64,000 nt of DNA, from assembly GCA_046292385.1 (NCBI GenBank), contig JBKBRF010000004.1:192001-256000 (forward strand), written 5' to 3'. This document shows positions 1 through 64,000 of this stretch, piece by piece; positions within the stretch are counted from its first letter, which is position 1; every line of letters begins with the position of its first letter. This DNA comes from Armatimonadota bacterium. GTDB lineage: Bacteria > Armatimonadota > SYMT01. The notes under the pieces were generated by a model that was not told the origin of the DNA, searched no databases, and was given only the letters and a program-made list of their open reading frames with translations. Position numbers and translations under genes: made by a program.

Positions 1-297
1 CTGGTGATCTTCGGGACGGAGTTCGGCCGGACGCCGCAGATCAACAAGTACGGCGGGCGCGACCATTGGTCGAGCTGCTACACGGTCATGTTCGCCGGGG
101 CGGGCGTGGAAGGAGGGCGCGTGATCGGAGAGAGCGACGCCCAGGGCGCTTATCCCGCCACCCAGGCGTTCGGCACGCGAAACATGCTGATGAGCGTCTA
201 CCAGCACCTGGGACTGGATACCACCGTGGAGCTGCGGCAGGCCGGCATCGTGGACCAGGACGCGCCGATCCCGGGGCTCTTCGGCAACGCCGGCTGA
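1..297 (+). CDS. DUF1501 domain protein, C-terminal fragment (5' truncated by window edge)
   Basis: EFGRTPQIN...GRDHW...GAGVEGGRVIGESD motif typical of DUF1501 C-termini. Confidence 0.85.
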   Translation: MVIFGTEFGRTPQINKYGGRDHWSSCYTVMFAGAGVEGGRVIGESDAQGAYPATQAFGTRNMLMSVYQHLGLDTTVELRQAGIVDQDAPIPGLFGNAG

Positions 298-415
298 GGC
301 TGGCCCGTACCCTTGGGTAAGCTCACACCGTTGTACAGGAGCGGTGGCGCCGAAGGGTCGCGCAGCCCCGGCAGCGAACGGGTCGCCAGCGGCGCAGCGA
401 GGGGAGGAGACGGGA

Positions 416-1441
416 ATGAGTGGTTTCTTCGGACGGTTGATGAACCAGTGGATCGAGGTGATCGAGTGGACCGATCCCACCAACAACACCATGGTCTACC
501 GGTTCCCGGTGGCGAACAACGAGATCAAGATGGGGGCCAAGCTCACCGTCCGCGAGGGGCAGGTGGCGGTCTTCGTCAACGAGGGGCAGATCGCGGATGT
601 CTTCGGCCCCGGTCTCTACACCCTCTCCACCCAGAACATGCCGGTGATGACGATGCTGCGGTCCTGGCCGCACGGCTTCAACTCGCCGTTCAAGGCGGAG
701 GTCTACTACGTCAGCACCCGGCAGTTCACCGATCTGAAGTGGGGCACCGCCAACCCGATCCCAATGCGGGACGCGGACTTCGGTATGGTCCGCATCCGCG
801 CCTTCGGCAGCTACGCCGTCCGGGTGACCGATGCCGCCAGGTTCATCCGCGAGGTGGTGGGGACCGACGGCCTCTTCCAGACCGGCGAGATCCACGGGCA
901 GCTCCGCAACCTGGTGATGAACGAGTTCGCCAGCGCGCTGGGCGAGCTGCAGATTGCGGTGCTCGATCTCGCCGCGAACTACCGCCACCTCTCCCAGAAG
1001 ATCGAGCAGACCCTCGACCCGCACTTCGCGGAATACGGTCTCGACCTCACCAAGTTCCTGATCGAGAACATCTCCGTGCCGCCGGAAGTGGAAGCGGCGA
1101 TGGACAAGCGGTCGAGCATGGGGGTGGTCGGCGTGCGCGACTATGCGACTTTCCAGGCCGCCAACGCGCTGGAGACCGGCGCGGCGAACCCGGGCGGCGG
1201 CAGCCCCGCCTCAGACATGATGCAGATGATGGCCGGCATGGCGATGGGCCAGAAGATGATGCAGGGGCTCGACACCCCCGGCGGCGCGCCCGCGCCCGCG
1301 GCAGAGGCGCAGCCCGCGCCGCCCGCCGACACCCGCTCCGCCGCGGAGCGCCTGAAAGAGATCCACGCCCTCCACGAGGCCGGCATCCTCTCCGACGAGG
1401 AGTACGCCGCCAAGCGCGCGGAGCTGATCAAGCTGCTTTAG
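416..1441 (+). CDS. SPFH (band 7)/YdjI-like protein with C-terminal SHOCT domain
   Basis: IEVIEW, LTVREGQVAVF, KWGT.NPIPMRD.DFG motifs; C-terminal LH.AGILSDEEYAAKRAELI (SHOCT); ATG 416 follows GGAGGAG. Confidence 0.85.
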   Translation: MSGFFGRLMNQWIEVIEWTDPTNNTMVYRFPVANNEIKMGAKLTVREGQVAVFVNEGQIADVFGPGLYTLSTQNMPVMTMLRSWPHGFNSPFKAEVYYVSTRQFTDLKWGTANPIPMRDADFGMVRIRAFGSYAVRVTDAARFIREVVGTDGLFQTGEIHGQLRNLVMNEFASALGELQIAVLDLAANYRHLSQKIEQTLDPHFAEYGLDLTKFLIENISVPPEVEAAMDKRSSMGVVGVRDYATFQAANALETGAANPGGGSPASDMMQMMAGMAMGQKMMQGLDTPGGAPAPAAEAQPAPPADTRSAAERLKEIHALHEAGILSDEEYAAKRAELIKLL

Positions 1442-1443
1442 GA

Positions 1444-1554
1444 AGGGTGCAGCGTTCAGGGGGTAGCGTGTAGGGCTGGCGGGGGCGGGGGTGACCTTCC
1501 GGCCAAGGCCGTTCCTGCTCCTGCTCTTACTCCTGCTCCTGCTCGCTGGCGACC
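1444..1554 (+). repeat. Composite intergenic repeat: heptamer array, then (CTCCTG)-type hexamer array ending in CTCGCTGGCGACC
   Basis: Same hexamer block with the 13-nt tail at 27646-27691, 39256-39279 and 42599-42640. Confidence 0.8.
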
Positions 1555-1611
1555 TGCGGATCTCCGCCGCGGAGCGGTTCAGGTGATCCCTCTCCTCACC
1601 GTGTCCGGGGG

Positions 1612-1657
1612 GCGGAGTGAACTCCGCGGTTCATTCCGCCGGCAGTCAACTGCCGGC
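1612..1657. repeat. Two REP-like palindromes with AGTNNACT core
   Basis: GCGGAGTGAACTCCGC and GCCGGCAGTCAACTGCCGGC; same family at 50679-50841. Confidence 0.7.
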
Positions 1658-1752
1658 GATCCTCGTTCTCACGGCAGCGTCTGGTACGAGAAGACGGGGG
1701 AGCCGCCATCTTGTGCGGCTCCCCCGTCTTCTCAAATCCCAGTTCCCGTTCG

Positions 1753-2325
1753 TTAGCGGATCAGCTCGAAGTTCTCCAGCGGCCAGTAGCGCACCCACGC
1801 CTTGGCCTGGATGTTGTCGATCGGGAGCTCGCCCCAGGCGCGGCTGTCGTTGCTGTTGTCCCGGTTGTCGCCCATTACGAAGACCATTCCGGGCTTGATC
1901 TTCTCCGCGGGGCGGTCGTCGTGCCACTCCCGGTGCAGGTACGGCTCGTCCAGCTGCTTGCCGTTTACGTAGACCTTGCTGTCGCGGATCTCCAGCGTCT
2001 CGCCCGGGAGGGCGACCACCCGCTTGATGAACGCGGTTTCCGGCTTGTGCGGGGGACGGAAGACGACCACGTCGCCGCGCTGCACGCCGCCGAGCAGGGC
2101 GACTTTGCTGCCGAGGAGGCGCTGGCCCGTCGCCAGGTTCGGCTCCATGCAGCTCCCGAAGACCTGATAACCCTGCACCAGGAAAGTCTGGCCGAAGAGG
2201 AAGAGGATCACGCTCAGGACCATCGCGTCCGCTACGGCGCGCCACTTGCGGCGGCGAGGGCGAATGACCACGTGCGTGGTGTCATCGACAGCGTGAACGG
2301 CAGGGTTTACAACTACGTCTTGCAT
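1753..2325 (-). CDS. lepB: Signal peptidase I
   Basis: N-terminal TM helix, GSCMEPNL (catalytic Ser box), FIKRVVALPGE (catalytic Lys), MGDNRDNSNDSR; start uncertain. Confidence 0.92.
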   Translation of the reverse strand: MQDVVVNPAVHAVDDTTHVVIRPRRRKWRAVADAMVLSVILFLFGQTFLVQGYQVFGSCMEPNLATGQRLLGSKVALLGGVQRGDVVVFRPPHKPETAFIKRVVALPGETLEIRDSKVYVNGKQLDEPYLHREWHDDRPAEKIKPGMVFVMGDNRDNSNDSRAWGELPIDNIQAKAWVRYWPLENFELIR

Positions 2326-2597
2326 GAGCTCTCCGGCCGGACGGAGCGGTCTGGCGGCCCCACCGGCATAGTCGGACGCGTGCGCGGTCCGCTGGAACGG
2401 GCGTGGAGACAATTTCCTCCGGCGGCGCTTTCGTATCGCGGGATGCGTCGTTGCGTTCGGGCAGCCGGTGCGGGAGGGGGCCGTCCGGTCGCCGCCCACG
2501 CCCCTGCCGCCGTGGTGGCGGCGCGTGGAATGTCTCGCAGCATCAGTATAGACGACTGAGGGTGGGGTCTAGGTTTCCTTTCCGCGGCGGGCGGGTA

Positions 2598-3395
2598 TCA
2601 TCGCCGGATTCCCGCGGCAGTCCAGACGTAGGGCAGCCAACCGTGGATCGTCACCTCGAACGCCGGCGAAATGAGCGCGCGCAGCTCCTTTCGGGTGAAG
2701 CGATGGAAGAAGATCTCGCCGGAGTGGTGACCCTCACGCGGCGCCACCGGAGCCAGCGCCGGGCTGTACCGGTAAGCGGAGAGGGCGAGGCGGGCGCGCG
2801 GCTCGAGCGCGCGGTGCAGCTCGGACAGGGCGGCGCGGCGCAGCGCCTCGGAGGGGAGGTGCTGGAGCACGCTGCAGGCCAGCCCGCGCGTCGCCCAGCC
2901 GTCCCGCACCGGCAGCCGGGAGAGCTCCCCCTGCACCAGCAGCACGCGCTCGGAGGAGGGCAGCTTGCGGCGCAGCAGCTCCAGCGAGGCGGCGGAGTGG
3001 TCGACTCCGATCAGCGCTTCGCACCGGCCGGCCAACCGGGTGGTGAGGCGCCCCGTGCCGCAGCCGAGCTCCAGCACGCGGTCGGACGGGCCGCTCCGCA
3101 GCGGACGGAGCAGCGCCGGCGCCTCGAAGAGCGTGAAGAGGCGCAGCCCGAGGAGCCGGTCGTAAGCCTCCGCCTCGTGGTCGCGCCGCCGCGCTTCCGC
3201 GGCAAGCTCCCGGCGCTCCGCCTCCGATTCCGCGGCGGAGCGGGGCATCATCCGGAGCACCCCGGTGCGAAGGGGGAACGCGCGTCCGCACGCGGGGCAG
3301 CGCAGACCGTCCGGATCCGGCACCGGCGGGCCGGCGCCGTCGTCCGGGCAGCGCAGCGCGGACCTCAGCTCTGCCGGAATCGGGCTCAAGACCAT
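2598..3395 (-). CDS. Class I SAM-dependent methyltransferase with N-terminal Trm112-like Cys motif
   Basis: LRCP...LRCPACGRAFP N-terminus; VLELGCGTG motif I; GVDHS. Confidence 0.85.
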   Translation of the reverse strand: MVLSPIPAELRSALRCPDDGAGPPVPDPDGLRCPACGRAFPLRTGVLRMMPRSAAESEAERRELAAEARRRDHEAEAYDRLLGLRLFTLFEAPALLRPLRSGPSDRVLELGCGTGRLTTRLAGRCEALIGVDHSAASLELLRRKLPSSERVLLVQGELSRLPVRDGWATRGLACSVLQHLPSEALRRAALSELHRALEPRARLALSAYRYSPALAPVAPREGHHSGEIFFHRFTRKELRALISPAFEVTIHGWLPYVWTAAGIRR

Positions 3396-3448
3396 GAGAA
3401 AGCGCCCCAGCCGAAGCCGGGGCGCTCGAAGGTGGGGATTGGCCGCGG

Positions 3449-4162
3449 CTACTGCGCCGAGACCTGCGCCGGCTCGGACTGCGGGGACAGGGTGAGGTGG
3501 TCGAAGTCCTCGCCGGTGGCGCGGGAGACCTTGCGCTTGATGCGGGCGAGCGCGTTGTCAACCGACTTCGTCTTGCAGCGCAGCTCGTCCGCGATCTCCC
3601 GGTACGACTTGCCCAGCCGGTAGCCGGCCAGCACGCTCCACTCGAAGTCGCTCAGGAGCTGCTGCAGCATCTCCTGGCGGCTCTCGGTGTCCTCCCGCTG
3701 CAGGACCAGCTCTTCCGGATCCATGGTGTCATCCGTCTGCAGGATGTCCGACATGTTCCAGTCGCAGTAGTCGTCTTCGGAGGGGACTTCGAGGGAGAGG
3801 GAGGTGTTGAGGGGGAGCTGCTTCTGCCGGGTGGCCGCCTTGATGGCGGTGATGATGTGCCGGTGGATACAGACTTTGGCGAAGGCCGGGAACGAGGTGG
3901 CCTTGGCCGGCTTGTAGTCCACGATCGCCTGCCAGAGGCCGATCATGCCGACCTGGAGAAGGTCCTCCCGCTCGGCGCCGACCAGGAAGTAGGACTTCAC
4001 CTTGGAGCGCACCAGGTTGCGGTATTTGTAGAGCAGGTGCTCCGCCGCGTCCTGGTAACCACGCTGCGCCCGGAGAACTACGTCGGCATCGGGCCAGTTC
4101 GTGTAGCGGGACCAGTTGGACCCGTTCATGAAGTCGTCGCTAATATCGATCAGGCTTCTCAC
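3449..4162 (-). CDS. sigH: RNA polymerase sigma factor, SigH (Spo0H)-like
   Basis: YFLVGAEREDLLQVGMIGL, ITAIKAATRQKQLPLN, GKSYREIA...KSVDNAL.RIKRK match Bacillota SigH. Confidence 0.85.
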   Translation of the reverse strand: MRSLIDISDDFMNGSNWSRYTNWPDADVVLRAQRGYQDAAEHLLYKYRNLVRSKVKSYFLVGAEREDLLQVGMIGLWQAIVDYKPAKATSFPAFAKVCIHRHIITAIKAATRQKQLPLNTSLSLEVPSEDDYCDWNMSDILQTDDTMDPEELVLQREDTESRQEMLQQLLSDFEWSVLAGYRLGKSYREIADELRCKTKSVDNALARIKRKVSRATGEDFDHLTLSPQSEPAQVSAQ

Positions 4163-4899
4163 GCCGCCTCCTCACTACCTACCGCAATAGTTGAAGCACT
4201 GCTGCCGTGGCTGCCTAGCCACGTGCGCCGGACTCAATCTTGGTGCCGGCGTGCCGGCAGAACTACGTCGAAGCAGATCCGCTTCGGGGCTGCCGGCCCG
4301 TGGGGATCGGGGAGGCGGCGCCCGGCGAGACTTGATTCTGGGCTCTCCGGAGCAACGTCCGGCGGCGGTGGGAGGGGGCCACGCGGCGGGAGAGCGCTTT
4401 GGGACTACGTCGAAACTACTCCAAAAGAAGCGCCCGGTGGTGGACCGGTGATCGCTGGATCGCTCGCCGGCGGTGGGCTTGCCCTGCTATCCGGAATTAT
4501 ACAGACCGCCTGAGCGCTTGCCAAGTACCCGCTCGATGGACACTGTGATCCTAGTGAATGAGGACGCGGGGAGCTGCGAGCCCGGCTGCGCCGCTAGATT
4601 AAGGATCGCTAAGGAACACGCATCTGTCCGGTCCGAAGTTCCGCCAACCTAAAAAAGGAGGAGCCTCCTTGTGCCTGTTAACCAGGTTTCAGAGCGCAAT
4701 CGCAACAATCGTTGTTCGAGAGGCGCGGGGCAACACGCTGGACTGCCTGGCCGGGCGCGAAGCGGTGAGCCGGAGGTTATAGAGGCGGGCGTCTCCGCAG
4801 CGGCAAGCGCACCGGTCCCGTACCGCCGAATTGTAGGAAGATAAGCGGCGGTGCCGCGGCCGGGCGGCGGGCGCCGGTGCTCTGCTGGAAAGGATTCCC

Positions 4900-5901
4900 A
4901 TGCGGTACGACGTTTTCGGGATGTGCAACGCGCTCTTCGATCTCCAGGCGGAGGTGGACGATTCCACCCTCACGGAGCTGAATCTGGAGAAGGGCAGCAT
5001 GGTGCTGCTGGACGAGGAGCAGCAGCGGAGCATCGTCCCTCGGATCTACACGCACCTGGTCAACACCGAGGCCGGCGGCTCCGGCGCCAACACGATGTTC
5101 GGCGTGGCGCTCCTGGGGGGCACCGCCTGCTACACCAGCCGGGTGGGGAGCGACGAGCACGCGCAGCTCTACCGGCAGGGCCTGGAGGCGAAGGGCGTGA
5201 AGCCGAACCTCGGCAGCGGGGAGGGGGCGACCGGCGTGTCGCTGATCTTCGTCACTCCGGATGCCCAGCGCACGATGTGCACCTACCTGGGGCGCTCCCG
5301 CGAGCTGACCGCGGCGGACGTCAACCTGGAGGACCTCCGCCAGAGCCGCTACCTCTACGTCACCGCCTACCTGTGGGACACCGACAACCAGAAGGAAGCG
5401 GTGCTGCACGCCATGCGCGAAGCGAACCGGGCCGGTGTGCGGGTGGCGCTGAGCCTCTCCGATCCGTTCTGCGTGCACCGCCACAAAGACGAGCTCCTCG
5501 AGCTGATCCGGAACCATGTCGACGTGCTCTTCGGCAACTGGCACGAGGCTCAGACGCTCACCGATACGGAGACTCCCCGGGACGCGGTCCGCGCGCTGGC
5601 GCAGTACAGCGACGTGGCGGTGGTGACGATGGACGAGAAGGGCTCCCTCCTGCAGCAGGGGGAGCAGGTAGTGGAGGTGCCGGTCTACCCGGTGACGCCG
5701 GTCGATACCACCGGCGCCGGCGACATGTACGCCGCCGGGATCCTCTACGGCCTCACCCAGGGCTACTCCCTGGAAGTGACCGGCCGTATCGCCGCCTACG
5801 CCGCCGCCCAGGTGGTCGCCAAGCTGGGGCCCCGCCTGGAGGAGATCGACGAAGACGTGCTCCGCCGCCTCCGGACCGGAGCCGACCTCACCGAGATCTA
5901 G
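4900..5901 (+). CDS. PfkB-family carbohydrate/adenosine kinase
   Basis: GGSGANT N-terminal motif and DTTGAGD signature. Confidence 0.9.
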   Translation: MRYDVFGMCNALFDLQAEVDDSTLTELNLEKGSMVLLDEEQQRSIVPRIYTHLVNTEAGGSGANTMFGVALLGGTACYTSRVGSDEHAQLYRQGLEAKGVKPNLGSGEGATGVSLIFVTPDAQRTMCTYLGRSRELTAADVNLEDLRQSRYLYVTAYLWDTDNQKEAVLHAMREANRAGVRVALSLSDPFCVHRHKDELLELIRNHVDVLFGNWHEAQTLTDTETPRDAVRALAQYSDVAVVTMDEKGSLLQQGEQVVEVPVYPVTPVDTTGAGDMYAAGILYGLTQGYSLEVTGRIAAYAAAQVVAKLGPRLEEIDEDVLRRLRTGADLTEI

Positions 5902-6000
5902 CAGACAAGCTCGCAGAGGGAAGATGAGAGAAGAGAGCAATTGATACCGGTGGGCCGGCTCTTCTCCCGTCTCCCTTCTACTCTCTCGCTTCTTCAAGTC

Positions 6001-6627
6001 TTGAAACCGGCAGTAACGGAGGAGCCCGGGGCGCCGCTCCCGCGGGCGGCGATGTGGGCGCTTTGCGGCTGGCTGTGGGTTGCAGCGGCTTCCCAGGTGT
6101 TCTTTCTGGCGCACTGGCCGATGTACCTGTACGGGGTAAGCATCGAGCGGCTCCCGGCGCTGGGGGTGGCGCTGCTCCGGATGGCGGTCTACAGCAGCCT
6201 GGCGTGGGGGATTGCGCAGCGCGCCCCGGCCGCGTGGGGCGCGACCATCCTGGAGCTGTGGCGCTCCCTGCTCGCGCTGCTGGTGGTAATGGTCGTGCGG
6301 AGCTCCGCGGGCGGGGGAGACTTCTACCCGGCGGCGTGGGCCCAGGGGCTGCTGAGCGGAGCGCTCCCGAGCCTGTTCCTGGTGAGCGCGGCGCTCTGGA
6401 GCGGCTGGCGACCGGGCGGGGAGCTGGAGCTGGCGGTCGCGGTGGCGGTCCGGCTGCTTGCCGGCGGGGCCGGAGTGGCCGCGATCTGGCTGCGATCCGC
6501 GTACTGCTGGTTCGGAGCGCCCGCGCCGACGTGGCGCGCGGTCGGCGCCTGCGGGGCGGGCGGCGCGGCCTGGCTGCTCGCCGCGGAGCTTGCGGCGGTC
6601 TGGTGGTCGCTGCGGGGCGGAGGATGA
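6001..6627 (+). CDS. Hypothetical multi-pass membrane protein
   Basis: Several hydrophobic segments; stop overlaps next ATG; start uncertain (6001 or 6052). Confidence 0.55.
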   Translation: MKPAVTEEPGAPLPRAAMWALCGWLWVAAASQVFFLAHWPMYLYGVSIERLPALGVALLRMAVYSSLAWGIAQRAPAAWGATILELWRSLLALLVVMVVRSSAGGGDFYPAAWAQGLLSGALPSLFLVSAALWSGWRPGGELELAVAVAVRLLAGGAGVAAIWLRSAYCWFGAPAPTWRAVGACGAGGAAWLLAAELAAVWWSLRGGG

Positions 6628-7181
6628 TGCGCGCTTGGCGAGCCAGTTCGGGGCTGGGAGTGCTCTCCTGGGTGGGGATGGCGTGCGTCTACTCCGCCGC
6701 GCTCTGGCTGCTGGGCCTGTTCCTGAGCGCCTTCGGCGGGTGGCCGGAGGGCGCGGTGGCGATGGCGCTCCGGATGGCCGGCACCCTGGCGCTCGGCGTG
6801 GGCCTCTGCGCGTTGGAGCGCTGGGCCTGGGCCACCGCCGTCTGCCTCGCCGGGCTTTACGCGGTGGTGAGCGTGGGGTGGGCGGCGACCGCCGGCTGGG
6901 CGTGGCTCTCGGCGCGGCCGGGGACCCTCTCCTGGATGCCGGTGTTCCTGGGCCTGAACCTGGAGAGCTGCGCCCGGCTCTCCGTGCTGGCGGTGGCGGC
7001 CGCCCTGGTGAGCGGCGGTCTCTGTTATCTGCTCTGGCGCGCGCAGCCGGAGTACGACGTCCCCTACCGGCGCCCGTACACGGTGCTCTTTCAAGATGGC
7101 GCGCCTAGGGCGCTGCTGCTGGTGGCGATCGACGCCTTCCTCGGCGCCGCCTGGTGGGCCGCCGCCGCGGTCGGCGGTTGA
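6624..7181 (+). CDS. Hypothetical multi-pass membrane protein
   Basis: ATGA overlap with upstream gene, GGAGG SD, about 5 TM segments. Confidence 0.6.
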   Translation: MMRAWRASSGLGVLSWVGMACVYSAALWLLGLFLSAFGGWPEGAVAMALRMAGTLALGVGLCALERWAWATAVCLAGLYAVVSVGWAATAGWAWLSARPGTLSWMPVFLGLNLESCARLSVLAVAAALVSGGLCYLLWRAQPEYDVPYRRPYTVLFQDGAPRALLLVAIDAFLGAAWWAAAAVGG

Positions 7182-7276
7182 TCCGGCCCCGCGCAGAACG
7201 GCGTTCCCCCCGCGGCCGGGTGGGGGTATGATTGCTCGAACAGGAGGAGCCGATCGGCGGCTCCTGTGGTACGAAT

Positions 7277-9067
7277 ATGCCTGACGGTCTTCGCCTGGCA
7301 CTACCCATCCTCATCGGGTACGTGCTCGGCTCCATTCCCTTCGGATACGTGGTCGTGCGCCTGATGCGCGGGATCGACATCCGGGAGTACGGGTCCCACA
7401 ACATCGGCGCCACCAACGTCCTGCGCGTGGTGGGGTGGTTTCCGGCGCTGCTCACGCTGCTGGGCGACATCGGCAAAGGCGCGGTGCCGCCGCTCCTGGC
7501 GGCTTCGAGTCTCTTCAGCGTGGGCCAGGTGAACGCGTGGGTGGTGGTCCTCTCCGCCCTGGCGGCGATCTGGGGCCACGCCTACTCCGGCTTCTTCTAC
7601 CTGCGGGAGCGCCGCTTCGCGCGCGGCAAGGCGGTAGCGACCGGCCTCGGCGCGGTGATCGGGTTCGTCGCCTCCGGGCAGGTCTGGTGGCCCGCCCTGG
7701 CCGCCGTGACCGCGGTCTGGTTCTCCGCCATCCTCCTGCCCCGGCTGGTGAGCGGCAAGCTCGGCTGGGTTTCGCTCGCCTCGATCCTCGCCGCGGTCTC
7801 GCTGCCGATCTGCTTCTGGATCGTGGGCGCTGCGTATCCGTACGTCCTCTTCGGCGCGGCCGCCGCGCTGTTCGTGACCTGGAAGCACAAGGAAAACATC
7901 GGGCGGCTGCTCGATGGCGTGGAGCCGCGCCTGGGGGAACGGCTGCCCCTGGCGGGAGTAGATGAGGACGAGCTGTCCTGCGCGTTCATGGTGCACGCCA
8001 TGACCCCAGACGATTGGTGGCAGACGCGGCGCTTCTCCTGGGCGGTACGACTGTATCGTGCCGGCCTCATCCCGCTGGGGGTTCTTAAGCGGCTGATGTA
8101 TTACGTGCGACCGATCAAGACCGATACGATCCGCGGCATCCGCGCCGCGGATGGCCGCACGGTAGAGGTCCACCTGATCGCCGTTCCCTGGCTCCCGGAG
8201 ATGATCAAGGCGAATCCGAAGATGGCGGTGGTCCGCGCGGCGCAGGCGGCGCGGGTAGGCCGCGACCTGGGCGCGCGCTGCATGGGCCTCGGCGCCTTCT
8301 GGAGCGTGGTGGGGAACAAGGGGAAGGAAGTGCAGGACGCCGCCCCCTTCATCCCGATCACCAACGGTGGAGGCTACACCGCCGGCAGCGTAAAGCAGGC
8401 GGTGCCGATGGTCTTTACCAAGCTGCGCGCGCGCGGCGTGGATCCGGAATCGGCCACCGCCGCCGTGGTGGGCGCGAACGGCGTGGTCGGTTTCGGAATC
8501 TGCCGTCAGCTCGCCGGACGCGTGCGGCGGCTGGTGATGGTGGGGACCGATGCCGAGCGGCTGGAGCGCTCCGCGGCGCGCCTCCGCCGCCGCGGCGGCC
8601 CTGCCGAGACCGAAGTGGTGGTGACCACCGACGTCGCCCTCTGCGACGAGGCCGACGTGATCTTCGCCGCCACCTCCACCGTGGAGCCGGTGCTGTTCCC
8701 GCCTCACGTGAAGCCCGGCGCCATCATTTACGACCTCGGCCGGCCCGCCGACGTGGACGACTCCGTGCTCGACGTCCCGGGTGTCTCCGTGATTCCGGGC
8801 GGCGTAGTCCGGCCTCCCGGTCGCATGGAGCACCGGCTCGACACCCACTTTGGCGAAGGGCAGATCCCGGCCTGTATGGCGGAGACGATCCTGATCGCCC
8901 TGGACGAGTGCTACGACCGCTGCAGCCTGGGCGAGGGCACTCGCGGCGAGGACATCGACTACTTCGTCGACCTCGCGGAGCGGCTCGGGTTCCAGGTGGT
9001 GGATGAAGCGATCCGGCCGCAAGAGCCGGCCCCCGCCACCGTGATGGCCCCCGTCCGCGCGAGCTAA
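7277..9067 (+). CDS. plsY: Glycerol-3-phosphate acyltransferase PlsY fused to an acyl-ACP-reductase-like (COG5322) Rossmann domain
   Basis: PlsY motifs GYVLGSIPFG, GSHNIGATN, GKAVAT, KHKENIGRL; C-terminal GLGAF, TNGGGYT, VVGANGVVG, PACMAETI. Confidence 0.85.
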   Translation: MPDGLRLALPILIGYVLGSIPFGYVVVRLMRGIDIREYGSHNIGATNVLRVVGWFPALLTLLGDIGKGAVPPLLAASSLFSVGQVNAWVVVLSALAAIWGHAYSGFFYLRERRFARGKAVATGLGAVIGFVASGQVWWPALAAVTAVWFSAILLPRLVSGKLGWVSLASILAAVSLPICFWIVGAAYPYVLFGAAAALFVTWKHKENIGRLLDGVEPRLGERLPLAGVDEDELSCAFMVHAMTPDDWWQTRRFSWAVRLYRAGLIPLGVLKRLMYYVRPIKTDTIRGIRAADGRTVEVHLIAVPWLPEMIKANPKMAVVRAAQAARVGRDLGARCMGLGAFWSVVGNKGKEVQDAAPFIPITNGGGYTAGSVKQAVPMVFTKLRARGVDPESATAAVVGANGVVGFGICRQLAGRVRRLVMVGTDAERLERSAARLRRRGGPAETEVVVTTDVALCDEADVIFAATSTVEPVLFPPHVKPGAIIYDLGRPADVDDSVLDVPGVSVIPGGVVRPPGRMEHRLDTHFGEGQIPACMAETILIALDECYDRCSLGEGTRGEDIDYFVDLAERLGFQVVDEAIRPQEPAPATVMAPVRAS

Positions 9068-9100
9068 CCCCGCCGGCGGGCTTTTTCTTCCATCGAATTC

Positions 9101-9125
9101 GGAACCAACGCGCCGTTTCTCCGTC
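9101..9125 (+). promoter_or_regulatory. Candidate ECF-sigma promoter (GGAAC-N16-CGTC)
   Basis: GGAAC at 9101 and CGTC at 9122, about 40 nt upstream of the ArsR gene start. Confidence 0.4.
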
Positions 9126-9127
9126 TT

Positions 9128-9153
9128 ATTAGATGGATGGCTAATTGTCTAAT
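9128..9153. promoter_or_regulatory. Candidate ArsR/SdpR operator (ATTAGA-N14-TCTAAT)
   Basis: AT-rich inverted repeat in GC-rich context between the putative promoter and the start codon. Confidence 0.6.
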
Positions 9154-9165
9154 TGCGGGGAGCCG

Positions 9166-9495
9166 ATGGACCAGGTTTTCAAGGCGTTGGCCGATCCGAC
9201 GCGGCGCGAGATCTTGCGGCTGCTCGGCGGCGGAGAGCTGACCGCGGGGCAGCTCTGCGAGCGGTTCGAGATCAGCGCGCCGTCGATGTCGCACCACTTC
9301 AACGTGCTGAAGCAGGCGGATCTGATCAGCGCGCGCCGGGAGGGTCAGCAGATCTACTACGCGCTCAACACGACGGTGGCGCAGGATGCCCTGGCGGCGC
9401 TCTGGGACCTGCTCCAGCCGGCCGCGCGGTCATCCGCGGACCGGGTGCGCGCGCCGGCTGGGGATGCGACGAGAAAGGACGAGGTGGGACGATGA
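9166..9495 (+). CDS. ArsR/SmtB-family regulator, SdpR-like
   Basis: FKALADPTRREIL...SMSHHFNVLKQADLI...GQQIYY; coupled to SdpI-like gene. Confidence 0.9.
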   Translation: MDQVFKALADPTRREILRLLGGGELTAGQLCERFEISAPSMSHHFNVLKQADLISARREGQQIYYALNTTVAQDALAALWDLLQPAARSSADRVRAPAGDATRKDEVGR

Positions 9496-10145
9496 GGACC
9501 TGGACTTCGCTGGCGTTGAGCCTGGCGGCGGCACTTGGGGCACTCGCCTACGGGCTGGCGATCTACGGCGCGCTGCCGGAGCTGATCCCCACCCACTGGA
9601 ATCTGCAGGGCGAGGTGGATGGCTGGATGCCGAAGTCGCTGGCGGTCTGGCTGAGTCCCGCGCTCGCGATCGGGTTTACGCTGCTGATGCAGGGGCTGCG
9701 AGCGGTTTCGCCGGTGCGGTACCGGGTGGAGCCGTTCCTGCCGACGTTCAACTACGTCGTCCTCCTGGTGGCGGGGCTCTTGGCCTCCCTGCACGTGGTT
9801 TCACTGCAGGCGGCACTGCATCCGGACCTCGAGTCCGGGCGCGTGGTGGTCGGCGGGCTGCTGCTGTTCTTCGGACTGCTCTCCAACGTGCTGGGCAAGG
9901 TGCGGCGCAACTTCTGGGTCGGATTCCGGACGCCGTGGACGCTCGCGAGCGACCGGGTGTGGGTTGCCACCCACCGCCTGGCGGCCCGGCTCGGGGTGGT
10001 GGTGGGGATCGTGGGCGTGCTGATGCTCTGGCTCGGGGCGCCGGTGCCGCTGGCGTTCGTGCTGGTGGTAGCGTGGGTGGTCGTGCCGGTGGTCTACTCG
10101 CTGGTGGTCTACCGGCAGTGGGGCGGCGACGGGCAAGCCGCCTGA
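9492..10145 (+). CDS. SdpI-family membrane protein with DUF1648 N-terminus
   Basis: LPELIPTHWNLQGEVDGW; RNFWVGFRTPWTL...W..THR. Confidence 0.9.
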   Translation: MRTWTSLALSLAAALGALAYGLAIYGALPELIPTHWNLQGEVDGWMPKSLAVWLSPALAIGFTLLMQGLRAVSPVRYRVEPFLPTFNYVVLLVAGLLASLHVVSLQAALHPDLESGRVVVGGLLLFFGLLSNVLGKVRRNFWVGFRTPWTLASDRVWVATHRLAARLGVVVGIVGVLMLWLGAPVPLAFVLVVAWVVVPVVYSLVVYRQWGGDGQAA

Positions 10146-10260
10146 GTGGGGTGGGAGGCAGTGAGGGGATTGCCTCCCGCGGACTGTGCTTTCCCGCGAA
10201 CCGTCCCCGCCTGAGCTTCGTTAGACTTCTGGAAACAAACCTGAGGCGAAGGAGCGTGCG

Positions 10261-12243
10261 ATGCGACTGGCTCGGTACCTGGCTCTCCCGCTGCTGCTGG
10301 CGCTGCCGGCGGCGGCCCAGCAGCAGGACGGCATCCTGCGGCAGGATGAGCGGCTTCAGAAGCGCGTGTCGGTGCGGTGGAAGAAGGCGACGCTGCATGA
10401 AGCGCTGGAGGAGTTGAGCCGTGCCACCGGCGCGCGCCTGACCCCCGCGCGGATGCTGGTGGACGAGCCGGTGATGGCCTCCGCCGCGAACGTGCCCGCG
10501 CACGAGGTGATGGAGCAGCTCGCGAAGCTGACGCACTTTACCTGGGCCCGGTCGGGCACCGACCCGATGAAGCCGACCTATCTCTTCTTCCAGGGCAAGG
10601 CGGCGCAGGACGAAGAGCAGGCGGAGATCGACGGCGCCAAGAGAGCGGTGCTGGAGGCGCTCAACCGCGAGGTGGAGAAGTACCGGCGCATCGCCAGCCT
10701 CTCGCCGGATCAGCTCGAGCAGGAGCTGCGGAAGTCGGACCAGCAGCTTTCCGCGCTCTTCCAGAACGGAGGCATCGCGAGCCTCGGCAGCAACGCCGCC
10801 GCCGGCCGTACGATGATGGACGGGATGGCGGTCCGGAGCGTCGCCTCTCCGCTCGGCCGGACTATGGTCCGCATGCTGGACGATCTTTCCCCCGCGGAGT
10901 GGCAGCAGCTCGAGAGCGGGGAGCCGATCGTCTACAGCACCGCGCCCCGCTCCGGAGAGCGCCACCTGGCGCCGGTCTACCGGGACAGCATTCGGGACGC
11001 GGCCCCGACCTTTCCGTTCCCCAAGGAGCTGTTCAACTCGTTCGGCGGGGGCGTTTCCAACGCCATCAACGAGCTCGAAGGCCGGATGAAGAACGAGTGG
11101 GGGAGGGCGACCGGTTACAAGATCAGCGTCAGCCTGAGCCTGAACATGGGCTCTCAGCCGGTCGGGATGCTGCGCGTAAGTCCTGAGCCGATGGGGGGAG
11201 ACGAGGACGTGGCGCCGATCTTTGCGGTCGCCGGCCTCACCATCGTCGGCGCGCCGCAGCTCCTGGAAGAGCCGGAGGAAGATCCGCAGGAGCGAGAGAA
11301 GCGCCTCGCCGCCGACCCTTTCCTGGGCAAGAAAGCGAAGCTGAAGCTGCCGCCGCTGGAGAAGCGGACCGGCTTTCTGGCGATGCTCGGCAACGCCTAC
11401 CGCGTGGCCGAGATCCTTCCGGCGGTGGAAGAGGCGTTCGGAGTGCCGATTGTCGCGGACGCGTACAACCGCAGCGCGATGGCGGTGATCCCGCCACCGG
11501 GAGACCAGGAACTGCCGCTCTTCAAAGTGCTGGATCAGATGGCGGGCAGCACGCGCCGCTGGGAGCGGGACGGGTCCGTGATCCGGCTGCGGAGCCGCAC
11601 CTGGGCACACGACCGCCGCGGCGAGATCCCGTCGCGCTATATGAAGCGGTGGCTGGAGGTGCGGGAGGCGAAGGACGGCTTCACGCTGGAAGACCTCGCG
11701 GAGATCGCCGCAATGCTCCGGGACGAGCAGGTCGAGTCGCTGATGTTCAGCGCCATGGAGCTCGGCTCGACCGACTTTACCGACTTCGTCATGATCAGCG
11801 CGAACCGGGAGATCCTGCGGTTCTACGGAAAGCTCCTCCCGCTCCAGCGGCAGCGCCTCTACAAGGGGGAGCCGATTCCGGTGCGGACCCTCTTTCCGTT
11901 CCAGCAGGCGCTGCTGGCGCGGGTGAACCGCGGGCAGAACCAGTCGCTCTTCTCGCTGGCGATGGGAGCCCGCGCGAGCCGCTCCCCGCAGGTTCTCGCC
12001 GCCGGCTCCATTAGCCTGGAGCGCGCGGAGCCGGGAGGAGGCGCCGCGCCCGCACAGCCCCGAGCGCGCGTGAGCATCAACGTCGGCGGCGCCGGGGCCA
12101 GCGGCAGCGTCAGCGGAATCGGCACCGTCTACACGCTGCGCATCCTGCTGCCGGACGGCCAGAAGGACGAGTTCCGGATCCCGCTCAGCAAACCCTCGCG
12201 CGTGCCGGCAGAGGCACCGGAACCGGTCGAGCGCAAGGAGTAG
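10261..12243 (+). CDS. Secreted hypothetical protein (paralog of 44391-46028)
   Basis: Sec signal peptide; N-terminal secretin/STN-like segment (ATLHEALEELSRATG); shared C-terminal motif with paralog. Confidence 0.75.
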   Translation: MRLARYLALPLLLALPAAAQQQDGILRQDERLQKRVSVRWKKATLHEALEELSRATGARLTPARMLVDEPVMASAANVPAHEVMEQLAKLTHFTWARSGTDPMKPTYLFFQGKAAQDEEQAEIDGAKRAVLEALNREVEKYRRIASLSPDQLEQELRKSDQQLSALFQNGGIASLGSNAAAGRTMMDGMAVRSVASPLGRTMVRMLDDLSPAEWQQLESGEPIVYSTAPRSGERHLAPVYRDSIRDAAPTFPFPKELFNSFGGGVSNAINELEGRMKNEWGRATGYKISVSLSLNMGSQPVGMLRVSPEPMGGDEDVAPIFAVAGLTIVGAPQLLEEPEEDPQEREKRLAADPFLGKKAKLKLPPLEKRTGFLAMLGNAYRVAEILPAVEEAFGVPIVADAYNRSAMAVIPPPGDQELPLFKVLDQMAGSTRRWERDGSVIRLRSRTWAHDRRGEIPSRYMKRWLEVREAKDGFTLEDLAEIAAMLRDEQVESLMFSAMELGSTDFTDFVMISANREILRFYGKLLPLQRQRLYKGEPIPVRTLFPFQQALLARVNRGQNQSLFSLAMGARASRSPQVLAAGSISLERAEPGGGAAPAQPRARVSINVGGAGASGSVSGIGTVYTLRILLPDGQKDEFRIPLSKPSRVPAEAPEPVERKE

Positions 12244-12259
12244 CCCACCCGGCCCTCGC

Positions 12260-12310
12260 CGCACGTACACTCTCCCGACGCAGTTAGCGCGCCGGGAGAG
12301 TGTACGTGCG
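12260..12310 (+). terminator. Intrinsic terminator-like hairpin (18-bp stem)
   Basis: CGCACGTACACTCTCCCG...CGGGAGAGTGTACGTGCG just after stop, followed by T-rich bases. Confidence 0.65.
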
Positions 12311-12431
12311 TCTTACGTTATTGGAAGTTAAAGAAGGGGGATTTGCGTCGACGTCGAATGATCGTCACAAGCACGGCGCGCAGGGAGCAATGCTGCTTCC
12401 GTCAACGTCCGTGTAGAGGAGATTCTCGACG

Positions 12432-13244
12432 ATGAGGCGCAGAGGCTTCACACTCATCGAGCTGCTCGTGGTAATCGCGATCATAGCAATCCTAGCGGCG
12501 ATTCTCTTCCCGGTCTTCGCCCAGGCTCGCGAGAAGGCGCGGCAGGCTTCCTGCCTGAGCAACCTGAAGCAGATCGGCGCAGGGCTGATGATGTACAGCC
12601 AGGACTATGACGAGGAGTATCCGATGGGCACCTACGGGAGCCCGCGGAACTGGGAAGTCAATCCGGACGTGGAAGGCAACCAGGGCTGGAACGACTGCAC
12701 CGGCTTATGGGCCGGCGTGAATCCCGGCGATGGCGGCGCGCCCCTGACCGGATGCGCCTACGGTGCGGACTTCTACCGCACCGTGGCCACGATCCAGATC
12801 GGCCCCTACACCAAGAACATGCAGATCTGGTACTGCCCGTCCGACCCGTATCGCCGCCCGAACCAGAACAACATCCGGCGCGGCCTGCAGTCGTACTTCT
12901 GGTTCCCGAACTGGGTGTTCAACACCTGGTGCCCGGGCAGCACCGCGGGCGCCAGCGGTCCGTATCCGTGCGTCCGGTATCCGGAGGGCTATCGGTCTCT
13001 GCACGACGATCCGCCGAGCGCCAGGACGGATCGGCCCGCCGAGCGGATCATCTTCTCGGAACGCGGGATGTTCGGGTGGTCGGGTCCGGATGCCCATGGC
13101 GGTCGGGCCCCGAACAACGACACCAACCACCAGATGGGCTACAACGCCCTCTACATGGACGGCCACGCCAAGCTGATCCCCTTCCGCAAGAAGTGGACCA
13201 CCGTCCCCGCCACCGGCTGGCCGCCGGAAGACGCGCCGCGCTAG
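12432..13244 (+). CDS. Prepilin-type N-methylation / DUF1559 protein with H-X9-DG motif
   Basis: [46 protein letters not shown]. Confidence 0.93.
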
Positions 13245-13269
13245 GATTACGGCGTATCTGAAGCGTCAG

Positions 13270-13308
13270 CGCAGCGGCCGCCTTTCTCTCTGAGAGGCGG
13301 CCGCTGCG
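13270..13308 (+). terminator. Terminator-like hairpin
   Basis: CGCAGCGGCCGCCT...AGGCGGCCGCTGCG downstream of stop. Confidence 0.6.
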
Positions 13309-13923
13309 TGCTACTGGTCTGTCCAGTTGCCTCTCAGACGTGGGAGTCGGAGTAAGGGAGAGTGCGGGAGTGGGAGAGCCGCTCCCTCGCGGCTGTGATC
13401 AGGTTCCCGGTGAGCAGGTTCCAGGTTCCGAACCCCACCCATCGGGGAGCTCAACCCAACCTGCCACAGCGCGGCTGATGCCGCAACCAAGCTCATGGCG
13501 GCGGGAGAATGCTCGGTTAGTCGAGATCAGCATCGCGGCGAGGGTCCACCCCGCGCCCTCCCCACCCGGAGCGGCCCTCCCGCGTGGGTGGCCCTCCGCG
13601 GCCCTTTCACGCTCCGGCTTCGCCTCCGCTAGCGGGCGCTGCGGGCGTGCTGCCCCAAGCGCTGCGTTCCGCGTCCGAAAGGGGCGTCTACAGCGAGACG
13701 GCGGTTCACGGACCGCTCCGGGCGGCTCAAGCGACCACCCCTCGCAGGGGTGGTCACAAGTGAAACCCTCCAGCTCTGCCTCCGGCAGCGCTTCCGGGCT
13801 CCTTAAGAGCACTCTCCGGCGAGAAACTGCACATCCCGGCAAAATCCTCACGGTGAGTTGTACGTCTCCGCCCCCCTTGCGAAAGCCACCTACTAATTCG
13901 GGGCTGACGGAGTACTACTGAGG

Positions 13924-14967
13924 ATGGAAGAGATGCTGCGGATAGGGATCATCGGGGCGGGCGGCATCGTGCGGACGCGGCACCTGCCGGGGCTGCGGGC
14001 GCTGCCGGAGGTGGCGGTCACCGCGGTCTGCAACCGCAGCCGCGAGAGCGGCGAGGCGGTGGCGCGGGAGTGGGGAATTCCCGAAGTGCTGACCGATTGG
14101 CGCGAGCTGGTGCGCCGCGGCGACCTCGACGCGGTGCTGATCGGCACCTGGCCGTACACCCATGCCGAAATGAGCATCGCCGCGCTGGAGGCGGGAAAGC
14201 ACGTCTTCTGCCAGGCGCGGATGGCCCGCACCGCCGCGGAAGCACGCGCGATGTTGGCGGCGGCCGACGCTCATCCTGCGCAGGTGGCGATGCTCTGCCC
14301 CCCGCCGCACGGGATGCGGGGCGATCGGCTGATGTGCCGTCTCCTCCGCGAGGGCTACCTCGGCGACCTGCGGGAGGTGCACGCGGAAGGTCTTTCGGAC
14401 GCGAACCTCGACCCGGAGGCGCCGCTCCACTGGCGCCAGGACTTCGAGCTCCAGGGGTACAACACCCTCACCCTCGGCATGTGGCTGGAGGTGATCCACC
14501 GGTGGGTCGGCCGGCACCGGCGGGTCTCGGCCATCGTCAAGACGCACGCGCCGGACCGGCGGGATCCGGCAACCAGCGAGCTCAAGCCGGTGCGGATTGC
14601 CGAGTCGCTGGCGATCTCCGCCGAGCTGGCGAACGGCGCCGTCGGCTCGTACCGGTTCAGCGGCGTCACGCTTCACCCGCCGGCGAACGCCATCCGGCTC
14701 TACGGCTCCGAGGGGACGATCCAGTACGACCTCACGACGGACGAGATCACCGGCGCCCGTCGGGGCGACGCGGCGCTCTCGCCGATCCCGGTACCGGCGA
14801 GCGAGGCCTGCGAGTGGACCGTGGAAGCGGACTTCGTCCGCGCCATCCGGGAAGGCGGCCCGGCCGAGCCCTCCTTCGCGGATGGCGTGCTCTACATGGA
14901 ATTCACCGAGGCGGTCTACCGCTCCGCGGAGAGCGGCCGGACGGTCGAGCTGCCGCTGCCTGAATAG
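13924..14967 (+). CDS. Gfo/Idh/MocA-family oxidoreductase
   Basis: IGIIGAGGI Rossmann motif; AGKHVFCQARMA. Confidence 0.9.
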   Translation: MEEMLRIGIIGAGGIVRTRHLPGLRALPEVAVTAVCNRSRESGEAVAREWGIPEVLTDWRELVRRGDLDAVLIGTWPYTHAEMSIAALEAGKHVFCQARMARTAAEARAMLAAADAHPAQVAMLCPPPHGMRGDRLMCRLLREGYLGDLREVHAEGLSDANLDPEAPLHWRQDFELQGYNTLTLGMWLEVIHRWVGRHRRVSAIVKTHAPDRRDPATSELKPVRIAESLAISAELANGAVGSYRFSGVTLHPPANAIRLYGSEGTIQYDLTTDEITGARRGDAALSPIPVPASEACEWTVEADFVRAIREGGPAEPSFADGVLYMEFTEAVYRSAESGRTVELPLPE

Positions 14968-15030
14968 CTCCGGAGCTCTCAGCCGCGGCCGTGAGCCCCA
15001 GCCTGCGCCGGGTACTCTGTCCCGTCTCCG

Positions 15031-16491
15031 TCAGGCCAGGATCTGCGTGATCGGCTTGCCGATATCCATCTCCAGCCGCTTGCGGCCGGGGATCTCCATC
15101 GCGTGGGGGTCGAGGCCGAGCAGGTGGAGGACGGTGGCGTGGATGTCGGTCACGTAGTGGCGGTCCTGCACGGCGTGGAAGCCGAGCTCGTCCGTGGCGC
15201 CGTGGGTGACGCCGCCTTTTACGCCGGCGCCCGCCAGCCAGGCGCAGAAGCCCTGCGGGTGATGGTCGCGCCCCGTGCCTTCGGCGCCGGGGGAGCGCCC
15301 GAACTCAGTGCCCCAGACCACCAGCGTGTCGTCGAGCATCCCGCGCCGCTTCAGGTCTTTCAGCAGGCCGGAGATCGGCTTGTCCACCTGCTCCGCCAGG
15401 CGGGTGTGGTTGTTCTTGATCTCGGAATGCGCGTCCCACTCTCCGCCGCCCCCGCCGCCGTGGAAGAGCTGCACGTAGCGCACCCCGCGCTCCACCAGGC
15501 GCCGCGCCACCAGGCACTGCTCGCCGAAGGCGCGGGTCGACGGCTGGTCCAGCCCGTAGAGCTGCTTCGTCTCTTCGCTCTCCTGATCCAGCCGCACCGT
15601 TTCCGGCACTGCCTTTTGCATCAGGAACGCCAGCTCATACGCCTTGATCCGCGCGCGGAGGTTGGCGTCGTCCGGGTAGTCGATGCCGGCGAGCCGGTTG
15701 AGCCGGCCCAGCAGGCTGAACTCGGCCGCCTGTTCCTCGTCCAGGACTTCCGGACTGGCCGGCGAGATGAACGGAAGCGGGTTCTTCGGGTCGGTGGCCA
15801 GCCGCACCCCGGAGTATTCCGGGCCCAGGTAGCCCCCGCCGAAGGTCCAGGTCCCACCGCAGCAGTCGCCGGTCGGGGTGCCGAGCACCACGTACTCCGG
15901 CAGGTTCTCGTTGAGGCTGCCGAGCCCGTAGCTGATCCACGCGCCGATCGTCGGAATCCCGCCCTCGCGGGGATGGCGGCCGGTGTGCCAGGTGAGCTGG
16001 GCGCCGTGGTCGTTGTGAATCGTCCAGAGGGAGCGGACCACCGCCAGGTCGTCGGCGCACTCGCCGGTGTGCCGGAACCAGTCTCCCACCGGCAGGCCGC
16101 ACTCGCCGTACTGTCGGTAGCCGGTCTGCAGCGGCATGATCGTCTTGCGGTTCCCGTGGGCCGGGTTGCCGCCGACGATGTTCGCCTCCACCTTCTTCGG
16201 GTCGAGCACCCCGCGGTATGGCGTCTCCTCGATCGACTTCCCCGCGTACTTGTTCAGCTCCGGCTTTACGTCGAAGCTCTCCACGTGACTGACGCCGCCG
16301 CAGAGGAAGATCCAGATGACCGACTTCGCCTTCGGCGCGCGCGCCGGCTTACCGGCCGGGGCCGCCTGCGCCACGCCGTCCCGGAAGAGCATCGCTCCCA
16401 GCGCCAGGCCGGTAAAGCCCATGCCGGTATCGGCCAGGAACGAGCGGCGGGTCATGCCGCAGCCGGGGACTCTCGCGCGTCGCGGTTTCAT
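15031..16491 (-). CDS. DUF1501 domain protein with Tat-like signal
   Basis: TRRSFL; AKSVIWIFLCGGVSHVESFD; ARRLVERGVRYVQL; EFGRSP...GRDHH. Confidence 0.9.
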   Translation of the reverse strand: MKPRRARVPGCGMTRRSFLADTGMGFTGLALGAMLFRDGVAQAAPAGKPARAPKAKSVIWIFLCGGVSHVESFDVKPELNKYAGKSIEETPYRGVLDPKKVEANIVGGNPAHGNRKTIMPLQTGYRQYGECGLPVGDWFRHTGECADDLAVVRSLWTIHNDHGAQLTWHTGRHPREGGIPTIGAWISYGLGSLNENLPEYVVLGTPTGDCCGGTWTFGGGYLGPEYSGVRLATDPKNPLPFISPASPEVLDEEQAAEFSLLGRLNRLAGIDYPDDANLRARIKAYELAFLMQKAVPETVRLDQESEETKQLYGLDQPSTRAFGEQCLVARRLVERGVRYVQLFHGGGGGGEWDAHSEIKNNHTRLAEQVDKPISGLLKDLKRRGMLDDTLVVWGTEFGRSPGAEGTGRDHHPQGFCAWLAGAGVKGGVTHGATDELGFHAVQDRHYVTDIHATVLHLLGLDPHAMEIPGRKRLEMDIGKPITQILA

Positions 16492-16757
16492 CGCTGCCTC
16501 ACGTGACGATTCCAGTATCATCCCTGAGAGACAAGCCGGAGCCTGGAAAGTATCAGGAATCGTGCGCGGCCGCGTTACGCACGGGCCCAAAAGCACCCGA
16601 ATTGCCCGATGGTCGGCCGCCAATCGAGCGGTAGACGTTTTAAGCCTCGCCCTTCCTGGGAACGTTAGCCCGGGGCGTTAAGTGTAACCCGAACCCCTCC
16701 TTACGCAGCGCCCGCACGCGGGCCTGCTTGTATGAAGAATCCTGGAGGAACCACCAG

Positions 16758-17438
16758 ATGCGTTTGATGGCCATTGGCGCGGCTTTGCTGGGTCTGCTTG
16801 CCGCCGCCCCTGCCTCGGCTCAGGACGTGGAGCCGATCTCTACGGAGAACCGTGTCCGCCTGCCTAACTTCCTGGGCACTACTGGGTTGCTGTACACGCC
16901 CAGCGCTTACACCATCGGCGACCGCACCGGCGCCGCCCACATCCATGGCAACTCCGACTTCGTCGGCGGCGGCGTGCTGGCGGGCTTCAGCGACCGGTTC
17001 GAGCTCGGCGTCACCGTCCTCGACCTGGACGACGATATCGGCAGCGGAGACACCGAGTTCTTGCTGAACGGAAAGTTCCTGCTCCTGGAGGAGCGGGACA
17101 ACGTGCCGGCGATCTCGTTCGGTGTGATCGACGCCCTGAGCGAGCTGAACGGCGACGTGAGCTGGTACGTGGTGGCGAGCAAGTACTTCACCCGTGCCGA
17201 TACGGAGGAGGACTTTGCGCTGGTCGGCCACCTCGGCTACGGCGACGGAATCTTCGACGACAGCATCTTCGCGGGGGCGGAGCTGATCTTCAACCGGAAC
17301 TTCAGCGCGATGGCGGAGTTCCAGAACGACGACTTCAACGTCGGTGTCCGCGGCCGCTGGCGGGAGTTCGCCGCCACGGTCGGCCTGTTCGACCTGAAGC
17401 ACTTCGGTGCCGGCGTGAGCTACAACGCCCGCTTCTAA
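16758..17438 (+). CDS. YjbH-like outer-membrane beta-barrel protein
   Basis: Signal peptide, GTTGLLYTPSA motif, alternating strands, terminal Phe. Confidence 0.7.
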   Translation: MRLMAIGAALLGLLAAAPASAQDVEPISTENRVRLPNFLGTTGLLYTPSAYTIGDRTGAAHIHGNSDFVGGGVLAGFSDRFELGVTVLDLDDDIGSGDTEFLLNGKFLLLEERDNVPAISFGVIDALSELNGDVSWYVVASKYFTRADTEEDFALVGHLGYGDGIFDDSIFAGAELIFNRNFSAMAEFQNDDFNVGVRGRWREFAATVGLFDLKHFGAGVSYNARF

Positions 17439-17467
17439 CGGCGTAAGCTCTACCGCGAGTAAGACCC

Positions 17468-17502
17468 AGGGGCGAGTGCCGTTTCGAACGGCACTCGCCC
17501 CT
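17468..17502 (+). terminator. Terminator-like hairpin (16-bp stem)
   Basis: AGGGGCGAGTGCCGTT-TCG-AACGGCACTCGCCCCT. Confidence 0.7.
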
Positions 17503-17804
17503 CTCGTTGTACGCCATCCCGTTCCGTGTGGTGCGAGGTCACAACCGAATACCGGCGCGACCACCCCGCTGTGCAGGCCGGAAGCGCGCGGACGCACGGC
17601 GGGCCGAAGAAGGCGCTCGTCGCGATCGGCCGTGTCGGCGCAGGGCCTCTCGGGAACAGGAGAGTTGACCTTCTCAGTGCGGCGAAACGAAAAGGACTTT
17701 CCCGGCTCGCGCCAAATTGACTGGCAAGCGAGAGTGCGGGTCTTCTGTGTCGTTTAGTCATCCACAGTTGCACCATCCAATCCTCGCCATCGGGAGGAAC
17801 CGCC

Positions 17805-27573: not shown

Positions 27574-27855
27574 AGGGTTTAGGGTTTAGGGTTTAGGGTT
27601 TAGGGTGTGGGGCCGGCGATGGCGTGCTGCGCCAATCGATTACGGCTACTCCTGCTCTTACTCTTGCTCCTGCTCCTGCTCGCTGGCGACCACCGGTGCT
27701 CCGGCCGTCTCCGTCAGCCCGCCCAGAACCCGCCTGTCCCCCGAGCCGCGTCCTGGGTGCCGGCGATCCATCCCCCCGCCGCAGGTGAGCAGTCGCCTTC
27801 GCACGGCGGCCCCGTTCCCACAGACCTAAACGCTACCCCCTAACCGCTACACGCT
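27574..27855. repeat. (AGGGTTT)4 heptamer array with degenerate inverted C-rich array, enclosing a hexamer repeat
   Basis: Four perfect AGGGTTT units at 27574-27601; CCTAAACGCTACCCCCTAACCGCTACACGCT at 27825-27855. Confidence 0.85.
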
Positions 27856-27969
27856 GTACAGCGCTACACGCTTTGGCAAAGCCCCAACGTGATACAATCG
27901 AATGGTTTTTGACGCGCCGCCGCGGCCCCGAGGGGGTGCATGCGGCGCATTGATGCAGGAGGCTCTCGG

Positions 27970-28437
27970 ATGGCGGAGGTCGCCAAGCCCGCTCCCCCGC
28001 ACGGCCGCTACAAGCGACGCCTGGCGGATGCGGACTTCAGCCTGGAAGCGAACACAGAGTCGGTGCCCGCGGACGGCAGGTTCTATGTAATGCGGAACGA
28101 CGAAGTGGTGATGGCTTCGGAGGACTTCGAGGAAGCGACCACCGAGTACCACCGCCTTTGCCGCGGCTTCTGGGAAGCCCGTCTGGAAGATCCGTCGCCG
28201 CAGGTGCGGGTTGCCGCCGCCTGGGGGCTGCTGGGTCTCGATTCCGGCAACAAGCAGGCGCAGGCGATCATCCAGCAGGACGGCACCCCGCAGGAGAAGA
28301 AGCGCCTGGAGCAGGCCCAGTCGCGCCGCCGCGCACTGCGGGCCCGCAATGCTCCCAAAGTCGCGCGGGAGAAGCCGCAGGAAGAAGAGAGCAGCGACGC
28401 CTCCGAGAAGGAAGAGAGCGAGTCCGAAGACGAATAG
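27970..28437 (+). CDS. Hypothetical protein with acidic tail
   Basis: GGAGG SD, upstream TGnTACAAT extended -10, host-like codon usage. Confidence 0.65.
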   Translation: MAEVAKPAPPHGRYKRRLADADFSLEANTESVPADGRFYVMRNDEVVMASEDFEEATTEYHRLCRGFWEARLEDPSPQVRVAAAWGLLGLDSGNKQAQAIIQQDGTPQEKKRLEQAQSRRRALRARNAPKVAREKPQEEESSDASEKEESESEDE

Positions 28438-28476
28438 CCTCGGCTCGCACCACGCTTTTCGGCCGCGCCGTCCGGA

Positions 28477-29319
28477 TCACGATCCCGGACGGCGCGGCCG
28501 GCTTCGTTTCTGGCTGCTGAAGAGATAGAAGAGCGGCTGGCCGAAGCGGTCCTTGCCGAAAGAAGAGACCACCTTTCGGGCTGCCGGGCTCTGCAGATAG
28601 CGGACGAACGCCGCCGCTCCCTCCGCGTTCAGCGCGGGGTGCTTCCGCCGGTCGACCGCGATCACCGCGTACGGGTTCCGCAGCTCCCCGCCGCCCTGGT
28701 AAAGCACCTGCAGGCGCAGCCGCCGCTTCAGGGCGAGAAAGGTGGCGCGGTCGGTGAGCGTGTAGGCCGCACGCTCGGAGGCCATCCGCAGCGTCTCTCC
28801 CATGCCGGAGCCGGCGGAGACATACCAGCGGCCCCGCGGCGCGATCCTGGCCGCCGACCAGAGCTCCTGCTCCTTCTGGTGCGTGCCGGACTGGTCCCCA
28901 CGGGAGATGAACGGCGCCGTCCCCCGGGAGAGGGCGGTCAGCGCCGCCGCCGCCGAGCGCGCTCGCTTTACGCCGCTCGGATCGTCGGCCGGGCCGGCGA
29001 GGATGAAGTCGTTGTAGAACACGGGGATGCGCCAGACTCCGTGCCCCTGCCGCACGAACTCCGCCTCCGCTCTTGGGGCGTGGACCAGCAGCACGTCGGC
29101 ATCGCCGCGCCGCCCCAGCTCCAGCGCCTGGCCGGTGCCGACCGCGATCACCTTCACCCGCAGGCCCGATTGGCGCTCGAACGGCGGCACCAGCGTGTCG
29201 AGGAGGCCGCTGTCCTCCGTCGAGGTGGTGGTCGCGAGGATCAGCTCCCCGGGAGCCGCCGGGAGGGCTCCGGCAGTGAGGAGCGCGAGCAGGAGCGCGA
29301 GGCAGGATCTTCGGAGCAT
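28477..29319 (-). CDS. tupA: Tungstate ABC transporter substrate-binding protein
   Basis: ATTTSTEDSGLL, AVGTGQAL, SRGDQSGTH. Confidence 0.9.
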   Translation of the reverse strand: MLRRSCLALLLALLTAGALPAAPGELILATTTSTEDSGLLDTLVPPFERQSGLRVKVIAVGTGQALELGRRGDADVLLVHAPRAEAEFVRQGHGVWRIPVFYNDFILAGPADDPSGVKRARSAAAALTALSRGTAPFISRGDQSGTHQKEQELWSAARIAPRGRWYVSAGSGMGETLRMASERAAYTLTDRATFLALKRRLRLQVLYQGGGELRNPYAVIAVDRRKHPALNAEGAAAFVRYLQSPAARKVVSSFGKDRFGQPLFYLFSSQKRSRPRRPGS

Positions 29320-29322
29320 GCG

Positions 29323-30030
29323 TTACCAGACCATCTGACCGGAGAGGAAGTCGCGAGCCGCGGGGGAGGCTTCCCGGCCGAAGAACCGCTCGGCCGCGCT
29401 CTGCTCCGCCACTTCGCCGCGCAGCAGCAGGACCACCTCCGAGGCGACCCGGTGCGCCTGCGAGGGTGCGTGCGTGACCCACACGACGGTCGTGCCCCGC
29501 TCCGCCTGGACTTCCCGCACCAGCTCCTCGAAGAGCGCCACGTTTTCCGGGTCAAGGTTGGCGGTCGGCTCATCGAGCAGCAGCACCTCCGGCTCGAGCA
29601 GCAGCGTGCGGGCGAGCGCAACCCGCTGTGCCTCTCCGCCGGAGAGAGTGCGGGCCGACTGGCGCGCCCGCTCCGCCAGCCCCAGGCGCTCCAACAGGGG
29701 GAGGGCACGGGCCGCGGCGTGCCGCTCGCCCCGAAGACGCAGCCCCAGGCTGGCGTTGTGCAGCACGCTCCCGCGGATCAGGATCGGCCGCTGGAAGAGC
29801 AGCGCGCAGGTGGGCGGTCGCGGCGGTTGCCTCCGCCAGGTCACCTCGCCCGCGTCGGGACGCTGGAGCCCTGCCAGCAGACGGAGCAGCGTACTCTTGC
29901 CGGCGCCGCTGGGGCCGAGCAAGGCGGTAGTCGTGGCCACGGGGAGAATCAGCCGCGGGATGCGGAGCGCCGCGCGGGAGCCGTAGCGCACCTCCACTGC
30001 GGTGAGGGTCAGCTCGCCCCTGGAGCTCAC
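29323..30030 (-). CDS. tupC: Tungstate ABC transporter ATPase
   Basis: GPSGAGKS, LSGGE, LLLDEPTANLD; lies between tupB and tupA. Confidence 0.85.
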   Translation of the reverse strand: MSSRGELTLTAVEVRYGSRAALRIPRLILPVATTTALLGPSGAGKSTLLRLLAGLQRPDAGEVTWRRQPPRPPTCALLFQRPILIRGSVLHNASLGLRLRGERHAAARALPLLERLGLAERARQSARTLSGGEAQRVALARTLLLEPEVLLLDEPTANLDPENVALFEELVREVQAERGTTVVWVTHAPSQAHRVASEVVLLLRGEVAEQSAAERFFGREASPAARDFLSGQMVW

Positions 30031-30692
30031 CGCTCCGCCCGTCCCTGCAGCAGGAGCAGCAGCGCGCTCGCCATCAGGGTGACACCCAGTAGCACCACGC
30101 CGAGACCCAGCGCCAGCTCGAAGTGGCCCTGCCGGGTCTCCAGCACGATGGCGGTGGTGACCACGCGGGTCTCGCCCTTCACGTTGCCGCCCACCATCAT
30201 CACGGCGCCGACTTCGCTGATGACGCTGCCGAAGCCGGCGATCAGCGCCGCCACGATGCCGCCGCTCGCCTCTCGCAGGACCAGGAGGCCTTCCTGCCAC
30301 GGCTGCGCGCCGAGCGCGCGGAGCTGGAGGCGGAGCTCCGGGTCAACTCCACCGACCGCGGCGGCGGAGAGGGAGGCGATCACCGGGAAGGCGATCAGCG
30401 TCTGCGCCAGGACCATGCCCTCGGGGGAGAAGAGCCAGCCGAGCGCGCCGAGCGGGCCCTCCCGGGAGAGCAGCAGGTAGAGGGCGAGGCCGACCACCAC
30501 CGGCGGCAGCCCCATTCCGGTGTAGAGCAGCGAGAGGACGGTCCCCCGCCCACGAAAGCGGAAGAGCCCCACCACGGCGCCCGTCGGGATGCCGGCGACC
30601 GCCGCGAGGGCGGTCGCCAGGCCGGTGACCTGCAGCGTGAGCAGGACGATCTGCCGCAGTTCGCCGTCTACCCCATGTCCGGGGTCCGCCAC
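30027..30692 (-). CDS. tupB: Tungstate ABC transporter permease
   Basis: MGLPPVVVGL, ISEVGAVMMVGGN...TRVVTTAIVLET. Confidence 0.9.
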   Translation of the reverse strand: MADPGHGVDGELRQIVLLTLQVTGLATALAAVAGIPTGAVVGLFRFRGRGTVLSLLYTGMGLPPVVVGLALYLLLSREGPLGALGWLFSPEGMVLAQTLIAFPVIASLSAAAVGGVDPELRLQLRALGAQPWQEGLLVLREASGGIVAALIAGFGSVISEVGAVMMVGGNVKGETRVVTTAIVLETRQGHFELALGLGVVLLGVTLMASALLLLLQGRAER

Positions 30693-32221
30693 GCCCGCCC
30701 GTCACGCGCCAGCAGCGCATCCGCCTCCGCCGGGCCCCACGAGCCGGCGGGATACTGGGGCAGCGATTCACACTCGTCGTCTTCCCAGCAGGTCAGGATC
30801 GGGTCGATCAGCTCCCAGGAGAGCTCCATCCAGTCGTCCCGGCTGAAGAGCGTGATGTCGCCGAGCATACAGTCGAGGAGCAGCCGCTCGTACGCGTCCG
30901 GCGGCTCCGCCTCGAACTCCTGCTGGTAGTCGAACCGCATGTGGACGGGCCGGATCTTCATCCCCGAGCCGGGCACCTTCACCCCGAAGCGCAGCCCGAT
31001 CCCCTCGTTCGGCTGGATGCGGATTGTCAGCACGTTCCGCTCCGGCGCGGTATCGCCGAAGCCGCGGAAGAGCAGGTGCGGCGCCCGGCGGAAGTGGATC
31101 GACACCTCCGTCACGCGGCACGGCAGCCGCTTACCGGAGCGCAGGTAGAACGGCACGCCGGCCCACCGCCAGTTCTCGATGCTCCACTTGACGGCGGCGT
31201 AGGTCTCGGTTCGTGACGCCGGCGCCACGCCCGGCTCCTCTTTGTAGCCCGGGACCGCCTTGCCGTCGATCTCCCCGGCGGAGTACTGGCCGCGGGCCGT
31301 CCACTCCGGCACCTCTTCCACGGAGATGGGGCGGATCGCCTCCAGCACCTTCGTCTTCTCGTTGCGGACGGCACGGTGGTCCATCGAGGCGGGCGGCTCC
31401 ATCGCCACCAGGCAGAGCACCTGCATCAGGTGGTTCTGAACCATGTCCCGCAGCGCGCCGGCTTCCTCGTAGTAGGCGCCGCGGCCCTCTACCCCCAGCT
31501 CTTCGGAGACCGAGATCTGCACGTGGTCCACGTAGCGGCGGTTCCAGATCGGCTCGAAGATGCCGTTCGCGAACCGGAAGACCATCAGGTTCTGGACCGT
31601 CTCCTTGCCCAGGTAGTGGTCGATCCGGTAGATCTGGTGCTCCCCGAAGACCTGCTTCAGCTCCTGGTTCAGCTCCCGCGCGGAGCGCAGGTTGTGACCG
31701 AACGGCTTCTCCACGATTACGCGCGCCCAGCCGCCCTTGCCTTCCTCCGCCGCCAGGCCGGAAGCGCCGAGCTGCTGCACGATCTCCGCGTAGCCGCTGG
31801 GCGGGGTGGCAAGGTAGAAGAGGTTGTTGCCGCAGGAGCCGCGCTCGTCGCAGAGGCGGTCGAGCAGCGCGCTCAGCTGCTGGTAGCAGTCCGGCTGGTC
31901 GTACCGCCCCTGCAGATAGAAGAGCCCCGCGGAGAACGTCTCCCACTCCGCCTCGTCAACCTGGCGGAAGCGGGAGTGGCGCTCCGCCGCCTCGCGCGCT
32001 TCCCGGCGGAATTCCTCGTCCGATTTGTCCGTGCGCGCCATGCCGACGATGGAGAACTGCTCCGGCAGCCGCCGCTCCATGTAGAGGTTCCAGAGGGCGG
32101 GAAGCAGCTTGCGGCGGGTGAGGTCGCCCGAAGCACCGAAGATGACGACGGTACAGGGTCCCGGCCGTCGGTTGTCGACCTGGAGAGTGTCCTGCATGGA
32201 TGGGTCCTGGCTCAACATCAC
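30668..32221 (-). CDS. zwf: Glucose-6-phosphate 1-dehydrogenase
   Basis: GASGDL, EKPFG, RIDHYLGKE. Confidence 0.96.
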   Translation of the reverse strand: MMLSQDPSMQDTLQVDNRRPGPCTVVIFGASGDLTRRKLLPALWNLYMERRLPEQFSIVGMARTDKSDEEFRREAREAAERHSRFRQVDEAEWETFSAGLFYLQGRYDQPDCYQQLSALLDRLCDERGSCGNNLFYLATPPSGYAEIVQQLGASGLAAEEGKGGWARVIVEKPFGHNLRSARELNQELKQVFGEHQIYRIDHYLGKETVQNLMVFRFANGIFEPIWNRRYVDHVQISVSEELGVEGRGAYYEEAGALRDMVQNHLMQVLCLVAMEPPASMDHRAVRNEKTKVLEAIRPISVEEVPEWTARGQYSAGEIDGKAVPGYKEEPGVAPASRTETYAAVKWSIENWRWAGVPFYLRSGKRLPCRVTEVSIHFRRAPHLLFRGFGDTAPERNVLTIRIQPNEGIGLRFGVKVPGSGMKIRPVHMRFDYQQEFEAEPPDAYERLLLDCMLGDITLFSRDDWMELSWELIDPILTCWEDDECESLPQYPAGSWGPAEADALLARDGRAWRTPDMG

Positions 32222-33012
32222 TCGGCGGAGCCCTGTCCGATCGCAACGTGATGGAAGCCGCCGTCCACGTGGATGAGCTCGGCGGTGACGCGGCTGGAGA
32301 GGTCGCTCAGAAGGTAGAGCGCGGTGTCGGCGACCGCGAAGCGGTCCTCCGTCGAGTTCCAGCCGATCGGCGCGCGCTCCGGCCAGCCCGCCTCCATCCG
32401 GACGAAGCCGGGGATATGCGTGGCCGCCATGGTCCGCATCGGCCCGGCGCTCAGGCTGTTGACTCGGATTCCCTGGGGACCGAGATCGCGCGCCAGGTAG
32501 CGCGCGGAGGCCTCCAGCGCCGCCTTGCAGACCCCCATCCAGTTGTAGTTGGGGTAGACGTGCTGTGAGTCGAAGGTGAGCGCGATGATCGACCCGCCCC
32601 GGGTCATCTTGTGCCGCGCGGCGCCCGCCACGAAGACGAGGCTGGCGGCGCTCACCTCCAGCGCGTAGAGTGCGTCGGCGCGCGGCGCCTCGAACATCGT
32701 CTCCTGCAGGCAGGTCTTCGGGTTGGCGTACCCGATGCTGTGCACCAGCCCGTCCAGCGGCGCCTCGATCTGATCGAAGAGCGCGGTGATCTCTTCATCC
32801 TTCGCCACGTCGCACGGGATGACCCGGTAGTCGTCCACGCTCAGCCCCTCGGACTTGAACGCGCGCCGCAGCAGCGAGTCGCGGAAGCGCTCGCTCTGCA
32901 CCGTGTAGATCACCTCGGCGCCCTGCTCGGCCGCCTTCTGCCCGATCGCCCAGGCGACGCTGCGGGTATCCAGCAGCCCCATCACCAGGATGCGCTTATC
33001 TTTAAGTAGCAT
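32218..33012 (-). CDS. fabI: Enoyl-ACP reductase
   Basis: SVAWAIG, LVHSIGYA, YNWMGVCKAALE, SAGPMRTMA, HVDGG. Confidence 0.9.
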   Translation of the reverse strand: MLLKDKRILVMGLLDTRSVAWAIGQKAAEQGAEVIYTVQSERFRDSLLRRAFKSEGLSVDDYRVIPCDVAKDEEITALFDQIEAPLDGLVHSIGYANPKTCLQETMFEAPRADALYALEVSAASLVFVAGAARHKMTRGGSIIALTFDSQHVYPNYNWMGVCKAALEASARYLARDLGPQGIRVNSLSAGPMRTMAATHIPGFVRMEAGWPERAPIGWNSTEDRFAVADTALYLLSDLSSRVTAELIHVDGGFHHVAIGQGSAE

Positions 33013-33152
33013 TGGTTGCTCCCGTCATCTTTCAATCTGCGAGAGGCGGCGCCCGGGATGCCAATTCCGAGCACGCCTCGATAGCTGCAGACTCGGCCGC
33101 TGGTAGTTCTACTTCCGGTCGCAGCACGGCCGAAATCGACTTCCCCACCCCA

Positions 33153-33311
33153 GTCATCCTGAACGGAGTGAAGGATCTACGTCACTCATCTTTTCGGGGA
33201 GACGATGAGCTCCCACGTTCGGGAGCGCCTCGCCAGGCCGCGTCCTCGTCACCCCAGTTCCTACTCCGGACCAGCACGGCTTCCGAGATTCTTCACTGCG
33301 TTCAGAATGAC
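33153..33311. mobile_element. MITE-like / REP-doublet element, about 160 bp with 26-bp terminal inverted repeats
   Basis: GTCATCCTGAACGGAGTGAAGGATCT...AGATTCTTCACTGCGTTCAGAATGAC; second copy at 55252-55407. Confidence 0.65.
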
Positions 33312-33466
33312 CAGATTCGCGGAAGGGTGCCTCGATCGGAGTACTGGACGGCCATCCATGCGGCGACCATCCCGTTTCATAGGGAGTGACCGACCTTCCG
33401 CCGTGCCTGTGGCTCAGGATGACTGGCGTTGGGGTTGGTGACGAGCCTTTTCCGGCGGTGCAGCCC

Positions 33467-34984
33467 CTAGAGACCTAATCGCTCCCGAAGCAGCTTCTGC
33501 ACCAGGTCCGGACGGGCGGAGCCGCGGGTCGCCTTCATCACCTGTCCCACCAGCGCGTTCAGCTTACCAAGCTCCCCGCGCTGGACGATCGCCTCCACCA
33601 GCTTCGCGTTCTCGCCGATCACCTGGTCGATCACCGGGATGAGCTGGTCCTCGGAGCCGACCACCTCGATTCCCTGCTCCTTCACGATCTCCGCCGGGGG
33701 CTTCCCGGTCTCCCACATCGTCTCGAAGAGGCTCTTGGCGATCTTGCCGGTGATGCGGCCGTCGTCCAGCATCTTCAGCATCTCGGCCAGCTCGGCGGGC
33801 TGCACCCGGACCGCGGCCCAGTCCCGGGCGGCGGCGTTGAAGAGGCGCATCCAGTCGCTCTGGAGCCAGTTCGCCACCTTCTTGGGATCGCTGCCGTAGG
33901 CCAGCACCGCCGCGTCGAAGTAGTCCGAGATCTCCCGCTCGTCGACCAGGATACCGGCGTCGTATTCGGAGAGGCCGTACTCCTCGGTATAGCGGCGGAG
34001 CCGCGCTTCCGGCAGCTCGGGGAGGGTCGCGCGGACCTGGTCGATCCAGTCGTCGCCGATCGCGAGCGGGATCAGGTCGGGCTCCGGGAAGTACCGGTAG
34101 TCGTGCGCGTGCTCCTTGGTCCGCATGGGGACCGTCTTCAGGTTCGGCTCGTCCCAGCGGCGGGTCTCCTGCCGCAGCGCGAGATCGCCCGTGTCGACCC
34201 GCATCTCCGGCGGCCCGGCGAGCAGGGGAGTGGCGCCGAGGTTTAGCCCCCGCTCCTGCTGCAGCGCCAGCGCCTGCCGGCCCGTTTCGTACTGGATGCC
34301 GAGGTGCACCACGCGGAAGCTGTTCAGGTTCTTCAGCTCCGACTTCGCGTTCAACTCGTCGGTGCCGCGCGGGCGGACCGAGATGTTCGGCTCGCAGCGG
34401 AGGGAGCCCTGCTCCATGCGGCCGTCGCTCGCGCCGATGTAGACCAGGATGCGCCGCAGTGCCATCAGGTACTCGCGCGCTTCGTCCGCGGAGTGGATGT
34501 CCGGCTCGGAGACGATCTCCATCAGCGGCACGCCGGAGCGGTTGTAGTCGACGAACGACGTGTCCCGCTCCGCGTGGAGCAGCTTGCCGGTGTCCTCTTC
34601 CAGGTGGACGCGGCGGATGCGGATCCGCTTCACCTCGCCGTTCACGTGGACGTCGAGGTAGCCGTTGATCCCGATCGGCAGATCGTACTGGCTGATCTGG
34701 TACGCCTTCGGCAGGTCCGGGTAGAAGTAGTTCTTCCGGTGGAACAGGTTGTGCCGGTTGATCTCGCAGTTGAGCGCCAGCGCGGTCCGGATCACGTGCG
34801 TCACCGCCGCCCGGTTCGGGACCGGCAGGCTGCCGGGGAGGCCGAGGCAGACGGGGCAGCAGAGGCTGTTCGGCGACGCGCCGAAGGCGGTCCCGCAGCC
34901 GCAGAACATCTTGCTCTCGGTGAGCAGCTCGGCATGGACCTCCATGCCGACGACGGCCTCGAAGCCGATCTCGGTCGTACTCAT
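33467..34984 (-). CDS. gatB: Asp/Glu-tRNA amidotransferase subunit B
   Basis: [41 protein letters not shown]. Confidence 0.97.
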
Positions 34985-34996
34985 CTGTCGCTTCTC

Positions 34997-36463
34997 TCAG
35001 GCCTGAAGCGCCGGGGACCGGCGGTGCCACTCGGTCGCCTGCTCGTAGGCATGGGCGGCGCGCAGCATGGTCGCTTCCTGGAACGGCTGACCGATCACCT
35101 GCAGGCCGACTGGGAGCCCACCGCTGAAGCCGCACGGCACGCTCACCGCGCAGGTGCCGGCCATGTTGACCGGGATCGTGCAGATGTCGCTCAGCTTCAT
35201 CGCCAGCGGGTCGTCCAGCTTCTCGCCCAGGCGGAACGCCACCTCGGGCGACGTCGGGGTAACCAGCACGTCGAACCGCTCCCAGCAGCGGTCCAGGTCT
35301 TGCTTCACCAGAGTGCGGACCCGCTGCGCCTTCTCATAGTAGGCGTCGTAGTAGCCGGCGCTCAGGGCGTAGGTGCCGAGCATGATCCGGTGCTTCACTT
35401 CGGGGCCGAAGCCCTCTTCCCGGGTGTTCTCGTACATCTCGAGCACGTCCCGCGACTGCGATGACCGGATCCCGTAGCGGACCCCGTCGTACCGCGCGAG
35501 ATTGCTGCTCGCCTCCGCCGGGGCGATGATGTAATAGCAAGCGAGCGCGTACTCCGCGTGCGGCGTGGAGGTCTCTTCCACCACGGCGCCGAGCTGCCGG
35601 TAGACGTCGAGCGCCTGCTCCACGGCGGCGCGGACGTCGTCGTGAATCCCTTGCGCGAAGTACTCTCGCGGCACGCCGATCCGCAGGCCGCGGACGTCGC
35701 CGGTGAGCGCGGCGCTGAAGTCGGGCGTATCGAGCGGGGCGGAGGTGCTGTCGAGCGGGTCGTGCCGGGCGATTGCACTCAGCAGGAGCGCGGCGTCGGC
35801 CGTCGTGCGCGCGAACGGGCCGATCTGGTCCAGCGACGACGCGTAGGCGACGAGACCGTAGCGGCTCACGCGGCCGTAAGTCGGCTTCACCCCCACGATC
35901 CCGCAGAGCGAGGCGGGCTGGCGGACCGAGCCGCCGGTATCGCTGCCGAGCGAGACCGGGACCAGCCGTGCCGCGACCGCCGCCGCCGAGCCGCCGCTGG
36001 AGCCGCCGGGGACGCGGTCGAGATCCCACGGATTCCGGGTGAGGAAGAGACCGCTGTTCTCGGTCGACGAGCCCATCGCGAACTCGTCCTGGTTCGTTTT
36101 CCCGACCAGCAGGCCGCCCGCCTCGCGCACCAGCGCGGTCGCGGTGGCGTCGTAGGGCGGGCGCCAGTCGCCCAGGATCCGGGAGCCGCAGGTGGTGCGG
36201 ATGCCGCGCGTGCAGAGGTTGTCCTTCAGCGCTACGGGAACCCCCGCGAGCGGCGGAAGCGCCTCGCCGCGGGAGCGCGCCTCATCCAGCGCTGCCGCCT
36301 GCGCCAGCGCGGCCTCCGGGGTGACGGTCACGAACGCCCGCACCCGGGGATCGAGCTGCTCGATGCGCGCCAGGTGCGCGTCCGCTACTTCCCGGCACGA
36401 AACGTTCCCCCGCTGGACCGCGGCGCGGATCTCCGCGGCGGTGAGCTCCCACATCTCCGGCAT
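34997..36463 (-). CDS. gatA: Asp/Glu-tRNA amidotransferase subunit A
   Basis: GGSSGGSA, GSDTGGSVRQPA, SSNLARYDG. Confidence 0.97.
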   Translation of the reverse strand: MPEMWELTAAEIRAAVQRGNVSCREVADAHLARIEQLDPRVRAFVTVTPEAALAQAAALDEARSRGEALPPLAGVPVALKDNLCTRGIRTTCGSRILGDWRPPYDATATALVREAGGLLVGKTNQDEFAMGSSTENSGLFLTRNPWDLDRVPGGSSGGSAAAVAARLVPVSLGSDTGGSVRQPASLCGIVGVKPTYGRVSRYGLVAYASSLDQIGPFARTTADAALLLSAIARHDPLDSTSAPLDTPDFSAALTGDVRGLRIGVPREYFAQGIHDDVRAAVEQALDVYRQLGAVVEETSTPHAEYALACYYIIAPAEASSNLARYDGVRYGIRSSQSRDVLEMYENTREEGFGPEVKHRIMLGTYALSAGYYDAYYEKAQRVRTLVKQDLDRCWERFDVLVTPTSPEVAFRLGEKLDDPLAMKLSDICTIPVNMAGTCAVSVPCGFSGGLPVGLQVIGQPFQEATMLRAAHAYEQATEWHRRSPALQA

Positions 36464-36493
36464 CGAATTACGCTGCTCCGTCCGTATCAGTAG

Positions 36494-36790
36494 CTACTCG
36501 GTCTCGACGACGCGCGGGACGACGAAGTACTCGTCGCGGGCTTCCGGCGCGTCGCGCAGGATCTCTTCGCGCGGCAGCGAGGGGCGGGAGAGGTCTTCGC
36601 GCACGACGTTCCGCAGCTCCATCGCGTGGGAGGTGGGGGGGACGTCGGTCGTGTCGAGTCGCTGCAGGATCTCGAACTGGTCCAGGATGACGTTGAGGCT
36701 CTCCTGCAGGCGACTCTTCTCGTCCTCGGTGAGGCGGAGCCGGGAGAGGAGGGCCACGTGCTCCACCTCGGGCAAACTAAGCCTTGGCAT
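36494..36790 (-). CDS. gatC: Asp/Glu-tRNA amidotransferase subunit C
   Basis: VEHVALLSRL, DVPPTSH, YFVVPRV; directly upstream of gatA. Confidence 0.95.
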   Translation of the reverse strand: MPRLSLPEVEHVALLSRLRLTEDEKSRLQESLNVILDQFEILQRLDTTDVPPTSHAMELRNVVREDLSRPSLPREEILRDAPEARDEYFVVPRVVETE

Positions 36791-36902
36791 CGGCGAATTC
36801 CAGGCGGGCGGGCAGCCGGAGCCCGCCGATCACGAGGTATTCTATCACGGGGCCTGCTTGCGGCCGGTGCCGCGCCGGGGCCGCTCCGGAGGGGTGTGAA
36901 CG

Positions 36903-37118
36903 ATGAGTGAGACGGTGGAGTTTGCGTGCCCGCAGTGCGGCGCCGCGGCGCGCGTGGGCCAGGTGCAGGGCGACCGCTGCCCCGGGTGCGGCTTCGAGTT
37001 CAAGTGGTTCAGCGCCGCCGAGGCTCGCACGGCGCAGGACTACCACGCCGTGCTGACCCGCCGCACGCACCTGCTGGAGCTTCCGGAAGGAGAGGGGTTC
37101 ATCGTCGCGCACGAGTAG
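36903..37118 (+). CDS. Small zinc-ribbon protein
   Basis: CPQC...CPGC; GGAGG SD. Confidence 0.65.
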   Translation: MSETVEFACPQCGAAARVGQVQGDRCPGCGFEFKWFSAAEARTAQDYHAVLTRRTHLLELPEGEGFIVAHE

Positions 37119-37273
37119 CCTGCCGGCCAATCATTTTCTCGGAAGGGACATTGGGGCCACGCGAACGAACCTTCGCCTGAGTGACTACCGCCCGGCCGCC
37201 GTGGGAGCGAGCTCCCGCCCGGATGCCGTTCCGCGGGGCGCTCGCGTCGTTCGTCTTCAGGAAGGAGCCCCCC

Positions 37274-38254
37274 GTGTCCGACTTCGACAGCCGACTTTCC
37301 GCCCTCGAGACCGCTCATCGGAGAACGGTGCGAACCCTTGTCATCTGGCGCTGCGCCGCACTCTCGGCCGCGGTCTTCACCCTGGGCGCGCCGGCCCTCC
37401 AGGCGTGGCAGGGCGATAGCCCGGAGGCCCCGGCCCGCAGCTCGCTCGCTCGACGGGTCCGGCTGCTGGAGGAGCAGTTGCAGGAGCAGCAGGAGCTGAT
37501 CTCCGGCTTGCAGACGGCGCTGGCAGGAGAGACGACGCACCGGGAGCTCGCGGATGCAGCCCTCCGCGGGGATCTGGAAGCGGAGGCGGCGGCTCGCGAG
37601 GGCGGCGATGCCGCGCTCCAGGCCGGTCTCACCCCCGTTCAGCAGAAGCTCGCGAGAGTGGTGGTCCGCAACGGAGGCGACGATCTCTACCTCATCGGGG
37701 CGAACCTGCACGTGGTGAACGGCCTCGAATCGACCGATTCGACGAACGGTCTCGGCAACCTGATCGTCGGATACAACGAGCTCCGCGGAAACGGCGCCGA
37801 CCACCGAAGCGGGTCCCACAACCTGGTGGTGGGACGCTTCAATAACTACCTGAAGTACGGCGGCCTGGTGGCTGGCGAGACGAACGAAGTAAGCGGCGCG
37901 TTCGCCTCGGTGGCCGGCGGGCACGGCGGCGTCGCCAGTGGCGATTGGGCCGCGGTGACCGGCGGGCATGGGAACACCGCCTCCGGCCTGGAATCGACGG
38001 TGACGGGCGGGTGGGCCAATCTCGCGTTCGGTGCCGCGGCCGCCGTAACCGGTGGGGATCACAACGTCGCCTCGGGGAACCTTGCGGTGGTCACCGGCGG
38101 CGCGCAGAACCAGGCGATGGTGGGCGGCGCGGTGGTCTCGGGCGGCCAGGGGAATGAGGCGAGAGGTGTGCTTTCCGTGGTGGGCGGCGGATGGCGGCGA
38201 GCCGCCCCGGGGGATCTCGACTGGGTTGCCGGAGGTCTCTTCCAGGACTTCTAA
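37274..38254 (+). CDS. Membrane-anchored fibre-like protein: coiled coil plus 14-residue VxGG beta-helix repeats
   Basis: NGLGNLIVGYNE...GSHNLVVG followed by about 8 VxGG..N.A.G repeats. Confidence 0.7.
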   Translation: MSDFDSRLSALETAHRRTVRTLVIWRCAALSAAVFTLGAPALQAWQGDSPEAPARSSLARRVRLLEEQLQEQQELISGLQTALAGETTHRELADAALRGDLEAEAAAREGGDAALQAGLTPVQQKLARVVVRNGGDDLYLIGANLHVVNGLESTDSTNGLGNLIVGYNELRGNGADHRSGSHNLVVGRFNNYLKYGGLVAGETNEVSGAFASVAGGHGGVASGDWAAVTGGHGNTASGLESTVTGGWANLAFGAAAAVTGGDHNVASGNLAVVTGGAQNQAMVGGAVVSGGQGNEARGVLSVVGGGWRRAAPGDLDWVAGGLFQDF

Positions 38255-38280
38255 CCGGTAAACTCAGGGTGACACTGCTC

Positions 38281-39156
38281 GTGCAGCTGCATGAAGGCAG
38301 CGGCGGGAGGCTGGGGTCGGAGCCCCACTCCGCCGCGTCGGAGAGATCTGCGTTGTCCAGGCTGTATCGGAGACTGACCCGGTTCTCACGTGATCCCGTG
38401 TTCCGGCGCGAGCTGCTCCGTCCGGGCCGGCGCCGGTGCGCGCTCGCCCTGGGGGTGCTCAACGGCGGGTTCTTGCTGCTGCTCGCGTGGTCTCTCTGGC
38501 GGGAGTCGTCCGCCGGCCCCGGCGTGGTGCTGCGGGCGGCGTTCGACTTTACCGGGTGGCTGGTGGCAGGCGGCGCGCTGCTCTCGCTCTGCGCGCACTG
38601 GCTGGTGCCGCCAGCCACCTTCTCCGTCTCCCGCGACGACTACAACCTGGACACGCTCGCCTTCCTGGTGCGGGAGCGGCGAGACCGGGAAGCCGTGCTG
38701 CGCCGGCAGCTTGCCGCCGCGCTGGTGCCGCTGGCGCTGGGCCTGGTCCCGCTCGCGCTGGGCGCCGCGCTGGTGGCGAGCCAGAGCCCGCAGCACGGAA
38801 TCCAGGTGCTGGCGGCCTGTGCGGGCGCGCCTCTGTGGCTGGGGCTCGGTGCGGCAGTGTCGCTCTGGGCTTCGCTCCGCGACCGCCGCGGCGCTACGGC
38901 GCTGGCGTACCTGCTCACCTCCCTGGTCCTGCCGGCCGCGATCGGCGGGGTGAGCATCGTGGTGGCTGCCGGCTGCAGCCGGGGACATCCGAAAGGGGAG
39001 GCGGTCTTCACCGCGGCACTCATCGCAACCGCGGGAATCCTGGTGCTCGGAACCGCCGCCGTGTTCTGGGACCTCGCGCACGCGCGGCTCTTCCCGGAGC
39101 GCCGGCGCAGCCTCTGGCTCGACCAGCCGCCGCCGGGCCTGCCGGAGAGCGAATGA
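38281..39156 (+). CDS. Hypothetical membrane protein (ABC-2 permease-like N-terminus)
   Basis: DPVFRREL motif then about 6 TM segments; start uncertain. Confidence 0.55.
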   Translation: MQLHEGSGGRLGSEPHSAASERSALSRLYRRLTRFSRDPVFRRELLRPGRRRCALALGVLNGGFLLLLAWSLWRESSAGPGVVLRAAFDFTGWLVAGGALLSLCAHWLVPPATFSVSRDDYNLDTLAFLVRERRDREAVLRRQLAAALVPLALGLVPLALGAALVASQSPQHGIQVLAACAGAPLWLGLGAAVSLWASLRDRRGATALAYLLTSLVLPAAIGGVSIVVAAGCSRGHPKGEAVFTAALIATAGILVLGTAAVFWDLAHARLFPERRRSLWLDQPPPGLPESE

Positions 39157-39163
39157 CTCGGCT

Positions 39164-39478
39164 GAGTGGGAGAGTGGGCGCAAGGGGGAGTGGGGGAGGG
39201 AAAGGGATGAACGATGAAGGATGAGGGATGAGCCCGAACCCGTCGTGAGCGGGGGTCTTGCTCCTGCTCGCTGGCGACCCGGTGCTTCCGGCACGACCGC
39301 GTGAGCTCATCCCAGGCCGGTCGGATCGCCCGCTCGTTCCCGCCCCGGAGAAGCATCCCTCCGCGGAAGGCGCGCACCGGCAAAGTGTTCGAGAAAGAGA
39401 CGGGGAACGAGAAGGAGTAGGAGAGTCCGTACCGGAGGTTCGGTTCTCCCACTCCCCCATTCTCCCATTCCCCCACTC
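39164..39478. repeat. Nested short-repeat cluster: inverted octamer arrays enclosing heptamer and hexamer arrays
   Basis: GAGTGGGA-type array on the left, TCTCCCAC/TCCCCCAT on the right; GGATGAA array; CTCGCTGGCGACC block. Confidence 0.7.
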
Positions 39479-39483
39479 AGTCT

Positions 39484-40041
39484 TTACGAGGCCGAGCTCG
39501 TGGTTGCCGAGATGCTCTGCCGCGCCTGGGCGTAGTAGCGGTCGCCACTGCCTCCGTTCCCGTGGCTCTTGCCGTTTCCGTTCGCACCGTTCACGTGCGC
39601 GCCGCTGCCGGCCGCCGGCCGCCGCGGCAGCAGCTTGACGAGGCGGACGCGAGTGCCGTCGCCGTCCGGCGTGAAGGCGACTTCGTCCATCAGCTCCCGC
39701 ATCAGGAAGAGGCCCCGTCCGGAGGGCTTGTACTCCTCGAACTGCGGCAGCGCGATCTCGCGCGGGCGGAACCCGCCGCCCTGGTCGAAGATCTCGAAGA
39801 CGATTTGGTTCTCGTCCAGCTCGCAGCGCAGCCGCACCCGGTTCTCCGGTCCCAGCGGGGAGCCGTGACAGATGGCATTGCTCGCCGCCTCGGAGATCGC
39901 GACCTTCAATCCTTCCAGGTCATCTCCCGAAAGGCGGGCACTATGGATGAATCGGCTGACTAACTCCCGGATATCGTGAACCACCCAGGTCTCCGCCGGA
40001 TACTCCAGCTCCAGCACGCGCTTTCGGGTGTTGGTGGACAT
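39484..40041 (-). CDS. Anti-sigma factor / Ser kinase, RsbW-like (HATPase_c_2)
   Basis: AISEAASNAICHG, DQGGGF, GRGLFLMRELMDEV. Confidence 0.88.
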   Translation of the reverse strand: MSTNTRKRVLELEYPAETWVVHDIRELVSRFIHSARLSGDDLEGLKVAISEAASNAICHGSPLGPENRVRLRCELDENQIVFEIFDQGGGFRPREIALPQFEEYKPSGRGLFLMRELMDEVAFTPDGDGTRVRLVKLLPRRPAAGSGAHVNGANGNGKSHGNGGSGDRYYAQARQSISATTSSAS

Positions 40042-40355
40042 CAGTCGCTCCTTTGCTTACTGCCTTAGGATTACCCCAGCAAGCGAGCGGCAAAACAGGG
40101 GAGCCGCGTGGTCCCCGCAGCGTCAGAGCTTTTGCCAAACGCGGGCAGACCGCGCAGTCGGTTGGGCGGATATTCCACGAAGAACGGCCGGAGCCGCCTC
40201 GGCGTCAGCCCCGGGCCACTGGCAATGTACCCCAAGTGACGCAAGTTCACACCCTCAGCTTGCGCGATTACTGCGCGAGGGCGTGCCAATGTGTGGGGGA
40301 AGCGAGCGGGCGTCGGTAGATCAGGCAGGCTGCCGGGCTCCGCTGCCGCCAGCGT

Positions 40356-41723
40356 CTATCCGTCGTTGTTACCCCCGAACGTAGCGAGGAGCCGGCGCAT
40401 CCGGAGCGTGCGGCGGGCGATCACCCGCTTTACGATGGCGCGCAGGCTGCGGGTGTGCTCTTCCGGCAGGTAGTGGAGCGGGATCATCGAGACGATCAAC
40501 AGCACCGCCATCACCAGGAAGAAGATGCGGAAGCGGTCGATCTCCAGGAGGCCCCACTGCACGTTCACTCCCCGCAGCACCTGGAGCAAGTAGCCGGAGG
40601 CGAGGGTCGCGGCGCCGCTGCCGAGTCCGGTGAGCGTGACGCTCAGGGCCACGTAGTGGGCACGGTGGAGCACCGGGATGAATCCCAACTCGAACTTCGA
40701 CATCGAGACGGTAAGCCCGCCGGTGAAGATGCCGATCAGCAGGGAGATGAGGGGCACGCCGAGCCACAGCCAGACGGCGGAGGTGTCGGTAAGGAGCCAG
40801 AGCGCCAGGCTCCCCGCGATTCCGGCGATGACGAGTCCGAGCACCGGACGCGCGCCGATGCGGTCGGTCCAGCGGCCCCAGGCTACCAGGGTGGCGATGG
40901 CGCCGAGGCTGCCGATCGTGTTGATCGCGATGACGCCCGAGGCGCTGATGTTCAGGCCGTCTCGGAGGAAGACGACGAGGAACGGCGGTACGGCACTGAG
41001 CGCCATGCGCAGGAGCACGGAGAAGAGCAGGAAGCGGCGAAAGATGGCGTCCCGCAGCGGCGCGGTGGCGCGGCTCAGATACTCGCGGTCGAGCGGCTCC
41101 GCCATGGAGCCGACGTCCGGCACGCGCGCCAGGTAGACCAGGCTCCAGGCGGCGGCCACCACCCCGAGGCCGATCACGTGCAGGAAGCGGGTCATGCCCT
41201 CCGTATCGATCAGGTAGAGCGCGGTGATGACGTTGATCAACACGATGCTCGCCTGGCGCAGCCACTCCTGGCGGCTCAGGTAGATCCCGCGGTCGTGGGG
41301 GCGCACGATCTCCTGCACCAGCGGCAGCCAGGAGCTCATCCCGAGGGCGCGGCAGATGTAGAAGCCGAGCATCACCACCAGCAGGAGCTGCGTGCCGGCG
41401 GCGGGGCCGCCCCGGGCCATGGCGACCGGGACCAGGAAGAGCCCGGCGGAGACGAAGGTGCGCGCGCCCCAGCCCGCCAGCATCACCCGGCGGGGGCCGA
41501 AGCGGTTGACGAGCGGCGCCACCACGAGCTGGATTACCGCCGCGAAGGGAAGGAGCGCGGAGAGCAGGCCGATGTCGCCCAGCGACGCCCCCGCCTGGCG
41601 CGCGAACAGGATCAGGATCTGTCCGGCCAGCACTTCGAACGACAGGGCGTTCAGGGCCGTGAAGCGCAGCAGGTTGAGCTTGGCGTGCTCGCGCTCCAGC
41701 TCGTCCAGGTCGTCGCCGTGCAT
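40356..41723 (-). CDS. MFS transporter
   Basis: About 12 TM segments; NRFGPRR and GRWTDRIGAR motif-A loops. Confidence 0.85.
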   Translation of the reverse strand: MHGDDLDELEREHAKLNLLRFTALNALSFEVLAGQILILFARQAGASLGDIGLLSALLPFAAVIQLVVAPLVNRFGPRRVMLAGWGARTFVSAGLFLVPVAMARGGPAAGTQLLLVVMLGFYICRALGMSSWLPLVQEIVRPHDRGIYLSRQEWLRQASIVLINVITALYLIDTEGMTRFLHVIGLGVVAAAWSLVYLARVPDVGSMAEPLDREYLSRATAPLRDAIFRRFLLFSVLLRMALSAVPPFLVVFLRDGLNISASGVIAINTIGSLGAIATLVAWGRWTDRIGARPVLGLVIAGIAGSLALWLLTDTSAVWLWLGVPLISLLIGIFTGGLTVSMSKFELGFIPVLHRAHYVALSVTLTGLGSGAATLASGYLLQVLRGVNVQWGLLEIDRFRIFFLVMAVLLIVSMIPLHYLPEEHTRSLRAIVKRVIARRTLRMRRLLATFGGNNDG

Positions 41724-41856
41724 CTACTCTCCCCCGGCGAAGAGTATCACCGGCAGGCGCTCCGGAACCCCGGCCCGCCGCGAACTGCGGCGCCGGGGCC
41801 GTGGTAAGATGATCTGAGCCCGGCTCCCCGACCGGGTCGTCGACCGAGGAACCTTC

Positions 41857-42540
41857 ATGCCGTCACCGATTCAGGAGCTGCTGGGGCTCAAGTTTCCCCC
41901 TGTCGCCGTCTCGTTCCGACCGGAGGCACCCGCCGGGATCGAGCGGGTGGACCAGCCGGCCTGCGCGGGCTGCTCGTACTGGCGGCTCGCAGCGGAAGGG
42001 AGGGTCTTCTACACCGAAGCCCCGGACCACTACGGCTGTCCGGTCGGCGCGCACACCCACGGCATCCCGCTCCCGCCGCAGCAGGCAGAGGAGCTGGCGG
42101 AGCTGGCCCGGATCATGACCGGCCTGGAGTACGTGACGGAAGCGGAGGTCCAGGCGATGCCGTCGCGCTCCCAGCCGTTCGGCGTGGCGGTCTACGCACC
42201 GCTCGACCGCGCAACCGAGACCCCGGACCTGCTCCTCGTCCGCGGCACCGCGCGCCAGATCATGCTGCTCACCGAGGCGGCACAGGCCGCCGGGGTGGCG
42301 CCGGAGCGCCCCGCGCTCGGCCGTCCGGCTTGCGTCCTCGTCCCGCTCACGCTGGACGGCAGCACCACGGCCACCAGCCTCGGCTGCATCGGCAACCGGG
42401 TCTACACCGGGCTGCAGGACGACGAGCTCTATTTCGCGCTCCCCGGCAGCGCCATCGACGCGGTAACGGAGCGACTGCCGCGCATCGTCGGCGCCAACCA
42501 GGAGCTGGAGAAGTTCCACCGGGCCCGGCAGGGAGCCTGA
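41857..42540 (+). CDS. DUF169 (COG2043) Cys-containing protein
   Basis: PVAVSF, CAGC, GCPVG, PAC, SLGCIGNRVYTGL.DDEL. Confidence 0.8.
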   Translation: MPSPIQELLGLKFPPVAVSFRPEAPAGIERVDQPACAGCSYWRLAAEGRVFYTEAPDHYGCPVGAHTHGIPLPPQQAEELAELARIMTGLEYVTEAEVQAMPSRSQPFGVAVYAPLDRATETPDLLLVRGTARQIMLLTEAAQAAGVAPERPALGRPACVLVPLTLDGSTTATSLGCIGNRVYTGLQDDELYFALPGSAIDAVTERLPRIVGANQELEKFHRARQGA

Positions 42541-42541
42541 T

Positions 42542-42640
42542 AAAGGCTAAAGGCAGAAGGCTAAAGGCAAAAGGTCCGAACCCTTCGTGTACGGGAGGTC
42601 CTGCTCCTGCTCTTACTCTTGCTCCTGCTCGCTGGCGACC
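42542..42640 (+). repeat. AAAGGC(T/A) heptamer array followed by hexamer array with CTCGCTGGCGACC tail
   Basis: Same heptamer plus CCGAACCCTTCG recurs at about 59826-59923. Confidence 0.75.
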
Positions 42641-42822
42641 CGCGATAGTCCGGCGCGTCCGCGTGAACTCGCACTACAAACGGTATCTACAGGCAAAAGG
42701 ATGAACGCTGAACCCCCGACTTCCGGCTGCACTCCCGGCGGTGTCCGGCGTCCGGTAGGAGCCCGGGACGGAGGCTGCTCAGCGCGGACGCCTATTCCCT
42801 CGCGCCGTTGGGAGTGTGCGTC

Positions 42823-44295
42823 TTGACCGGAAGTCAGCAGCCGAGCTTGCGGGCGGCGGGGGGGGTGCTGCTGGTCTCGTTGTATGAGCTGGGCCACCAG
42901 CCGGCGGGGCTCGCCTTTCCCCTGGCGGCGCTGGAGCAAGCCGGGTTCTCGCCGCGAGCGCTCGATCTCTCCGTGGAGGAGCTCGACCCGGAAGCGGTGC
43001 GCGGCGCCGGGTTGATTGCCGTCTCGGTGCCGATGCATACCGCGATGCGGATCGGCGCGGCGGTCGCCGGGCGGATCCGGGCGCTCAACCCGGGAGCGCA
43101 CCTCTGCTTCTACGGACTCTATGCGGTGCTGAATGCCGGCCACCTCCTGGCGACCGCCGACTCGGTGCTCGGCGGCGAGATCGAGCCGGCGCTGGTGACG
43201 CTCGCGGAGGCGTTGGAGCAGGGGGAGCGGGGGCCGATCGAGGGCGTCACGTTTCGTGAGAAGTGGCAGGCAGCCGGCGCCACCGGCACCGCGCCCGCCG
43301 TGCTGCGCCGCGTGGAGCTGCCGGTGCCGAGCCGGGACCACCTGCCGCCCCTGGAGCGGTACGCCCGGCTCGACTACCGGGGCGAGCTGCGGCTGGCGGG
43401 GTACACGGAGGCGACCCGCGGCTGCAAGCACCACTGCCGCCACTGCCCGATCCCGCCGGTCTACGGCGGCCGCTTCTTCGCGGTGCCGGCGGAGACGGTG
43501 CTGGGAGACATACGCCGGCAGGTGACCGCGGGCGCGCGCCACGTCACCTTTGGCGACCCGGACTTCCTGAACGGCCCCACCCACGCGCTCCGGATCGCGC
43601 GAGCGCTCCACGCGGCGCATCCGGAGGTGACGTTCGACTTCACCGCCAAGGTGGAGCACCTCCTGGCACAGGAGACGCTGCTGCCGGAGCTCGCCTCGCT
43701 CGGCTGCCTCTTCATCGTCTCGGCGGTCGAGTCGGTCTCCGAGGATGTGCTGGCGCGGCTGCGGAAGCGCCACACCCGCGCCGACGTGGCCCGGGCCGCG
43801 GCCGCAGCGCGCCGGGCCGGAATCGCGCTGCGGCCGTCGCTGATGCCGTTCACCCCCTGGGCCGGGCTGGACGACTACCTCGACCTGCTCCGGTTCAGCG
43901 TGGAGCACGAGCTGGTCGACTCGCTCGACCCGGTGCAATTCAGCATCCGGCTGCTCGTGCCGCCTGGCTCGCTGCTGCTGGAAGGCGGCGACATGGACCC
44001 GTATCTGGGACCGCTCGACGCCGCGGCATTCAGCTACACGTGGACGCACCCCGACCCGCGGATGGACGCGCTCCACCAGGAAGTGGCGGCCCGGGTGGAG
44101 CGCGCCGCGCAGGCCGGAGAGCCCCCGCGGGAGACGTTCCGCGCTATCTGGTCCGCCGCGCACCGGGCTGCCGGCCTCCCTGACGTCGATCCGAAGCTGC
44201 CGCCGGAGCCGGACGTGAAGCCGCCGCGGCTGACGGAGGCCTGGTTCTGCTGAGCAGAGCCGACCGCGGGCCAGTTGGCCCGCTCTGCGGCGTAA
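42823..44295 (+). CDS. B12-binding radical SAM selenoprotein with CUAEP tail (TGA 44251-44253 read as Sec)
   Basis: CKHHCRHC (CxxxCxxC); N-terminal cobalamin-binding-like domain; frame continues WFC-TGA-AEPTAGQLARSAA-TAA. Confidence 0.88.
44254..44288 (+). promoter_or_regulatory. Bacterial SECIS-like hairpin
   Basis: GCAGA...GCGGGCC-AGTT-GGCCCGC-TCTGC directly 3' of the UGA, with G in the apical loop. Confidence 0.75.
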
Positions 44296-44390
44296 GATGC
44301 GCCCCGCGCATCCGTCCGGCGCCACCCTTACGCTGCCAGGGTGCGCGCCTGCGTTTCGCCCTGCCAGGCCCACCGCGTCGGTGAACCTCG

Positions 44391-46028
44391 TCAATTCGGC
44401 TTCTGCTCGTTCGGTTTCAGGTCCTCGCGAACTCCCGACTCGACGCTTGACGGTTCACCGTCGGCGGAGATGTGGAAGACGTGGCGAACGAATGCCGGCG
44501 TCTTTTCCACGAAGATCCGTACCCGCAGTCGATCCAGTGGAAGCTGATTGGCCAGCCCCGCCAGGCGGCTCGGATCCTCGGCGGCCAGTGCTCCCCGCGC
44601 TCGCGCGTTCGTTCGTGCTACCGAGATTCCGGCCGCAGACCCCGCCTGGCGAAGCTCGGCCGCGCTGAGAGCGTCACGCCAGGCCAGGAACGCCCGGCGT
44701 GCACGGGCGCCGGCGAGCACGACGGGGAACTCCGCGTCAATCAATTGTGCCTGAAGATCGTTCAGACGGGACATTTCCAACAACTCGTCCCAGCCCAGAT
44801 GCCCGTCCCGAGTCCGCACTTCGCGCCAGCGTCGGTGTTGCGTAGCGGGGACTTCACCCAGATCATCGAACGCGAAGCGCCGGTTACGCCAGCGGAGGAC
44901 CAGTCGATCATCATCCACGGCGCACCGATACGCACTCTGCTCCGCGAGCTCAAGCAGTAGGTCTTTCAGAGTCGCAGCGGAAGCCGGGGAGAGCGGCGGG
45001 ACAGGCTTGCGGTGGTAGTAATCGGATGTGAGCGAGCGCCCCAGGACGCGGGCGAGGGAGATCTGGACATCCGCGAGCTCTCGCCAGGAGGGGCGTTCCT
45101 TCTGTAGTTGGCCAGACTGTGCTTCCGTCAGCGTGCCCAGCGCCTCAAGGTTCCCGGATATGGGGTCCTCGGCCGGCTCGCTGAAGCCGAGGGCGGCGAA
45201 TGGGCCACCATTGGAGAAATTCACCCGATTAATGGTGATGCTCGTACCCAGGCGCCACTTGCCCAACGCAGGCTCCAGACGCAGAAACACTCCAATCTCC
45301 GCACTGTCGAGCGCCCCTCGCACTCCATCGCCTCCGAAACGACTAACAAGCAGGGTTTCGAATTGCTGCTTGGCTGGCTCGCTCCATTGAGCCCATGGAC
45401 CCTTCAACTCACCTCCACGAGCCAGATGGTCGAGTTGCTGTGGCGGGAATGTGCCGAGAAGTTGCCCGAGCGGGCGACCCTGCGCCTCCCATTGCTGCGG
45501 AGTCCGGAAGTAAAAGTCAAGCTGTTCGTCCCCCGTGGGTTGTGGGGCTTCGTTCGGATGTGCGCGCGCAAGTCGTATCAAGCGATCCATCCCCGCGCGA
45601 ATACGTGCCGTATCTCGCTCGACCAGCCGCGCGAACTCGTTTCTGGCACGCGGATCCTGCCAGAGCAGGAACTCCGCTTCCCTCGGACGATCCCGCCTCC
45701 ATCTCACGGGGAAGTCGCGCCGGCTCCAAAGCTGCTCCAGGTCGAGCATCGCTTCCCGGGCGGGCCGCTCCTTCCAGAGCACGGTCACATACAGGTCCCG
45801 CAGGTGCTCAACCGCGCCGAATCGCTTGCCGGTAACCTCGGATAGCTTCGCGAGCACCTCGTCCAGCGGGAGTGCCTTGCCCTCCAGGTTGATCTTGGCC
45901 GCCGGCCACTCGCGGGGCACAGAGCCAGCATTACGAGCTTGCTTTGTGCTGGAATCGGCAAGTCCGGCCCCGGTGACAAGGCAGATCAACGCCAGGCAAC
46001 CTGCCGTGAACGCTCGGATATCGAACAT
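44391..46028 (-). CDS. Secreted hypothetical protein (paralog of 10261-12243)
   Basis: Signal peptide; PLDEVLAKLSEVTG; GEVPATQHRRWREVRTRDG.L...L.EM matches paralog; lower GC. Confidence 0.7.
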   Translation of the reverse strand: MFDIRAFTAGCLALICLVTGAGLADSSTKQARNAGSVPREWPAAKINLEGKALPLDEVLAKLSEVTGKRFGAVEHLRDLYVTVLWKERPAREAMLDLEQLWSRRDFPVRWRRDRPREAEFLLWQDPRARNEFARLVERDTARIRAGMDRLIRLARAHPNEAPQPTGDEQLDFYFRTPQQWEAQGRPLGQLLGTFPPQQLDHLARGGELKGPWAQWSEPAKQQFETLLVSRFGGDGVRGALDSAEIGVFLRLEPALGKWRLGTSITINRVNFSNGGPFAALGFSEPAEDPISGNLEALGTLTEAQSGQLQKERPSWRELADVQISLARVLGRSLTSDYYHRKPVPPLSPASAATLKDLLLELAEQSAYRCAVDDDRLVLRWRNRRFAFDDLGEVPATQHRRWREVRTRDGHLGWDELLEMSRLNDLQAQLIDAEFPVVLAGARARRAFLAWRDALSAAELRQAGSAAGISVARTNARARGALAAEDPSRLAGLANQLPLDRLRVRIFVEKTPAFVRHVFHISADGEPSSVESGVREDLKPNEQKPN

Positions 46029-46113
46029 GCTGCCTCCTCGTCGGGTTCTGCGGGTCCGAAGAAGCGGCGCTACCGCGCCAGCGTCTTCGGACCCGTGCGT
46101 GCTGATCCGCGGG

Positions 46114-46671
46114 TTACGGATTGATAATGCTGAAGTTCACCGAATCGCGGACGTAGACCGGCATGTCAGGAGAGGTGAAATCCTGACACCATATCTCCAT
46201 CGACGTGTGCGAGGTATGTCCCCCCGCAGATACCGAGCGGTTTCCGGAGAGCTGGGTGGATGAGACCGTAAAGTAGTCAACTACTCCGCCTTGCAGCACG
46301 TAGGGCGTGGGAGGGAATCCGGTTGTACCCAGTGCATCCACCATGTTCGAAGTGTTGTCGACATACAGCCGCGCCAACACATCCCAGTAGGTGTCTGTCC
46401 ACCAGTTGCCATCGGACAGCACGCCCCCACTGATTGTACCTGCGAAAGCAATATTCATGGACGACGCTCCGCCCGTATGAAATGGATCACCACCTGCGGC
46501 GGGGGTATCGTTTGTGGCGTCTACCGTAATGTAGAAGCCGTTGATGCCCTTGCTGTTGTTCGCAGCTTGGACCGGCGAAACGAGCAGGAGCGTGCCGACC
46601 AGGATGCCCAAGTAGCCAAATGTCCGTAGCATCTTCATCAATCTCCCCATAAGAAGCTCTCCAGAATTCAA
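46114..46671 (-). CDS. Secreted Ser/Thr/Gly-rich beta-strand hypothetical protein
   Basis: Signal peptide ending VQA; lower GC than flanks; start uncertain. Confidence 0.6.
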   Translation of the reverse strand: MNSGELLMGRLMKMLRTFGYLGILVGTLLLVSPVQAANNSKGINGFYITVDATNDTPAAGGDPFHTGGASSMNIAFAGTISGGVLSDGNWWTDTYWDVLARLYVDNTSNMVDALGTTGFPPTPYVLQGGVVDYFTVSSTQLSGNRSVSAGGHTSHTSMEIWCQDFTSPDMPVYVRDSVNFSIINP

Positions 46672-46888
46672 ATTCGCGCTGGAGACACAAACAAGTTAGC
46701 TCCCCCCCCCATATTCCTCTTCTCTCCCGAAAGAATCTTGTCGCACTCATTTGGAGAGCATGGACATGTGAACTCCGGATAGACTCGGAGACACTGTGTC
46801 GTCCGTGCTTGTCGATTCCTACCGGGTGGGAAAGAATAGGGGAGAGAACCCCTTCGGCCGGGTCCCTGGTCGAGGACAGGAGAGAGTT

Positions 46889-47551
46889 ATGGTAGGAGAA
46901 GAGCAGCGCGACGCGGCCGCCGCGGCGCCGGATGCGAGCGACGAGATCCTGAAGATCAGCGAGGTGGCGGCCACCAAGATCCTGGACGTGATGCGCTCCC
47001 AGGACCCGCCGGTCTTCACGCTGCGGGTCTCCTCCCCGGCGCGCGGCAAGTACGCGATGAACCTGGAGCCGGAAGGCACCCCGGCGGCGGACGACACGAC
47101 GCTGGAGTACGACGGCTTTCAGGTCTACGTCGATTCCGACAGCCTGGAAGCGGTGCGGGGCGCCAGCCTCGACTTCGTGATGACGCCGACCGGCGGCGGC
47201 TTCCAGTTCACCAACCCGAACGACGCCCCGCGCGGTGGCGCTCCGCAGCGCAAGGAAGCCCCGGAAGGACCGGAAGGCGACGTCTGGCGCCAGATCCAGC
47301 AGGTGCTGGAAGCCGAGGTGAACCCGGCGGTCGCCTCCCACGGCGGGCGGATCGACCTGATCGAATACAAAGAAGGGATCGCCTACGTCCAGATGAGCGG
47401 CGGCTGCCAGGGCTGCGGCATGGCGGCGATGACCCTGAAGCAGGGCGTGGAGCAGATCCTGCGCTCGCACGTGCCGGAGATCGACGAGATCCTCGACGTG
47501 ACCGACCACGCCGGCGGCCGCAACCCGTACTACGCTTCGTCCACCAAGTAA
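46889..47551 (+). CDS. nfuA: Fe-S carrier NfuA (degenerate A-type domain plus NifU-C domain)
   Basis: Cys-less HesB-like N-domain (GFQFTNPN); VNPAVASHGG, GGCQGC, DVTDH..G.NPYY. Confidence 0.88.
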   Translation: MVGEEQRDAAAAAPDASDEILKISEVAATKILDVMRSQDPPVFTLRVSSPARGKYAMNLEPEGTPAADDTTLEYDGFQVYVDSDSLEAVRGASLDFVMTPTGGGFQFTNPNDAPRGGAPQRKEAPEGPEGDVWRQIQQVLEAEVNPAVASHGGRIDLIEYKEGIAYVQMSGGCQGCGMAAMTLKQGVEQILRSHVPEIDEILDVTDHAGGRNPYYASSTK

Positions 47552-47557
47552 AGCGCG

Positions 47558-48808
47558 ATGCCCCGGCTGCTGCTGCTCGTCCCGAACACCTCTTACCGCG
47601 CGGAGGAGTTTGGGACGGCGGCGCGCCGGCTCGGGATCGAGGTCAGCGTCGCTTCCGAGCGCGCCAGCAGCCTGGCCGGGCAGCGGCCCGCCGACCTCCT
47701 GGCGCTCGACTTCGCCCGGCCGGAAGTCGCGGTCCGGCAGGCCCGGCGCTTCCACTCCCGCTATCCGGTCGACGCGGTCCTCGGCGTAGACGATGCCACG
47801 GTCGAGGCGGCGGCCCACGTCGCGGCGGCGCTCGGCCTGCCGCACAACCCGCCGGAGGCGGTGGCCCGCGCCCGCAGCAAGCTCCGCACCCGGGAGGCGC
47901 TCCGCGAGGCGGGGACGCCGGTGCCCTGGTTCCGCTGCTACTCCCGAGGGGCCCAGCCGGACGGTTTCGCGGAGGAGGTGCCGTATCCGTGCGTGCTGAA
48001 GCCGCTCGGGCTCTCCGGCGGCCAGGGCGTGATCCGCGCCGATGACCCGCGGGAGCTCGCCGCCGCCTTCGAGCGGGTGGGGCGGATCCTCGACCGCGCC
48101 GCGCCGCAGGGGGCGGAGGCCGGATCGATCCTGATCGAGAGCTTCATCCCGGGACGGGAGGTCGCGCTCGACGGGCTCCTCACCGCTGGCGAGCTTCAGG
48201 TGCTCTGCCTCTGGGATAAGCCCGACCCGTTAGACGGTCCTTACTTCGAGGAGACGATCTACGTCACGCCGTCGCGTCTACCCGAGGCCGCGACGGCGGA
48301 GATCGTGAGCCGGGTCCGAGAGGCGGCGCGGGTCCTCGGGCTGCGAGAGGGGCCGGTCCACGCGGAGCTGCGGGTCAACGACGAAGGGGCCTGGCTGCTG
48401 GAGCTGAACCCGCGCTCGATCGGCGGCAAGTGCAGCCGTGCCCTGCGGTTTGGGGCAGGGCTCTCCCTGGAGGAGCTGATCCTGCGGCACGCGCTGCGGA
48501 TGGAGATCCCGAGCCTGGAGCGGGAGCGGGCTGCCGCGGGGGTGATGATGCTGCCGATTCCCCGGGCCGGCGTGCTGGAAGAGGTCCGCGGGGAAGACGA
48601 GGCGCTGGCGGTGTTCGGCATCCGGGAGCTGATCCTTTCCGCGCACCCCGGGCAGGAGCTGGTGCCGCTGCCGGAGGGCTCCGCCTACCTCGGCTTCCTC
48701 TTCGCGCGCGGCGCTTCGCCGACAGCCGTGGAGACTGCCCTGCGCGAGGCCCACTCGCGCCTGGAAGTGGTGGTGCGGCCGGTCGCCGAAGCAGGTCAGC
48801 CGCGTTGA
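47558..48808 (+). CDS. ATP-grasp ligase (L-amino-acid-ligase-like)
   Basis: YPCVLKP..LSGGQGV, IESFIPGRE, HAELR...LELNPRSIGG. Confidence 0.88.
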   Translation: MPRLLLLVPNTSYRAEEFGTAARRLGIEVSVASERASSLAGQRPADLLALDFARPEVAVRQARRFHSRYPVDAVLGVDDATVEAAAHVAAALGLPHNPPEAVARARSKLRTREALREAGTPVPWFRCYSRGAQPDGFAEEVPYPCVLKPLGLSGGQGVIRADDPRELAAAFERVGRILDRAAPQGAEAGSILIESFIPGREVALDGLLTAGELQVLCLWDKPDPLDGPYFEETIYVTPSRLPEAATAEIVSRVREAARVLGLREGPVHAELRVNDEGAWLLELNPRSIGGKCSRALRFGAGLSLEELILRHALRMEIPSLERERAAAGVMMLPIPRAGVLEEVRGEDEALAVFGIRELILSAHPGQELVPLPEGSAYLGFLFARGASPTAVETALREAHSRLEVVVRPVAEAGQPR

Positions 48809-48899
48809 CCGGTTGAACGGTCGCTCAGTATAATCGCTCGCACCTCTGACGGTTTTGCTTGCGCGAGACGCCGGATGGACGGCGTCTCGGAGGAACCCC

Positions 48900-49952
48900 A
48901 TGCGTCGTTCTCTCTCCCTCGCCGCGCTGCTCTTCGCGGGCGCACTCACTCTCTCCGCCTGCACCCCGCCGGAACAGTCCGGGAGCGGCGGTGCGAATGC
49001 CACTGGCGCTGCGGCCAACGGCTCCGGGTCGTCCGAAACGATCACGCTTGGCATGATGCCGAAGCAGAAGGGCATCGACTACTTCAACGCCTGCGAGCAG
49101 GGCGCCCAGGAAGCCGCCAGGGATCTGGGCGACGTGAACCTGGAGTACGACGGCCCGGTGCGCGACGAGTCCGAGCTGCAGAGCCAGAAGCTCGACACCT
49201 GGATCACCCGGAACCTCGACGCGGTGGCGGTCGCCTGCAACGACCCGAACCAGATCTCCACCTCCCTGGCGCGCGCCCGCGACAAGGGGATGACCGCGAT
49301 CACCTGGGATGCCGATGCCAACCCGGAGCAGTCGAAGCGGCAGTTCTTCGTGAACCAGGTCGACTCCCTGGCGCTCTCCCACGCGCTGGTCGACCAGATG
49401 GCGGAGCAGGCGGGTGAAGACGCGCAGGTGGCGGTGGTCAGCTCCTCTCCCACGGCGCCGAACCAGTCGGCGTGGCTGAAGGAGATGGAGACCTACATGA
49501 AGTCGAAGTACCCGCAGATGAAGGTGGTCGACACCAAGTACGCGGGTGAGAACCAGGTGAAGTCGGAAGAAGAGGCCGGCAACCTGCTGAAGGCCTACCC
49601 GGAGCTCGACGGCATCTGGGGCATGACCTCCGTGGCGTTCCCCGGGGCCGCCAGCGCGGTGAAGAAGGCGGGCAAGTCCGGCCAGGTGGCGGTGATCGGC
49701 CTCGGCACGCCGAAGGCGATGAGCGGGTTCGTAAAGGATGGCGTGGTGAAGACCGTCACGCTCTGGAACCCGGTCGACCTCGGCTACCTGACCGTGCACG
49801 TGGCGCGCGCGGTCGCGAAGGGAGAGCTGAAGCCGGGCGCCACCAGCTTCACGGCGGGTCGGCTGGGCGAGGTGAAGGTCGACGGCGACATGGTGCTCCT
49901 CGGCAAGCCGATGGTCTTTGACGCCAAGACCATCGACGACTACCAGTTCTGA
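48900..49952 (+). CDS. Sugar/AI-2-type ABC substrate-binding lipoprotein (LsrB/RhaS-like)
   Basis: Lipobox LSAC; PKQKGIDYF, TWDAD, LWNPVDLGY; no adjacent permease. Confidence 0.85.
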   Translation: MRRSLSLAALLFAGALTLSACTPPEQSGSGGANATGAAANGSGSSETITLGMMPKQKGIDYFNACEQGAQEAARDLGDVNLEYDGPVRDESELQSQKLDTWITRNLDAVAVACNDPNQISTSLARARDKGMTAITWDADANPEQSKRQFFVNQVDSLALSHALVDQMAEQAGEDAQVAVVSSSPTAPNQSAWLKEMETYMKSKYPQMKVVDTKYAGENQVKSEEEAGNLLKAYPELDGIWGMTSVAFPGAASAVKKAGKSGQVAVIGLGTPKAMSGFVKDGVVKTVTLWNPVDLGYLTVHVARAVAKGELKPGATSFTAGRLGEVKVDGDMVLLGKPMVFDAKTIDDYQF

Positions 49953-50062
49953 TTCGAGCCCGGACTTTCAGGGGATGGGGGGATGGGGAGGGAGATGGGG
50001 GGATGACCCCATCCTTTCTCTGTCCCTCTTTCCGTTTCGGAGCTTCTTCCGTAGGTGTGGCC

Positions 50063-50665
50063 ATGACTTCAACGCGATTACGCTGTTTCTTCACCGAGCT
50101 TTGCCAGGTGGCGCTCGGCGTGACGCTGTGCGCGGCAGTGCTGGCGGGGTGCGGCGGCGGGCGGTCCAATCCGGCGGTGAACGGACCGGCGCGGCTCCCG
50201 GAGGCGCCGCAGGCTCCTACGATCACGGCCACTTCCGCGGGGCCGCTGCGGCTCGGGATGCCGGCGGAGGAGGTCCAGAGGCTGCCGAACTACACGGTCG
50301 ACCGCCTGACCCAGAAGCTGGAGGGGTTCTCCACTCCGGCGCTGCGGGTGGCGCAGTTCGGGACCAACCAGGCGCTGGTGGAGCTGCAGAACGAGCAGGC
50401 CTGGCGCATCGCGGTCCTGACGGAGACCTGGCGCACCGCGGAAGGCGCGCGGGTCGGGATGACGGCCGCGGAGCTGGAGAAGATCTACGGTCCCGGGACC
50501 GTCGCCGCGGGAGAGGGAAACGTCTGCGCCCTCTTCGAGCGCGCTCCCGGCCTCAGCTTCTGCTTCGAGGCCGCGGATGAGCTGCAGGGGCTCGGCTCCG
50601 GCGATTGGGCGAATCTGCGCGAGCGCAACCCGAGGGTGCGGCGGATTCTGGTGGTGGGGGAGTAA
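50063..50665 (+). CDS. Hypothetical lipoprotein
   Basis: LAGC lipobox; GPLRLGM and TAEGARVGMT internal repeat. Confidence 0.65.
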   Translation: MTSTRLRCFFTELCQVALGVTLCAAVLAGCGGGRSNPAVNGPARLPEAPQAPTITATSAGPLRLGMPAEEVQRLPNYTVDRLTQKLEGFSTPALRVAQFGTNQALVELQNEQAWRIAVLTETWRTAEGARVGMTAAELEKIYGPGTVAAGEGNVCALFERAPGLSFCFEAADELQGLGSGDWANLRERNPRVRRILVVGE

Positions 50666-50678
50666 TCCGGCATGATCT

Positions 50679-50841
50679 CCGGGAGTTGACTCCCGGCAAT
50701 CTCTTTGCGATGCGCCCCGTCCTGATCTCCGGGAGTTGACTCCCGGAGTGCCGAAGCGCGGGCAGTTGACTGCCCGCTCCGGTTGAGTCAGGATGCGCAG
50801 TGAACTGCGCCGGTTGGTTCTGCCGGGAGTCAACTCCCGGC
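50679..50841. repeat. Cluster of five REP-like palindromes (AGTNNACT core)
   Basis: CCGGGAGTTGACTCCCGG twice, GCGGGCAGTTGACTGCCCGC, GCGCAGTGAACTGCGC, GCCGGGAGTCAACTCCCGGC. Confidence 0.8.
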
Positions 50842-50875
50842 AATCCTCTCCCGGCGGGTCCCACCAACTCGCCCG

Positions 50876-51085
50876 CTACTTCCGGTCCTTATACTCCTCC
50901 AGCCAGGCCATCTGGATCGCCTCCAGCTTGCCTTCGTTGGAGGCCTTCGGATCGTCGCCGAAGCTCTCCAGCTCGGTGACCCAGCGGTGCAGGTCGGTGA
51001 AGCGGACCGTGAGGGGATCGGTGTCGGGGTACTTCTCCGCCAGCTCGATGCCGAGATCTTCCGCGTCGTTCCAGCTCAGCTTCAT
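50876..51085 (-). CDS. iscX: Fe-S assembly protein IscX
   Basis: W.DAEDLGIEL...DPLTVRFTDLH.WV...FGDDP..SNE.KLEAIQMAW.EE. Confidence 0.93.
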   Translation of the reverse strand: MKLSWNDAEDLGIELAEKYPDTDPLTVRFTDLHRWVTELESFGDDPKASNEGKLEAIQMAWLEEYKDRK

Positions 51086-51792
51086 CAGTCGTAGTTCTCC
51101 CATTTGACGTCGCGCCGGCCGAAGCCGCGCTCGTAGAAGAAGTCCCGCAGCGGCCGCACGAACTCTCGCTTGCCGCAGATCATCGGGGTCAGGTCGGCGC
51201 GGTCGCCCAGCCACGCCGGGAGCAGCTCCAGCACCGGTCCCACGCGCCCGGCCCAGCCGGCATCCGGCTCGTCGACCGCCGCGATCAGCTCGAACCACTC
51301 GCACTCCTCGGCGGTGCGGAGTAGCTCGGCGTGGTAGGCCAGGTCTTCCGGGCGCGCCGCGCTGTAGATCAGCGTAACTTTCCGCGGCGGCGGGCTTTGC
51401 CGCAGCTCGAGCAGCATGGCGCGGAACGGGACGATCCCGGTGTAGCGGGCCAGCCAGAGCAGCTCGCCGGGAGCCTCCGGCAGGACGAAGTTGCCGAGCA
51501 CGCCGGCAAACCGGATCTCGTCGCCCGGCGATACCGAAAAGAGGTAGCCGGATCCGAGGCCGTCCGGCACGCGGTCGAGGCAGAGCGTCAGCTCGCCGTC
51601 CGGTGACGGCGGCGCCGCCAGGGAGTAGGCGCGCACCAGCGGCGGGTGCTCGCCCACCGGCAGGTGCAGCGACAGCCACTGCCCGGCCCGGAACGAGAGC
51701 GGCTCTGCCGGCGCGGCGAGCACGATCTCGCGGACGCCGGGAGCGACTTCCCGCACTGCTTTGACGGTGGTGGTGGTGGTAGGCTGCGCCAT
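51085..51792 (-). CDS. FAD-dependent ferredoxin-NAD(P) reductase-like oxidoreductase
   Basis: FRAGQW, RAYSLA, GLGSGYL, YTGIVPF, ICG. Confidence 0.85.
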   Translation of the reverse strand: MAQPTTTTTVKAVREVAPGVREIVLAAPAEPLSFRAGQWLSLHLPVGEHPPLVRAYSLAAPPSPDGELTLCLDRVPDGLGSGYLFSVSPGDEIRFAGVLGNFVLPEAPGELLWLARYTGIVPFRAMLLELRQSPPPRKVTLIYSAARPEDLAYHAELLRTAEECEWFELIAAVDEPDAGWAGRVGPVLELLPAWLGDRADLTPMICGKREFVRPLRDFFYERGFGRRDVKWENYD

Positions 51793-51803
51793 CGGCAGTC
51801 TCC

Positions 51804-52739
51804 TTACGCTTTCTCACGGGTAGGCGAGCGGTTCACCATGAAGAGCCCGAACAGGATCGCCGCGCCGCCGCCGAGCAGGCCGCCGGTGAGCGCCTCCCCC
51901 AGCAGCAGGTAGCTGAAGATCGCTCCGAAGACCGGCGTCAGGAAGAAGCCGACGCTCAGCCGGCTCGGGCTGAAGTACTTCAGCAGCGCGGTCCAGCCGA
52001 TGAAGCAGAGCCCCGCGACGATCACTCCCTGGTAGACGATCGACGTGAGCACCAGCCCGGTCCACCGCGAGCCGGGCTCTCCGGCCATCAGGCTGGCGGC
52101 GAAGAACGCCGGCACTCCGATAATCATCTGCCAGACCAGCACCTTATAGGGATGCGCGTCCTGCACGAGCCGGCTGGTGTAGACCGCCTTTCCCGCCAGC
52201 AGCACCGCACTGGCGAAGATCAGCAGGTCTCCCACGATGCCGCCGCCCGACCGGAACGCGCTCTCTCCCAGGATGAAGAGCACCCCGATGAACGCCGCCA
52301 GCGTGCCGGCGCTCTTCTGCCAGGTGAGGCGGTCGCCCGGCACGAAGAGGTGCGCCAGCAGCGGCACGAACAGCGGGTAGCTGTTGATCAGCAGCGCCTG
52401 CCGTGCCGCCGTGGTGCGGGCGGAGCCGGCGTTCAACAGGCAGATCTGCACCAGGAACAGTACCCCCATCCAGACCAGCGGCGCCCACTCACCTTTGCGA
52501 GGCCAGAGGCGCACCCGCTGCACGCTCGCCACCGCGGCGATCACCACCGCCCCGATCAGGAACCGGTACCCCGCCGCCGCGAACGGCGGGATGAAGTCCA
52601 GACTGAACCGCAGTGCCGGCGCGTTCCCGCCCCAACCCGCGGCCAGGAGCACCACCTGGAACACCGCCGCCCACGTAAGCGGCGTATCCGCGCTCGGCTC
52701 GCTCTCTTCCTCCCCGCGCTCCCTGATCTCAGTCGCCAT
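51804..52739 (-). CDS. EamA/DMT-family transporter
   Basis: About 10 TM segments, two EamA repeats, LTPVFGAIFSYLLLGE. Confidence 0.88.
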   Translation of the reverse strand: MATEIRERGEEESEPSADTPLTWAAVFQVVLLAAGWGGNAPALRFSLDFIPPFAAAGYRFLIGAVVIAAVASVQRVRLWPRKGEWAPLVWMGVLFLVQICLLNAGSARTTAARQALLINSYPLFVPLLAHLFVPGDRLTWQKSAGTLAAFIGVLFILGESAFRSGGGIVGDLLIFASAVLLAGKAVYTSRLVQDAHPYKVLVWQMIIGVPAFFAASLMAGEPGSRWTGLVLTSIVYQGVIVAGLCFIGWTALLKYFSPSRLSVGFFLTPVFGAIFSYLLLGEALTGGLLGGGAAILFGLFMVNRSPTREKA

Positions 52740-52801
52740 CTTGCCCCTGCTCGACGATCCCCGCCGGCAGTCTCTATACCCTGGACCCGAAACCCTAGAC
52801 C

Positions 52802-53224
52802 CTAATGCGGCGTTTCCTTCACCACGTTCCGGTTCCAGGCCGGCACCTCGATCACGACGTCGGAGGTTCCGTTCGGGATGCACTGGCACGCGAGGCGGGA
52901 CTGGATCGTCAGGCCGGGGGCCTCCTCCAGCTGGTCCAGCTCGTCGTCGGTCTCCTCGTTGCAGGAAGTGAGCCCTTCCTTGACGATGATGTGACAGGTA
53001 GAGCAAGCGCAAACGCCGCCGCAGGTGTGCTCGATCTCGATGTCGTTCCCGAGCGCGATGTCGAGAATGCTGCCCGGCCGGCCGGTCCGCTGGTAGGGGA
53101 TCTGCTCCGGGTCGACCTCCACCTCGCGCACCTCGTTCGTCTCCTGGATGCGGTAGGTGATCTTGTACTTCTGCTTCGGCAGGTCGGCTGCGGCCTGCTT
53201 GATGTAAGGATTGGTTCCGGCCAT
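52802..53224 (-). CDS. fdx: ISC-type [2Fe-2S] ferredoxin
   Basis: IEHTCGGVCACSTCH...SRLACQ. Confidence 0.92.
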   Translation of the reverse strand: MAGTNPYIKQAAADLPKQKYKITYRIQETNEVREVEVDPEQIPYQRTGRPGSILDIALGNDIEIEHTCGGVCACSTCHIIVKEGLTSCNEETDDELDQLEEAPGLTIQSRLACQCIPNGTSDVVIEVPAWNRNVVKETPH

Positions 53225-53226
53225 CG

Positions 53227-55155
53227 CTATCTTACTCCCTCGCCGGCGGAGGGGCGGCGCAGATCGCTCGCGGCACCCTCGACCGTCTTTCCTTCCAGCG
53301 CGGCCTGCACCGCGCGATCCATCACGAGCGCGGCGAGCTTCCGCGTCGCCAGGTCGAGCTCTTCGATCCGCTGGCGGATGAGCTGGTGGTCTTCGTCGCC
53401 CGCCACCTCCCGGAGCGCGTCGAGCGCCGTGCGCACGTTCTGCAGTTCTCGCGCGTCCATGCTACCTTCCGCCACGAACTGCTCCCCGAGCGGGAGCTGC
53501 TTCTCGGTGGCGAGGATGACCTGGCTCGCCTCCACCCGCGCCTCCGTGATCTGGCGGAGGCGGAGATCGCTCTCGGCGTGCTCGAACGAGTCGATGATCA
53601 TCTGCTCGACTTCGTCATCGGTCAGCCCGTAGGAGGGCCTCACTTCGATCCGGGCCTCGGCCTCGCTGCGGTGCTCGTAGGCGGAGACGGCCAGGATGCC
53701 GTTCTCGTCGACCATAAAGGTCACTTCGAGCCGCGGCCAGCCGGCCGGCATCGGCGGGATGTGGATCTGCAGGTCCGCGAGCGACCGGTTGTCCGCCGCC
53801 ATCTCACGCTCGCCCTGCACCACGTGGATCTTGAACGCGGTCTGCCCCTCCACGCCGGTGGTGAAAACCTGCCGCGCGCTGGTGGGGACGGTGCTGTTGC
53901 GCGGGATCAGCTTCTCCACGGCGCCGCCGTAAGTCTCGATGCCGAGGGAGAGCGGGATCACGTCGAGGAGCAGCAGACCCTCCACGTCGCCGGCCAGGAT
54001 TCCGGCCTGAACGGCGGCTCCGAGGGCCACCACCTGCTCCGGATCGAGCTCCGTATGCGGGCGCGTCCCGAAGATCGCCTCCACCAGCCGCCGTACGTAG
54101 GGGACGCGCGTGCTGCCGCCGACCAGCACCACTTCGTCGATCTCCGCCCCCGTGAGCCCGGCGTCTTCCAGCGCCTGCTCGCACCGGATGCGGGTCCGCT
54201 CCGCCACCGGCGCGATGATCCGCTCCAGCTCGGTCCGGGTCAGCTCGCGGGTAAAGGCGCCGGCGCCGACCGGAATCGCGATCGTCGTCGTTTCGGCGTC
54301 GGTCAGCGCCTTCTTGGCGTCCTCCGCCGCGATCCGGACCCGCTCCCGCAGCGACGGGTCCTGCCCATTCACCTCCGGGAACTGCGCGAGCAGCTCCGGC
54401 AGAATCGCCTGGTCGCCGAGGACGCGGTCGAAGTCGTCACCCCCCAGGTGCGTGTCGCCGTTGGTCGACTGGACCTCGAAGACGCCGTCCCGCAGCTTCA
54501 GGATCGAGATGTCGAAGGTGCCGCCGCCCAGGTCGTAGACCGCGACGGTGCCCTCTTTCTTCCGGTCGAGCCCGTAGGCGAGGCAGGCGGCGGTCGGCTC
54601 GTTGACGATCCGCAGCACCTCCAGCCCGGCGATGCGGCCGGCGTCGCGAGTCGCCTGGCGCTGGCTGTCGTTGAAGTAGGCGGGGACGGTGATCACCGCC
54701 TGCTCCACCGGCTCGCCCAGGTACTCCTCCGCCCGCCGCTTCAGCTCCCGCAGGACCTGCGCCGAGATCTCCGGCGGGGTGTAAAGGCGGTCGCCGACCT
54801 TGATCCGCACCACTTCCCGGTGCTCGTCCGAGATCTCGTACGGCAGCCGGGAGCGCTCCTCGGCCACGTCCTCCAGCCCGCGGCCCATCAGGCGCTTCAC
54901 GGAGTAGATCGTCCGCGTCGGCGCGTCGTAGAGGTGGTGGCGCGCGTCGTCTCCGACCAGCGCCGAGCCGTCGGCGGTGAAATGGACCACCGACGGCAGG
55001 ACCGGGTCGCCGTCCGGACCCGGAATCACCACCGGCTTGCCGTCCTGCATGCAGGCGACGAGGCTGTTCGTGGTCCCCAGGTCGATCCCCACGATGCGGG
55101 GCTCCCGGTGCCGGTGCGCCCCCGCCAGGGGCAGCGGTATCTTCGATGTGCTCAT
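53227..55155 (-). CDS. hscA: Fe-S chaperone HscA (Hsp70)
   Basis: [32 protein letters not shown]; lies between hscB and fdx. Confidence 0.92.
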
Positions 55156-55251
55156 AATCTTTGTTTGCAGGCTGGACCGGCTGCACCCCGCACGTCGGCA
55201 GCCCCGGTCATCCACAACCGTTCCCGGCGTACTGAATGCCCCCCCGCCGAA

Positions 55252-55407
55252 GTCATCCTGAACGAAGTGAAGGATCTACGTAACTGAGCCTGTTCCGAAG
55301 CGTCGAGCCGTCCGGCCGGGCGGACCCTGCCAGCGGAGCCCTCGTCACCCCCCTGCGTTTCCCGTCCCAACACGGCTGCCGAGATCCTTCACTTCGTTCA
55401 GGATGAC
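55252..55407. mobile_element. MITE-like / REP-doublet element, 156 bp with perfect 26-bp TIR
   Basis: GTCATCCTGAACGAAGTGAAGGATCT and its exact reverse complement; internal similarity to 33153-33311. Confidence 0.7.
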
Positions 55408-55492
55408 CGCTTTCGCCGGGCATGGTTGTTCTCGGGAGGAGCGCCTGCTTACGATAGCGCTCCCCTGACCCCTGAAACCTGACCTCTGATCC

Positions 55493-56101
55493 CTATCCAG
55501 CTCCCACCGCGGCGTTCAGGCTGTTCAACACGCGGCGGAGGTAGGCGCGGTCGGCGAGCACCGTGCGGATCTCGCCGAGCACGCGTGCGCGTTCCGGAGC
55601 GTCGCCCGAGTCGGAGAGCGCGTCCCATCGACGGAACAGCTCGCCGGTGAGGCGCTCCACCCGGCTATCCAGCTCCGCCTGCAGCCGGTCGCGCTTCTCC
55701 CGCAGCGCCGCGGCCAGCGACTCTCGCTCTTCGGGGTCGGCGAAGCGGTGCTCGCCCAGGAGCTCCTGCACCTCCAGGATCTCGTCGAACAGCTCCTGCG
55801 GGGGCGCGTCCTTCGCCGGCTCTCCCGTGCTCTCTTCCAGCGTCAGCAGGTAGGCGGCGCGCTCGAACGGGTCCCGCAGCGTGCGGTAGGCCTGGTTCAC
55901 CTTGGAGGAGCTCTCCAGCGCCCCGATCCGCTCGCGCGCGGTGGCCGCGCGATAGAGGTCTGGATGGTAGCGGCGGGAGAGCTCGTGGTAGACCGGCTCC
56001 AGCGCCTTCGGGTCGAGCGTCAGCTTCCGCGGCAGTCCCAGCACCGCGAAGTAGTCCGCGTCACGCGGCAGCGGCTCGGCTCGAGTCGGCTCGTCAGGCA
56101 T
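55493..56101 (-). CDS. hscB: Co-chaperone HscB
   Basis: J-domain DYF.VLGL...YHPD...NQAYRTLRDPFERAAYLL; helical C-domain. Confidence 0.9.
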   Translation of the reverse strand: MPDEPTRAEPLPRDADYFAVLGLPRKLTLDPKALEPVYHELSRRYHPDLYRAATARERIGALESSSKVNQAYRTLRDPFERAAYLLTLEESTGEPAKDAPPQELFDEILEVQELLGEHRFADPEERESLAAALREKRDRLQAELDSRVERLTGELFRRWDALSDSGDAPERARVLGEIRTVLADRAYLRRVLNSLNAAVGAG

Positions 56102-56834
56102 CGGTCAATCTCTCACTCCGGCGCTCCACCCGGAAGCCGCACTCCGCGAGCATCCGGGCCGCCGGCACTATCTCGTAGCCGTCGGCGCGCAGCTCCTCGA
56201 TTAGCGCGGGCAGCGCCTCGGCCGTCCCGGAGTGTGCCGCCTGGCCGCCGTGCAGCACGATCACCGCTCCGGGATGCACTTCCGAGAGCACTCGCCGCCG
56301 CAGCTCCTCCGGCGTCAGCGGGTTCCAGTCCCCGGGCACCACGCTCCAGTAGACCGGCGTCAATCCCTCGGCGGCGAGCGCGGCGCGCGCCCCGAGCCCC
56401 ACCGCTCCGAACGGCGGCCGGAAGAGGCGCGGCGAGCCGGGACAGACCCGGGAGAGCAGCGCCTCGGTGCGCGTCAGCTCTCGCCGCGGGGAAGCGCAGG
56501 TCCCATAGCCGAGCGGGAGGTGGCTCCAGGTGTGGTTGCCGACCTCGTGACCTTCCGCATGGATCCGGCGCAGGAGCGTCTCTTCCGCCGCGGCGCGGCG
56601 GCCTTCCACGAAGAACGTGGCGGTCGCGCCCGCCGCGCGCAGCGCCTGGAGCAGCCGCGGGGTGATCTCCGGGTCCGGACCGTCGTCGATTGTCAGGGTC
56701 ACCCAGCGGCGAGAGGGCGGGCCCTCCCACAGGCCGGCCGGGTACCAGCGGCGGCCAAGCTGCGCGAGGGCGCGCGGCACCCCACCGCGGGGCTTCCGTT
56801 CCGCTCGCTCTACCGGCGTCACGATGGCGCGCAT
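56094..56834 (-). CDS. Polysaccharide deacetylase (CE4/NodB)
   Basis: TIDDGP, HTWSH, FRPPFG, DW, VLH motifs. Confidence 0.9.
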   Translation of the reverse strand: MRAIVTPVERAERKPRGGVPRALAQLGRRWYPAGLWEGPPSRRWVTLTIDDGPDPEITPRLLQALRAAGATATFFVEGRRAAAEETLLRRIHAEGHEVGNHTWSHLPLGYGTCASPRRELTRTEALLSRVCPGSPRLFRPPFGAVGLGARAALAAEGLTPVYWSVVPGDWNPLTPEELRRRVLSEVHPGAVIVLHGGQAAHSGTAEALPALIEELRADGYEIVPAARMLAECGFRVERRSERLTDA

Positions 56835-56847
56835 CTCCCTGACTCAA

Positions 56848-56872
56848 GACAAAGCCCCCCTTGCGGGGGGCC
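56848..56872 (-). terminator. Stem-loop with short U-tract after iscA
   Basis: Minus strand GCCCCCC-GCAA-GGGGGGC-TTTGT. Confidence 0.55.
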
Positions 56873-56888
56873 GTCCTACCCTCTGAAG

Positions 56889-57266
56889 CTAGGCCTGGAA
56901 CGAGACCCCGCACCCGCAGGATCTGGATGCGTTCGGATTCTGAAAGGCGAAGCCTCCCTCGCCGACCATGTGGAGATCGCCGGTGTAGTCGACCGTCGTC
57001 CCCGCCAGCAGCACCAGGCTCTTGCGGTCCACCACCACCTTCAGCCCGTCGAACTCGAAGAGGCGGTCGTACTTGGGGTCGACGTCCCGATCGAACTCGA
57101 TCACGTAGCTGAACCCGGAGCAGCCGCCGCCGCGGACGCCGAGGCGCAGGTAAAGCCCCTCGGGATCGTCCATCCGCGAGAGGAACTCCCGGGCCTTGTC
57201 GATCGCGGCAGGGGTCAGCGTCAGCAGCCCTGCCGGCGACGGTGCAATCTCTAGTGTCGTTGACAT
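56889..57266 (-). CDS. iscA: A-type Fe-S carrier IscA
   Basis: GGGCSG and NPNA..SCGCG.SF. Confidence 0.92.
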   Translation of the reverse strand: MSTTLEIAPSPAGLLTLTPAAIDKAREFLSRMDDPEGLYLRLGVRGGGCSGFSYVIEFDRDVDPKYDRLFEFDGLKVVVDRKSLVLLAGTTVDYTGDLHMVGEGGFAFQNPNASRSCGCGVSFQA

Positions 57267-57296
57267 GGTCTCTCGTATCCGTTTGCCGGCCGGGCG

Positions 57297-64000: not shown

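Follow-up and report, generated by a model that had tools for sequence, protein, structure and literature searches.

We analysed a 64,000-nucleotide stretch of Armatimonadota DNA (the window) that carries four co-oriented genes, encoding a DUF169 protein, a radical SAM enzyme, an NfuA-like protein and an ATP-grasp enzyme. Open reading frames and profile matches place all four where the original prediction had put them. The locus comprises the following features:

40356..41723, minus strand: MFS transporter (PF07690, 83.8 bits), divergent from the DUF169 gene
41857..42540, plus strand: DUF169 protein, 227 aa (PF02596, 91.2 bits, cut-off 27)
42865..44297, plus strand: CUAEP-tail radical SAM protein, a putative selenoprotein of 476 aa from GTG 42865 (NF040546)
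44251..44253, plus strand: in-frame TGA, read as selenocysteine U463 of the 476-aa protein
44266..44283, plus strand: SECIS-type hairpin with a 7-bp stem (GCGGGCC/GGCCCGC) and an AGUU loop, starting 12 nt after the UGA
44391-46028, minus strand: insert ORF 1, in a lower-GC stretch
46114-46671, minus strand: insert ORF 2, in the same stretch
46889..47551, plus strand: NfuA-like Fe-S carrier, 220 aa from ATG 46889 (PF01521 and PF01106)
47558..48808, plus strand: ATP-grasp enzyme of the L-amino-acid-ligase type, 416 aa (ATPgrasp_N, ATP-grasp_4 and LAL_C2)
IscS at 57926-59275 to an IscX match at about 50.9 kb, minus strand: isc operon, also including HscB, HscA and Fdx (profile matches)

The finer details of this layout also agree with what had been predicted. 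The radical SAM gene contains an in-frame TGA, the NfuA-like gene ends at 47551 and is separated by 6 nt from the ATP-grasp start codon at 47558, the divergent MFS gene lies 133 bp from the DUF169 gene, and the isc operon is found 2.07 kb past the ATP-grasp stop codon. The expected lower-GC insert on the opposite strand is present as well, its two ORFs lying in DNA with a GC content of 0.55-0.64 as compared with 0.70-0.75 in the flanks. The two insert genes are not conserved in related loci and are unrelated to the module, which is split in this Armatimonadota genome. Since 2.5 kb of opposite-strand genes part the two gene blocks, at least two transcripts are needed in the window.

The radical SAM enzyme and its Cys-Sec tail

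Scoring 669 bits (cut-off 500), the radical SAM protein of the window is a member of the CUAEP/CCAEP-tail (seleno)protein family NF040546. In a six-frame search of the genome, the same gene scored 683.3 bits with one TGA inside. Besides GTG 42865, TTG 42847 and TTG 42808 are alternative start codons. When TGA is translated as U, the protein ends in ...EAWFC-U-AEPTAGQLARSAA, followed by TAA at 44295-44297. Among 44 aligned homologues, the three cysteines of the CX3CX2C cluster motif (C187/C191/C194; PF04055, 53.9 bits) are invariant, as is the tail motif E-x-W-x-C-[C/U]-A-E-P-x3-Q. Outside the SAM motif, the only conserved positions of this kind in the alignment are C462 and C/U463, both invariant, and the near-invariant C281; the sequences lack a conserved Cys triad that could bind an auxiliary cluster.

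Decoding of the TGA as selenocysteine is well supported by comparative sequence evidence. The C-[U/C]-A-E-P motif is present in 79 of 81 homologous loci, counting the window, and the Sec column of these 79 holds TGA in 51 (window included) and Cys in 28. On the 3' side of the TGA, the homologue alignment reveals a conserved AEPTxxQ. Moreover, a hairpin of at least 5 bp occupies a fixed place in 49/49 TGA homologues, with 35 distinct 5' arms that covary, and was detected in only 10/27 Cys homologues (Mann-Whitney p = 3e-9). The genome also encodes the selenocysteine machinery, with matches to selB (367.5 bits), selA (577.9 bits) and tRNA-Sec (66.6 bits), all above their cut-offs. Of note, the database record of the window protein has 468 aa and ends at the Sec codon. 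Because databases truncate the protein at this codon, the functional tail is absent from the record.

The AF2 model of the enzyme has a pLDDT of 94.6, which drops to only 65 in tail residues 461-470. Its nearest solved fold is AprD4 (E 2e-20, TM 0.68/0.71), an enzyme that is not known to use cobalamin, followed by TsrM and OxsB; MgmA is also of the class-B type, and the methylthiotransferases MiaB and RimO are found among the structural neighbours. Of the predicted label "B12 radical SAM", the radical SAM part stands and the B12 part is a prediction. The B12-binding domain PF02310 is under threshold in the window protein (no match at E<=0.001), though a precomputed match exists in most of 120 homologues listed. 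The family is large, with at least 8000 candidates at E <= 1e-30, and its members are found in bacteria from soil, sediment and water that belong to many phyla. NF040546 has been catalogued by NCBI and is called uncharacterised in Haft 2022, the accessible part of which gives no gene context (bioRxiv 10.1101/2022.07.06.499078). No assay of any family member was found in the literature searched.

A conserved gene module

The ATP-grasp enzyme of the window scores above the Pfam cut-offs for ATPgrasp_N (50.8 bits), ATP-grasp_4 (114.8) and LAL_C2 (57.9), three domains that it shares with the ligases BL00235 (3VOT) and BacD (3VMM/3WNZ). It matches the solved L-amino acid ligase BL00235 over its full length (residues 21-406, E 4e-42) and BacD with an E-value of 4e-10. 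None of the curated NCBIfam models is matched above its cut-off, with PRK02186 scoring highest (138 vs 625). These matches suggest an enzyme of the L-amino-acid-ligase type, for which dipeptide ligation is predicted. BacD, RizA, TabS and DdaF work in dipeptide antibiotic pathways together with other warhead-forming enzymes. We know of no ligase of this kind paired with a radical SAM selenoprotein, a partnership that distinguishes the ligase of the window.

Co-orientation of four genes could by itself arise by chance, and a linkage beyond chance is shown by comparison with 160 related loci (80 seeded with the radical SAM protein and 80 with the ATP-grasp protein) and with 251 genomes of the window's phylum. 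The ATP-grasp gene is present in 48/80 radical SAM-seeded loci. In an unbiased clustering, it was recovered in 49/81 loci, at a median gap of 130 bp and on the same strand in 45/50. Considering well-flanked loci, that is, those with at least 3 kb on both sides of the radical SAM gene, 35 of 53 carry ATP-grasp within 3 kb, under at least 12 phylum labels. For 13 of the 15 partner-less loci, an ATP-grasp orthologue (44-55% identity) was located in the same genome, either within about 5 kb or further away; the other two genomes gave no ATP-grasp match. Reciprocally, 12/13 well-flanked, ATP-grasp-seeded metagenome loci carry the radical SAM gene. All three major clades of the radical SAM tree contain loci in which the two genes are adjacent and, among the 251 genomes, the radical SAM gene is found in two and the ATP-grasp orthologue in the same two. 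Four of the ATP-grasp loci contain Nfu with no radical SAM gene within the available flank. At the level of genome comparison, the existence of a functional module is well shown. This conserved linkage, on which the original prediction had staked its case, supports its claim of one uncharacterised pathway uniting DUF169, a radical SAM enzyme with a Cys-Sec tail, NfuA and ATP-grasp.

Nfu and DUF169 proteins are recurrent partners of this pair, encoded between or beside the radical SAM and ATP-grasp genes, and one or the other lies directly upstream of ATP-grasp in 41 of the 44 loci with at least 800 bp of upstream sequence. In 29 module-linked DUF169 homologues, four cysteines (C39, C61, C159 and C177) and the D57-H58 pair are invariant. 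The DUF169 protein of the window is the only one in the genome; no solved structural relative of its AF2 model (pLDDT 92.8) was found. In related loci, DUF169 adjoins the radical SAM or the ATP-grasp gene, and three contigs encode an in-frame radical SAM-DUF169 fusion. DUF169 probably assists the radical SAM enzyme by binding a metal or an Fe-S cluster.

The NfuA-like ORF is open from 46796 and has an AGGAG Shine-Dalgarno sequence at ATG 46889. The predicted label "NfuA" holds for the architecture, a Cys-free A-type N-domain and an Nfu C-domain with a CXXC motif (CQGC), as in NfuA/Nfu carriers, and does not hold for the NfuA model TIGR03341 (117.6-117.7 bits, cut-off 269.35). Unlike those carriers, the window gene sits inside a specialised module, and many module loci have only a short Nfu domain, or DUF169 instead. 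The genome has no other two-domain NfuA-like gene. Nfu and radical SAM genes are no more than 3 kb apart in 22/53 well-flanked loci, and Nfu adjoins ATP-grasp in one locus.

Other neighbours are less constant. The MFS transporter, listed beside the four genes in the original prediction, is not supported as a part of the pathway, as tblastn (E<1e-5) returned no match in any of the 160 related loci; it is local context and possibly an exporter in the Armatimonadota genome. Recurrent neighbours of the radical SAM gene include Iron_traffic (18/81 loci), class-V aminotransferase (Aminotran_5, 9/81) and LipB/LipA (9/81). LipA/LipB and several others trace to a single group of close Chloroflexota relatives, where they may reflect lineage synteny. 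In the neighbour clusters that occur most often, part of whose representatives were scanned against Pfam, we noticed no family related to arsenic. The Fe-S trafficking neighbours fit sulfur/selenium chemistry or simply a high cluster need no less well than metalloid chemistry.

Relation to ArsL and proposed chemistry

The second NCBIfam match of the radical SAM protein is ArsL (NF040542; 300.7 bits, E 2e-89, profile positions 1-413 of 423). The next family reaches 50.7 bits. ArsL outscores every methylase family six-fold in bits and, on these profile scores, is by far the closest characterised family. The score lies under the ArsL cut-off of 450 bits, and the alignment to the profile ends at position 413 of 423, without the RCCLKC tail. 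The two proteins share an N-terminal Rossmann-like domain, a CX3CX2C radical SAM core and, close to the C-terminus, a pair of vicinal Cys. However, the tail of the window family reads W[FY]C[U/C]AEPTxxQ instead of RCCLKC (CCxxC), offers two thiol/selenol ligands where ArsL has three Cys, often has selenocysteine as its second Cys, and is preceded by about 50 extra residues. The partners also differ, being the ArsM methyltransferase and the ArsQ permease for ArsL and an L-amino-acid ligase as the constant partner of the window family. To our knowledge, ArsL is the only CX3CX2C radical SAM enzyme known so far to make a 3-amino-3-carboxypropyl (ACP) radical, and its NCBIfam family is a small one compared with that of the CUAEP-tail enzymes.

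ArsL cleaves SAM reductively to MTA and an ACP radical, forms a C-As bond, binds As(III) through its C-terminal CC-containing tail and has no auxiliary cluster (bioRxiv 10.1101/2024.02.01.577332). The ACP radical and the As(III)-binding tail also appear in the accessible part of a further report (10.64898/2026.04.29.721666). This relative lends weight to the earlier idea that the Cys-Sec tail might bind a metal(loid). The rare vicinal CU dipeptide is shared with the HgcA, SAO-locus and MerT selenoproteins, whose folds and contexts are unrelated to the window family, and has been suggested, in the accessible part of Haft 2022, to contact a heavy-metal atom (bioRxiv 10.1101/2022.07.06.499078). 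No mercury genes were seen beside the CUAEP module.

The linkage of the radical SAM enzyme, the ligase and two cysteine-rich helpers points to a widespread pathway for an unusual amino acid or peptide. The best explanation, to which we assign a probability of roughly 0.4, is an ArsL-like transfer of ACP from SAM to an atom held by the Cys-Sec pair, followed by ligation of the product. The module would be a horizontally mobile set of two to four genes, with the CUAEP-tail radical SAM selenoprotein and the ligase-type ATP-grasp enzyme as its core and an Nfu-type Fe-S carrier and/or the four-cysteine DUF169 protein as helpers. As a paralogue of the arsinothricin enzyme ArsL, the radical SAM protein would bind SAM at the [4Fe-4S] cluster of its CX3CX2C motif and cleave the C-gamma-S bond to yield the ACP radical. 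This radical would attack a soft atom, either a metalloid such as As(III) or a chalcogen, on the vicinal tail pair, possibly with the help of Cys281. The product would be a 2-amino-4-X-butanoate, an analogue of methionine or glutamate, which the ligase could couple to a second amino acid with ATP; such an alpha-amino acid fits a partner of the L-amino-acid-ligase type. Nfu would supply or repair the cluster, and DUF169 may deliver electrons, a cluster or the substrate atom. A bolder version, which we regard as possible though doubtful, has ACP joined to As, Sb, Se or Te on the tail and the new amino acid ligated into a dipeptide. It would imply a widespread pathway to a C-heteroatom bond that biology is not known to make outside arsinothricin and, in DUF169, a new kind of metallochaperone or Fe-S partner that serves radical SAM enzymes. 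The dipeptide could then act like bacilysin or bialaphos, as a Trojan-horse antimetabolite, or as a new low-molecular-weight selenium/metalloid carrier. The ATP-grasp/Nfu/DUF169 module and the ArsL-based mechanism were worked out here, beyond the accessible part of Haft 2022 (bioRxiv 10.1101/2022.07.06.499078).

These proposals have to be weighed against canonical chemistry, which we consider rather unlikely. In that case, a 5'-deoxyadenosyl radical would act, perhaps together with cobalamin as it does in class B methylases, on a small peptide or amino-acid conjugate built first by the ATP-grasp enzyme, with the Cys-Sec tail as a redox or H-atom relay rather than a substrate holder; the C-terminal GCUG of thioredoxin reductase is a model for such a relay. 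Single-position Cys/Sec exchange is a typical trait of redox-active sites, the fold matches class-B-type enzymes (AprD4, TsrM, OxsB and MgmA), PF02310 recurs in most of the listed homologues, and weaker NCBIfam matches point to HpnR, PhpK-type and RiPP C-methylases. However, no methylase family comes near ArsL in score, PF02310 is under threshold in the window protein, and the surroundings of the module showed neither a conserved gene for a precursor peptide nor a second biosynthetic enzyme.

Insertion of sulfur or selenium, a sub-variant of the ArsL-like explanation with X = S or Se, appears less probable still. Here, a tail (seleno)persulfide or a sacrificial cluster, loaded via Nfu, DUF169 or a cysteine desulfurase, would give the atom for a C-S or C-Se bond, for instance joining ACP and S/Se into (seleno)homocysteine or a derivative that is then ligated. 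NfuA rebuilds the sacrificial cluster of lipoyl synthase, and the recurrence of Fe-S and sulfur-trafficking neighbours across lineages (Nfu, Iron_traffic, Aminotran_5 and LipB/LipA), the isc operon 2 kb away and the structural kinship with MiaB and RimO are consistent with this route. Against it stand the lack of a conserved Cys triad in the 44 sequences, the activity of ArsL without an auxiliary cluster (10.1101/2024.02.01.577332) and the possible lineage synteny of the LipA/LipB group. That the four genes are unrelated neighbours, with nfuA serving general Fe-S assembly next to isc and ATP-grasp acting independently, we judge highly improbable. The split into two blocks, the uniqueness of the NfuA-like gene in its genome and the Nfu/ATP-grasp pairs lacking a nearby radical SAM gene would suit such a coincidence; the reciprocal adjacency across phylum labels, the co-occurrence in genomes, including the 13 of 15 unlinked cases, and the radical SAM-DUF169 fusion argue against it.

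If the chemistry of ArsL is shared by the CUAEP-tail enzymes, non-canonical SAM cleavage and the formation of C-metalloid or C-chalcogen bonds would be far commoner than thought, and many uncultured lineages would produce a new amino acid or dipeptide. Should the As/Sb/Se/Te version be true, these enzymes would form a second, far larger CX3CX2C radical SAM family generating ACP radicals, with at least 8000 candidates as compared with the 147 ArsL sequences counted in the ArsL preprint (bioRxiv 10.1101/2024.02.01.577332). In addition, DUF169 gains its first firm functional partner. The three-to-four-gene set is compact and directly testable, and natural Cys-tail versions make selenoprotein expression unnecessary.

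Window genes and the selenocysteine tail

The original prediction had described a DUF169 gene, a radical SAM gene with a selenocysteine-containing tail, an nfuA gene and an ATP-grasp gene, together with their flanking genes. ORF listing, translation, and Pfam and NCBIfam searches recovered every gene listed for the region:

40356-41723, minus strand: MFS transporter (ORF call, PF07690)
41857-42540, plus strand: DUF169 protein, 227 aa (ORF call, PF02596)
42865-44297, plus strand: radical SAM gene (rSAM), ORF open up to the TGA at 44251-44253 (PF04055)
44391-46028, minus strand: insert ORF, 545 aa (ORF call)
46114-46671, minus strand: insert ORF, 185 aa (ORF call)
ending at 47551, plus strand: NfuA-like ORF (PF01521 and PF01106)
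starting at 47558, plus strand: ATP-grasp protein, 416 aa (ATPgrasp_N, ATP-grasp_4 and LAL_C2)

The likely start of rSAM is the GTG at 42865, which has a G-rich stretch 5' of it and coincides with the beginning of the family profile; TTG codons at 42847 and 42808 are alternatives. The NfuA-like ORF likely starts at the ATG at 46889, with AGGAG upstream, giving a product of 220 aa (the median homologue length), and its end is separated from the ATP-grasp start by 6 nt.

When the TGA is read as selenocysteine (U), the C-terminus of rSAM becomes ...EAWFC-U-AEPTAGQLARSAA, and the protein scores 669 bits against NF040546, the 'CUAEP/CCAEP-tail radical SAM (seleno)protein' family (cut-off 500). The tail motif W[FY]C[U/C] is present in 79 of the loci formed by the window and 80 homologous genome loci. 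Its second tail position is TGA in 51 of these 79, window included, and Cys in 28, and the AEPTxxQ that follows is conserved in both groups alike. Allowing loops of 3-7 nt at a fixed place, we found that all 49 TGA homologues with enough downstream sequence have a hairpin with a stem of 5 bp or more (mean 6.5), compared with only 10 of 27 Cys homologues (mean 4.2; Mann-Whitney p = 3e-9). The loop, mostly AGUU(G) or AGGU(G), lies about 20-26 nt past the UGA, and the 5' arm has 35 distinct sequences, each with a complementary 3' arm. The window hairpin (44266-44283) has the stem GCGGGCC/GGCCCGC and the loop AGUU. A fixed register with a 4-nt loop was too strict and was dropped, the minimum free energy of the whole region 3' of the TGA failed to distinguish Sec homologues from Cys homologues (p = 0.18), and an Rfam scan of 41000-49500 at E <= 1 gave a sole match of 14.5 bits, at chance level. 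The genome also encodes SelB (367.5 bits), SelA (577.9 bits) and tRNA-Sec (66.6 bits), all above their cut-offs, and the tRNA-Sec gene adjoins selA.

On this evidence, rSAM is a well-supported predicted selenoprotein and a member of the catalogued but uncharacterised family NF040546. Its public record (P0004; 42847-44250) is a 468-aa protein that ends at the Cys before the TGA, without Sec and without the conserved AEPT tail. The family comprises at least 8000 candidates, all at E <= 1e-30, and a correct assignment would therefore matter for many uncultured lineages. The available text of Haft's 2022 preprint names the family as uncharacterised (bioRxiv 10.1101/2022.07.06.499078). Across the literature searched, the family name or accession occurred in that preprint only, with no function or gene neighbourhood assigned; searches on DUF169 and on ACP (3-amino-3-carboxypropyl) radical, radical SAM and selenocysteine gave no such description for the rSAM family either.

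Linkage of rSAM with ATP-grasp, Nfu and DUF169

Gene linkage was compared in two sets of 80 loci, one from genomes with rSAM as the seed and one from metagenomes with the ATP-grasp gene as the seed; counts of related loci include kin, and short contigs hide neighbours. With the window proteins as tblastn queries, the rSAM-seeded loci yielded matches to ATP-grasp in 48/80, to Nfu in 27/80 and to DUF169 in 9/80, and to the MFS transporter, both insert proteins and the downstream sugar-binding protein in 0/80. When ORFs within 8 kb were clustered all-against-all without bias (81 loci counting the window), the partners ranked in the same order. After rSAM and its shadow ORFs, the top neighbour cluster was ATP-grasp (49/81 loci, median gap 130 bp), located on the strand of rSAM in 45/50 cases, followed by Nfu (25), Iron_traffic/PF04362 (18), DUF169 (10) and a class-V aminotransferase (9).

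Flanks of 3 kb or more on each side are available for 53 loci. Of these, 35 have ATP-grasp within 3 kb of rSAM, 22 Nfu and 7 DUF169, and 15 have none of the three at this distance. The neighbours in these 15 loci are heterogeneous (Tex, SDR, ABC transporters, regulators and others), and a Pfam scan of 51 neighbouring ORFs revealed no other recurrent partner. In 13 of these 15 genomes there is an ATP-grasp orthologue (44-55% identity, 187-425 bits), which lies about 4-5 kb from rSAM in G040, an unpublished genome, and in G042 (pieces at about 4.5 kb); G033 and G041, for which genome completeness is not given, yielded no match. In two genomes the orthologue is split into two adjacent pieces (G039:C1:139908-141145 and G042:C1:1397786-1398981), which could reflect a frameshift, a pseudogene or an assembly error.

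The reciprocal comparison gave a similar picture, in a set of loci that are the query's closest relatives and mutually non-independent: among the 13 ATP-grasp-seeded loci flanked by 3 kb or more on each side, all but L110 carry rSAM (12/13). DUF169 (29) or Nfu (13) stands directly upstream of ATP-grasp in 41 of 44 loci with at least 800 bp upstream, and the commonest orders are rSAM-DUF169-ATP-grasp and rSAM-Nfu-ATP-grasp. Moreover, rSAM and DUF169 are fused in frame on three metagenome contigs of one lineage (L153:1054-3333, L172:1925-4222 and L174:3710-5983; 757-765 aa), in which about 35 linker residues connect a CCAEP-tail rSAM to DUF169 on its C-terminal side, so that the CC motif is internal. 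A quick maximum-likelihood tree was built from 44 rSAM sequences: each of its three major supported clades includes cases of adjacency, which spans at least 12 phylum labels, and placements conflict with taxonomy, which indicates horizontal transfer. Altogether, these data show that the Sec-containing rSAM and the ligase-type ATP-grasp protein form a mobile functional unit, with Nfu and DUF169 as recurrent helpers that may substitute for each other. The proposal that the four genes serve one uncharacterised pathway, which a lack of conserved linkage would have contradicted, is thereby sustained.

A further candidate was a convergent gene for a protein of about 144 aa, located about 85 bp 3' of ATP-grasp in 52 of the 80 metagenome loci (L129:1799-2233, minus strand, and 51 more). 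We rejected it as part of the module, probably lineage synteny, because Pfam gave no family for it and the window's genome no match.

The module is rare in the window's own phylum. NF040546 exceeds its cut-off in 2 of 251 genomes (G000 and G016), and the same two carry the ATP-grasp orthologue (E <= 1e-40). In G016, Nfu and ATP-grasp are adjacent as in the window, and rSAM lies on a separate 2.2-kb contig. No rSAM orthologue was found in 6 same-family genomes, and no DUF169 in 30 relatives. Among 14 control genomes, 3 contain DUF169 and none NF040546; the DUF169 family as a whole extends beyond the module.

Relation to ArsL and proposed chemistry

The second NCBIfam match of rSAM is ArsL, the arsinothricin enzyme (NF040542; 300.7 bits, E 2e-89), followed at a distance by HpnR (50.7 bits). 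Residues 20-432 align with positions 1-413 of the 423 in the ArsL profile, that is, all but the RCCLKC tail. We do not assign rSAM to ArsL because both its score and its tail fall outside that family. Unlike ArsL, the window system has a different tail, selenocysteine and a different downstream enzyme, and on sequence grounds it would be best described as a novel variant of an ArsL-kind system.

Across 44 aligned CUAEP-family sequences, cysteine is invariant at the three cluster positions C187/C191/C194 and in the tail pair C462-C/U463, the latter within the invariant context E458-x-W460-x-C-[C/U]-A-E465-P466-x3-Q470; C281 is at least 90% conserved. The AlphaFold2 model of rSAM (pLDDT 94.6, pTM 0.92; only 65 for residues 461-470) predicts a Rossmann-like N-domain and a radical SAM barrel, as in class-B-type enzymes. 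Among solved structures, the closest folds are AprD4 (E 2e-20, TM 0.68/0.71), TsrM, OxsB, MgmA, CysS, TokK and MiaB; no ArsL structure is among those listed.

ArsL has a canonical CX3CX2C motif, yet it cleaves the C-gamma-S bond of SAM, yielding MTA together with an ACP radical, which adds to As(III); without the RCCLKC tail the product is lost and SAM cleavage is retained (bioRxiv 10.1101/2024.02.01.577332). According to the accessible part of a later preprint, arsenic is bound by all three cysteines of the C-terminus (bioRxiv 10.64898/2026.04.29.721666). By analogy, rSAM would generate an ACP radical from SAM, to be caught by an atom that the Cys-Sec tail carries. The main rival is a canonical 5'-dA or cobalamin mechanism in which the tail has a redox role. 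The B12-binding domain PF02310, which bears on the cobalamin version, was not detected in the window rSAM and is precomputed in most of the 120 homologues listed. Under the ArsL-like mechanism, arsenic has precedent as the captured atom; no arsenic genes were noticed near the module in the part of the neighbour clusters scanned against Pfam. Sulfur or selenium may also be considered, because Fe-S and sulfur-trafficking genes are repeatedly found nearby.

Residues 21-406 of the ATP-grasp protein align to BL00235, an L-amino acid ligase of solved structure (3VOT, E 4e-42), and BacD is a weaker match (E 4e-10); no curated NCBIfam model matched the protein at its cut-off. BacD, RizA, TabS and DdaF couple a warhead amino acid with a carrier residue. 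We would expect an L-amino-acid ligase downstream of an enzyme making a free amino acid, and the alpha-amino acid product of rSAM would be the substrate of the ligase. The literature searched contained no paper tying ArsL-type enzymes to ATP-grasp ligases.

As for the helpers, the NfuA call stands in part: the architecture agrees (an A-type domain without Cys and an Nfu domain with CQGC), and the score is below the NfuA cut-off. This gene is the sole one of its kind in the genome. The module-linked DUF169 proteins share invariant C39, C61, C159, C177 and D57-H58. The DUF169 model (pLDDT 92.8) had no PDB match at E <= 0.001 in Foldseek; the best VIA-align Z among 48,161 chains was 4.4, with thiolase-like chains and within noise, and no fold was assigned. 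In the available text of three papers, DUF169 appears as passing context only, beside hgcA in Nitrospina, with yedE and beside SepRS (10.1101/648329, PMC5322559, PMC8762117).

The split arrangement and its surroundings

The window arrangement is derived, with DUF169 upstream of rSAM and the module split by 2.5 kb of unrelated genes; therefore, at least two transcripts are needed. The insert ORFs sit in a GC trough of 0.55-0.64 between flanks of 0.70-0.75. Promoter, terminator and repeat scans of the insert flanks revealed no mobile-element mark and no flanking repeats. Both insert proteins have signal-peptide-like N-termini, and neither matched a Pfam or NCBIfam family. The 545-aa protein resembles clusters of hypothetical proteins that are most frequent in Armatimonadota (ESM Atlas score 0.96); the same look-up gave nothing usable for the 185-aa protein.

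Downstream, a strong, near-consensus sigma-70-like site (48805-48834; TTGACC, 18 nt, TATAAT; 11/12) directly precedes the next gene, which indicates that ATP-grasp is the last gene of its unit. That next gene (region 48805-49952, plus strand) encodes a rhamnose/AI-2-type periplasmic binding protein (TIGR02637, 254 bits, below cut-off) and was never found beside the module in the other loci. A complete-looking isc operon (50876-59275, minus strand) ends about 2.07 kb past the ATP-grasp stop and includes:

57926-59275, minus strand: IscS
55493-56101, minus strand: HscB
53227-55215, minus strand: HscA
52802-53224, minus strand: Fdx
near 50.9 kb, minus strand: IscX match

A stretch at 56.1-57.9 kb lies between IscS and HscB. 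The ORF with the IscX match is listed as 313 aa and shows IscX similarity only in its last ~60 residues; its start has therefore probably been placed too far upstream. Besides this operon near the window module, Fe-S trafficking genes recur around the rSAM family, namely Nfu, the YggX-like Fe(2+)-trafficking gene of the Iron_traffic cluster (e.g. L058:545-898) and the class-V aminotransferase, which is cysteine-desulfurase-like.
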